From a virus (Duplodnaviria; Caudoviricetes), in the IMG/VR virus record IMGVR_UViG_3300038675_000499, positions 1 through 44,697 of that record: a stretch of 44,697 nt of DNA; one strand, 5' to 3'. A program made the translations under genes and the position numbers. A model generated the notes under the pieces. That model saw only the letters and a program-made list of their open reading frames with translations. It made no database searches and was not told where the DNA came from. Position 1 is the stretch's first letter; each line of letters starts with the position of its first letter. Shown here one piece after another: positions 1-44,697 of the stretch.

Positions 1-55
1 CAAAGAGCGGATTTTGGAGAGGCTGAGAAAGCAGCATGAGCGCTATGTCGAAAGG
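1..55. repeat. Terminal direct repeat, identical to 44643-44697 (assembly overlap of a circular contig)
   Basis: caaagagcgg...tgtcgaaagg occurs at both ends; an ORF reads through the junction. Confidence 0.95.
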
Positions 56-170
56 TCCGATCGGCTATGGCGGCATCCATGCGAAGCATCGAGGACATCA
101 AAGGCGATTGCCATATCATATGGCCTAGCCATCGAGATCGTCGAGGCGGAATTTGCGAAGGAGGGGGAGG

Positions 171-344
171 ATGGAAAAGCATAAACCATGTCCGTTTTGC
201 GGAGGCAAACCAAAACTGGAATCAGCCGGGTATCGCACCAATATTTACTGCCAGAAGTGCGGGGCTTCGTCGCGCATGGTCCTTGGGACCGCACAGGCCA
301 TTGAGGCATGGGCCGCATGGGATGGCGACTGGAGGCGCAAATGA
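171..344 (+). CDS. Lar-like (restriction alleviation) zinc-ribbon protein
   Basis: KPCPFCGG...IYCQKCGA...AIEAW pattern; G-rich RBS before ATG 171. Confidence 0.7.
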   Translation: MEKHKPCPFCGGKPKLESAGYRTNIYCQKCGASSRMVLGTAQAIEAWAAWDGDWRRK

Positions 345-553
345 AAGTCTGCCCCACATGCGGCCAGGCGATCCCGGACCCCCGCGGCCCGAAGCGGATC
401 TGCGTCAAGTGCAAGCGCCCGATCCGCCGGCACGATCGCTGGCACTGCACGCCCACGGGGCCACAGCACAACGACTGCCTCGAGCCCGAGGGGGAAGTGG
501 AGGAGCGCCCGCAGCGGATGCTATCCGTGGTGAAGGAGGCCCAGAGTGCCTGA
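341..553 (+). CDS. Small Cys-rich hypothetical protein
   Basis: CPTC and CVKC motifs; ggagg RBS; ATG overlaps the previous stop. Confidence 0.6.
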   Translation: MKVCPTCGQAIPDPRGPKRICVKCKRPIRRHDRWHCTPTGPQHNDCLEPEGEVEERPQRMLSVVKEAQSA

Positions 554-803
554 CCTGGCGCAGGAGAAGGCCCAGCTCGTGCGGAGGAATTACGAGTTCT
601 GTGCTTGCGGCGAGTGCCCCGAGTGCGGCGCCGCCATCGAGTGGTGGTGGACGTCCAGGGGAAAGCTGGTCCCGCTGACGGCCGCAGACCTGCAGCCGCA
701 CTGGAAGATCTGCGGCAATGCGTTCAAGATCCCGCGGCCGGGACAGCGATCCCAGGACCGCAAACCAAAAACCGCGCACACCTACCACAGGGGGCGGAGA
801 TGA
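546..803 (+). CDS. Zinc-finger hypothetical protein (paralog 1)
   Basis: CPECGAAIEWW...LTAADLQPHWKIC; aaggagg RBS; GTG start. Confidence 0.6.
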   Translation: MPDLAQEKAQLVRRNYEFCACGECPECGAAIEWWWTSRGKLVPLTAADLQPHWKICGNAFKIPRPGQRSQDRKPKTAHTYHRGRR

Positions 804-1081
804 ATCAGCCACTTACAACCGGCCGAGAACTTCGGCAGGAACGTCTCGAGCAGCTGAAGGACTGGGGATGCTTCCGCAACTCGGTGCGGGAGTGCGTAGT
901 CTGCCACCAGGCGGTCGAGTGGTGGCTCGGGAAGCGGAGGAAATTTTTCCTCCTGACGGCAGCCAACCTGCAGCTGCACTCGGAGTGCTGCAGGGGCTGG
1001 TATCGTAACCGCCCGCCGTCCATTCCTACGCCGCATCTGCAGCAGGTGGCAGGGGCAAAACAATCAACCGGGAGAGAATAG
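800..1081 (+). CDS. Zinc-finger hypothetical protein (paralog 2)
   Basis: CVVCHQAVEWW...LTAANLQLHSECC; ATGA overlap with the previous gene. Confidence 0.6.
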   Translation: MNQPLTTGRELRQERLEQLKDWGCFRNSVRECVVCHQAVEWWLGKRRKFFLLTAANLQLHSECCRGWYRNRPPSIPTPHLQQVAGAKQSTGRE

Positions 1082-1332
1082 TGAAAACCACAACCACGAG
1101 GAGATCGGTCAGGCCACGATGGACGGCCGCAGAGGTGAAGTTTTTGAAGGCGCATTATCGCAGCTGGAGCAACGCCGAGATCGCCGACTACCTCGGCCGT
1201 AAGGTGTCCTCGGTGGTGTTCAAAGGACACCACATGGGGCTGTCGAAGGGCCCGCGGAGGCTCCGGGAAATGGGCCGCGAGAACATCGCCCACCGCTGGG
1301 GAGCCCCGGCCAGGGCGAAGCGGAGGCGGTGA
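1081..1332 (+). CDS. Small HTH/Myb-like DNA-binding protein
   Basis: RWTAAEVKFLKAHY...NAEIADYLGRKVSSV...MGLSK pattern. Confidence 0.6.
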   Translation: MKTTTTRRSVRPRWTAAEVKFLKAHYRSWSNAEIADYLGRKVSSVVFKGHHMGLSKGPRRLREMGRENIAHRWGAPARAKRRR

Positions 1333-1487
1333 TGGATCAGGACCAGGCGCTTACAATGCAGGAGCAGGTTCGCATGATAGGGGAGTTGGTCAAAACCATT
1401 ATTTCGACAGTAACCGTGGGGGTATTGTTGCTGATCGGTAGGGCTCTCCTGGCGCTGTTATCCGTTATTCCAGGACGGAGGCGATGA
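1332..1487 (+). CDS. Small membrane protein (51 aa, below the ORF-track cutoff)
   Basis: MDQDQALTMQ...TVTVGVLLLIGRALLALLSVIP; coupled to neighbours on both sides. Confidence 0.5.
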   Translation: MDQDQALTMQEQVRMIGELVKTIISTVTVGVLLLIGRALLALLSVIPGRRR

Positions 1488-1684
1488 TGCAGAAGATCTT
1501 CCGGATCGCGGCGCTGTTCTACTTCATCAGCGGCGTCCTTGCCAGTTGGCTGGTTCTGTTTAGCCAGGTCCTGGGCATCCAGCCCGCCGTCGACATCCTG
1601 CAAAAATCCAGCCAGCGGTCGATCCTCAGCGCGATCGCTGCGGCCGCCCTGTCGGTGGCATACGCACACAAGAGGCAGAAATGA
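1484..1684 (+). CDS. Small two-TM membrane protein
   Basis: Two hydrophobic segments; ggagg RBS. Confidence 0.55.
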   Translation: MMQKIFRIAALFYFISGVLASWLVLFSQVLGIQPAVDILQKSSQRSILSAIAAAALSVAYAHKRQK

Positions 1685-1699
1685 GCACCGAGCGGAGGA

Positions 1700-1930
1700 A
1701 TGAGAATAATGCATCTAGATAAAAATGACCTGATACAGACGCTTCAAAAGGTGGTGCCAGAAGATGGAATGATTGAGTTAACTATTGCTGCTGATGCCAT
1801 GGATGATGTGGCATTTTCTGGTAGTCCTATGCCTAGGGGGCAAGATCCATATAGCAATTACACAAGACAATCGCGTGCAATTTACTACAGGAATACTACG
1901 ATAACGTTAAACATCAAGAGTAGATTATGA
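1700..1930 (+). CDS. Hypothetical protein, AT-rich
   Basis: ggagg RBS; stop overlaps the xis start. Confidence 0.55.
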   Translation: MRIMHLDKNDLIQTLQKVVPEDGMIELTIAADAMDDVAFSGSPMPRGQDPYSNYTRQSRAIYYRNTTITLNIKSRL

Positions 1931-2163
1931 CTTCTGAAAATTCTGACATCATGAAATTGTCGGAGCTGGCGCGGAGGCTGAAGATCTCCCCCCGCACGCT
2001 CAAAAAGCACCTGCGGCACATGGATCACTATCGGCTCTCTCCCAGGAGCCCGATCATGATCCGCCGCAGCGACTTCGACGCCTACCTGGAACGGGTACGC
2101 CGGCCGGCGCAGGAGGACCCCGACGTCCGGGCCATCCTCGAGCGCGTGGCGGCGATGGGGTAG
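1927..2163 (+). CDS. xis: Excisionase-like MerR/HTH_17 protein
   Basis: MKLSELARRLKISPRTL...IMIRRSDFDAYL; lies directly upstream of the integrase. Confidence 0.7.
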   Translation: MTSENSDIMKLSELARRLKISPRTLKKHLRHMDHYRLSPRSPIMIRRSDFDAYLERVRRPAQEDPDVRAILERVAAMG

Positions 2164-2166
2164 ATC

Positions 2167-3444
2167 ATGGGCGTGACGTTACGGGAGACTCCGAAGGGAT
2201 CCGGCCGCTGGGTGATCTATATATCCAAGGGCCGGGCTCGGATGAATTACACCGTGCAGGGGGGCAAGGAGCGCGCGCAGCAGGTGGCCGAGCAGGTGGC
2301 CGCGATCCTCGACCTGGTCGGGTTCGATGGCGTGGCCGAGTTCCTCCGCCGCGGGACCCGCTCCGCCGACCCCGTCCCCACCGTCAAAACCTACGCCACC
2401 AGGTGGCTCGAGTACCTGGACAAAACGGACCTGAAGCGCTCGACGCGCATGATGTATGAATCGAACGTCCGGAACCACATTGTTCCCGAATTGGGAACAT
2501 ACCTGGTCACCGAGGTCGACTACGCGCTCCTGAAGGAGTTCCTGGCCACGAAAACCCAGAGCATATACTCCTCCGGGCGGTTCCGGGCTCCGAAAACGGC
2601 GAAGCAGTACGCAGGCAAGGAGCCCGTAGGACGCCGCTACAGCCGGGACACGATCCGGATCATGGCCATGACCCTCCGCGCCATTTTCCGGGAGGCGGTG
2701 AAGGACGGCCTGCTGCCGACCAACCCGGTCGAGGGATTGTCCCAGTTCTACCGGAAGAAGCGGAGGGACGTGCAGGTGCGGCGGTCGGACATCTACACCC
2801 TCGAGGAGCTGCACGCCATCGAGGACGTGCTCTCCGCCCGCCGGACTATATTCGGGGAGGACCTGGCGTTCAGCATGATGATGAGCCGGACCGGGGTCCG
2901 GATCGGGGAGGCGCGGGGGATCATGATCAGCGACCTGGATCCCCAGGAGCACGTGATCCACATCCGCCGCAACTTCCCATCCGGCCACCACGACCTCGAG
3001 GACAGCCCCAAAACGGAGCACTCGGAGCGGACGGTGGACGTGTCGCCGGAGCTCGAGGCGGAGCTGGGGGAGATGCTGCGCCGGCGCCGCGAGGCCCTCA
3101 TGGCGAAGGGAAAGCGCCTGGGGGCGGATGCCTGGATGTTCCCGGGCCCGTCAGGCGCCCCCGTCGACTACAAGGGGTTTTACGATCGATGGAACCGCGC
3201 CCAGGCCCTGGCAGAGGTGCGGCAGAGATCGCCGCACTCGCTGCGGCACACGTTTGCGTCCCAGATGCTGGCCGCCGGCGCCGACATCGCCTACATCTCC
3301 CGGCAGCTGGGGCACGCGAATCCGAGCATTACGCTGAGCATATATGTCCACTTTATCCCGGGCAAATCAGCAGGCGTCCGGGGTGTTTTGGACCGGGAGT
3401 TTGCATCAAAGTTGCATCACAAGGCAGGAGACGGGGAGAAATGA
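2167..3444 (+). CDS. int: Tyrosine integrase
   Basis: Catalytic motifs TGVRIGE, PKT, HSLRHTFAS, QLGH, SIYVH; attP directly downstream. Confidence 0.96.
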   Translation: MGVTLRETPKGSGRWVIYISKGRARMNYTVQGGKERAQQVAEQVAAILDLVGFDGVAEFLRRGTRSADPVPTVKTYATRWLEYLDKTDLKRSTRMMYESNVRNHIVPELGTYLVTEVDYALLKEFLATKTQSIYSSGRFRAPKTAKQYAGKEPVGRRYSRDTIRIMAMTLRAIFREAVKDGLLPTNPVEGLSQFYRKKRRDVQVRRSDIYTLEELHAIEDVLSARRTIFGEDLAFSMMMSRTGVRIGEARGIMISDLDPQEHVIHIRRNFPSGHHDLEDSPKTEHSERTVDVSPELEAELGEMLRRRREALMAKGKRLGADAWMFPGPSGAPVDYKGFYDRWNRAQALAEVRQRSPHSLRHTFASQMLAAGADIAYISRQLGHANPSITLSIYVHFIPGKSAGVRGVLDREFASKLHHKAGDGEK

Positions 3445-3624
3445 GTTTTCAGGGTGGGTGTAATTGATTTGTTTTCATGGAGCCAACGGCCGGAATCGAA
3501 CCGGCGACCTACTGATTACGAATTAATAACAACCCTTGAGAACACAGCATTTTGCGTCTAACTGATGCAAAATGACCCTCCTTTTCCTGCCTTTCAGGCC
3601 CGAGTTTGCATCATTTTTGCATCA
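3401..3624. repeat. Integrase arm-type sites (TTGCATCA repeats) flanking the att core
   Basis: Tandem copies at 3401-3408/3412-3419 and 3606-3613/3617-3624 (both pairs 11 bp apart); inverted copy TGATGCAA at 3563-3570. Confidence 0.75.
3478..3523 (-). other. attP core: 3' half of tRNA-Thr(CGT), not a complete tRNA
   Basis: Minus strand reads aTTCGTAAtcagtaggtcgccggTTCGAttccggccgttggctCCA: anticodon loop, T-arm, acceptor strand, CCA. The tRNA-like sequence stops at the anticodon loop. Confidence 0.9.
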
Positions 3625-3647
3625 TGATTTCGGTCGAAAGGTCTACC

Positions 3648-4628
3648 TTGTCTACCAAATTACCTTGGCTGCAATTCTACACTTCGGACTGGAGGAACGA
3701 TCCGAAGCTCTCCATGTGCAAACCCTCAACCCGTGGTATATGGATCGACGCTTTGAGCGCCATGCATGATGACGGCCGATCCGGAACACTCTCAGGCACG
3801 CTGTGTCAATTGACCCGCGTCCTGCGCTGTTCCGAATCCGAGCTTCATGACGCGCTCGATGACCTCACCGCCACCGGGGCCGCCGACGTAGAGCGCCGCA
3901 ACGGAATTGTCACGCTCGTAAATCGTAGGATGAGCCGGGAAGCTAAAGAGAGAGCCGACAATAAGATAAGGCAGCAAAGGCACCGTGAGGGGAAAACGGG
4001 TCACGATGATGGTAATGGATCGGTCACGCCTCCGTCACGCCTATCTGTATCTGATTCTTCTTCTCCGTTATCAGAAAAGAAAAAGGGGTCTGGGGGAAAG
4101 GAGAAACCGCCGCCGGCCCCAAGCACCGACCTGTTCCACTCGTTCTGGATCGAGTACCCGCGGCACGAAAACCCGCGAAAGGCCCGCGAGGCGTTCGACC
4201 GGGCCGGGATCACGCCAGAGCTGCTCGATCCGATCATCGACTGGCTCGCGGAAGCCCGGAAATCCGAGCAATGGCAGGATAAAACGAAAATACCGCACCC
4301 GACGACGTTCCTGAACCAGAGGCGGTGGGAGGGAGATCCGCCCCCGCCACCGGCGGCGAAGGCGCACGCCAGGGACACCGTCGGCCTGGCTGAGACCTAC
4401 CGTCCGCCGGAGCGGGACGTCTGCCCGAATTGCGAGGGGACCGGCCGCGTCCTGGTGGTGACGGGCGCCGCCGGGATCGTGGCCCGGGCGCCCTGGTCGG
4501 AGACTCGCCAGGCTGGACTGGCAGGGCCCGGGGAGCGGTGCAGGGTATATCGGTGCGCGTGCCGAATTGGGCGGCAGCACATGCACCTGGATCCGGAGCC
4601 GGCGCAGGATATCGAGGCGATTGCCTGA
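3648..4628 (+). CDS. Phage replication initiator (YdaU/DUF1376-like N-terminus)
   Basis: LPWLQFYTSDW...RGIWIDAL N-terminus; FHSFWIEYPR...HPTTFLNQRRWE C-terminal domain; probable TTG start after gaaagg. Confidence 0.8.
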   Translation: MSTKLPWLQFYTSDWRNDPKLSMCKPSTRGIWIDALSAMHDDGRSGTLSGTLCQLTRVLRCSESELHDALDDLTATGAADVERRNGIVTLVNRRMSREAKERADNKIRQQRHREGKTGHDDGNGSVTPPSRLSVSDSSSPLSEKKKGSGGKEKPPPAPSTDLFHSFWIEYPRHENPRKAREAFDRAGITPELLDPIIDWLAEARKSEQWQDKTKIPHPTTFLNQRRWEGDPPPPPAAKAHARDTVGLAETYRPPERDVCPNCEGTGRVLVVTGAAGIVARAPWSETRQAGLAGPGERCRVYRCACRIGRQHMHLDPEPAQDIEAIA

Positions 4629-4637
4629 GGAGGAGAT

Positions 4638-4865
4638 GTGGCACAGACGGAGAAGGTTATGGTAGACGCGGAACTCCCCCAGAAGCGGTTTTTCAGGCCA
4701 GACGAAGTGGCCCGATACCTGGAGCACGTATCCAAGCGGATGGTGTACCGATGGTGCCAGCTCGGGCGGATCCACTACATACGCTTCGGGCGCCGCACCG
4801 TGATCCCGCGGGAGGAGCTGGCCCGGCTGATGGTCGAGGGATGTCCACTGGAGGAGGAAAGGTGA
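4638..4865 (+). CDS. MerR/HTH_17 DNA-binding protein
   Basis: FFRPDEVARYL...VYRWCQLGRIHYIRFGRRTVIPREEL. Confidence 0.75.
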   Translation: MAQTEKVMVDAELPQKRFFRPDEVARYLEHVSKRMVYRWCQLGRIHYIRFGRRTVIPREELARLMVEGCPLEEER

Positions 4866-5539
4866 AATCGGAGGCTGAGCTTGCTGAGAAAGTGGTCGAT
4901 TTCCTTCAGGACCAGGGCTGGGAGATCTACCAGGAGGTCAAGGTCAAGTATTCGGGCGGCATCGCGGACATCGTTGCCGTCAGAGGACCAATAGTCTGGA
5001 TTGTCGAGTGCAAACTGAACTATGGGTTGCCCGTGATTTATCAGGCGCGGAACTGGGTGGGGAAGGTGCATTATGTGTCGGTCGCGGTGCTGCCCTCCCG
5101 GAACTTCTCTACCATCCTCGATGAGTACTGCCGCTGGAAGGGGATCGGCCGGATCCAGGTTAGAAGCATTCCCATAATTGAGGTACAGGCGAGGTTGACC
5201 CGCCGGCCCGTCCAGGCGAAGGCGATCATGGCCGACCTTTGTGAGGAGCAGAAGACGTTCGCGAAGGCGGGGAACAATAACTCTCGTTTCTACTCACCCT
5301 ACCAGCGAACCTGCGACCAGATCCGAAAGGTGGTCAAGCTCCGGCCGGGGATTTCCCTCAAGGAGCTGGTTTCGAGTATTGATCATCATTATGCCTCGAT
5401 CGCCTCCGCCAGAGGGAGCATTTCGTTCTGGGCCCAGAAGGGAAAGATTTCCGGGATTGAGGCAAAGAAGGAGTCGGGAAGGATTTTGCTCTATCCGAAT
5501 AACGATGAGATTTTGGACGAAATTGAGGTGAAGGGATGA
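4862..5539 (+). CDS. PD-(D/E)XK-fold nuclease-like protein
   Basis: QEV...GIADIVAV...WIVECKL motif; GTG start overlaps the previous stop. Confidence 0.65.
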   Translation: MKSEAELAEKVVDFLQDQGWEIYQEVKVKYSGGIADIVAVRGPIVWIVECKLNYGLPVIYQARNWVGKVHYVSVAVLPSRNFSTILDEYCRWKGIGRIQVRSIPIIEVQARLTRRPVQAKAIMADLCEEQKTFAKAGNNNSRFYSPYQRTCDQIRKVVKLRPGISLKELVSSIDHHYASIASARGSISFWAQKGKISGIEAKKESGRILLYPNNDEILDEIEVKG

Positions 5540-5826
5540 AGCCAGGATATTACTGGGGACGATTAAAGGGTGATCCGGTACCCATGGAGCCCTGCAAGGT
5601 GCAGGATGATGAAACGGTGTGGTTTTTTATGGACGAGTTTCACCCGATGAGTGTGGCCCGGCTGGAGTTCGGCCCCGAGATAATTCCACCTACCGAGGAA
5701 CGCATCGAAGCCGAAAAACTGTCATTCGAGCAATGGGACCGTCATCAGCGGGAAATATGGGCCGCCAGAAAAGCCGCGATTTTTCGGGACTTTGAGCGGC
5801 ATAAACGCGCGAAGGAGGAGATATGA
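5536..5826 (+). CDS. Hypothetical protein (MKPGxYW module)
   Basis: ATGA coupling; N-terminus similar to 6012-6563. Confidence 0.6.
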   Translation: MKPGYYWGRLKGDPVPMEPCKVQDDETVWFFMDEFHPMSVARLEFGPEIIPPTEERIEAEKLSFEQWDRHQREIWAARKAAIFRDFERHKRAKEEI

Positions 5827-5996
5827 ACTGGGAAGAAGCCGAGGAATATTTGAAAGTGGTCGAATCCGCCTACGCGGAGACCGGTAGCGCTGGGATATTT
5901 GCTGTGATCCACGTCATCCGACCCGTGCGGGACAGATTCAATAAGGGAGAGCGGACGCAAGAACTCTACGACGATATCATGGGGATCCAGCTTTAG
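5823..5996 (+). CDS. Hypothetical protein (57 aa, below the ORF-track cutoff)
   Basis: aaggaggag RBS; MNWEEAEEYLKVV...GERTQELYDDIMGIQL. Confidence 0.6.
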   Translation: MNWEEAEEYLKVVESAYAETGSAGIFAVIHVIRPVRDRFNKGERTQELYDDIMGIQL

Positions 5997-6011
5997 CGAG
6001 GGGGAGGATAA

Positions 6012-6563
6012 ATGAAACCAGGGATATATTGGGCCCAGCACAAAGACGCTACCGGTCGTCCGATGGAGCGGGTGAAGGTTGAGGATGGCGACACCCGAGC
6101 CTGGTTTATTCAGGATGGTGTGGAGGATTTTGCGATCGAGGATTTAAAATTCGGCCCACCGATCGCCCCCTGCCCACACTGCGGCAGCCAGGATTTGAGG
6201 CTATACCATACAAATCCATTGCCTTGGCCAAAACCATCAGAGCAATGGCAGGTAGAATGTGACGATTGCGAGGCAACTGGTGGTTATGGAAAAACGCAGG
6301 AAGATGCGATCGCAAAGTGGGATACCAGATTCCCGCCAGCAAACTATGCGGAGGAGCGCTTGAGGGTAATGGATATACTCGCGCAGCTGTATGGCCATCG
6401 CTGGGGTGTCAACCGGGAATCCACAACAGAATGGGATAAACTCATCTGCCCATTCTGCGGGAGGCCCCCATCGTGCGGCCACAGTGCGGCATGCTGGTGG
6501 GACTCAACTATCATGGATATCCGCTCTTTGATGCGCGCTATGGGAATGAAAATACCCAATTAA
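6012..6563 (+). CDS. MKPGxYW module fused to a Lar-like zinc ribbon
   Basis: PCPHCGS...VECDDCEATG...EDAIAKWDTR; further CPFC near the C-terminus. Confidence 0.65.
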   Translation: MKPGIYWAQHKDATGRPMERVKVEDGDTRAWFIQDGVEDFAIEDLKFGPPIAPCPHCGSQDLRLYHTNPLPWPKPSEQWQVECDDCEATGGYGKTQEDAIAKWDTRFPPANYAEERLRVMDILAQLYGHRWGVNRESTTEWDKLICPFCGRPPSCGHSAACWWDSTIMDIRSLMRAMGMKIPN

Positions 6564-6790
6564 TATCCCGAAACAGCACAAAACAGCACGAATGACCCCC
6601 AATAGCACAACTCCCCCGCCTCGATATTGCGTCTGCTCTCCATATCAGCGATAAAAGCTGTGACTGCAACAACATCTCCCTTGGTTGAGGTGGCTGGTCG
6701 TTCAGGGGTGGAAGGCCAGCCACCCTTCATGGGCCGGGACGAGCGCAACCCGGATAAAACACCATCGCTGAGTCGATCGACGACCTACCT

Positions 6791-7087
6791 ATGCCCAAGA
6801 TCAGAATCCGCAATCCCCGACCTGGCTGTGCGAAGTACACCACGGCTGGCCAGGCCGAGAGACTCGTCCGCAGGGGCGAGGCCGTGCTGTTCGGGAATGA
6901 GCTGGAGTTTCTGAGCGCGGCCGACCAGGCGCACATGCAGCGCATAGAGCGCCAGATCGCAGCTGACCGCAGGGGATCTGATGTCTACGTGGACCCCTAC
7001 TGCTACGAGATCATCGTCCGGAAGCTCCGATCAATCCCAACCGGTCCCGCCTTCCCCATAGTGCAGTTCGTGCGCGGGAGCTGCTGA
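6791..7087 (+). CDS. Hypothetical protein
   Basis: Stop overlaps the HNH start. Confidence 0.45.
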   Translation: MPKIRIRNPRPGCAKYTTAGQAERLVRRGEAVLFGNELEFLSAADQAHMQRIERQIAADRRGSDVYVDPYCYEIIVRKLRSIPTGPAFPIVQFVRGSC

Positions 7088-7596
7088 TGCCCAGAGCCAT
7101 CAGGCGGCCCTGCACTCACCCAGGATGCAGTGCCCTGGTGGATCCGCCCGCCAGGAGATGCCCCGCCCATACCAAGCAGGCGCGCGTGGAGGTGGACATC
7201 AGGAGAGGATCCGCTGCGAGCCGAGGGTATGACTCTCGGTGGCGTGCGGCGCGCGCGGCGTTTCTGTCTCGCCATCCGCTCTGTGCCCTGTGCCGTGCCG
7301 AGGGACGCTACACGCCGGCGTCTGACGTGGACCACATCCGACCCCACCGCGGGAACAACGACCTGTTCTGGGATCGGAGCAACTGGCAGCCGCTCTGCCA
7401 CAAGTGCCACAGCCAGAAGACGGCCCGGGAGGACGGGCGCTGGGGTGACCAGGTGGAGGCCAAGGGGGAGCGCGGCGGAGACCGACCCCCGGGGGGGCGG
7501 TCGGATCCCTGGCGGAAAGGCCGCGAGACCGGGCGCGCGCCTTCGCGTGAGAAATCGGGCATGGAGAATTCAGGAATTTTGAGAGGTGAGGGGTGA
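7087..7596 (+). CDS. Terminase-associated HNH endonuclease
   Basis: RGYDSRW...HPLCALC...DVDHIRPHRG...NWQPLCHKCHSQKT; position before terS. Confidence 0.92.
   Translation: MPRAIRRPCTHPGCSALVDPPARRCPAHTKQARVEVDIRRGSAASRGYDSRWRAARAAFLSRHPLCALCRAEGRYTPASDVDHIRPHRGNNDLFWDRSNWQPLCHKCHSQKTAREDGRWGDQVEAKGERGGDRPPGGRSDPWRKGRETGRAPSREKSGMENSGILRGEG
7481..7560. other. Candidate cos/packaging-initiation region
   Basis: GC-rich inverted repeat accgacccccgggggggcggt between the HNH domain and terS, the usual cos position in HK97-like phages; exact cut site not identifiable. Confidence 0.35.
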
Positions 7597-8021
7597 AATC
7601 TGGTCAGAGGCCGAAATCAGCCCGGATGAAATTGGTCCAGGGGAATGCCGGCCACGAGGCGGTGCGGGATCTGAAACGGGAGGCGGCCCGGGAACCGGAG
7701 CCCGACCTGGTCGAAGGGATCCCGGAGCCACCGCGGAAGCTCAAGGCTGAGGCAAAACGGGAGTGGGACCGCGTCGCAGCGCAGCTGGTGAAGACCCGGG
7801 TGCTGGCTGTGCACCAGCTCAGCATTCTGGCCAGCTACTGCGTCCTCCACGCGCACATCGTCAAGTGCGAGCAGCGGGGGGAAATAGCGACGGGCGCGGT
7901 TTACACCCAGTACCGCATGCTGGCGGCGGAATTCGGGCTCACTCCCAACTCAATCACGCGGGTAAAGGCACTTGGTGGCGAAGAAACCAGTAAAAAAGGC
8001 ATCCGGGCGTTCATCGGGTAA
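7593..8021 (+). CDS. terS: Terminase small subunit (P27-like)
   Basis: PEPPRKL...AKREWDRV...LASYC...AEFGLTPNS. Confidence 0.9.
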   Translation: MKSGQRPKSARMKLVQGNAGHEAVRDLKREAAREPEPDLVEGIPEPPRKLKAEAKREWDRVAAQLVKTRVLAVHQLSILASYCVLHAHIVKCEQRGEIATGAVYTQYRMLAAEFGLTPNSITRVKALGGEETSKKGIRAFIG

Positions 8022-9792
8022 GCCGGCGCCCAGGAAACCAACTGAGCCCAAGGACACCACAGGAGCGACACGATATGCAGTCGAGGTACTGGCAGGTCGG
8101 ATCCTCGTTGGAAACCCGGTCAAACTGGCCTGCGCCCGGCATCTCAGCGACATCAAGAACCAGAAGCGCACCGGTCTGCAGTGGCGGCCCGAGGCTGCGC
8201 AGCGTGCCGTCGATTTCATTGAGCAGTTCTGCACCGTCGAGGTTAAGAACGAAGTAGTGCCATTCAAACTGTTGCTATTTCAGGCATTTATCGTCGGCTC
8301 CCTTTTTGGTTGGTTCAATCCCGACGATAGCCGGCGCTTCCGTAACGCCTATATCGAGGAGGCCAAGGGTAATGGGAAAACGCCGATCGCCGCGGCGATC
8401 GCGCTGTACGGCCTGATCGCCGACGGCCAGGTCAGCCCTGAGATCTACTTCGCGGCCGTCACCAGGGAGCAGGCGAATATCGGATTCAGGGACGCCAAGG
8501 CCATGGCGGAGCGCTCTGAGGAGATCAAAAGCCTCCTCGACATCCGGGAGGCGGCGCTTCTGTTCCCGGAGCGGAACGGCGTGCTGCGGGCCGTCTCGTC
8601 TGAGCACCGCGGCCTGGACGGGAAGCGGCCGCACATCGTGATCGTCGACGAGCTGCACGAGCACCCCACGGGCCTGGTCGTCGACAAAATGCGCGCCGGC
8701 ACCAAAAACCGCACCAACGCCATGATCATCCGGATCACCAACTCCGGATCCGATCTGGAGTCGGTCTGCTGGCATGAGCACGAGTACAGCATGTCGGTCC
8801 TCGAGGGTAAAGTGAAGGACCCCAGCTGGTTCGGCTACATCTGTTCCCTGGACAAGGGCGATGAATGGACCGACCCCGCCTGCTGGGAAAAGACGAACCC
8901 GGGCCTGGGCACCATCCTGCCGCGAGCTTACCTGACCGAACAGGTGCGGGAAGCCCAGGGCATGCCCAGCAAGCAGAACATTGTCAAGCGGCTGAATTTT
9001 TGTATCTGGACCCAGCAGCACACGTTATGGATTCCGATCGAGCAGTGGGAGCGCTGCAAGGAGAAATTCGACCAGGCCGAGCTCGAGGGTGAGCCCTGCT
9101 GGGTGGGTCTGGATCTGTCGGACAAGCTGGACTTATCGACCGCCGTGTTCGTGTTCAAGTACCCGATCGAGCAGGAAATCGCCGTAAAAGTCGGGCACCG
9201 GGACGAAATCAATCCCCACGAGGAGGTGGAGGCCCAGGTCAATATCGATTTCGGGATCGATATCCTACCGTTCTTCTTTATCCCGGAAGAGACGATGCAC
9301 CAGCGCGAGAAAGAGGACCGCGTCCCCTACAGCGACTGGGAGCGCAATGGGTTCGTGATCGCCACCCCGGGGCAGATTATCGACTACGGGTACATCTACC
9401 GCACCGTGCTCGCCATGTCGAAGCGGTTTTCCATCCAGCAGATCGGGTATGACCCCCGCGGCGCCACCCAGTTGGCCATCCAGCTCGGCGAGGCCGGCTT
9501 CGAAATGGTGGAGCTGACCCAGGGATTCAACAACATGTCGGAGCCAGCCCAGATCTTCGAGGCCCTGGTCGCCGCCGGCCGGGTCCGCCACAACGGGCAC
9601 CCGGTCATGACCTGGAACGTCCAGAACTCCGCGGTGAAGCACTCCAAGGACAACCGCATGATCATCCCGTACAAGAGCCATGCGCGGAAACGAATCGATG
9701 GTGTGACCGGCGTCTGCATGGCACTCGGTCGGGCCATGGTAGCCAAGTCAACGGGTTCGGTCTACGAGTCCAGGGGGATTCTGCGATTATGA
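7972..9792 (+). CDS. terL: Terminase large subunit (HK97-type)
   Basis: Walker A KGNGKT, Walker B IVIVDELH, nuclease motifs GLDLS...D and RIDG. Confidence 0.96.
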   Translation: MVAKKPVKKASGRSSGKPAPRKPTEPKDTTGATRYAVEVLAGRILVGNPVKLACARHLSDIKNQKRTGLQWRPEAAQRAVDFIEQFCTVEVKNEVVPFKLLLFQAFIVGSLFGWFNPDDSRRFRNAYIEEAKGNGKTPIAAAIALYGLIADGQVSPEIYFAAVTREQANIGFRDAKAMAERSEEIKSLLDIREAALLFPERNGVLRAVSSEHRGLDGKRPHIVIVDELHEHPTGLVVDKMRAGTKNRTNAMIIRITNSGSDLESVCWHEHEYSMSVLEGKVKDPSWFGYICSLDKGDEWTDPACWEKTNPGLGTILPRAYLTEQVREAQGMPSKQNIVKRLNFCIWTQQHTLWIPIEQWERCKEKFDQAELEGEPCWVGLDLSDKLDLSTAVFVFKYPIEQEIAVKVGHRDEINPHEEVEAQVNIDFGIDILPFFFIPEETMHQREKEDRVPYSDWERNGFVIATPGQIIDYGYIYRTVLAMSKRFSIQQIGYDPRGATQLAIQLGEAGFEMVELTQGFNNMSEPAQIFEALVAAGRVRHNGHPVMTWNVQNSAVKHSKDNRMIIPYKSHARKRIDGVTGVCMALGRAMVAKSTGSVYESRGILRL

Positions 9793-11474
9793 TCTTCACA
9801 CTGCCGAGCGCATTCGTCAGGGCCTGGAACGTAGCCCGCGTGATGTTGGCCAACCCCTCCCGCTCTGGCGCCCTGCTGATCCCGATGCGCCATGCCGGCC
9901 AGGTGGTGGACAGCGACACCGCCATGACGGTGAGCGGCTACTGGCGGGCCGTGAACTACATCTCGGGCCAGATCGCCGGGCTGCCGTGGAACGTGATTCA
10001 GGAGAGCAACGACCGCACCACGGTCCTCCGCAATCACCCCGTCGCTCGGGTGCTCCGCCGGCCGAGCGAGGAGGCGGGGAAGTTCACATGGCTCGAGACG
10101 ATGATTGCCTGGGCCTTGACCTGGGGGAACGCCTACGCCGAGATCGAGCGGGACCAGGGCGACCGCCCGCATGCGATGCACCTGGTGTCGCCCGATCGGG
10201 CGGAAGTGAAGCGCGGATCCATCGTGAATGGGGTATTCCAGGAGAATGCGGCCGGGAAGATCCACTACAAGTTCACCAACCGCGGCGGCGAGGCAACGAT
10301 CATGCCAGCCCGGGACGTGTTCCACTTGCACGGGCTGGGTTTCGATGGGCTCGTTGGTTACTCCGTGATCAACATCGCCGCCCGCAGCCTCGGGATTACT
10401 CTCGCGGTGGAGAGCTACCAGGAGGATTTCTTCGGAAACGGCCTGGTTGGGACCGGGTACCTGGCCCACCCGGGAACCCTCAAAGAGCAGGCACACAAGA
10501 ACCTGAAAAAGGACGTAGAGGAGAAGTCCCGGCCCGGTCAGAAGTTCCGGCCGCTGATCCTCGAGGAGGGGATGGAGTGGAAGGATATGGGCCTCCCCTC
10601 CGACGATGCGCAGCTGCTGGAGACCCGGAAGCTGCAGATCTCGGATCTGGCGCGCTGGTTTGGGCTCCCGCCCCATAAACTGGCTGACCTCGAGCGCGCC
10701 ACGTTCTCCAACATCGAGAGCCAGAGCACGGAGGTGGTCAACGACTGCTTCATGCCCTGGATCCACAGGATCGAGGAGGAAGCGAACTTCAAGCTGCTGA
10801 ACCAGCGCGAGTTGGGGGTCCGCACGAAGCTCAACGTCCGGGGCCTGCTGCGTGGCGATGCGGCCAGCCGGGCAGCCTACTACCAGGTCATGACCCAGAT
10901 CGGCGCCTATTCGGTCAACCAGGTCCTGCGCCTCGAGGATATGGACCCTATCGGGCCCGAGGGCGACGAGCGCCTGGTGCAGCTCAACCAGACGACGCTG
11001 AAGCGCCTGGTCGAGGGCCCGCCGGCGCCGAAGGCGATCGAGGACCCCGATGACCCGGCGGAGCCCTACATTCCCACGGCCAGCTACCAGATCCTTTTCC
11101 AGGACGCATTCCGGCGGATCATGCGGCGGGAAGCGGGGCGATTCGAGCAGAACCGCCACAAATTCACCTCTCCGGAGGCGTTTGCCGGGTGGCTGGAGGA
11201 GTTCAAGGGCCAGCACGGAGAGTACGTATCCGAGACCCTGCGACCGGTCGTGATGAGCCTGGCGGCACAGTTCCCCGCCGGCGCGATGGCCGGGACCAGG
11301 CTGCAGATCCAGCTCCGCAAGATCTCCTCGGCGCACCTGGAGATGTGCACCACCTGGCTGCACGGGCTGTTCAACGAGGCCGGAGATTACGACATCGAGC
11401 GGAAATCACGGGAATCCGCGATGGATGCCCTCGACCGGCTGGTCACAGCCGTAACCATGGAGACCACGCGATGA
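9789..11474 (+). CDS. Portal protein (HK97 family) with C-terminal extension
   Basis: LTWGNAYA, FHLHGLGFDGLVGYS, ILEEGM, ATFSNIE, LLRGD motifs. Confidence 0.95.
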   Translation: MIFTLPSAFVRAWNVARVMLANPSRSGALLIPMRHAGQVVDSDTAMTVSGYWRAVNYISGQIAGLPWNVIQESNDRTTVLRNHPVARVLRRPSEEAGKFTWLETMIAWALTWGNAYAEIERDQGDRPHAMHLVSPDRAEVKRGSIVNGVFQENAAGKIHYKFTNRGGEATIMPARDVFHLHGLGFDGLVGYSVINIAARSLGITLAVESYQEDFFGNGLVGTGYLAHPGTLKEQAHKNLKKDVEEKSRPGQKFRPLILEEGMEWKDMGLPSDDAQLLETRKLQISDLARWFGLPPHKLADLERATFSNIESQSTEVVNDCFMPWIHRIEEEANFKLLNQRELGVRTKLNVRGLLRGDAASRAAYYQVMTQIGAYSVNQVLRLEDMDPIGPEGDERLVQLNQTTLKRLVEGPPAPKAIEDPDDPAEPYIPTASYQILFQDAFRRIMRREAGRFEQNRHKFTSPEAFAGWLEEFKGQHGEYVSETLRPVVMSLAAQFPAGAMAGTRLQIQLRKISSAHLEMCTTWLHGLFNEAGDYDIERKSRESAMDALDRLVTAVTMETTR

Positions 11475-12157
11475 GAACCTACTCGATGCAGGCGAAGGGG
11501 AACAAGAAGGCCACGATCACGATTTACACCGAAATCGGCGGCTACTGGGACGGAATCAGCGCGAACCAGTTCGCCAAGGATCTGAAGGCCCTGGGCGACA
11601 TCGACGAGATCAACCTGAGGATTTCATCCCCTGGCGGTGAGGTTTTCGACGGCCAAACGATCTACACCGTCCTGAAAAGCCACAAAGCGCGCGTGATCGT
11701 GGACATCGACGGCCTGGCCGCATCGATCGCCTCCGTGATCGCCATGGCCGGCGACGAGATCAGGATGGCCGACAACGCGCTGATGATGATCCACAACGCC
11801 TGGGGATACGGCGTCGGCACCGCCGAGGACCTGCGCTCCACAGCCGACGTGCTCGAGAAGGTGAATGGGACGATTATCGGCACATACGTCAAGCGCACGG
11901 GCAAGGAGGCGGCGGAAATCGTGGAAATGATGGACGCCGAGACCTGGATGAGTGCGGCCGAGGCCAAGGAACACGGATTCATCGACTCGATCACGGACGC
12001 CCTGGAAATGGCGGCCTCCTTCGATCTGTCGAAGTTCCGGTACCGGAACACGCCGAAAGCCGTGGTCCAGCAGAATCTTGACCACCGCGTGCGCCTGGCT
12101 CACATGAGCCTCGCTGCGCAGAAGATCCGGACTGCCAGCAGTCCAAAGCAGGGATAG
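11471..12157 (+). CDS. ClpP-type prohead protease
   Basis: ISSPGGEVFDG, IDGLAASIASVIAMAG, MMIHN, ETWMSAAEA...GFID. Confidence 0.95.
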   Translation: MRTYSMQAKGNKKATITIYTEIGGYWDGISANQFAKDLKALGDIDEINLRISSPGGEVFDGQTIYTVLKSHKARVIVDIDGLAASIASVIAMAGDEIRMADNALMMIHNAWGYGVGTAEDLRSTADVLEKVNGTIIGTYVKRTGKEAAEIVEMMDAETWMSAAEAKEHGFIDSITDALEMAASFDLSKFRYRNTPKAVVQQNLDHRVRLAHMSLAAQKIRTASSPKQG

Positions 12158-12194
12158 GGAGCCAGCTCCTTACAAACGAAGTCCGAAATCAACC

Positions 12195-12225
12195 AAAGCT
12201 CGCCCATCGGCGGGCTTTTTTATTT
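12195..12225 (+). terminator. Intrinsic terminator-like hairpin upstream of the capsid gene
   Basis: aaagctcgcc-catc-ggcgggcttt followed by a T-tract. Confidence 0.65.
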
Positions 12226-12239
12226 GGAAAGGGACGCAA

Positions 12240-13829
12240 ATGAACATTCATCCCAGAGACCGCAGGAAGCTCTTCGCGGTCAACTTTGGCAGGACCTACG
12301 TGAAATCGGCTCCGCTGGCAGCGCCGTCGCTGGCGCTGGGATTGGCTCTCCCCTGCCTGCTCTGCATTTTCGCGCTGACGGCGATGGGGACCGACTCCTC
12401 GGGCACGGTGCTGGCGGCGATGCCGCTGATTTTCGCCTTCCCGGCGGTCGTGGACGCCAAGATCCAGGAGCTGCGCGACGAACTGCTCGATCTCAACTCC
12501 CGGGCCCAGACTATCCAGGCCACGGCCGACGCCGAGAAGCGCGCGCTGACCGAGGATGAGCAGAAGGAGCTGGACGCTCTGTTCGCCAAGTTCGGCACGA
12601 TCGAGGAGGAGATCGAGCGCCGGGAGCGCATCAGCGCCCAGACGGCCCGACTGCTCGAGGGGCAGGGCCGGAGGGTGGAGCCCCAGGCTCCCGTGGATCC
12701 GCCCCAGAACTCCGGCGAGCCGGCGCGGCCGCGGCCCCAGGCCCGGCCCGTGATTCAGGTGCTCGAGGATCGTGGGAAGTGGGGATTTAAACACCTGGGC
12801 GATTTCGCTATGGCGGTGCGGCATGCCTCCGCCAAGGTAGCGAACCTCGATCCTCGTCTCGTGGCCAACGCGCCCACCAGCGTGAGCCAGGAGGCTGTCG
12901 GCGCTGACGGTGGATACCTGGTGCCGCCGGAGTTCCGGACCGAAATCTGGAGCAAGGTGGCAGGGGAAGACACGCTGTTCGGGATGACGGACCAGTATCC
13001 GACCGCGCGAAATTCCATGGTGTTCCCGTCTGATGAGAACACCCCGTGGGATACCAGTAATGGCGTCCAAGCCTATTGGGAGGGCGAGAAAGGGCAGCGC
13101 AGCCAGAGCAAAGTCGATCTCCAGGAAAAGTCGCTGCGCCTGAATAAACTGACCTCCCTTATCCCTGTGAGCGAGGAACTGCTCGAGGATGCGGTCGCCA
13201 TCGATGGTTACCTCCGTCGCAAGGTGGCGGAAAAGTTTGATTTCAAGCTGAATCTGGGCATCGTTCAGGGTACCGGCGCCGGTGAGCCGCTCGGCATTCT
13301 GAATGCGGCCTCTATCGTGAGCGTTCAGAAGGAATCCGACCAGTCGGCCGACTCCATCCTGGTAGAAAACATCGACAAGATGTGGAGCCGTATGTATGCC
13401 AAGCTGCGCCCGAACGCAGTGTGGCTCGCCAACCAGGACGTCGAGGCGCAGCTTCCCGGCATGATGCGCTATGTCAGGGACACCAGCGGTGCGATCGTGG
13501 GGGGGACCCCTGCCTACATGCCCCCGGGTGGAATCTCCGGACAGCCCTACGGGACCCTCTACGGTCGGCCCATCATCCCCACCCAGGCGTGCGAGACCCT
13601 CGGGGATAAGGGCGACATCATCCTGGTCGACCTCAAGCAGTACCAGACGCTGTACAAGACCGGAGGGATGAAGACCGACGTCTCCATGCACCTCTGGTTC
13701 GACTACGACGTCGCCGCCTACAAGTTCACGCTCCGCGTCACCGGTCGCCCTTGGTGGGCTGCCGCGGCCAGCTCGCGCGACGGCAGCAACACCCTGTCCT
13801 GGGCCGTCACCCTGGACGAGCGCTCCTAA
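12240..13829 (+). CDS. Major capsid protein (HK97 fold)
   Basis: Coiled-coil delta domain, DGGYLVPPEF, SEELLEDA, GTGAGEPLGILN, TLYGRPI. Confidence 0.95.
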   Translation: MNIHPRDRRKLFAVNFGRTYVKSAPLAAPSLALGLALPCLLCIFALTAMGTDSSGTVLAAMPLIFAFPAVVDAKIQELRDELLDLNSRAQTIQATADAEKRALTEDEQKELDALFAKFGTIEEEIERRERISAQTARLLEGQGRRVEPQAPVDPPQNSGEPARPRPQARPVIQVLEDRGKWGFKHLGDFAMAVRHASAKVANLDPRLVANAPTSVSQEAVGADGGYLVPPEFRTEIWSKVAGEDTLFGMTDQYPTARNSMVFPSDENTPWDTSNGVQAYWEGEKGQRSQSKVDLQEKSLRLNKLTSLIPVSEELLEDAVAIDGYLRRKVAEKFDFKLNLGIVQGTGAGEPLGILNAASIVSVQKESDQSADSILVENIDKMWSRMYAKLRPNAVWLANQDVEAQLPGMMRYVRDTSGAIVGGTPAYMPPGGISGQPYGTLYGRPIIPTQACETLGDKGDIILVDLKQYQTLYKTGGMKTDVSMHLWFDYDVAAYKFTLRVTGRPWWAAAASSRDGSNTLSWAVTLDERS

Positions 13830-13849
13830 CAACGGATCAATCGATAACC

Positions 13850-13882
13850 GGCCCGGCGCTTGAAACGCCGGGCCCTTTTATT
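13850..13882 (+). terminator. Intrinsic terminator-like hairpin after the capsid gene
   Basis: ggcccggcg...cgccgggcc followed by cttttatt. Confidence 0.65.
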
Positions 13883-13893
13883 GGAGAAGCATC

Positions 13894-14349
13894 ATGAATC
13901 GTATGTTTTCTGAGGATTGGGGCGTCATCGGAACGATTGATCCGCAGACCCTGGCAGATACCGAGGTGTTCTCGGATGTGATCGATATGTCCAAGTTCGA
14001 ACAGGTGGCGTGCATCTTCCTGACTGGCGACATGAACGCCTCGACCGGTTCCCTGGTGGCCCGGGCGGTCACCTGCGACTCGGCCGGCAACAACGCCGCC
14101 GCGCTGAAAACCGCTGCCACGATCGCCGCGGCCGCGAATGCCAGCGACAACAAACAGGTTGTAATCGAGGTCGCCAACGAGGATCTGGCCGGCGGCGCCG
14201 CCAATGCGGACCGCTACGTCAAATTCGGTGCGGTGTCCGGTTCTACCGGAGGCGCAGCCGCTGCCGTCGTGCTCGGCAAAGCGTTCCACCGTCCGTCCTC
14301 CAACCACGATCTGGCCACGGTGGCTGAGATCGAGATCGACAAGGATTAG
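13894..14349 (+). CDS. Putative capsid decoration/cement protein
   Basis: Follows the capsid gene; beta-rich, with SDVIDMSKFE...DRYV pattern. Confidence 0.6.
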   Translation: MNRMFSEDWGVIGTIDPQTLADTEVFSDVIDMSKFEQVACIFLTGDMNASTGSLVARAVTCDSAGNNAAALKTAATIAAAANASDNKQVVIEVANEDLAGGAANADRYVKFGAVSGSTGGAAAAVVLGKAFHRPSSNHDLATVAEIEIDKD

Positions 14350-14352
14350 GCG

Positions 14353-15480
14353 ATGGCCACGGTCATGGTCATTTTCACCGCGACCTACACCGTTAAGTCT
14401 GCGGGCGGGCCCACGTACCAGAAGGGGTCCGTCCGCAGCATGGCGGAGGCGTCGGCCCGGCATTATATCAACCGCGGGGTGGCGCGCTTGGCGAATCCGG
14501 GCGATATCCAGGCAGCCAACGCAATCACCACCACAGCGGAGCCCCCGGCACCGCCTGCGCCGCCGAATCCCGCACCGGTGGCTGTCATCGATGGCACCCC
14601 GGCCAGGACCCTCACGTGCGACGTGGACCTCCGCGGGATCATGGACGAGGTCCGCAGGGTCGAGGGGGTCGAGGCTCCGGCGGCGATGGACGCCGAATCG
14701 GCCACCGATGATCCGGATCCGGGTCTGCCAGACAACCAAGTCGATGTCGCAGCCATCCCGGGTCTCTCCTCCGAAAAGATCGATGTTCAGTGTGATCCGC
14801 CGCAGCCGCTCGTCACCTGCATCATGCCGACCTGGAACCGCGGGAAGTTCGTTCCGGCGGCGATCGCCTGCTGGATGGAGCAGACCTACCAGAACAAGGA
14901 GCTGCTGATTATCGACGACGGCGACGAACCGGTCCGGAAGCTGGTGCCGAAGGTGCCTGGGATCCGGTACGTCCGCCTGAAGGAGAAGCTCACCACCGGA
15001 GCCAAGCGCAACCGCTGCTGCGAGCTGGCCAAAGGGGAGATCATCTGCCACTTCGACGATGACGACTGGTCCGCCCCCGACCGCATCGCCGACCAGGTCG
15101 CCCGCCTGCAGGAGACCGGGCTGCCCATGACCGGGTACTCCACGCTCTTTCTGTGGGACCGCGTCCACAACGAGGCGCGGCGCTTTGTCGGCGCCACGAA
15201 GGGATACATCTGCGGCACCACCATGTGCTACCTGAAAGCGTTCTGGCAGGATCATCCGTTCCCGAACAAGCAGATGTCGAGCGACAACGACGTGGTATAC
15301 CCGGCCGCCAGGGCGAACCAGGTGGCTTTCTCCCATAACGCCACCCACGTGGTCGCCCGGATCCACGACTGCCACCACACCAGCCCGAAGAACGGGGTGG
15401 GCAAGGCCGTGGCGCGGTCCGTGATCCCGGCCGGGTTCTGGGACAACGAGGCCCTCATCACGCCCGAGGCAGCCAAATGA
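14353..15480 (+). CDS. GT2 (GT-A) glycosyltransferase with a small N-terminal domain and Pro/Ala/acidic linker
   Basis: PLVTCIMPTWNR...ELLIIDDG...GAKRN...GEIICHFDDDDW. Confidence 0.9.
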   Translation: MATVMVIFTATYTVKSAGGPTYQKGSVRSMAEASARHYINRGVARLANPGDIQAANAITTTAEPPAPPAPPNPAPVAVIDGTPARTLTCDVDLRGIMDEVRRVEGVEAPAAMDAESATDDPDPGLPDNQVDVAAIPGLSSEKIDVQCDPPQPLVTCIMPTWNRGKFVPAAIACWMEQTYQNKELLIIDDGDEPVRKLVPKVPGIRYVRLKEKLTTGAKRNRCCELAKGEIICHFDDDDWSAPDRIADQVARLQETGLPMTGYSTLFLWDRVHNEARRFVGATKGYICGTTMCYLKAFWQDHPFPNKQMSSDNDVVYPAARANQVAFSHNATHVVARIHDCHHTSPKNGVGKAVARSVIPAGFWDNEALITPEAAK

Positions 15481-16100
15481 CCCTTAAAATCGTCACCGAG
15501 CCCATCGAGGAGCCGTCCAGCCTCGAGGAGGCGAAGCTCCAACTCAGGATCTCGACATCGCCGCCCACAGCGCATCCTGACGACGCACTGATCGCCATCA
15601 TGGCGAAGGCGGCCAGGCGCTGGTGCGAGGGCTTCCAGGGGCGCGCCTACGTCACCCAGGTCTGGGACCTGTACCTGGACCGCTTCCCGCGCGGGAGATT
15701 CCTTGAAATACCGCTGCCGCCCCTGCAGCACGTCGAGTCCATCACCTACAGGGACTCGGCGGGGACCGATACGGTGGTTTCGCTTCTGGATCCCAGCGGG
15801 GAAGGGCTGCTCGAGACCGACGACTACCTGGTGGACATCGCCAGCGAGCCGGGCCGGCTCATCCTGAAGGACGGGCGGAGCTGGCCATCAACCGGGAATG
15901 ATCCCCATTCGGTCCGGATCCGGTTCTCGGCCGGCTACGGGGACGCCGAGGATGTCCCGGACGATTTCCGGATCGCCATCCTCATGCGCCTGTCCGACAT
16001 GTACGAGAACCGCGGCGACTCGGAGCGGGCCTTCGTGATCGACACGAAAATTGACACCGTAAAGCTGCTCCTGTGGCCCGAGCGGGTGACCCGCATATGA
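15477..16100 (+). CDS. Head-tail connector/adaptor (gp6-like)
   Basis: EPSSLEEAKLQLR...LPPLQHVESITY...VRIRFSAGYG...VPDDFRIAIL...YENR. Confidence 0.9.
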   Translation: MTLKIVTEPIEEPSSLEEAKLQLRISTSPPTAHPDDALIAIMAKAARRWCEGFQGRAYVTQVWDLYLDRFPRGRFLEIPLPPLQHVESITYRDSAGTDTVVSLLDPSGEGLLETDDYLVDIASEPGRLILKDGRSWPSTGNDPHSVRIRFSAGYGDAEDVPDDFRIAILMRLSDMYENRGDSERAFVIDTKIDTVKLLLWPERVTRI

Positions 16101-16789
16101 TCTCCAGCTTCATCACCACACACGACCGCCCTGCTGCCCTGGCGCGCACCCTGCCCCAGGTGAAGGCGCTTGGTGACCCGGTGCTGGTCATCGACGACGC
16201 CAGCACGGAGTGGGAGCGGAACCAGGATATCTGCCGGGACCACGGGGTGCCGTATTTGAGGATCCCGGTCAACCGGGGGCTGGCGGGGGCGATGAATATC
16301 GCATTCTCGTTCTATTTCGCGGACCGCCAGGTGAACTGCATCAGCTACTTCCAGGACGACGTGGACGTGCACCCGCGCTGCCACCAGGTGTTGCGCCGGC
16401 TGATCAACCACGCACCGCTCTACAGCGGCCACGACGCGGCGGAGCACAAGCCGATCGGCTCCGGGCGTCTCCACGGTTACGAGGTGAAGTACAAAACCGC
16501 GATCAGGGCGACCCACATGTTCGCGCCCGTGTCGTTTTGGAAGCTGGTGTTCCCGATCCCGACCAACCAGCTGGGGACTCCGAAGCCGGTGGCGGGTCCG
16601 AATAAACGAGGGACAGGCTCGAACGCCGACTGGTGGGTGGTCCGGGATGCCCCGCGGTCGATCCAGAAGACCAACCAGAAGATCATCGTTGTGCCTGGCC
16701 TGGTGCGGACGTTCTGCTGGCGGGCCGAGGATTCCTGTTGGAATAACGAACAGCGCGGCGGCGAGGACCGGCCGCTGGGAGCGTTCTGA
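16097..16789 (+). CDS. GT2 (GT-A) glycosyltransferase
   Basis: FITTHDRP...VLVIDDAS...NRGLAGAMN...YFQDDV. Confidence 0.8.
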   Translation: MISSFITTHDRPAALARTLPQVKALGDPVLVIDDASTEWERNQDICRDHGVPYLRIPVNRGLAGAMNIAFSFYFADRQVNCISYFQDDVDVHPRCHQVLRRLINHAPLYSGHDAAEHKPIGSGRLHGYEVKYKTAIRATHMFAPVSFWKLVFPIPTNQLGTPKPVAGPNKRGTGSNADWWVVRDAPRSIQKTNQKIIVVPGLVRTFCWRAEDSCWNNEQRGGEDRPLGAF

Positions 16790-17394
16790 TGAAGCTGCAG
16801 GGTAATGGGTACCTGGAATACTGGCGCACCCGCATGGCCCTCGGGCCGGACGAGGCGAGCCTCAACGGTCGCGACGCCGACCGCCAGGGGGATGACATCT
16901 GGGGGATGCTGTCCCCGGCGCTCGAGGGCCTGCGCCCGAGGTCGGTCCTGGATTTCGGCTGCGGCTGGGGGCGGATGCTCAGGAAAATGCACCACATCTG
17001 GCCATGGGCGGAGATGTGCGGGATCGATCTCTGCCAGGAGGCGCTGGACGATATCGCCCAGGAGCGCAACTGGTTCGAATGCGGCAAGCCGGCCCTATAC
17101 CAGGCCATCCCTGACGACCAGTCCCCGGCGGAGCTGATCCTCTGCTGCATGGTGATCCAGCACATTACCGACGACGAGATCCTGCAGCGGACGGCTGACG
17201 AGATTCACCGGGTCCTGAAGCGCCGCGGCCGCCTGGTGTTGTTCGAAAATGTGGCGGCTCCCAGGACGGAACATGTGCGGGACATGGCGGCCGAGGATTA
17301 CATGCAGCTCTGGCCGCGGCTGGCGTGGCGAGAGGAGGGGCGGATGATCCTGGGGGTGCAGGAGCACGCGCTCCTGATCGGGAGGAAACCGTGA
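16789..17394 (+). CDS. Class I SAM-dependent methyltransferase
   Basis: SVLDFGCGWGR motif I, GID motif II, VIQHI, RVLKRRGRLVL. Confidence 0.9.
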   Translation: MKLQGNGYLEYWRTRMALGPDEASLNGRDADRQGDDIWGMLSPALEGLRPRSVLDFGCGWGRMLRKMHHIWPWAEMCGIDLCQEALDDIAQERNWFECGKPALYQAIPDDQSPAELILCCMVIQHITDDEILQRTADEIHRVLKRRGRLVLFENVAAPRTEHVRDMAAEDYMQLWPRLAWREEGRMILGVQEHALLIGRKP

Positions 17395-18326
17395 TCTGGA
17401 CGCCAGATGGGCCTATGGGCGAACGCACCCCGGGGCGACCGGTGGCGATGTACTCCTACGTCACCAGGACTGTGGAGCAGGGTGGATGGTCCGGAGTCTG
17501 CCGGTTCGACCAGATGCTCCACCGGGCATTCCCGGGAATCATTTCCATCACCCGGCCGCCCACCGATTCGATGATCACATTTTCCGACGGGCGTCCGGTC
17601 GAGATCGAGCCCGGGGACGTCGTCATCACCGACAACCACCTGTCGCTCGACCTGCCCGACCGGGCGGTGGTGGTCGTGGTGCACCACGGCTGCGCGGCCA
17701 CCCACTACGAGCGGGACATGGCCTGGCGCCGGACTGGCAACAGGGAGATGGTGATGCAGCAGAAGGCGATGCTCAGTCGCCATGGCCGGCGCTGGGTCGG
17801 CCCCTCGAGCTGGGTGCTCGACGAGTTCAGCCGCTGGAATCCGGACTGGATGAGGGGAATGTACATGATCCCCCACTGGGTGGATCCGATCGCCCCCCGG
17901 CCGAAACCGGGAAAGCCGATCGTGATCGGAGACTGGCGCGACAACAACAAGGGCGCCCTGATCTGGCAGCGGCTCGCTGTGGCCTGCCCGGAACTCGAGT
18001 TCCGGCCGCTCGATTTCAAGGATGACGCCGGGCGCCGGCGCCAGTACGGGGAAGCGTCCCTGTACCTGTGCCTGTCGCTGTCGGAGGGGGGATCCTACGC
18101 GATGTGCGACGCCGAGGCGGCGGGGCTCCCCATCGTGACCACCGACGTGGGCAACTACCGGGAGTTTTCCGACTGCTTCGAGTTCGGCTGGCAGCACCGC
18201 GGCAACATCGACCTGGTCGCCGACGCGATCCGGACCAAGCTCGAGATCGGCAGGGAGAAGCCGTCCTACTACGCGACCTACACGTTCGAGGATTGGCAGG
18301 CGGCATGGAGGGAAGTATGCGAGTAG
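17391..18326 (+). CDS. GT4-like (GT-B) glycosyltransferase
   Basis: LYLCLSLSEGGSYAMCDAEAAGLPIVTTDVG (EX7E-type motif); GTG start. Confidence 0.8.
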   Translation: MIWTPDGPMGERTPGRPVAMYSYVTRTVEQGGWSGVCRFDQMLHRAFPGIISITRPPTDSMITFSDGRPVEIEPGDVVITDNHLSLDLPDRAVVVVVHHGCAATHYERDMAWRRTGNREMVMQQKAMLSRHGRRWVGPSSWVLDEFSRWNPDWMRGMYMIPHWVDPIAPRPKPGKPIVIGDWRDNNKGALIWQRLAVACPELEFRPLDFKDDAGRRRQYGEASLYLCLSLSEGGSYAMCDAEAAGLPIVTTDVGNYREFSDCFEFGWQHRGNIDLVADAIRTKLEIGREKPSYYATYTFEDWQAAWREVCE

Positions 18327-19156
18327 CGGTGGGCCTAGCGTCCGGGATCGGCAACGTCTGCCTGATGATGCCGACGATCAAGGCGATCCATGACGCCGGC
18401 TTCGAGACCATCCTCGAGGCGCAGACCGATTTCGATATGCTCGACCTGCTCCACCGCTGCAGGTATGCCGACGAGGTTCGGTTCGCGCGCTCGCTCCAGG
18501 ATGACGCCCTGCGCGTCTGCGGGATGTGGCGCCCGGCCGTCTGGCACTCCGACCGGAGCGTTTTCCACTCCCGCTGCCTGCCCCCCTACCCCCGGCCGGA
18601 GTACGTGACGAATTTCGAGGTGGCCCGGTACCTGGCGATCCCCGGGGACATTCCGGACGCCTCCGACTGGTGCCGTGACCTGGACCGCACCGTGCGCTGG
18701 GACGTGGGGATCATTCCGGGGTGCAAGGGCGGCGCCTGGCTGCGCAAGCGCCTGCCTGTGCTGGCCCTGGTGGCGGAGCAGCTGATCGCCCTGGGCTACC
18801 GGGTCGCGGTGTTCGGAATGCCGAGCGACGGCATCGCCGAGATCCCGGGGGAGAAGATTTCCGCCCCCCTGGTGGAGGCGCCCGACACCCTGGCCGGCTG
18901 CCGGATGGTGATCGGGACCGACTCGGGCCTGGCGCACCTGGCCAACTCCCTGGGGGTCCCGACGGTGATGGTGTTCACGGCGACCAGCTACACCAAGGCC
19001 CGCCCCCAGCACCAGCCCTACACGATCGTGCGGCGGGAGGACCTCCCCTGCAGCCCCTGCCACAGCCGCCCGGCCTGGCAGACCTGCACGAACTGGAAAT
19101 GCCGGGAGGTCCCGGCCGAAACGATCATCGCCGCGGCGATGCCGTACCTGGGATAA
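18317..19156 (+). CDS. GT9 (heptosyltransferase-like) glycosyltransferase
   Basis: GIGNVCLMMPTIKAI, VIGTDSGLAHLANSLGVPTVMVF, LPCSPC...C...C. Confidence 0.85.
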   Translation: MRVAVGLASGIGNVCLMMPTIKAIHDAGFETILEAQTDFDMLDLLHRCRYADEVRFARSLQDDALRVCGMWRPAVWHSDRSVFHSRCLPPYPRPEYVTNFEVARYLAIPGDIPDASDWCRDLDRTVRWDVGIIPGCKGGAWLRKRLPVLALVAEQLIALGYRVAVFGMPSDGIAEIPGEKISAPLVEAPDTLAGCRMVIGTDSGLAHLANSLGVPTVMVFTATSYTKARPQHQPYTIVRREDLPCSPCHSRPAWQTCTNWKCREVPAETIIAAAMPYLG

Positions 19157-19162
19157 GCCACC

Positions 19163-19507
19163 ATGCCCATGATTCTGCCGCACATCGGGGAAATGAAAGA
19201 GCGTATCGACATCCTGAATGTCACCGCCCCCTACAACCAGGAGCGCGTCGGGACGATCGTCTCGGTGGCGGCCGCGGGCCTGTGGGCGAAGATCGAGCCG
19301 CTTGGCGGGGACGTGGGGGTGGAGGCCATGAACCTCCAGACCTGCATCCAGGCTTACCGGGTCTGGATCCGCTATATCCAGGGGCTGGGGCCGTGGCAGC
19401 AGATCCGGTGGGGATCGCGGCGCCTGTCAATCGCCGGCCCCCTCGAGGAGATGGGGCGGCGCTTCATCCTGATCCACGCGGAAGAGCGCACGTCGAGGCA
19501 GATCTGA
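19163..19507 (+). CDS. Head closure protein (SPP1 gp16-like)
   Basis: IGEMKERIDIL...WAKIEPLGG...YRVWIRY. Confidence 0.75.
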   Translation: MPMILPHIGEMKERIDILNVTAPYNQERVGTIVSVAAAGLWAKIEPLGGDVGVEAMNLQTCIQAYRVWIRYIQGLGPWQQIRWGSRRLSIAGPLEEMGRRFILIHAEERTSRQI

Positions 19508-19533
19508 GCAGTAGATATCGATTGTGAAAGGGC

Positions 19534-19563
19534 AAGGGCCGGGGCGACTCGGCCCTTTTTTAT
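19534..19563 (+). terminator. Intrinsic terminator-like hairpin
   Basis: aagggccggg-GCGA-ctcggccctt (GNRA loop) followed by a T-tract. Confidence 0.7.
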
Positions 19564-19616
19564 GGCGCGATAGGGTAGCTCCCGAACGGAGGTGTTCCCG
19601 GCACCTCCTTCGCGCC
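19564..19616 (+). ncRNA. Candidate structured RNA leader (three-stem junction) upstream of the tail tube gene
   Basis: GGCGCGA/TCGCGCC closing stem enclosing GGG-TAGCT-CCC and GGAGGTGT-TCCCG-GCACCTCC hairpins. Confidence 0.4.
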
Positions 19617-19666
19617 TCCAGTCCGGGTCAAACCAGCGGGAGGTGATGTGATGAAAGGGACCTGAT

Positions 19667-20092
19667 ATGGGCGCTTCCGATGGAATGATCGGCTTGGATA
19701 CCGAAATCAAAATGGGTGATGGAAATTCACCCGAAGTTTTCACCCTCCTCCCTGAATGCAAGGACATCGATGGGCCGGAGATCACGCAGGAATTCGCTGA
19801 TTTCACACACATGCAGTCCCCGTCGGGCTACCGGGAACGGAAGCCCACGGTCAAATCCAACAGCCAGGTGACGTTCCGCTGCAACAAGTTGGCGGGCGAC
19901 ACGACGCAGGACGCTCTGATCACGGCGGCCAACGCCAACCCGGCCACGCTGAAAAACTTCACCATGACATACCCGGACGGCGACGTGATCTCGTTCGCCG
20001 CGTATCCGTCCGTCAAGTTCTCGTCTCCGATGCTGGGGGCCATGGAACTGAACGTGACGCTGTCGCTCGAGGGCGCGTGGTCCATTGCCTGA
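19667..20092 (+). CDS. Tail tube (major tail) protein
   Basis: MGDGNSPEVFT...DIDGPEI...DFTHMQSPSGYRE; position before the chaperone and tape measure genes. Confidence 0.85.
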   Translation: MGASDGMIGLDTEIKMGDGNSPEVFTLLPECKDIDGPEITQEFADFTHMQSPSGYRERKPTVKSNSQVTFRCNKLAGDTTQDALITAANANPATLKNFTMTYPDGDVISFAAYPSVKFSSPMLGAMELNVTLSLEGAWSIA

Positions 20093-20114
20093 CCGCCCGG
20101 GATAAAGGAGATCA

Positions 20115-20525
20115 ATGGATAGGCTTGAAATGAGGAAGAAGTTCTCCAGCAGGGTGGAGAAGATCCTGCTGGAGGAGTACGGCATCGAACTCCGGATCCG
20201 GCCGCTCAGCGCACTGGAGAGGGCCAAAACCCTCGACAAGTACCGGGAGCTGAGCAAGCCGGGGACGGACGGCCCCGCCACATTCGAGGCGCTGACCAGG
20301 GACGCCCAGTGCTACATCGTCGCCCGCGGCCTCGTGGATGAGAACGGAGCCCAGATTTTCCGTGAGGCCGAGGAGGAGGCGGTGGCGGCCGAAATCCCGG
20401 GTGACGCCCTCGATCGGATCTGCAAGGGCATCATGCGCATCAGCGGGATGGATCGGGCTCCGGAGGATCAGGGAAAAAACTTGAATCCCACCCTGAGCGC
20501 CGGTTTCAGCTCCGCCTTGCAGTAG
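20115..20525 (+). CDS. Tail assembly chaperone (gpG-like)
   Basis: Position; IRPLSALER...LVDENGAQIF; slippery site near the 3' end. Confidence 0.85.
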   Translation: MDRLEMRKKFSSRVEKILLEEYGIELRIRPLSALERAKTLDKYRELSKPGTDGPATFEALTRDAQCYIVARGLVDENGAQIFREAEEEAVAAEIPGDALDRICKGIMRISGMDRAPEDQGKNLNPTLSAGFSSALQ

Positions 20526-20752
20526 CGTTCAGACGGTGGGACGTCGACGATTTTCTCGATGAGATGCCGGCGGATCAGTATCTCGAGTGGTTTGCCTTCG
20601 ACGCCCTCGAGCCGCTGGATCCCGCCGGGGCCATCCTCCGCGGCCTGACAAAATCAAAGCCGCGCGGACCCACATCATGGCAGGTCCAAAAGCAGCAACT
20701 CCTCCAGCACCTCTCCCTTTTCGGGAAGAAAAAGAAAAATGGCAAGCAATGA
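20471..20752 (+). CDS. -1 programmed frameshift extension of the tail chaperone (gpGT-like)
   Basis: G GGA AAA AAC at 20471-20480; the -1 frame reads KKLESHPERRFQLRLA...FLDEMPADQYLEWFAFDALEP to the stop at 20752. Confidence 0.85.
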   Translation, partial: GKKLESHPERRFQLRLAVAFRRWDVDDFLDEMPADQYLEWFAFDALEPLDPAGAILRGLTKSKPRGPTSWQVQKQQLLQHLSLFGKKKKNGKQ

Positions 20753-21260
20753 TGCCTTTCAGGCGCTGCGCGATCTGCTCGCGGAGACCGCTATAGAGGC
20801 CATACCCGCCGCCGAAGTGGCCGCCGCCCGGGTATTCAGAGACGCCGCCCGGGCGGCAGCGCCCGTGCAGACCGTCGTCAACTCCAGGGTCGGGGTGATG
20901 TACGACAGTGGCCAGCTAAAACGCAGTATCTCCATCATCGAGGGCAAGGATAGATCCCAGCTTTTCGTCACTCCTGAAATGGGGCCGTCTCCCCGCCGGC
21001 GGCGCCTGTTCGTCGGTCCCGAAAAGAAGAAGGGGTACTACGGGTTCTTCCTCGAGAAGGGTCACAAAACCGCAGGATCCAAGCGTGTAAAGCGTAAATC
21101 CACGTCAACCACTCACAGCCAGGCCGGGGTGGAAACCGGCCGCACCGTGCCGGCCCAGCCGTGGTTCGGCCCTGCTATCAAGGGCGCCGAGTCCGCCGCT
21201 CTCGCCGCGGCTGAGCGGGCGTTTGAGCGTTATCTCCGCATGTTGGATTCCAGGAAATAG
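20739..21260 (+). CDS. HK97 gp10-like tail completion/neck protein
   Basis: ARAAAPV...SGQLKRSI...YYGFFLEKGH...PAQPWFGPA. Confidence 0.8.
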   Translation: MASNDAFQALRDLLAETAIEAIPAAEVAAARVFRDAARAAAPVQTVVNSRVGVMYDSGQLKRSISIIEGKDRSQLFVTPEMGPSPRRRRLFVGPEKKKGYYGFFLEKGHKTAGSKRVKRKSTSTTHSQAGVETGRTVPAQPWFGPAIKGAESAALAAAERAFERYLRMLDSRK

Positions 21261-21262
21261 CC

Positions 21263-24200
21263 ATGGCCATCTCCCGATTATTCGTTGAAATAGGGAAAGA
21301 CGTAGACCGGCTGAATCAGTCGCTGCGCGAGAGCATGCGGGCGGCGGAGGAGGCGGGCGTCAAGGTGACGTCGACTGGTCAGCGGATGCTATCCAGTTTC
21401 GAGCGGGCGCTGAATCCAACCAAGGAATTGGGGGAGCAGATCCAGCTGCTGGAGAAGGCGGGGAAATCCTCGGCCGACATCTGGGCGGTGTACGAAAACC
21501 GCATCAAGGAGGCGGCCGAGGCGCAACAGAAGATGGGCACGGCCATCGATCCGACAGTGCAGCGGCTGCTCGATCAGAACGTGCAGGTCGAACGCAACGC
21601 TATCAACTGGAAAAACCTCAGCACCCAGCTGACGTCGGTCGGCAACCACATGTCCAGCATCGGCCGCAGCATGTCGATGGGGATTACCGTCCCGATCACT
21701 GCCGCCGCGGCTGCGGTCTTCAAATTCGGCAGCGATTTCGAGACAGCGTTTGCCGGGGTGGAAAAGACCGTAGACGCGACCCGCGAGGAACTCGACCGCC
21801 TCAGCGTCGGGATAAGAGCGATGTCGACCGAGATCCCGGTTGCCGCCCGGGAGATCGCCGGAATCGCGGCGGCTGCCGGCCAACTGGGCATCGAAACGGA
21901 GAACATCCTCGGGTTCAGCCGGGTAATGGCCGACCTGGGCGTGGCTACCAACATGGCGGCGGAGGAGGCGGCGACATCTCTGGCGCGCCTGGCCAACGTC
22001 ACCCAGATGCCGCAGCAATCATTCGACCGCCTGGGGTCGACGATTGTTGAGCTTGGCAATAATCTCGCCACCACGGAATCGGAAATCGTGGCGATGAGCC
22101 TGCGCCTGGCTGGCGCCGGCACACAGATCGGGATGAGCGAGGCGCAGATTCTATCCTTCGCCGCGGCTCTGTCCTCGGTGGGCATCGAAGCTGAGGCCGG
22201 CGGATCCGCCATGTCCAAGCTGTTTATCCAGATCGCCAGCGACGTCGCAACGACTGGAGGGAATCTCACCACGTTTGCCCGGGTATCAGGGATGACGGTG
22301 GAACAGTTCCGGCAGGCGTTCCAGGAGGATGCCGCGGGGGCGATTACGGCATTTATTTCCGGGCTGGGGCGGATAAACGAATCGGGTGGAAACACCCTGG
22401 CCATCCTGGCGGAGCTGGGCATCACCGAGGTACGGATGCGAGACGCCATGTTGAGGACCTCGGGCGCCGGAGACCTCCTCACAAAATCGCTGAAGCTCGG
22501 AGCCGAGGCGTGGAAGGAAAACAACGCGCTCACGAAGGAGGCGGACAAGTTCTACTCCACCACGGCCAACCAGCTCAAGATGCTGGCGAACAGATTGATG
22601 GACGCGGGGCTCACCATTTACCAGGCGCTGAAGCCAGCAATTGATGCCGCGATCCGCCTTTTCGAGGATTTCGCGGAGAAGGTGAAGGTAGCCGCCGACC
22701 TGTTCGCTGAGCTGCCGACATCCATGCAGACGACCATCGTGGCAATCACCGGCCTCGCCGCGGCGGCAGGGCCCACCCTGATCGTCCTGGGCTCGCTGAC
22801 CAGGGCGGTGGCAACCATGGCAACGGTGATTCCTGCTGCCTCGGCGGCGATCAACGGGAGCGCAGGTCTGACTATGGCGGTAAGGAGTCTGGGTGCCGCC
22901 GGGGCCGCCACGGCCGCCATCTTCGCCGGCTGGCAGATCGCGGAATGGATCGACAAGCTCGACCTGTTCGGCCGCCGGGCGGCTGTGGCTGAGGACCAGA
23001 TAATCAAGCAGGCGGCAGCCTACCGGACGCAGGCGATTGAAATCGGGGCTGTTCGGGAGGCCATGGCGAAATACCAGGAGCTGTTCGACAAGGGGGCCAT
23101 TACCGAGGGGACGATGCGGAATATTTTCGCGGACCTCACTGATCAGCGGCCGACCGAAACGCTGGAGCAGTACCGCGACCGCATGAAGGAAATGGTGGAG
23201 CAATACGAGGCGGCGCACAAGAAGGCGGCGGAAACCCACCAGGAGATTGCCCACGGCGGCGGCGTGATTGAACAGTATCGTAATTCCCTCGAGGCGCTCA
23301 AAGCGACTTTCAACGGATTCCTGGAAAACGACGTCACCCGGGCGCTGGGGATGCAGGGCCCGCCGTCGCTGCCGGCCCGGCCGGACGTGACGATCGCCCA
23401 GACCCGCACGGCGGTGGACGAATCGTTCTCGGCTGAGCTGGAGCGGGCGTCGGCCGAGATGCAGAAGCTCGCCCTGGAGGCGGACGATTACTGGAGCTAC
23501 CTGCGGGACATGGGGGCGCAGGTCGTGGCCGACACCGCAATGGACGTGCAGCAGCTGACGGAAATGATGGGGGAGGAGGGCCGGAGGGCCATCGACATCT
23601 ACCTCGAGCAGGCCCGGGAGGCTCTCGCAGAGGGGACGGGCGGTTTCAACGAGATCGCGGCCACCGCATTGGGCGGCTACCTGTCCGACTATGAGAACGT
23701 CCTGACCGGAGTGGCGGACAGTTTCGGCAATTTCTTCGACTACCTGGCCGACGGATTCGCTCGGGCGATCGCGTTCAGTGACGATTTCGGGGAGGCGCTC
23801 GAGGACATCGGCCGTAATGCCGTCGGGGTGCTGATTGCCTCCCTGGTCCGCCTGGGCATCCAGTGGGCTCTGAACAAAGCGCTCATGTCCTCCGCCGACA
23901 AGGGGATCCTGGCGGCGAATGCGGCGCAGGCGGCGGCGACAGCGACGGCCTGGGCGCCGGCGGCCGCCCTGGTGTCCCTGGCCACCCTGGGGGCGAATGC
24001 AGCCCCGGCCAATATAGCGATCGGGACCACCTCGGCCGTCTCCATGGGCGTGGCAGCCATGTCTCGCCTCGGAGGATTCCAGGAGGGAGGGTTCACCGGC
24101 TGGGGGAGCCCGGACCAGGTGGCGGGGTTCGTCCATGGCCAGGAGTTCGTCATGGACGCCGACGTGACGCGCAAATATCGCCCCCTCCTCGAGGCGCTCA

Positions 24201-24487
24201 ACGCCGGCCAGGTCCCGGAGGAGCGGAGCATTGACCGCAATGGAGCCTTTGACCTGGGCGCCCTCGCCAGCCCGCAGATTCAGGTGAGCATCCAGAACTA
24301 CGGTACGTCGAAAGCATTCGACGTGCAGCTCGACGAGGGGACCGTCCGGATTATCGCCCGGGACGAGGCCCTCAGCGTGCTCACCCAGCGGGGCCCTGAG
24401 GTGATCGCCGCCGACCTGGCCTACGCCAACAGCCGGACATCCAAGGCGATCTCCCGGCATACCACTGCACGGAGGGGGGATAGATGA
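21263..24487 (+). CDS. Tape measure protein (TP901 family core)
   Basis: 1074 aa, Ala-rich; FETAFAGVEKTV, RLGSTIVELGNNLATTESEI, GIEAEAGGSA; GFVHGQEFVM near the C-terminus. Confidence 0.95.
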   Translation: MAISRLFVEIGKDVDRLNQSLRESMRAAEEAGVKVTSTGQRMLSSFERALNPTKELGEQIQLLEKAGKSSADIWAVYENRIKEAAEAQQKMGTAIDPTVQRLLDQNVQVERNAINWKNLSTQLTSVGNHMSSIGRSMSMGITVPITAAAAAVFKFGSDFETAFAGVEKTVDATREELDRLSVGIRAMSTEIPVAAREIAGIAAAAGQLGIETENILGFSRVMADLGVATNMAAEEAATSLARLANVTQMPQQSFDRLGSTIVELGNNLATTESEIVAMSLRLAGAGTQIGMSEAQILSFAAALSSVGIEAEAGGSAMSKLFIQIASDVATTGGNLTTFARVSGMTVEQFRQAFQEDAAGAITAFISGLGRINESGGNTLAILAELGITEVRMRDAMLRTSGAGDLLTKSLKLGAEAWKENNALTKEADKFYSTTANQLKMLANRLMDAGLTIYQALKPAIDAAIRLFEDFAEKVKVAADLFAELPTSMQTTIVAITGLAAAAGPTLIVLGSLTRAVATMATVIPAASAAINGSAGLTMAVRSLGAAGAATAAIFAGWQIAEWIDKLDLFGRRAAVAEDQIIKQAAAYRTQAIEIGAVREAMAKYQELFDKGAITEGTMRNIFADLTDQRPTETLEQYRDRMKEMVEQYEAAHKKAAETHQEIAHGGGVIEQYRNSLEALKATFNGFLENDVTRALGMQGPPSLPARPDVTIAQTRTAVDESFSAELERASAEMQKLALEADDYWSYLRDMGAQVVADTAMDVQQLTEMMGEEGRRAIDIYLEQAREALAEGTGGFNEIAATALGGYLSDYENVLTGVADSFGNFFDYLADGFARAIAFSDDFGEALEDIGRNAVGVLIASLVRLGIQWALNKALMSSADKGILAANAAQAAATATAWAPAAALVSLATLGANAAPANIAIGTTSAVSMGVAAMSRLGGFQEGGFTGWGSPDQVAGFVHGQEFVMDADVTRKYRPLLEALNAGQVPEERSIDRNGAFDLGALASPQIQVSIQNYGTSKAFDVQLDEGTVRIIARDEALSVLTQRGPEVIAADLAYANSRTSKAISRHTTARRGDR

Positions 24488-24882
24488 CCAAGCTCCTCGT
24501 CAACCCCACCCTCACCGGGTACGGGGTCCAGTTCGGTGAAAACGTGATCCGCACCCAGCTCGATGGTGGCGCCGGCAGGTACCGCCTGGACAAAATAGGC
24601 GCGAGCCACGAGGCGCGGGTCCAGTGGACGCTCGAGGCGCAGGGGTACAACTACCTGATGGCGTTCTACCGCACCGAGATCGATTACGGCTCCCTGCCAT
24701 TCACCATTGACCTCCGGGCGGCGGATGAGTCCGATCTCGGCACCTACACCGCCAGGATCCTCCCGGGATCCTTGGCCATGTCGGGCTACCTGGGGAACCT
24801 TTACCGGGTCCAGGCGACGCTTGAGCTGACCCCACGCACGATCTCAGGCGACGAAGCCACCATCAGCGGAGGCCCGGAGTGA
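24484..24882 (+). CDS. Distal tail protein (gpM-like position)
   Basis: Follows the tape measure; VIRTQLDGGAGRYR. Confidence 0.7.
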   Translation: MTKLLVNPTLTGYGVQFGENVIRTQLDGGAGRYRLDKIGASHEARVQWTLEAQGYNYLMAFYRTEIDYGSLPFTIDLRAADESDLGTYTARILPGSLAMSGYLGNLYRVQATLELTPRTISGDEATISGGPE

Positions 24883-25379
24883 GCGAATATTCGGAATTCT
24901 TCCTGAACGCCGGGTCCAACGTGGCCGAGCTCGAGCTGATCGAGATCTCGCACCCAAATTTCACGCAGACGTATTTCTTGGTGCGCAACGCCATCAACGG
25001 GGTGACGGTGACGCTCGAGGACGCATCCTCCCAGGCGTTCCAGTACTACCCCCTGCAGATCACAGCGCTCGGATCCGGGAACGATCTGGACCAGGCGCTC
25101 AAGATCCAGCTGGGGGACCTGGGGGAGGTGCTGCCGGCGGAGCTGGCCGCCGTCTACGCCGCCGACGGGTTCAGGACCCGACCCACCCTGAAATACCGCA
25201 CCTACCGCTCCGACGATCTGAGCGCGCCGCTCTATGGGCCGATCACCCTGGAGATCTCCCGGCTGGCGTTCGAGCGGTCCGGGGTGGCGTTCGAGGCGCA
25301 CGCCCCCAGACTGAATTCCACCGCCACGGGGGAGGTCTATACGACCAACCGGTTCCCGATGTTGAGAGGCTTCATCTAA
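24879..25379 (+). CDS. Minor tail protein (DUF1833/gpL-like)
   Basis: ELIEISHPNF...YRTYRSDDLSAP...RFPMLRGF. Confidence 0.75.
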   Translation: MSEYSEFFLNAGSNVAELELIEISHPNFTQTYFLVRNAINGVTVTLEDASSQAFQYYPLQITALGSGNDLDQALKIQLGDLGEVLPAELAAVYAADGFRTRPTLKYRTYRSDDLSAPLYGPITLEISRLAFERSGVAFEAHAPRLNSTATGEVYTTNRFPMLRGFI

Positions 25380-25747
25380 TGCCCCCCGCCGTGAGCATCG
25401 ACGCCTACCTGGACCGCGTCCCGCGCCCCGGCTACAACTGCCTGGACTTCACCCGGGAGGTCTGGACCGGTCTGTTCGGGGACGAGGACGTGCGCCGACG
25501 GCTCGATGAGCTCTGCGCCGGGGTCCACGCCGAGGACGGGCACGTGGTGCTGGGCCCGGTCCGGGGGTTCCGGCGGCTGGCCCGGCCGGAGAGCCCCTGC
25601 TTCGTGGTCATGCAGCGGAGCAAAACGCAGCCACATGTCGGGATTTTTTACAATGGCCGGATCCTGCACATGAAGGAAACCGGGGTGGAGTACCAGCCCC
25701 TGCAGGTGGCGCAACGCTATTTCACAAAGATCGGATTCTACCGGTGA
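25379..25747 (+). CDS. NlpC/P60-like tail assembly protein (gpK-like)
   Basis: YNCLDF...HVGIF...ILH catalytic pattern. Confidence 0.75.
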   Translation: MPPAVSIDAYLDRVPRPGYNCLDFTREVWTGLFGDEDVRRRLDELCAGVHAEDGHVVLGPVRGFRRLARPESPCFVVMQRSKTQPHVGIFYNGRILHMKETGVEYQPLQVAQRYFTKIGFYR

Positions 25748-28700
25748 GAAACAAGATCACCCTCTGCGAAAACGCCTTCGACCCCACGACCTGGGAGACG
25801 TTCGATTGCGACGATGTCCGTCCGTTCCTCCAGGAGCATTTCGGGGAGTGGCCGCAGACGGCGCGGATCTATCTCAACCACGTCTGCCGGAGTGCCGAGG
25901 TCACCCCCTACGACGAGGCGACGGTCGAGCGCCTGGGACAGCTGCACGGGCACTTCTTCGTGGTGGTCTACCCCGCGGCATTCGCCACCTGGGTGCTGGT
26001 GATCGCCATCGCCCTCTCGGCGGCGTCCATCGCCATCTCCTACCTGCTGCGCCCCAGCCTCCCCGACGCCAACCAGAACGACCAGAGCGCCACCAACTCC
26101 CTGACGAACAGGCAGAACCGCGAGCGCCTGGGCGGGCGGATCCCGGACATTTACGGGGAGCTGTGGGTGACCCCGGACCTGATCGGCGTCCCCTACCGGG
26201 TGTTCATCGGCAACAAGGAGGTCGAGTACATGTACATGTGCATCGGCCGCGGGGAGTACGACATCTACCAGATCCGGGACGACGTCACCCCCCTCGAGTA
26301 CATCGACGGCGCCGGCGCGGAGGTCTATGGGCCGGACACCTCTCCCAATTCGGGCGACGCCCCCCAGTATGCCGTGGGGGAGCCGATCAACGAGCCGATC
26401 AAAAACGTCAAGCAGCATTCATCGATCAACGGCCAGGTGCTCGACGCCCCCAATGCCAGCAAAATCAAGGGCTCCAACAATATCAGGTTCGTGGGCGACG
26501 GGTCGGTCGAGTGCACCACCGATATCGATTTCACGGATTATTTCACGCCCAGCACGGTCACCAACCCGCGATATGTAGTGGTCTCCGGATCCAGCTACAA
26601 CGGCACCTACGAGATCCAGGACGTGGAGCAGCAGAAGATGACCCTGGTGGATCCCGCCACGGTCAACGCGGCGTGGTCCTCCCTGAGCGGCGCCACTGCC
26701 TATGGGAGCCCCACCCTGGTGCGCAGCAATCAGAACTGGAGCGGGATCTTCTCGGTCATCGACACGACCACAACCGAGCTCTGGTGCAACTTCGTCGCCC
26801 CCGGCGGGCTCTACAAAGTCGACTCCGAGGGCAACCAGCACGCCGTGACGGTGAGCGTCCAGGTGGAGGCGACCTCGATCGACAGCTCCTACAATCCCCA
26901 GGGGAGCCCGATCTATTACCAGACCACCCTGAAGGGCAGCGAGGTGCTGCGGTCCCAGGCGGGCGCGACGCTCAAACTCACGCTCCCCTTCGCCGGCGCC
27001 TGCCAGGTCCGGGCCCGCCGCCTGACCAGCACCGACCTGCGCGACGGCTGGCAGGTGGTGGATGAGGTGCAGTGGCGCGATCTCTATGTGGTCTCCCCTG
27101 TCTGGGATGACAATGTGCTTGCCGCTGATCGCCACTTCGGCAACGTCACCACCATCCAGACCGTGACCTGGCCGACCCCCCGCGCCCTATCCCTGAAGCA
27201 GCGGAAGATCAACGTGATGGTGGGGCGCATTCTCACGCTCAAGGACGAAACCGTTGTCGTCCCTGCCACCGCAGCCCCGTGGACGTTTGAGGGGGGGATC
27301 AACGCCGCATATCCGTTTGGATTCCCAGAGTTCGATGACCCGGTATCCTACGACGTCACTGTCCTGCAGGGGACGCAGATCACGATCGAGTATATCAGCG
27401 GGACCGTCAGCGTTTATCCCGGCTGGGATGGATATTATGATGCGAATGGAAACCCAGGGATCATCACGGCGGATACAACTCACTCGGGAAGGTACTTTCC
27501 CACCCACTACACGACAGACAAAACCCTGGGCTTGGGTGGGCTGATCGGGTGTTTTGCTGATACCTCCGGCAACGTAATTGAGCCGATATCGATCGGGAAC
27601 TACGGGCAGTTCACGGTCCCCGTCGGAGCCGTTCAGCTGCAACTCGGGATCAACGACAGCAATTTCTACGACTACGCTGGGGGAAACCCGAACGACGGCA
27701 GCTTCACTGTACGGATCACGCACGCGCAGAGCTCCCTGGGCGAGCATTCCAACGCCGCCGATATCCTCTGCGCCATGGCCCTCGATCCCTACATCGGCCG
27801 GATGCAGGAATCGGAGATCGACCGGACTGGCATCTATGCCGCCCTCGGCCTGGCTGGTGAGGTCGCAACCTACTTCGGCGCTGAATACTGCAACCAATTT
27901 GCCCACGCCTTCGACGACAAGAATTTGTCCTTCGAGGAGATGGTGGGCCAGCTGATGCAGGCGGTTTTCTGCACTGCCTTCCGTCGCGGGAACGTCCTCT
28001 CCGTGTCGTTCGAAAAACAGCGCTCGGACAGCATGCTGTTGTTCAACCATCGAAACAAGCTCCCGGGATCGGAAAACCGCACCGTGAGTTTCGGCGCCGT
28101 GACCCAGAACGACGGGATCGAGCTGAACTACGTCGAGCCCTACGCCCCCAATGCCCAGAACGTGGACAGCCAGTACACGCTCTATTTCCCCGAAGATCAG
28201 AGCGCGGTGGCGCCAAAAAAGATCAACGCGATCGGGGTGCGCAACCGCGTTCAGGCGTGGATGCTGGGCTGGCGGCTCTACCAGAAGCTCCTCTACCAGA
28301 ACGAGGTGACGCAGTTCGACGCCACGAGCGAGGCGGCGCTGTGCATCATCGGCGACCGCATCCTGGTGGCCGACAATACCAGGTCGGGCGTCCAGGACGG
28401 TGAGGTGTTGGCACAGAACGGCCTCGAGCTGACCCTGTCTCAGCCGGTGGATATCGGGGCCGAGCTCAGCCCGCCCCCGAGCTACAGCATTTTCCTGCAG
28501 CTCTATGACGGCTCCGTGGATAGCATTCCAATCTCGGCGGGATCGACAGATCGAAAGGTGATTCTATCGGAAGCGCCCACCCTCCCGCTGGTGCTGGACG
28601 AGGCGAAGTACGCCCGCACCACCTACATGATCGTGAGCGAGGATGAGGAGGACCGGGCGGCGTTCCTGGTGCAGGAAAAGGACGCCAAAAAGGGCGGGAT

Positions 28701-29532
28701 CTATGGGATCAAGGCGGTGAATTACGACGACCGCTACTACGCCCACGACCAGGACTATAATGCCTCCCCGCGCATCATCGACGTGATCGCACCGGGCGAG
28801 GGAGCCGGAGCCGGGTACGACCCAGGGGAGGGAACTGGCGCCGGGTACGACAAGCAGGCGTCCGTCGCCGTGAAGGTGGACGGCCGCTGCCGCCCATGGA
28901 TTGCCGCCGACAACCCGTCCTATGATTACGGCATCGCCAGCGGGCTTCCCCCGGTAGCGGTCCCGATCCAGGCGGCCGAGGGAGACTCGGTCTATATCAC
29001 TGCCAGTGCTCCCGGCCAGCCGTCTTTATTGGGCGTGCTATTAGGCACGTCGAACACGGTGAGCCGGAACGGCGATCCCGACAATGCCGTGGATGCTGAA
29101 GGGGAAGATGGATTTATCACCGCCCAGCAGACCAGCGAGGTGGACGGTTATGGACAGAAGCGATTCCCCACCTACTACGCCACCTCACCGGCTCTCGGAA
29201 GATCCGGACTCATCGGTGCCTGGGCGATCAAGGACTCCCCGTCTGCCGGAAAATATCAGGTGGTGCAGCCAATTGCGATCGGATTCGGCGGTGAGTTCAT
29301 CGTTCCTGCCGGAGGGGTGGACACGCTGCTGCTGGGGATCAACGACAACAAGCACAGCGACAACCTCGGTGCTTTCCAGGTGACCATAACCCAGACCGGT
29401 GCGGCGGCTGGTGATGCAGCGGCAGAGGATCCTGAGCCCGACACGACGACCGATAATCCCAATGAGACGACGATCACTATTCAAATTAATGGGCATGTTT
29501 TAACACCGGAATACTACTCTCACCCCGAGTGA
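25744..29532 (+). CDS. Tail tip/host-specificity protein (gpI+J-like) with two lectin-like domains
   Basis: 1262 aa; RLGGRIPDIYG...PDL, QVRARRLT, LFNHRNK, AVNYDDRYY; two GLIG...IG...LGIND...(D)N.G.F.V.I domains. Confidence 0.85.
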   Translation: MRNKITLCENAFDPTTWETFDCDDVRPFLQEHFGEWPQTARIYLNHVCRSAEVTPYDEATVERLGQLHGHFFVVVYPAAFATWVLVIAIALSAASIAISYLLRPSLPDANQNDQSATNSLTNRQNRERLGGRIPDIYGELWVTPDLIGVPYRVFIGNKEVEYMYMCIGRGEYDIYQIRDDVTPLEYIDGAGAEVYGPDTSPNSGDAPQYAVGEPINEPIKNVKQHSSINGQVLDAPNASKIKGSNNIRFVGDGSVECTTDIDFTDYFTPSTVTNPRYVVVSGSSYNGTYEIQDVEQQKMTLVDPATVNAAWSSLSGATAYGSPTLVRSNQNWSGIFSVIDTTTTELWCNFVAPGGLYKVDSEGNQHAVTVSVQVEATSIDSSYNPQGSPIYYQTTLKGSEVLRSQAGATLKLTLPFAGACQVRARRLTSTDLRDGWQVVDEVQWRDLYVVSPVWDDNVLAADRHFGNVTTIQTVTWPTPRALSLKQRKINVMVGRILTLKDETVVVPATAAPWTFEGGINAAYPFGFPEFDDPVSYDVTVLQGTQITIEYISGTVSVYPGWDGYYDANGNPGIITADTTHSGRYFPTHYTTDKTLGLGGLIGCFADTSGNVIEPISIGNYGQFTVPVGAVQLQLGINDSNFYDYAGGNPNDGSFTVRITHAQSSLGEHSNAADILCAMALDPYIGRMQESEIDRTGIYAALGLAGEVATYFGAEYCNQFAHAFDDKNLSFEEMVGQLMQAVFCTAFRRGNVLSVSFEKQRSDSMLLFNHRNKLPGSENRTVSFGAVTQNDGIELNYVEPYAPNAQNVDSQYTLYFPEDQSAVAPKKINAIGVRNRVQAWMLGWRLYQKLLYQNEVTQFDATSEAALCIIGDRILVADNTRSGVQDGEVLAQNGLELTLSQPVDIGAELSPPPSYSIFLQLYDGSVDSIPISAGSTDRKVILSEAPTLPLVLDEAKYARTTYMIVSEDEEDRAAFLVQEKDAKKGGIYGIKAVNYDDRYYAHDQDYNASPRIIDVIAPGEGAGAGYDPGEGTGAGYDKQASVAVKVDGRCRPWIAADNPSYDYGIASGLPPVAVPIQAAEGDSVYITASAPGQPSLLGVLLGTSNTVSRNGDPDNAVDAEGEDGFITAQQTSEVDGYGQKRFPTYYATSPALGRSGLIGAWAIKDSPSAGKYQVVQPIAIGFGGEFIVPAGGVDTLLLGINDNKHSDNLGAFQVTITQTGAAAGDAAAEDPEPDTTTDNPNETTITIQINGHVLTPEYYSHPE

Positions 29533-29535
29533 CCT

Positions 29536-30006
29536 ATGGCAGGACAGACCATCATCATCGGTAACTGGAACGACACCACGCCCGCGGCCCCAGTCGGCCA
29601 CGACAACGTGAAGTTTCAGAAGGACGCGGCGACTCCGCCGAACATCTCCGCCTATATCCCCAAGGCTCAATCGGTAGCGGTGTTCCTCCTCGGCCTGGGA
29701 GCGGCGATCTCGGCCGGCAACAACGTCGCCCCGGTTTACCGGGTCAAAAAAGCGGGGACAATTTCCAAGTTTGCCGCGATCGCCAAAGCGGCCCTGGACG
29801 AAGATGCCGTATTCATGATTGTCCGGGTGCGGTCGGGATCATCGGTCAATATTCTGACCGCGAACCTCACCATATCCGCCAGCTCGACGGCGTGGGCCGA
29901 AACGACGGCCTTCGATAATGCCGACCTGGCGGTCGGCGACGAACTCAGGGTGAACGTCGTCTCCGGGTACCCGGAAAATGTCACCCTGGAGCTCTACTGG
30001 AACTGA
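29536..30006 (+). CDS. Putative tail fibre adaptor/structural protein
   Basis: Beta-rich; lies between the tail tip gene and the fibre gene. Confidence 0.55.
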   Translation: MAGQTIIIGNWNDTTPAAPVGHDNVKFQKDAATPPNISAYIPKAQSVAVFLLGLGAAISAGNNVAPVYRVKKAGTISKFAAIAKAALDEDAVFMIVRVRSGSSVNILTANLTISASSTAWAETTAFDNADLAVGDELRVNVVSGYPENVTLELYWN

Positions 30007-30007
30007 T

Positions 30008-31237
30008 ATGAGCGCGCATAGATATTGGAGGTTGTGGCTTTTTACTCGGGCGTCCGGAGCCGGTATTTCTGTTGCCGAGCTGGAGCTGAGGGAATCTATT
30101 GGAGGAGCCGATGCCACCGGGAGTGGGACGGCGTCGGCATCGTCAACGTATTCTGGCACTCTAGCCAGCTATGCCTTTGACAATAACAATTCGACTTGCT
30201 GGTCCAGTGGCAGTGGAGCATCCCAAAGGGTGAATGCATGGTTAAAATATGATTTCGGCGCTGGGAACGAAAAGGACATCGTCGAGTTTGCGGTTACGGC
30301 CATCTCCGTCAATGCCAACCAGCCGACGAATTTCGCTCTTCAATTTTCGGACGACGACTCCACATGGACTACGACAATCCTCATCCTCGATCAGACCGGA
30401 TGGGGACTGAGCGAACAACGGGTTTTCAACGCATCGGACCACCTCCAACTCGTGGCAGTACAGCAAGCGCGCTACTGGCGCATCAGGTGTATGCCTGGAT
30501 GGAATCAGGGCGAAGATTACGTTGGATGGAGCGAGACTCACCTCCGGGAATCTATCGGCGGCGCTGATGCAACCGGTAGCGGGACAGCTTCCGCTAGTGG
30601 GGAGGCGAGCGGAAACGTTGCGGACAACGCATTCGATGGCAATACGGCGACCCAATGGATGGATGCGCTCAGGACAAATAATTATCTTCAATATGACTTC
30701 GGCGCGGGCGTCACTAAAAGTATCATAGAATTTGTTGTCCAGAATCGAAGCGACACTGCTGGATATGGGCCAACTCTTTTTATCCTGCAATTTTCCACCG
30801 ATGGCGCAACCTGGCAGAGCGTATATTGCAGCGACATCCAATCAGCATGGAGCCTTGGCGAATCCCGTGTTTTTCAGCTCACCTATTATTTTCCCGAAAC
30901 CCTGACAGTATCGCGCGATTGCACGACCGAATTCCCTGAGGGAATGAACGGTGAAGCCTATGAATTCAGCTGGGACTATCCATTTAGTGGCGTCTCGCTC
31001 TCGATTACATCCGGAAGCCTGCCTCCGGGACTAGCCCTGGAAAATGTCTCAGGGTCAACGTACCGGATTTACGGGATCCCCACCACGGCAGGCGATTACA
31101 CATTCACGATCAGGGCTACCCTGATTCAGGAGGAGACATCGCCTCCTCAGGACCCCATATACACCGACAGGGAATTCTCCCTCACAATAGGCGGCGAGGG
31201 TGGATCGTCAACCGTTGGCATCTGCGTGGCGTACTGA
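30008..31237 (+). CDS. Receptor-binding/tail fibre protein: two discoidin (F5/8C)-like repeats plus a C-terminal Ig-like domain
   Basis: Repeated RYWR...LRESIGGADATGSGTASAS...AFD...W...L.YDFGAG; C-terminal SGSLPPGLAL...IYGIPTTAGDYTFTIRA. Confidence 0.75.
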   Translation: MSAHRYWRLWLFTRASGAGISVAELELRESIGGADATGSGTASASSTYSGTLASYAFDNNNSTCWSSGSGASQRVNAWLKYDFGAGNEKDIVEFAVTAISVNANQPTNFALQFSDDDSTWTTTILILDQTGWGLSEQRVFNASDHLQLVAVQQARYWRIRCMPGWNQGEDYVGWSETHLRESIGGADATGSGTASASGEASGNVADNAFDGNTATQWMDALRTNNYLQYDFGAGVTKSIIEFVVQNRSDTAGYGPTLFILQFSTDGATWQSVYCSDIQSAWSLGESRVFQLTYYFPETLTVSRDCTTEFPEGMNGEAYEFSWDYPFSGVSLSITSGSLPPGLALENVSGSTYRIYGIPTTAGDYTFTIRATLIQEETSPPQDPIYTDREFSLTIGGEGGSSTVGICVAY

Positions 31238-31265
31238 GTTCCGATTGCCCATCACTCTCAACCCG

Positions 31266-31291
31266 GGCCCGCGTGCGGGCCTTTTGTTTTT
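31266..31291 (+). terminator. Intrinsic terminator-like hairpin before the lysis genes
   Basis: ggcccg-cgtg-cgggcc followed by ttttgttttt. Confidence 0.6.
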
Positions 31292-31306
31292 CTGGAGACG
31301 CCGCCG

Positions 31307-31579
31307 ATGAACATGACCTTGCAGGACGTTGGAATCCTCTTTGCCGTTGTGGCCTCTCTCCTTGGATGGGCGTATCAAATCGGCTACTCCAGCGCCAGAC
31401 AGAAGCGGACAGAGGACGATGTCGCCGAGTTGAAGGCCAAGCATGAGCAGAGCCGCCGGGATCGCGCTGACGAGATCCGGGACCTGCAAAAGTCCATCAG
31501 TGAGGGGCTGAGATTGATCTACGAAAAGCTCGACAAGCTCCCATGTAAGAACCCCGGATGGGAATCAAAGGACTGCTGA
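31307..31579 (+). CDS. Holin/antiholin-like protein (one TM plus coiled coil)
   Basis: N-terminal TM, charged coiled coil; directly upstream of the endolysin. Confidence 0.55.
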   Translation: MNMTLQDVGILFAVVASLLGWAYQIGYSSARQKRTEDDVAELKAKHEQSRRDRADEIRDLQKSISEGLRLIYEKLDKLPCKNPGWESKDC

Positions 31580-31580
31580 A

Positions 31581-31997
31581 ATGAAACCTACCAGAATCAT
31601 CATCCACCACAGCCTGACCAAGGACGGCTCCACTGTGAGCTGGGACGCCATCCGCTGGTATCACGTCCATTCGAAAGGCTGGAACGACATCGGGTACCAC
31701 CTGGGCGTGGAGCTGATCGGTGGGCGCTACGAGGTGCTGCTGGGGCGGATGCTCGACCAGATCGGCGCCCATACCTACGGCCAGAACGCCGACTCGATCG
31801 GGATCTGCTGCGTCGGCAACTTCGACCTAGCCCCTCCCCCGCCGGCGCAGCTGGACCTGCTGGTGCGTCTCACCAGGTCGCTGTGCGGTCTGCTCGAGAT
31901 CCCGCCGGCGCGGCTGTTCCGCCATGCCGACTTCGCCCCCAAAACCTGCCCGGGGGCCCTGTTCCCCTGGGCGGAATTCACTCGGAGGATTTCATGA
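31581..31997 (+). CDS. Endolysin, N-acetylmuramoyl-L-alanine amidase (Amidase_2, T7 lysozyme-like)
   Basis: IIIHHS, GWNDIGYH, GAHTYGQN..SIGIC, RH...KTCPG. Confidence 0.93.
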   Translation: MKPTRIIIHHSLTKDGSTVSWDAIRWYHVHSKGWNDIGYHLGVELIGGRYEVLLGRMLDQIGAHTYGQNADSIGICCVGNFDLAPPPPAQLDLLVRLTRSLCGLLEIPPARLFRHADFAPKTCPGALFPWAEFTRRIS

Positions 31998-32311
31998 GTT
32001 ATATCCTGCAGCAGTTCTGTCTCCACTTTTTCAGCGGCCCGTTTTTCATCGGCTGCGTCTTCTACGCCCTGCGCTACTGGATGCGCCGGAACCCGAAGGT
32101 GGTCAAATGGATCTCTCCGGATCCGATCCATCTGCTGGTGTTCTCCGCCGCCCTGGCCGCCCTGCTGATCTCACAGCGGGAAGCCTATGACCTCTACCTC
32201 GGCCGGCAGACGCTGGCCAAAACCATCACCGACCAGATCTCCTGGTTCGCCATGTCGGCCGTCGGCACCTGGTTGATCTACCGCTTCGGCTGCCAGGAGC
32301 GGAACCGATGA
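31994..32311 (+). CDS. Multi-TM membrane protein (holin candidate)
   Basis: Three hydrophobic segments; ggagg RBS; within the lysis cassette. Confidence 0.55.
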   Translation: MSYILQQFCLHFFSGPFFIGCVFYALRYWMRRNPKVVKWISPDPIHLLVFSAALAALLISQREAYDLYLGRQTLAKTITDQISWFAMSAVGTWLIYRFGCQERNR

Positions 32312-32670
32312 CGCCCGAGCGGATCCAGTGGTGCTGGTACCTGGCCGGCGCCCTGGCCACCCTGCTCTGGAAGTGGCAGCGGTACTGCTACGAGAGCCGG
32401 GGCCGCGGGACCCCCTACTGGCGGGCCAGCCGGGAGTGGTTCGAGCTCGAGACGGTGGGCAGCCAGGTCAGCTGGGGCGCCACCGTCGGCGGGGTCTGGC
32501 TCCTGGGGACCGTCGTCATCACCAAAAAGGGGGCGGAGTGGCTGGCCGGCGGGGTGTTCCTGGACGTCCCGGTCATGGCCCCGATGTCGTTTTTCATCGG
32601 CGGTCTGGCCGAGATGATCGTCCCCGCGGCCGCGAAGTGGATCGTGGCCCGATTCGGAGGAGCAAATTGA
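32308..32670 (+). CDS. Multi-TM membrane protein (holin candidate)
   Basis: Three hydrophobic segments; ATGA coupling. Confidence 0.55.
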   Translation: MTPERIQWCWYLAGALATLLWKWQRYCYESRGRGTPYWRASREWFELETVGSQVSWGATVGGVWLLGTVVITKKGAEWLAGGVFLDVPVMAPMSFFIGGLAEMIVPAAAKWIVARFGGAN

Positions 32671-33095
32671 TCGCATGGATACTCTCGATGTGGGCGCAGC
32701 CGTGGTTTCGGCGGGTGGTATTTTATGCCGCCGCTATCCTGGGCATCTGCTGGTGTCTCCGCTGGTGGGGCAATTCGCAGTGGCTCAAAGGCGAGCAGCA
32801 GGGGCGGCAGGCGATGGCGCGGGAAATCGAGCGGGCGAAGCAGGCCGAGTGGGAGGACAGGGAGCGCGCCCTCGCCGCCGCCGGCGCCGGCATCGCCACT
32901 GAAAAACGCTCCCTGGCGGCCGCCACGGAGCAGATCGCCCATGACAGGGCCGCCCTGTCCCGGTCCCTCAACGACGCCCTGGAGCGCATCCGGGCGGAAA
33001 GGCTGAGCCATTATGCGGATGCTGCTGTGGTTCCTGATTCTGCTATCTGGCGCGATATCCGGGTGGTCTCAGGACAACTCGCCGCTCACCCCTGA
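32667..33095 (+). CDS. Inner-membrane spanin-like (Rz-like) protein
   Basis: Probable TTG start after ggagga; N-terminal TM followed by an Ala-rich coiled coil. Confidence 0.6.
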   Translation: MIAWILSMWAQPWFRRVVFYAAAILGICWCLRWWGNSQWLKGEQQGRQAMAREIERAKQAEWEDRERALAAAGAGIATEKRSLAAATEQIAHDRAALSRSLNDALERIRAERLSHYADAAVVPDSAIWRDIRVVSGQLAAHP

Positions 33096-33390
33096 CGAAG
33101 GGCGCCAGGTCCTCGGGCAGCTGCTCGAGCTGGGGTCCTGCCGCGCCGAGACCCGGGAGCTGACCGGCTACGTCGAGCGGGACCGTGATCAGGACGCCCG
33201 GGAGAAGACCACCTGGGAGCGGGCCCTCGAGCTCGAGCGCCGCGCCACCGGCCTGGCGGAGCAGGAGCGGGATCTCGCCCGGGAGCGGGCATCCCTTTAC
33301 GAGGACCTCTACCGCGGGGTCACCCGGGGGCCCGGCATCGGCTGCCGGATCCTGCGGGTGCTGACGCTGGGGATCCACAGGTGCCGATAG
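33013..33390 (+). CDS. Secreted coiled-coil protein in the Rz1 (o-spanin) position
   Basis: Signal peptide; overlaps the 3' end of the Rz-like gene; no lipobox Cys. Confidence 0.5.
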   Translation: MRMLLWFLILLSGAISGWSQDNSPLTPDEGRQVLGQLLELGSCRAETRELTGYVERDRDQDAREKTTWERALELERRATGLAEQERDLARERASLYEDLYRGVTRGPGIGCRILRVLTLGIHRCR

Positions 33391-33508
33391 CCGACTGGCC
33401 AAAAAGCCGGTTTATGGCCAGCCAATAGAATCAACGGGTTACGGCTATTTCAATGGTTACCCTGGGGATCCACAGGTGCCGGTGATCACCTGCTATATCA
33501 CCTGCTAT
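33367..33508. repeat. 20-bp direct repeat plus 12-bp tandem repeat
   Basis: ctggggatccacaggtgccg at 33367-33386 and 33462-33481; atcacctgctat twice at 33485-33508. Confidence 0.85.
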
Positions 33509-33519
33509 GAGGTGGGGCC

Positions 33520-33843
33520 ATGGGCGTGCACATCGACTGGCTCCTGATCCAGGAGGTCCGGGCAGGGGAGATCACCCACCGGTCCCGGATCGGAGTGGTG
33601 CGGTTCGGGAACGATTTCCGTGAGTGGCTCGATCCCTACAGCGCCGTCTGCTCGGTGGTGGTCGTCGGCTCCCGGGCCTATTTCACCGCGGCCGTGCACG
33701 AGGACGGGCGGGACGCATTCCTCCGGACCCTCCTCTCCGCCCGCCACGCCCTCCGGGAAATCCTCCAGCCCCTGGGGGTGACCGTGGCCGAGTGGGAGCG
33801 CATGAAGGGGGGGCAGCTCCTCCCCCGCCGGTTCCGGGTATGA
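33520..33843 (+). CDS. Hypothetical protein
   Basis: gaggtg RBS; coupled to the sigma-factor gene. Confidence 0.55.
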   Translation: MGVHIDWLLIQEVRAGEITHRSRIGVVRFGNDFREWLDPYSAVCSVVVVGSRAYFTAAVHEDGRDAFLRTLLSARHALREILQPLGVTVAEWERMKGGQLLPRRFRV

Positions 33844-34388
33844 GCGCGCCTCCCCCGGAGGTCGCTCGGAGCGTCGAGTTCCACGCCCGCCGCGCCGCGG
33901 CCGCCTCCGGTCGCTACCAGGACCTGGATGACCACCGCCAGGACGGGTGGCTCGGCTACTGCCAGGCGGCCCAGCGGTTCGACGGCGACGCCGGCGCCCA
34001 GATCAACACCTTCGCCGCCGGCCGGATCCGCGGCCAGATCGTGGACGGGATCCGGGAGCGCACGTTTTTCGGCCCCTCCGCCAGCCGGAGCCGCCGCCCC
34101 CTGGTCAAGATCAGCCTCGACGACCCCCGCACCCCCCACCTTTTGCCCTGCTCCCCTTCCGATCCCGAGGATGACGCCGCTCGGGCCGAGACCGCCGCGG
34201 CCGTCCGCCGGGCCCTCGAGGCCCTCCCCGAGCAGCAGGCCCAGGTCCTCCGGATGCACTATTTCGAGGAGCTGCCCCTCACAGAGGTCGCCCGCCGGCT
34301 GGGGATGAGCCACAGTAACGCCAGCCGGCTCCACGTCCTGGCGCTCCGGGCGCTCCGCCGCAGGTGGACCTCATGCGCACCGGGGTAG
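33840..34388 (+). CDS. Sigma-70 family RNA polymerase sigma factor (FliA/WhiG-like regions 2 and 4)
   Basis: DDHRQDGWLGYCQAAQRFD...FAAGRIRGQIVDGIR; LEALPEQQAQVLRMHYFEELPLTEVARRLGMSHSNASRLH. Confidence 0.88.
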   Translation: MSAPPPEVARSVEFHARRAAAASGRYQDLDDHRQDGWLGYCQAAQRFDGDAGAQINTFAAGRIRGQIVDGIRERTFFGPSASRSRRPLVKISLDDPRTPHLLPCSPSDPEDDAARAETAAAVRRALEALPEQQAQVLRMHYFEELPLTEVARRLGMSHSNASRLHVLALRALRRRWTSCAPG

Positions 34389-34594
34389 CCCGCTGCCTGT
34401 CCTCGCCCATCCACCCAGACTGGATCTGCCGGGACTGCGGCCACCCCTACCGGGAGCACCGGGGGGACGTAGGATGCACCCATCTGATGGAGACGATCGG
34501 CGGGCCCGCCATCTGCAGCTGCCGCTGCTTCGCCCTCCCGCGGGTCTACCTCGAATCCCAGGGAATGTGGCCGCCGGCGGGGGTGTCTGGCTAG
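34364..34594 (+). CDS. Small Cys/His-rich hypothetical protein
   Basis: CRDCGHPYREH...C...CSCRCF. Confidence 0.5.
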   Translation: MDLMRTGVARCLSSPIHPDWICRDCGHPYREHRGDVGCTHLMETIGGPAICSCRCFALPRVYLESQGMWPPAGVSG

Positions 34595-34791
34595 TGGATG
34601 ACCCGCTTGCTCTCCAACCAGGAATCCAGATCGGAAACAGAGTAGCGGACTGAGCGCCCAATCTTCAGGTAGTTTGGGCCGCTGTGCCGTACCCTCTGGA
34701 TCCGCAACCACGGCCGAGACATGGCAATATAATGCGATGCTTCTTCCTCGTTTAAGATTTTTTTGGGTTGTTTGGAATTCTCGCAAGCCAT
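34591..34791 (-). CDS. AlpA/MerR-like HTH protein
   Basis: LNEEEASHYIAMS...GPNYLKIGRSVRYSVSDLDSWL. Confidence 0.8.
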   Translation of the reverse strand: MACENSKQPKKILNEEEASHYIAMSRPWLRIQRVRHSGPNYLKIGRSVRYSVSDLDSWLESKRVIH

Positions 34792-34899
34792 AGTCCAAGT
34801 GCTCCTTTCGCACCGCAGTATATGGATGTGGCTTTTGAGCGTCAGTCCCCAGGAAAAGATTTTATTTCTTGGGGAGTAATCCCTTCGGGTGGTGATGGA

Positions 34900-35379
34900 T
34901 TATTTCCCCTGCTCCATGATCTCCAGCACGTCCCCTTCCAGGCTGACCTTCGCCTTCACCCACCCGGTCACGGTCCCGCCGAACGCATTCTTGCCGCGAA
35001 AAGTGGTCTTCACGACCAGGTGGTCCTTCATGTCCCAGTAGCCGGTATCGACGTGCTTGAAGCTGTCGGGGTCGTTCATCGACGCCCGGATTATGGAATT
35101 CAGGGCAGGCAATGATCCGTCCCAGGCACTGAAGAGGCCCTTGATTTTCTCCTCATGCGTCTGGATCTTCGACTCCGCCTTTTTGGCGCTGCCGGCGTCG
35201 TCGCACATGGACGTGAGCATCAGAGGGACCACGAACAGCAGCGCCAGAGCGATAGCGACCCATGCGCACCCAGAGACCGCTTTCTTGGTTGACTCCTCCG
35301 CCTTGAAATCCTTCCCGCAGTACCGGCAGACGATCGCTTCGTCCTGAATCTCCTCGGCACAGTAGGGGCATTTTTTCAT
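34900..35379 (-). CDS. Zinc-ribbon plus TM membrane protein (lysogeny-side accessory gene)
   Basis: [22 protein letters not shown], one TM, then MNDPDSFKH...FRGKNAFGG. Confidence 0.8.
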
Positions 35380-35559
35380 GGCGTCCACAGCCTCCTTAGT
35401 ATCTAGTAACTTGAAATAAAAGTATGTTGGGAGAAACAACCATGTTTGAAATGGAGGTCCCTGCTCATGTCTTGCCCTGTTGCGCCTGATGGCTTCCACT
35501 ATTATTTGTCGCGGAGGTCGGATCCGCGAATCAAGCGCTGTGTGCTCTGCGGTGAATGG

Positions 35560-36048
35560 CTAATTCCTGCGTCGCTTCGTCCGCTTTTCGTTCACGGAAT
35601 CGTTGTAGAACCGCATTTTGTCCCCAGGGAGGGGATCTGCATTCGGACTGAAGAGAAAATACTCCAGTTCCGTCGGTAGGTTCGCCCGGGCTGCCAGCGA
35701 CATCGCCTTCAAATTCTGCGTGATGCCCACTTTCCATGCCTCCTGGTCCGAATGCAGGATCATGGACAGCATTTTGTGAAGCGCCACGTGCTCGGGATTA
35801 CTGTCCTCGCAATACTCCGGCAGCGGCCGCGCGTCCACCCGCTGCACCCCTGCCAGCTCCGCATAGACATCATTGGGCGTGCAGCCGAGGGCTTTACACA
35901 CCGCGGCGAAAACGCGAAATTTGAAATCACCTCCACGCTCGAACCGGCTGATGGTATTCGGATCGAGTTTAGACACTTCGGCCAGCTTCCGGATAGTAAA
36001 TTTCTTGCGCTTCCTGCGCAGCTTGGTGGCTTCGCCGGGATGTTCCAT
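35560..36048 (-). CDS. CI-like XRE repressor
   Basis: KLRRKRKKFTIRKLAEVSKLDPNTISRFERGG...ALGC; divergent from the Cro-like gene; start uncertain (36048 or 36072). Confidence 0.8.
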   Translation of the reverse strand: MEHPGEATKLRRKRKKFTIRKLAEVSKLDPNTISRFERGGDFKFRVFAAVCKALGCTPNDVYAELAGVQRVDARPLPEYCEDSNPEHVALHKMLSMILHSDQEAWKVGITQNLKAMSLAARANLPTELEYFLFSPNADPLPGDKMRFYNDSVNEKRTKRRRN

Positions 36049-36143
36049 GTGTGAAGTATAAAAAATCCGCAAAATAATTAAACCGTAAACTGCATACCTG
36101 CAATTATTTAAATATTAGCGTATGCCTCAATGCAAGTTTTCTG

Positions 36144-36173
36144 TTGACAGAAATCTGGGCTGTATGCTTTGAT
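36144..36173 (+). promoter_or_regulatory. Early rightward promoter; cro mRNA possibly leaderless
   Basis: TTGACA at 36144, 18-bp spacer, TGn-TTTGAT at 36165-36173; ATG 7 nt downstream with no RBS. Confidence 0.5.
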
Positions 36174-36179
36174 GCAGAC

Positions 36180-36386
36180 ATGCTGAACACATTAAGAAAA
36201 GCCAGGGAGCAGCGGGATTTGACACAGAAGAAGCTGGCGGGGATCTCCGGTGTCGACAGCACCGTCATCTCCCGCATCGAGTCTGGTGTCATCGCCCGTC
36301 CAGCATGGGAGACCGTGGCCCGGTTATCCAGGGCGCTGCGCGTCCCCCCTGAAAAGCTTTTCCCAGTGAGCATAAAGACGGCGTAG
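36180..36386 (+). CDS. Cro-like XRE regulator
   Basis: LRKAREQRDLTQKKLAGISGVDSTVISRIESG...LSRALRV. Confidence 0.85.
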   Translation: MLNTLRKAREQRDLTQKKLAGISGVDSTVISRIESGVIARPAWETVARLSRALRVPPEKLFPVSIKTA

Positions 36387-36419
36387 TCCCCTTCACCCCA
36401 TTTTTTGGAGGACTGCACG

Positions 36420-36689
36420 ATGTTGAAAGCTGGTCGCATTGCCACGATCTCCTTCAAAGGGAGCGACAGCCTCGACGCCACGTTGAGAGTTGCGGCCGAG
36501 GAGCTGAACTTCAGGTCAAAGTCCGACCTCCTCAATGATGTCCTGACGGACTGGGTCGCGCAACTACATAGACAAGATAGACCTTTCTCCCGCCTCCAGC
36601 GGGCCGAGCGCACGCGGCAGATCGCCGCGGAGCTGGCGGAGCTCTGGCTCCACGGGCCCCAGGCGGTCGAGCGGAAGAGGAGCGCGTAG
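36420..36689 (+). CDS. Ribbon-helix-helix-like regulator in the CII position
   Basis: ATISFKGSDSL..TLRVAAEE...SKSDLL; ggagga RBS. Confidence 0.55.
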   Translation: MLKAGRIATISFKGSDSLDATLRVAAEELNFRSKSDLLNDVLTDWVAQLHRQDRPFSRLQRAERTRQIAAELAELWLHGPQAVERKRSA

Positions 36690-36691
36690 AA

Positions 36692-36817
36692 ATGATCTAC
36701 TGGCTCCCAAACAACCAGCCCATGCCACCACAACGCCACCGGGAGGCGATCTACCTCCTGGCGGCCACGGTCATCCTGGCCATCGAGGTGGCCTGGGTCT
36801 GGATGGTTCTGTCATGA
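36692..36817 (+). CDS. Small single-TM protein (41 aa)
   Basis: gaggag RBS; AIYLLAATVILAIEVAWVWMVL. Confidence 0.45.
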   Translation: MIYWLPNNQPMPPQRHREAIYLLAATVILAIEVAWVWMVLS

Positions 36818-37027
36818 ATTTGATCTTGCCGCATTGCCGGCGATATGCCACGCCGGCGGCAAGGGGGGAGGCAGGGCCCGAGCTCGCGCTCGACGCCCGG
36901 CGGATCGACCGCCCCTCCCCCGAGAGTTTCCCCGGCGCGCCACGGGGAGTAGTAACCGCCACCGGTCGGTTACCGGGATCCAGGCAAACAGGCGGCCGCG
37001 GGTGCGCGCGGCCCAAAAGGGGGAATC

Positions 37028-37180
37028 ATGCACGACGAAATGTATGCTGACCGCGAGACTCTGGCCCAGGCGTGGCAGATGCGGCGACTCCGCCGCCGTC
37101 TGATCCGCGGAGCCATCATCTGCGGCGCGCTCGCGATTGCTGTATTCGCTCTTGCGCAGCTCATGGGGGCGGTCCTGTGA
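37028..37180 (+). CDS. Small single-TM protein (50 aa)
   Basis: aagggg RBS; RRLRRRLIRGAIICGALAIAVFALAQL. Confidence 0.5.
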   Translation: MHDEMYADRETLAQAWQMRRLRRRLIRGAIICGALAIAVFALAQLMGAVL

Positions 37181-37341
37181 TCGACTACGCCACCTATCAG
37201 CCTGTCAATCGCGTGGACCTGGTGGCCTGGATCCGCCGGCGCGGCCTGGCCACCATCCTCCTCGGCATCGTGGCCTGGGCCGTCACCATGGTCACCGGGT
37301 ACTTCCTGATCGGGGTTCGGAAGGTCTCTGTCGAGCAGTAG
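37177..37341 (+). CDS. Small single-TM protein (54 aa)
   Basis: GTGA overlap; RRRGLATILLGIVAWAVTMVTGYFLIG. Confidence 0.5.
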   Translation: MIDYATYQPVNRVDLVAWIRRRGLATILLGIVAWAVTMVTGYFLIGVRKVSVEQ

Positions 37342-37381
37342 CAGTTTTCAAAACCAGCAACTCACACAAAGGAGAAGCCAA

Positions 37382-38029
37382 ATGGCTGCAACAAAGAAGG
37401 CGCAGGACGCAGGAATGGATTTACCGAAGCTGAACCTGAAGGAAACCGAGATCAGGATTGTCGGAGACACGCCCCTGATCGTGCATGCGTGGAGCCAGAA
37501 GGCGATCAAGGAAATGCTGGACAAGCAGATGAAACGTGCCAACGCTGGCAAAGAAGCCAAGAACCCCGATGCCGATTACGAGCAATCGCTCTACAAGCTG
37601 GAGGATGGAGCCTATGGGTTCCCTTCCGTTGGCTTCAAGTCGGCCGCCGTCACCGCCTGCACGAGCTTGGCCGGCATGACGAAGGTCGCCGCCAGGCAGG
37701 CGTTCCGCGTCACCGGGGAGATGGCGAAAATCAAGACCGTCTACAACGCCAAAGAGATGAGCGTCGACATGGTGCGCATCGAAGGCGAACCCGAGATGAG
37801 AGAGGACATGGTCCGGGTTGGAATGGGGACCGCGGACATCAGGTATCGCGGGCAGTTCTTCCCGTGGTGCGCCACTCTGCATGTGCTTTACAACGCCAAC
37901 GTGATGAGCGAGGGACAGATCACCAACCTGTTCAACACTGCTGGTTTTGCGGTGGGCGTCGGCGAGTGGCGGCCAGAGAAGGACGGCCAGTACGGCTGCT
38001 TCCACGTCGATACCAAGGCAAAAAACTGA
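37382..38029 (+). CDS. Stand-alone Cas7/RAMP-like RNA-binding protein
   Basis: RAMP-like motif order: EIRIVGDTPLIVH, GFPSVGFKSA, beta-hairpin VRVGMGTADIRYR, C-terminal Gly-rich loop GFAVGVGEWRPEKDGQYGCFHV; aaaggag RBS; abuts a repeat array. Confidence 0.7.
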   Translation: MAATKKAQDAGMDLPKLNLKETEIRIVGDTPLIVHAWSQKAIKEMLDKQMKRANAGKEAKNPDADYEQSLYKLEDGAYGFPSVGFKSAAVTACTSLAGMTKVAARQAFRVTGEMAKIKTVYNAKEMSVDMVRIEGEPEMREDMVRVGMGTADIRYRGQFFPWCATLHVLYNANVMSEGQITNLFNTAGFAVGVGEWRPEKDGQYGCFHVDTKAKN

Positions 38030-38043
38030 TGAGTATTGTTACC

Positions 38044-38386
38044 GGCAAGGCGGGGCCTGGCTTGGCTAGTTTGGGTCAGGCGTGGTTGGGCAGGCCAGGC
38101 CAGTCGCGGCATGTTCTGGATGGGTCAGTCCTGGCTAGGCAGTCTCGGCTTGGTGTGGTTGGGCAGGAAAGGCGAGGCGCGGCCGGGAGTGTCAAGGCCG
38201 TGCTTGGCACGGCTGGAGAGGCTGGTCTCGGCGCGGTTGGGCTTGTACGGGAAAGGCTGGGTATGGCAGGCGCGGCTGGTCCGGTTAAGGATAGGCGAGG
38301 AGAGGCTGGTTTTGTCGAGGCTTGGCAGGCGAGGCAAGGATGGGCCAGTCGTGGCCTGGCAGGGATGGGCAAGGCAGGCACGGTAT
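38044..38386 (+). repeat. Pentameric G(G/T)H-NN array, candidate guide ncRNA (not a canonical CRISPR)
   Basis: 63 pentamers plus 7 GGC(A/T) tetramers tile the 343 bp exactly; the triplet is near-constant and the dinucleotide is variable. Confidence 0.9.
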
Positions 38387-38416
38387 GAATCACCGCATCA
38401 CTGAAGGCGAGAAAGA

Positions 38417-39829
38417 ATGAGACCATCAAATAAATTGTACGGCGTCACCCACGACCCCGTCACCGGGGAGCCCAAGGTGGTCGAGCCCCGGACCACCAAG
38501 CTCGGCATCGGCCTCCCCAAGGGAAAGGCGGTCCACGCCTACATCGACGCGGAGGGGCGCTGGGTGATCCAGAGCGGGTTCGGCCGCGAAGTGAGCCGTG
38601 ACCGCCTGGACTCCAAAGAGGCGGCGCAGCGGAAGTACCGGGAGCTGTACCGGTCGGCCCCGGAGCGGAAATATCCCGAGCGCCTCCCCTACTTCACCTT
38701 CAGCCGGCTGTCCCCATCCGGGGAAATGGAACCGGACTGGGACGTGATCGCCGACCACGGCCCGATGCCGACCGAGATCGACATAATCTTCCTGGTGGAC
38801 GAGCCGTTCGAAGCGGCCTACCAGATGTGGACGGCCGCGGAGAAGAAGTGCTGGGGGGACGGGAAGGTAGCAATGCGGGTGAATTCCATGGCCAGCACCC
38901 CTGCGGAAAAGAAGCTGGCCGCGGAGGCGCAGGCGCGCGGGGAGAAGTATTTCCCCCTCGAGTCCTGCTGGTTGGCCGGCTGCTCATATTCGAAATCCAG
39001 CGGCGACAGGCCCAGCGCCTGCCGCCCCATGGGGTGGCTGAGGTTCCAGCTGGTCAAGAGCCCCCGCCTGGGCGGCAGCGCGACGTTCTCCACTTCGGGG
39101 TACCGCTCGATCAACCAGCTGTTTTCCACGATCGAGATCTTCAAACGGGTGACCGGGCGCGGCGATCCGGAGCGCGGGTACGTCGCCGGGATCCCGCTCA
39201 AGATGGTGCTGCGCCCCTACCGGATCCAGCACGGTGGCAAGACCGCCACCCAGTACGCGGTCAGCCTGGAGTTTAGGGCCGCCTCCGCCCTGGCGCTGAA
39301 GCAGGAAATGACCAGGGACGGGATGCAGTTCCGCCTGGCCGGCGGCGATCCGGTCCTGCAGCTCGAGGCGGGGGAGAACCCACAAGAAAAAGTTGTGAGT
39401 TCGCCCGCTACGGTCGCCGCGGAGTTCTACCCGGCGGCGGACCAGGATGACGGGACGGCGGCCGAGCCCCTCGAGGACCTCGAGCCCCCCGACGACCAGG
39501 ACCCCGTCGACGGTGAGCCCTCGGACGATGACGGGATCCCGCCCGGCATGGATCCCGCCCTGTACACCGACCCTCCCTGGGATCACCCGGAGCCGGGACC
39601 GCTCACACCGCCGGCATATGTCGGAGTCGACCCGGCCCGGGCGACCGAGCACGACATCCACAAATTCACCCACCTGTGTCGGCAGCGGGGGATCCCCGAC
39701 GACCAGGTGGCCGAGGCCCTGGGCCGCCATGGGTTCGAGCGGCACGACGAGATTACCGCCCCCGCCCTGCAGGACCTGATGCGGTGGGCGGCCAGCTGGA
39801 AGGGCGCTGGACAGAGGAGCCTGCTGTGA
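38417..39829 (+). CDS. Gp3-like (recombination directionality factor-like) protein with an acidic, Pro-rich C-terminal region
   Basis: LPYFTF...PTEIDIIF...AYQMW...CWGDG...CRPMGWLRFQL...STSGYRSINQL...GIPLKMVLRP. Confidence 0.65.
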   Translation: MRPSNKLYGVTHDPVTGEPKVVEPRTTKLGIGLPKGKAVHAYIDAEGRWVIQSGFGREVSRDRLDSKEAAQRKYRELYRSAPERKYPERLPYFTFSRLSPSGEMEPDWDVIADHGPMPTEIDIIFLVDEPFEAAYQMWTAAEKKCWGDGKVAMRVNSMASTPAEKKLAAEAQARGEKYFPLESCWLAGCSYSKSSGDRPSACRPMGWLRFQLVKSPRLGGSATFSTSGYRSINQLFSTIEIFKRVTGRGDPERGYVAGIPLKMVLRPYRIQHGGKTATQYAVSLEFRAASALALKQEMTRDGMQFRLAGGDPVLQLEAGENPQEKVVSSPATVAAEFYPAADQDDGTAAEPLEDLEPPDDQDPVDGEPSDDDGIPPGMDPALYTDPPWDHPEPGPLTPPAYVGVDPARATEHDIHKFTHLCRQRGIPDDQVAEALGRHGFERHDEITAPALQDLMRWAASWKGAGQRSLL

Positions 39830-40116
39830 GACGGAACTATATCGACGAGGGGCTCCAGGCCGCCCGGGAGATGCTCGAGGCGCGGGTCGCCTGCTGGTTC
39901 ATCTACGGGATCCGGTATGAGGGCCACATCGAGCCGTGGAGGTTGGCGATTCGGTCCCGCATGGCCACCGAGGAGCGCCCGGCGGAGGAGGTGTGCGGGG
40001 ACATGATCTGCAGCCGCAGGGACCTCCTCTCCATCCTCGAGATCAAGGCTGCGACTCTCGACGTCATCGAACAGAACGCACGGAATGGGGGAGCCAGTGG
40101 CGACAAATTGCAGTAA
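39826..40116 (+). CDS. Hypothetical protein
   Basis: gaggag RBS; GTGA overlap. Confidence 0.5.
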   Translation: MRRNYIDEGLQAAREMLEARVACWFIYGIRYEGHIEPWRLAIRSRMATEERPAEEVCGDMICSRRDLLSILEIKAATLDVIEQNARNGGASGDKLQ

Positions 40117-40339
40117 AACTCTGCAAAATGGCAGCGAAACGCTGCAGCGGCCGGACTCCGGAATCCGGACGGAGGGGATTTTCTGCTCCCCCTCCTGCCG
40201 CCACCTGGCCGGCGCCCGCTATGGCGGGTACCAGTGCACCGGGTTCGTCCGCCATCTCACCAGGGGGCCTCAGCTGAACCAGCCGTTCAGATGTGACGAG
40301 TGCCTCGACCTCGCCCACATCATCGGGAGGCGCCGATGA
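40085..40339 (+). CDS. Cys-rich hypothetical protein
   Basis: CSPSCRHL...C...RCDECL; stop overlaps the next start. Confidence 0.45.
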   Translation: MGEPVATNCSKTLQNGSETLQRPDSGIRTEGIFCSPSCRHLAGARYGGYQCTGFVRHLTRGPQLNQPFRCDECLDLAHIIGRRR

Positions 40340-40716
40340 GACTCGTCCTCCCCGACGTCCCGGTCGGCCTCAACGGCACCAAGGGCCTCCTGCGCATGGG
40401 CTGGCGGGCCCGCAGCCGGTACAACAAATACTGGCACCAGCTCGTGCGGGCCGCGGCCATCCCCACCGGCAAGCCGCCAAAGGGGAAGCAGATGGTGTTC
40501 GTATCCCAGCTGCGGCCGCGGCTGCTGGATCCGGACAACCTGGCCGCCAGCTGCAAGCCGATCCTGGACGCCCTCGTCGCCTGGAAACTGATCAAAGACG
40601 ACTCCGAGAAGTACATCGCCCTCCGCCCCGCCCAGAACAGGGGAAAAACCAAAACCACGGTCGTGGTGATCGAGCCCGCGGCCAACTACGAGATAGAGGA
40701 GCAGGATGCAAACTGA
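40336..40716 (+). CDS. RusA-like Holliday junction resolvase
   Basis: LDPDNLAASCKPILDALV...IKDD motif. Confidence 0.75.
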   Translation: MRLVLPDVPVGLNGTKGLLRMGWRARSRYNKYWHQLVRAAAIPTGKPPKGKQMVFVSQLRPRLLDPDNLAASCKPILDALVAWKLIKDDSEKYIALRPAQNRGKTKTTVVVIEPAANYEIEEQDAN

Positions 40717-42289
40717 GATACTCCAAGTCAACCTCCTGAGCCTGATGGAGGCGCCCTACAACCCCCGCCGGCGGTTCTCGGACGCTGGGATGGAAGAGCT
40801 GACCGCCAGCGTCGAGCGCCACGGCGTCCTCGTCCCCCTCCTGGTGCGCGCCGTCAGCCTCGCGGACTGTCCGGAGCGGGAGGGATACGGCTATTATGAG
40901 ATTATCGCCGGGGCGCGGCGCTTCCGGGCCGCCCAGGCTGCCATGCTCGAATCCGTCCCGGTCCGCGTGCTGGAGCTCTCCGACGACGAGGCGCTCGAGC
41001 TGGCCATTTTGGAGAACCTGACCCGCGAGGACGTCCACCCCATGGACGAGGCGGCTGGGTTCCAGGCGCTGCTGCAGCGGCCTGGGTACGACGTCGCCGC
41101 GGTTGCCGCCCGGGTGTCGAAATCCGAGAGCTACGTCTACCAGCGGCTGCAGCTGCTGAAGCTGATCCCGATCGCCCAGGAGGCGTTCCTGGCCGACCGC
41201 ATCCACGCCGGCCACGCCCTCCTGATCTCCCGGCTCCAGCCCAAGGACCAGGAGGAAGCCCTCGAGCGGGCCTACGATCGCTACGGGAACGAGCGCGTCC
41301 TGGTCGGGGTGCGGCAGCTGGCGGCCTGGATCCAGAGCAACATCTACCTGGACCTCCACTCCGCACCGTTCAAGAAGGACGACGAGACACTCCTCCCCGC
41401 GGCCGGGTCCTGTGTCGCCTGCCCGAAGCGCTCCGGCTACGCCCCCGCCCTGTTCGCCGACATCCACAAGGCGGACACCTGCACCGATCCCACCTGCTTT
41501 CAGGCGAAGATCCAGGCGCACATCAAGGTGACTCAGAGAAATGCGCGCGCCGCCGGCGAGGACCTCCTCATGGTCTCCACCACCTGGAGTCGGCCGTATA
41601 ACCAGAAGGCTAAAAAGGACGATCCAATCTACCGGACGTCCTGGAAGCCGGTGGAGAAAAAGAAGGACCGCTGCTCATTCACCCGGCAGGCCCTGGTGGT
41701 GGATGGGACCCACGACATCGGCCGGATCCTGCAGGTGTGCGCGGATCCTGCCTGCAAAAAGCACCACGGCAACAGCTCCACCAGGCAGCAGCGGGATCCG
41801 GAGGAGATCGCCAAAGAGAAGAAGGAGCAGGCGCGGCGGGAGCTCGAGATCAAGATCCGGACCGGGGTCATGGACGCAATCCTGGCCACGATACGGACCG
41901 ACTACTGCTCCCGGGAGGAGTGGGCGTTCATCCTGTCAGCTGTTGTCGATCTGATGAGCAACGACTCCGCCCGCATCCTCTGCCGGCGCCACGACTTGAA
42001 GCCTGGCGAGGATAACGACTATCCCAGATGGCGCACAATCGCGGCAAATTGGGTCAAGGGGATACCGACGATTGTCGAATTACGCAGCCTGGCCATGGAG
42101 ATCGCGCTACTGCCTCTCACCATGGTCGGATATCACGAGAGGTATGACGACCGTCCCGATCCTCTCCTCAAGGCCGCGGACATGTTCAGCGTGGACGTCC
42201 AGCACGTCGAGGATACGATCAAGATCGGAGCGGCCGTCCAGGCAAAACACGCGAAAGCCAAAACCACGAAAAAGAGGAAGGCGAAATGA
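40706..42289 (+). CDS. ParB/Spo0J-family protein
   Basis: NPRRRF...ELTASV...GVLVPLLVR...IIAGARRFRAA...ENLTREDV..MDEA; Cys-rich middle region. Confidence 0.9.
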   Translation: MQTEILQVNLLSLMEAPYNPRRRFSDAGMEELTASVERHGVLVPLLVRAVSLADCPEREGYGYYEIIAGARRFRAAQAAMLESVPVRVLELSDDEALELAILENLTREDVHPMDEAAGFQALLQRPGYDVAAVAARVSKSESYVYQRLQLLKLIPIAQEAFLADRIHAGHALLISRLQPKDQEEALERAYDRYGNERVLVGVRQLAAWIQSNIYLDLHSAPFKKDDETLLPAAGSCVACPKRSGYAPALFADIHKADTCTDPTCFQAKIQAHIKVTQRNARAAGEDLLMVSTTWSRPYNQKAKKDDPIYRTSWKPVEKKKDRCSFTRQALVVDGTHDIGRILQVCADPACKKHHGNSSTRQQRDPEEIAKEKKEQARRELEIKIRTGVMDAILATIRTDYCSREEWAFILSAVVDLMSNDSARILCRRHDLKPGEDNDYPRWRTIAANWVKGIPTIVELRSLAMEIALLPLTMVGYHERYDDRPDPLLKAADMFSVDVQHVEDTIKIGAAVQAKHAKAKTTKKRKAK

Positions 42290-42915
42290 ACGCCACGCAA
42301 ACGATCATGGATGCGATCCGAATCCTCCAGGACCAGCACTGCCGGCGGTGCCGGATCGGCCAGGCGCTGATCAACCTGAAGCCCCTCTTGGACGAGTCGC
42401 CTCCTCAGGAGGACAGGGACGCTCCCACCCCCGAGCCCGCTGTTCCAGCGGCACCGATCGCCACCAGGACGCGGCGGGCGGCCCGGGCTCGGAAGTCGGT
42501 CCGCAACCTGGCGGCCAGGAAACCCAAGGCGCCCAGGGCGTCCGCGACTCCCATCATCGACGAACTGGACCAGCACCTGACGAAGGTCTGCAATGTCTGC
42601 GGCAAAACCAAGCCACTCGCCGAGTTCCCGCGCATGCCCGAGTGCACCCTCGGAGTCGCCGGCCAATGCAAGGCGTGCATCGCCGCCAAGGCCCGGGCCC
42701 GCTACGAGGCGAAAAAGGCACCGGCGGCGGCCCCGTCACCAGCAAAAACCGGGCTCCGGAAGCCGGTCACCTCCGGCAATCGCATCGCCGACCTCCGCGG
42801 GATCGAGCTCCCGTTCACCTGCACCCCCTGCCGCGCGCGGTTCCGGACGCAGGCCCAGCTCGACGAGCACAACCGGGTGCACCACTCCGGTGAAATGGGG
42901 GAGGACGACGAATGA
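42286..42915 (+). CDS. Zinc-finger protein
   Basis: KVCNVCGKTKPLAEF...CKAC and a C2H2-like CTPC...F...L.EH...H. Confidence 0.65.
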   Translation: MNATQTIMDAIRILQDQHCRRCRIGQALINLKPLLDESPPQEDRDAPTPEPAVPAAPIATRTRRAARARKSVRNLAARKPKAPRASATPIIDELDQHLTKVCNVCGKTKPLAEFPRMPECTLGVAGQCKACIAAKARARYEAKKAPAAAPSPAKTGLRKPVTSGNRIADLRGIELPFTCTPCRARFRTQAQLDEHNRVHHSGEMGEDDE

Positions 42916-43000
42916 TCGGCACAATCGCCGCAGCTACGCCTTGGGCACTGATTGTCCTATTCGCCGTGCTGTGGATCGCGGATGAGGCGCGGAGGGGAAG

Positions 43001-43624
43001 ATGAAAGAACGACCGATTTTATTCAGCGCCCCGATGGTGCGGGCAATCCTCGACGGGACGAAAACGATGACGCGGAGGGTGATTAAGCCGCAGCCCGATT
43101 TGTCGATCCTCAAAGAGTCATACCGTGATTTAGAGTTTGAGTTTCGGAGAATGCCCGTATTGGGGCCAACTCACGTACCATCCGAATGGGGATTTTGCGC
43201 TAAATACGATAAACCAAACTGTGTTCCAATATATGGCTATAAGTGCCCCTACGGCACCATCGGGGACCGCCTCTGGGTGCGGGAGACGTGGAACGGCACT
43301 CAGGGCGAATGCATCGCTTACAGGGCCACGGACCCAACAATGGACGGGGAGCCATGGCGCCCCTCCATTTACATGCCCCGATGGGCCAGCCGAATCACCC
43401 TAGAAATCACCGACATCCGCGTGGAGCGGTTGCAGGACATCAGCGAGGAGGATGCGAGGGCTGAGGGGGTGGGCGTGCACGGAGGATGTAACGCCGACGA
43501 AACTGAGTACGGCGTCAATGCTCGCGGCCCATTCTCGCGCCTCTGGGATTCCATCAACGCCAAGCGCCACCCGTGGGCGTCGAATCCGTGGGTATGGGTG
43601 ATTGAGTTCGGGAGGGCGAAATGA
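43001..43624 (+). CDS. Conserved phage ASCH/PUA-like protein
   Basis: MKERPILFSAPMVRAILDGTKTMTRR...GDRLWVRET...WRPSIYMPRWASRITLEI...NPWVWVIEF. Confidence 0.85.
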   Translation: MKERPILFSAPMVRAILDGTKTMTRRVIKPQPDLSILKESYRDLEFEFRRMPVLGPTHVPSEWGFCAKYDKPNCVPIYGYKCPYGTIGDRLWVRETWNGTQGECIAYRATDPTMDGEPWRPSIYMPRWASRITLEITDIRVERLQDISEEDARAEGVGVHGGCNADETEYGVNARGPFSRLWDSINAKRHPWASNPWVWVIEFGRAK

Positions 43625-43902
43625 TCGACATCGACGCTATGGAACGCCGCATGACACGACGTGACGACGAACCACTATTGCCCCCTTCGCCAGAGGAAGT
43701 GCTTGAAATGATCGCCGAGATCCGGCGCCTTCAGGCACCTCGGAAGTGCCAGATATGTGGCTCGGCCCCGAAGGTGCAGAGTGGGGAGGATGATCGCGGT
43801 GCGTTTTGGTGGGTGTCCTGCACTAATCCTCATTGTTATGCCTCAGGACAAGCACTCGATTCTGAGTCCGCGGCCTGGGCCGCATGGGATGGGGTGGAAT
43901 GA
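43621..43902 (+). CDS. Hypothetical protein with a Lar-like zinc ribbon
   Basis: CQICGSAP...VSCTNPHC...AAWAAWD. Confidence 0.55.
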   Translation: MIDIDAMERRMTRRDDEPLLPPSPEEVLEMIAEIRRLQAPRKCQICGSAPKVQSGEDDRGAFWWVSCTNPHCYASGQALDSESAAWAAWDGVE

Positions 43903-44223
43903 AATCCGCCCCCGAGGAGCAACTCGCCCTCCACATCAAGGCCACCGGCCTACCGGCTCCGGTGCGGGAATTCTACTTTGCCAAGCCGCGCCGATTCCGT
44001 GCCGATTTCGCATGGCCGGAGCGGATGGTGCTCGCCGAGGTGGAGGGGGGGGACGTGGTCGGGCGGTCGGCACGTTCGGGGCAAGGGATACGAGGCGGAC
44101 TGTGAGAAGTATTCCATCGCCGCCATGCTTGGGTACAGGGTGCTGAGGTTTACAACGGCGATGGTGCGGGACGGAAGGGCTATCGGATTTTTAGCGGCTA
44201 CGATTAGGGAGGGCGGCAAGTGA
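43899..44223 (+). pseudogene. DUF559/Vsr-like endonuclease split by a +1 frameshift in a G8 tract
   Basis: REFYFAKPRRFRADFAW...AEVEGG continues in another frame as TWSGGRH...DCEKY..A...GYRVLRFT; G8 at 44045-44052, and G7 would restore the frame. Confidence 0.8.
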
Positions 44224-44420
44224 AACCCATGTACACCGTCCAACGGTGCCGCAAGGACGATACCCTGTATGGCCCCGTGCATTACTGGAACGGTTTGAAT
44301 GAAACCTTGTGCGGCACGAGGACTGGCTACAACTGGTGGATTCTGACGAACGAACACGACGGCGAGGCAACGTGCAAGAAGTGTATCGCAATCAATGGGA
44401 GGAATAAATGCGGCAACTGA
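44220..44420 (+). CDS. Small Cys-containing hypothetical protein
   Basis: VH...TLCG...TCKKC; GTGA overlap. Confidence 0.55.
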   Translation: MKPMYTVQRCRKDDTLYGPVHYWNGLNETLCGTRTGYNWWILTNEHDGEATCKKCIAINGRNKCGN

Positions 44421-44632
44421 CAGAAGCGGAAATTGAGAAGCTCGAATCCATGCGTGAGCCGCTATGGTCTCAGCGGAACGCCTTCAAGGATGAAGTGCTT
44501 CGTGCGGCCAAGGCGCTCAAGGTGGCGCGGATGCAGTTCAAGCAGGCGAATGACGAGTTCGAAGTGGTGCAGAACCAGATTACGACCGGCACGACCGACG
44601 ACGATCAAGCGCCGTTGCCGATGGAGGAGTAG
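44408..44632 (+). CDS. Coiled-coil hypothetical protein
   Basis: ggagga RBS. Confidence 0.55.
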   Translation: MRQLTEAEIEKLESMREPLWSQRNAFKDEVLRAAKALKVARMQFKQANDEFEVVQNQITTGTTDDDQAPLPMEE

Positions 44633-44634
44633 GC

Positions 44635-44697
44635 ATGACCGTCAAAGAGCGGATTTTGGAGAGGCTGAGAAAGCAGCATGAGCGCTATGTCGAAAGG
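44635..44697 (+). CDS. 5' part of a 63-aa ORF spanning the contig junction (continues to TAA at 182-184)
   Basis: ggaggag RBS; MTVKERILERLRKQHERYVER|SDRLW...EGEDGKA*. Confidence 0.7.
   Translation, partial: MTVKERILERLRKQHERYVER
44643..44697. repeat. Terminal direct repeat (copy of 1-55)
   Basis: Exact 55-bp match. Confidence 0.95.

Follow-up and report, generated by a model that had tools for sequence, protein, structure and literature searches.

What does a single RAMP-like gene do in a phage genome when it is followed by an array of five-nucleotide units, and against whom is that array directed? The DNA analysed here (the window) is a complete virus record of 44.7 kb (44,697 nucleotides), and the resemblance to VIPR pointed out by the sequence-only reading is confirmed, since the locus is an instance of that published system (10.64898/2026.04.26.720920). 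Overall, we put the probability at roughly 0.8 that it is a VIPR locus with a staggered array, likely protecting a temperate phage from a particle-hijacking satellite by silencing the satellite's replication genes. The locus consists of the following features:

37382..38029, + strand: vipr gene, encoding a 215-aa RAMP (RRM core, thumb and G-loop GVGEWRP), identified by a PDB sequence match and its AF2 fold
38044..38386, + strand: staggered vrRNA array of 63 five-nt units and seven four-nt junction units
~37317..38412, + strand: accessory cassette without counterpart in sister phages, its left edge lying between 37239 and 37317

The 215-aa ORF is present at 37382-38029 on the plus strand with the motifs from which a RAMP had been proposed, and this identity is borne out, specifically as Vipr, by sequence searches in both directions and by fold searches. 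The only PDB sequence match is Vipr of phage SUSP1 (36pp_D; E 4e-4 with the single sequence and 3.2e-7 with a profile), and reciprocally SUSP1 Vipr retrieves the phage ORF with an E of 3.6e-5. The AF2 model of the phage protein has a pLDDT of 88.5 and places Cas7-group folds at the top of a Foldseek search, with Csm3/Cmr subunits best (E 2.6e-5), and a VIA fold search aligns 151 residues with Csm3/Cmr (Z 9.4, rmsd 3.7). According to the available part of 10.64898/2026.04.26.720927, residues H17, K33, R138, D177, W178 and R179 of SUSP1 Vipr hold the GGY triplet or the skipped base. These positions correspond to H35, K51, R156, E195, W196 and R197 of the phage protein, where all six are invariant or at least 90% conserved among 91 homologues, the alignment around K51, in the N-terminal part, being of low identity. 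The family is large: of 8,000 candidates 7,943 scored, and clustering at 50% identity gives 3,518 groups; no family for phage Vipr was found in Pfam or PADLOC, and the protein falls into PHROG 4652, whose function is unknown.

The array begins 14 bp past the vipr ORF and covers 343 bp, exactly as first described. Its characterisation as strictly 5-nt-periodic survives for the period but not for the strictness: there are 41 GG pairs at a lag of 5, where 10,000 shuffles average 14.9 and never exceed 32, and seven 4-nt units each shift the register by -1. The constant G(G/T)H triplet that had been proposed starts 62 of the 63 five-nt units (GGY in 40 of the 63), and 15 of the 16 possible dinucleotides are represented among the variable NN positions. 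Six of the junctions read GGCA-G (38089, 38138, 38162, 38265, 38324 and 38373) and the seventh reads GGCT-G (38211); the resulting segments comprise 9, 9, 4, 9, 10, 11, 9 and 2 units. Six segments of 9-11 NN are full-length predicted guides (VIPR guides have about 9-16 pentamers) and two are short; S3 is possibly a contracted guide. The first seven segments are as follows:

38044..38088, + strand: segment S1, 9 NN; no target found
38093..38137, + strand: segment S2, 9 NN; 17/18 in a 122-aa gene, G025:C60 60883, minus strand
38142..38161, + strand: segment S3, 4 NN
38166..38210, + strand: segment S4, 9 NN; 16/18 in a primase-helicase gene, G025:C60 59075, minus strand
38215..38264, + strand: segment S5, 10 NN; no target found
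38269..38323, + strand: segment S6, 11 NN; 20/22 in the primase-helicase gene, G025:C60:58996-59027, minus strand
38328..38372, + strand: segment S7, 9 NN; no convincing target

The segments lie back-to-back without a spacer, successive guides overlap by 1 nt at the junctions as in the staggered-array layout (compared with the legend of fig. S18), and 30 nt separate the end of the array from the next start codon. The structured 3' tails that separate guides carry in type II systems (SUSP1, P. fulva) were not encountered in the phage array, an Rfam scan of the window returned no match, and the array folds little better than its shuffles (z -1.8). No comparable array was found elsewhere in the genome when both strands were scanned. 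No RNA data set is listed as containing the stretch, and the one RNA-labelled sequencing run is probably DNA. The genome is also free of other CRISPR components, as had been noted from the letters, with no other cas genes among 46 ORFs compared with PHROGs and 14 compared with Pfam and no repeat-spacer CRISPR in a tandem-array scan; nor does the vipr locus contain a nuclease.

An orphan Cas7-like protein, either a CRISPR remnant or an anti-CRISPR decoy, could in principle stand beside a low-complexity repeat or a small coding gene, and several observations fit such a view: the best solved folds are Csm3/Cmr, the SUSP1 entry is absent from the matches in a Foldseek library extending to April 2026, the array is traversed by open frames (including one of 122 codons at 38036-38404), and annotators label such arrays as hypothetical genes. 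We nevertheless regard it as extremely unlikely, because Vipr is the only sequence similarity, no codon frame could persist across homologues through a 5-nt period with -1 slips, and the NN decode to targets under one skip rule only.

Contigs from other samples bear on the integrity of the cassette. A run of another study carries 37340-37654 with no differences and 37899-38384 with one, and owing to this near-identical copy the locus is not an assembly artefact. In the sister-phage contig X4, position 37238 is joined to 38413 with 79 other letters between them, and contigs X10 and X11 depart from the window at 37316 and 37314, respectively, into sequence resembling the start of the next gene. 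A third study contributes a vipr variant with 96% identity and a shorter array variant in which the register is kept, the short side of the joint to this variant being only 46 letters.

The phage that carries vipr is temperate; PHROGs annotation of the window recovers integrase, terminase, portal, protease, capsid, tail and lysis genes. Its likely attachment site is located behind the integrase:

3477..3524, - strand: likely attP core, formed by the 3' half of tRNA-Thr(CGT), with a 46-nt exact match in one genome

The exact match to the 46-nt core is found in a single genome of the collection, an Acidobacteriota MAG, and with up to three mismatches the core is found in 8 of 151 relatives of that MAG. 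Because the first named homologue of the phage integrase also comes from Acidobacteria, the host is, as far as these sequence matches indicate, likely an acidobacterium (Acidobacteriota). The same 46 nt occur twice in genome G001, 100 kb apart, each copy adjoining an integrase with 31-39% identity to that of the phage. No vipr gene was found in G001 or among 301 genomes sampled from the host phylum. Within the phage, the vipr locus is situated 3' of a repressor/cro pair and 5' of a Gp3-like gene, for which no relatives were found in viral contigs. Elsewhere in the genome, a ParB-domain gene (40734-42151) constitutes another accessory module, across which contigs of two other studies join, and the late region closes with a gene for a sigma-70-type factor (33624-34388; Pfam Sigma70_r2 and r4).

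Targets were sought under the published rule, in which the NNs are joined by one wildcard base (10.64898/2026.04.26.720920). With two mismatches allowed, S6 gives a single match in the 151 relatives of the Acidobacteriota MAG, compared with none for the reversed control, and the matching site (20/22) lies inside a primase-helicase gene of G025:C60. Two further sites were found afterwards in the surrounding 20 kb, one for S2 (17/18) in a 122-aa gene just upstream of the primase-helicase and one for S4 (16/18) in the same primase-helicase gene as S6. All three guides read the sense strand and place the skipped base at the codon wobble position, and skips of 0, 2 or 3 bases yield only 12-15 matches for these guides. 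Within the element, none of 5000 shuffled guides is as good as S2 and one of 5000 is as good as S4; the corresponding value for S6 (0/5000) is not independent, since S6 chose the site. None of 126 guides from other phages reaches 89% in the element, and the adjacent 20 kb beyond the target region contain no guide matches. Among 120 primase-helicase homologues, only the one of G025 fits S6 at 10 of 11 residues, with the others at 8 or fewer. S1, S5 and S7 are not significant in the element when compared with shuffles, the best site for S7 (14/18) being off-register in the satellite terS, with 166 of 5000 shuffles as good. A three-letter code, in which the last base of the triplet would store the skipped base, was rejected, with 9 of 26 positions agreeing in a hand count.

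The bases that flank the three target sites differ from the junction dinucleotides, so the junctions are punctuation and stand outside the code, and the match of S4 fixes the boundary between segments 4 and 5 at GGCT-G 38211. The proposal that the NNs of one segment jointly spell a target thus gains sequence matches for three of the six full-length segments, S2, S4 and S6, which appear to spell genes of one small integrated element. Since there are five mismatches in 58 positions, the actual target is probably a relative of the element in G025. The features of the phage and of the element that connect the two are these:

G025:C60:52639-63321 (L161 8640-19322): target element, 10.7 kb, integrated in a relative of the likely host
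21263..24487, + strand: phage tape measure gene, both ends of which are common to the shorter gene of the element
7525..7555, + strand: stretch just upstream of the phage terS, in a 33-nt alignment with the element at 94%

The target element is flanked by 17-bp direct repeats at the 3' end of a tRNA-Asn and encodes an integrase, the primase-helicase, a terS of the same Pfam family as the phage terS and an 861-aa tape measure protein, with no match to a capsid or portal among the ORFs scanned. The tape measure ends of phage and element share 82% of nucleotides over 317 and 419 bases (71% and 82% at the amino acid level), which leads us to suggest that the element is probably a satellite of this phage group. 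The shared 33-nt stretch precedes terS in the element as well and is a candidate packaging (cos-like) signal. A second capsid-less integrated element, G031:C215 (L202, about 800-9900), contains the same tape measure gene with 83% DNA identity to that of G025:C60 and differs from it in the replication genes; none of the phage guides match it. The phage replication region at 4126-4820 is 79% identical over 514 nt to G031:C215 and 74% identical over 146 nt to G025:C60. Possibly, the two elements represent an undescribed family of satellites of Acidobacteriota phages. The attP core has no match in G025 at three mismatches, and a limited literature search returned nothing about the target element or about what staggered arrays target in nature.

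Because three of the six full-length guides spell genes of a helper-related element, the phage likely silences its own parasite. Alternatively, the guides could mainly regulate genes of the host or of the phage itself, as might be imagined from the position of the locus in the early operon and from the three segments without a known target, which could have host targets. Searches of the phage genome gave no guide above its shuffles, the best site (17/22) being off-wobble and equalled by 11 of 200 shuffles; close to where the major tail gene starts, the sites of S5 (17/22) and S6 (15/22) were discarded as off-wobble. Five attB-like genomes searched with five guides yielded one match, compared with three control matches, S5 at one mismatch gave none in 151 genomes, and in 81 relatives of G025 the guides S1, S7 and S5 gave 0, 1 and 1 matches (controls 1, 0 and 0), the S7 and S5 matches lying in no evident mobile-element gene. 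With self matches no better than shuffles, single matches at control level in host-like genomes and three guides converging on one mobile element, a mainly regulatory role is very unlikely. Of the expectation that targets would lie in rival elements or host genes, the first part is borne out by the satellite-like element, and for the second these searches found no target in a host gene.

Scans of broader collections added no further targets. In viral contigs, exact matches to 8-NN parts of S6 (9), S5 (20) and S1 (20) are scattered and mostly of low GC, and no match of S5 or S6 extends past 19/22; one S1 match reaches 18/18, which is about chance level for 20 matches, and was set aside. A metagenome scan produced no match for S6 with 10 NN and 31 unrelated matches for S5 with 9 NN, the best of these (21/22) on a contig with 37% GC. 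Fourteen other regions of 14-20 kb, 12 around Acidobacteriota primase-helicases and two around the attB match, contain no site for S2 and none better than 17/22 for S6 and 15/18 for S4.

The coupling of protein and array extends to homologous loci. Among 58 viral loci with 36-68% identity to phage Vipr (some of them duplicates), arrays that combine GGCAG junctions with constant triplets and variable NN occur in 56, and the two without an array end less than 600 nt downstream. The 151 distinct segments of these homologues mostly comprise 8-13 units, with an NN entropy of 3.3-3.9 of 4 bits. Cross-targeting among the loci at 85% or more was seen for 12 of 208 segments, compared with 9 for shuffles.

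Beside vipr, 53 of the 58 homologous loci encode an accessory protein of ~165 aa, for which a profile of 15 proteins finds no match in six frames of the window (E 10). The protein (for example, L010:3663-4166) is predicted to be helical and belongs to no Pfam, PADLOC or named atlas family; its single-sequence model is weak (pLDDT 64). It has no sequence match to Vap1 of SUSP1, and a search of the window with SUSP1 Vap1 likewise gave no match. With neither structured 3' tails nor a Vap1 match, the phage locus is not placed in type II. The five loci without the gene comprise L020 and L021, which are the same locus and lack it although 3 kb and 0.8 kb downstream are covered, L056, which is cut off, and L057 and L058, in which vipr is partial. 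The two-gene layout of vipr and vap is typical, not defining, as stand-alone vipr genes are also listed (10.64898/2026.04.26.720920).

The absence of an accessory gene found in most homologous loci raises the alternative that the locus is a VIPR that has lost it and is now weak, inactive or reliant on a Vap from another element. Consistent with such a loss, SUSP1 without vap1 is unprotected against its satellite, according to the available part of 10.64898/2026.10.15.759431, and S3 and the last segment are short, with four and two units. On the other hand, the ORF is uninterrupted and preserves all six contact positions, the locus is almost unchanged in another study and is accompanied by a 96% variant with a different array version in a third, L020/L021 likewise do without the accessory gene, and SUSP1 Vipr with a guide alone represses a reporter and blocks lambda (10.64898/2026.04.26.720920). 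We consider such decay unlikely.

The anti-satellite reading, by comparison, can be laid out as a series of steps. From the layout, vipr and the array would be co-transcribed on induction or infection as part of the rightward operon after cro. SUSP1 Vipr places one subunit on each 5-nt unit, with the triplet buried and the NN shown (available part of 10.64898/2026.04.26.720927), and the conserved contact residues suggest that phage Vipr would polymerise in the same manner. The 4-nt GGCA-G units would break the register and thereby delimit guides of 9-11 NN, in which each NN would pair with two target bases while the third, at the codon wobble, is skipped, as the sites of S2, S4 and S6 suggest. 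Guides that equal the sense strand have the DNA template strand, and not the mRNA, as their only possible pairing partner. By analogy with SUSP1, the outcome may be a transcriptional block of the satellite primase-helicase operon, in keeping with a locus that contains no nuclease. A more far-reaching version, which we hold to be possible yet doubtful, is a one-protein VIPR without accessory gene, RNA tail, ribozyme or nuclease, in which Vipr alone would separate the guides of an array within the early mRNA at GGCA-G, by cutting or by ending the filament, and shut down the replication of an undescribed family of tape-measure satellites of Acidobacteriota phages. If true, no multiplexed RNA-guided silencer would be more compact, with a protein and six guides in ~1 kb.

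Cultured phages of Gordonia and Mycobacterium share the staggered VIPR layout, with arrays at L093:3134-3457, L125:1820-2089 and L092:2104-2348, the last of which sits upstream of vipr, and some actinophage arrays are annotated as hypothetical proteins. These loci are ready laboratory models. One guide of the Gordonia phage UmaThurman (L093:3229-3273) matches a small capsid-region gene of mycobacterial phages at 18/18, antisense to the gene and with the skip on the wobble position. In exact scans, one of three actinophage guides matched, namely UmaThurman segment 3, in nine contigs, seven of them within one capsid-region gene. The guide also fits the homologue in the Gordonia phages Opie and Schnabeltier at 17/18, a match that is circular as evidence, and the other 20 actinophage segments gave nothing in these two phages. 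A capsid-region gene as the target of actinophage guides is suggestive only.

The VIPR system, its staggered layout and its anti-satellite use are already published; what is new here is a natural target. Like staggered VIPR (10.64898/2026.04.26.720920), the phage locus combines a lone Vipr RAMP gene with GGY/NN pentamers, has no CRISPR array and, as is usual for VIPR, belongs to a virus, and to the layout as described in the text and the legend of fig. S18 it adds natural targets and the GGCA-G junction. The text of the same report states sRNA-seq for the ribozyme and single-guide VIPR layouts and gives neither sRNA data nor natural targets nor a junction motif for staggered arrays. Class 1 CRISPR Cas7-group RAMPs such as Csm3 and Cmr4 share the RRM/thumb/G-loop fold with phage Vipr, but the identity is ~10%, and the phage locus differs from them in having no other cas genes, no repeat-spacer array and a gapped pairing.

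The closest comparison is with the type II VIPR of SUSP1, whose protein is homologous (22% identity, contact residues kept) and whose code likewise skips 1 nt at the codon wobble (10.64898/2026.04.26.720920). SUSP1, a lytic phage of E. coli, has individual guides that each end in a pseudoknot tail of ~40 nt, whereas the present phage is temperate, likely of Acidobacteriota, and its guides are tail-less and back-to-back. In the available part of 10.64898/2026.10.15.759431, SUSP1 depends on Vap1 to counter its satellite and directs its guides at the excision recombinase, whereas the present phage genome is without vap and its guides point to a primase-helicase operon. As for SUSP1/F5 in that part of the report, the target is probably a satellite, capsid-less and with a helper-related tape measure gene. 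The gapped code and anti-satellite role of VIPR have so far come mainly from one type II E. coli phage, and the locus adds a natural case that is independent of it, in a different Vipr clade, with a different array layout and likely in a different phylum, where more than one guide points to the same parasite, whose genes match those of the helper. It indicates from sequence where the guide boundaries lie and that the 1-nt skip also applies to staggered arrays, and its three guides and three sites form a test set for the processing of tail-less arrays and the need for an accessory protein.
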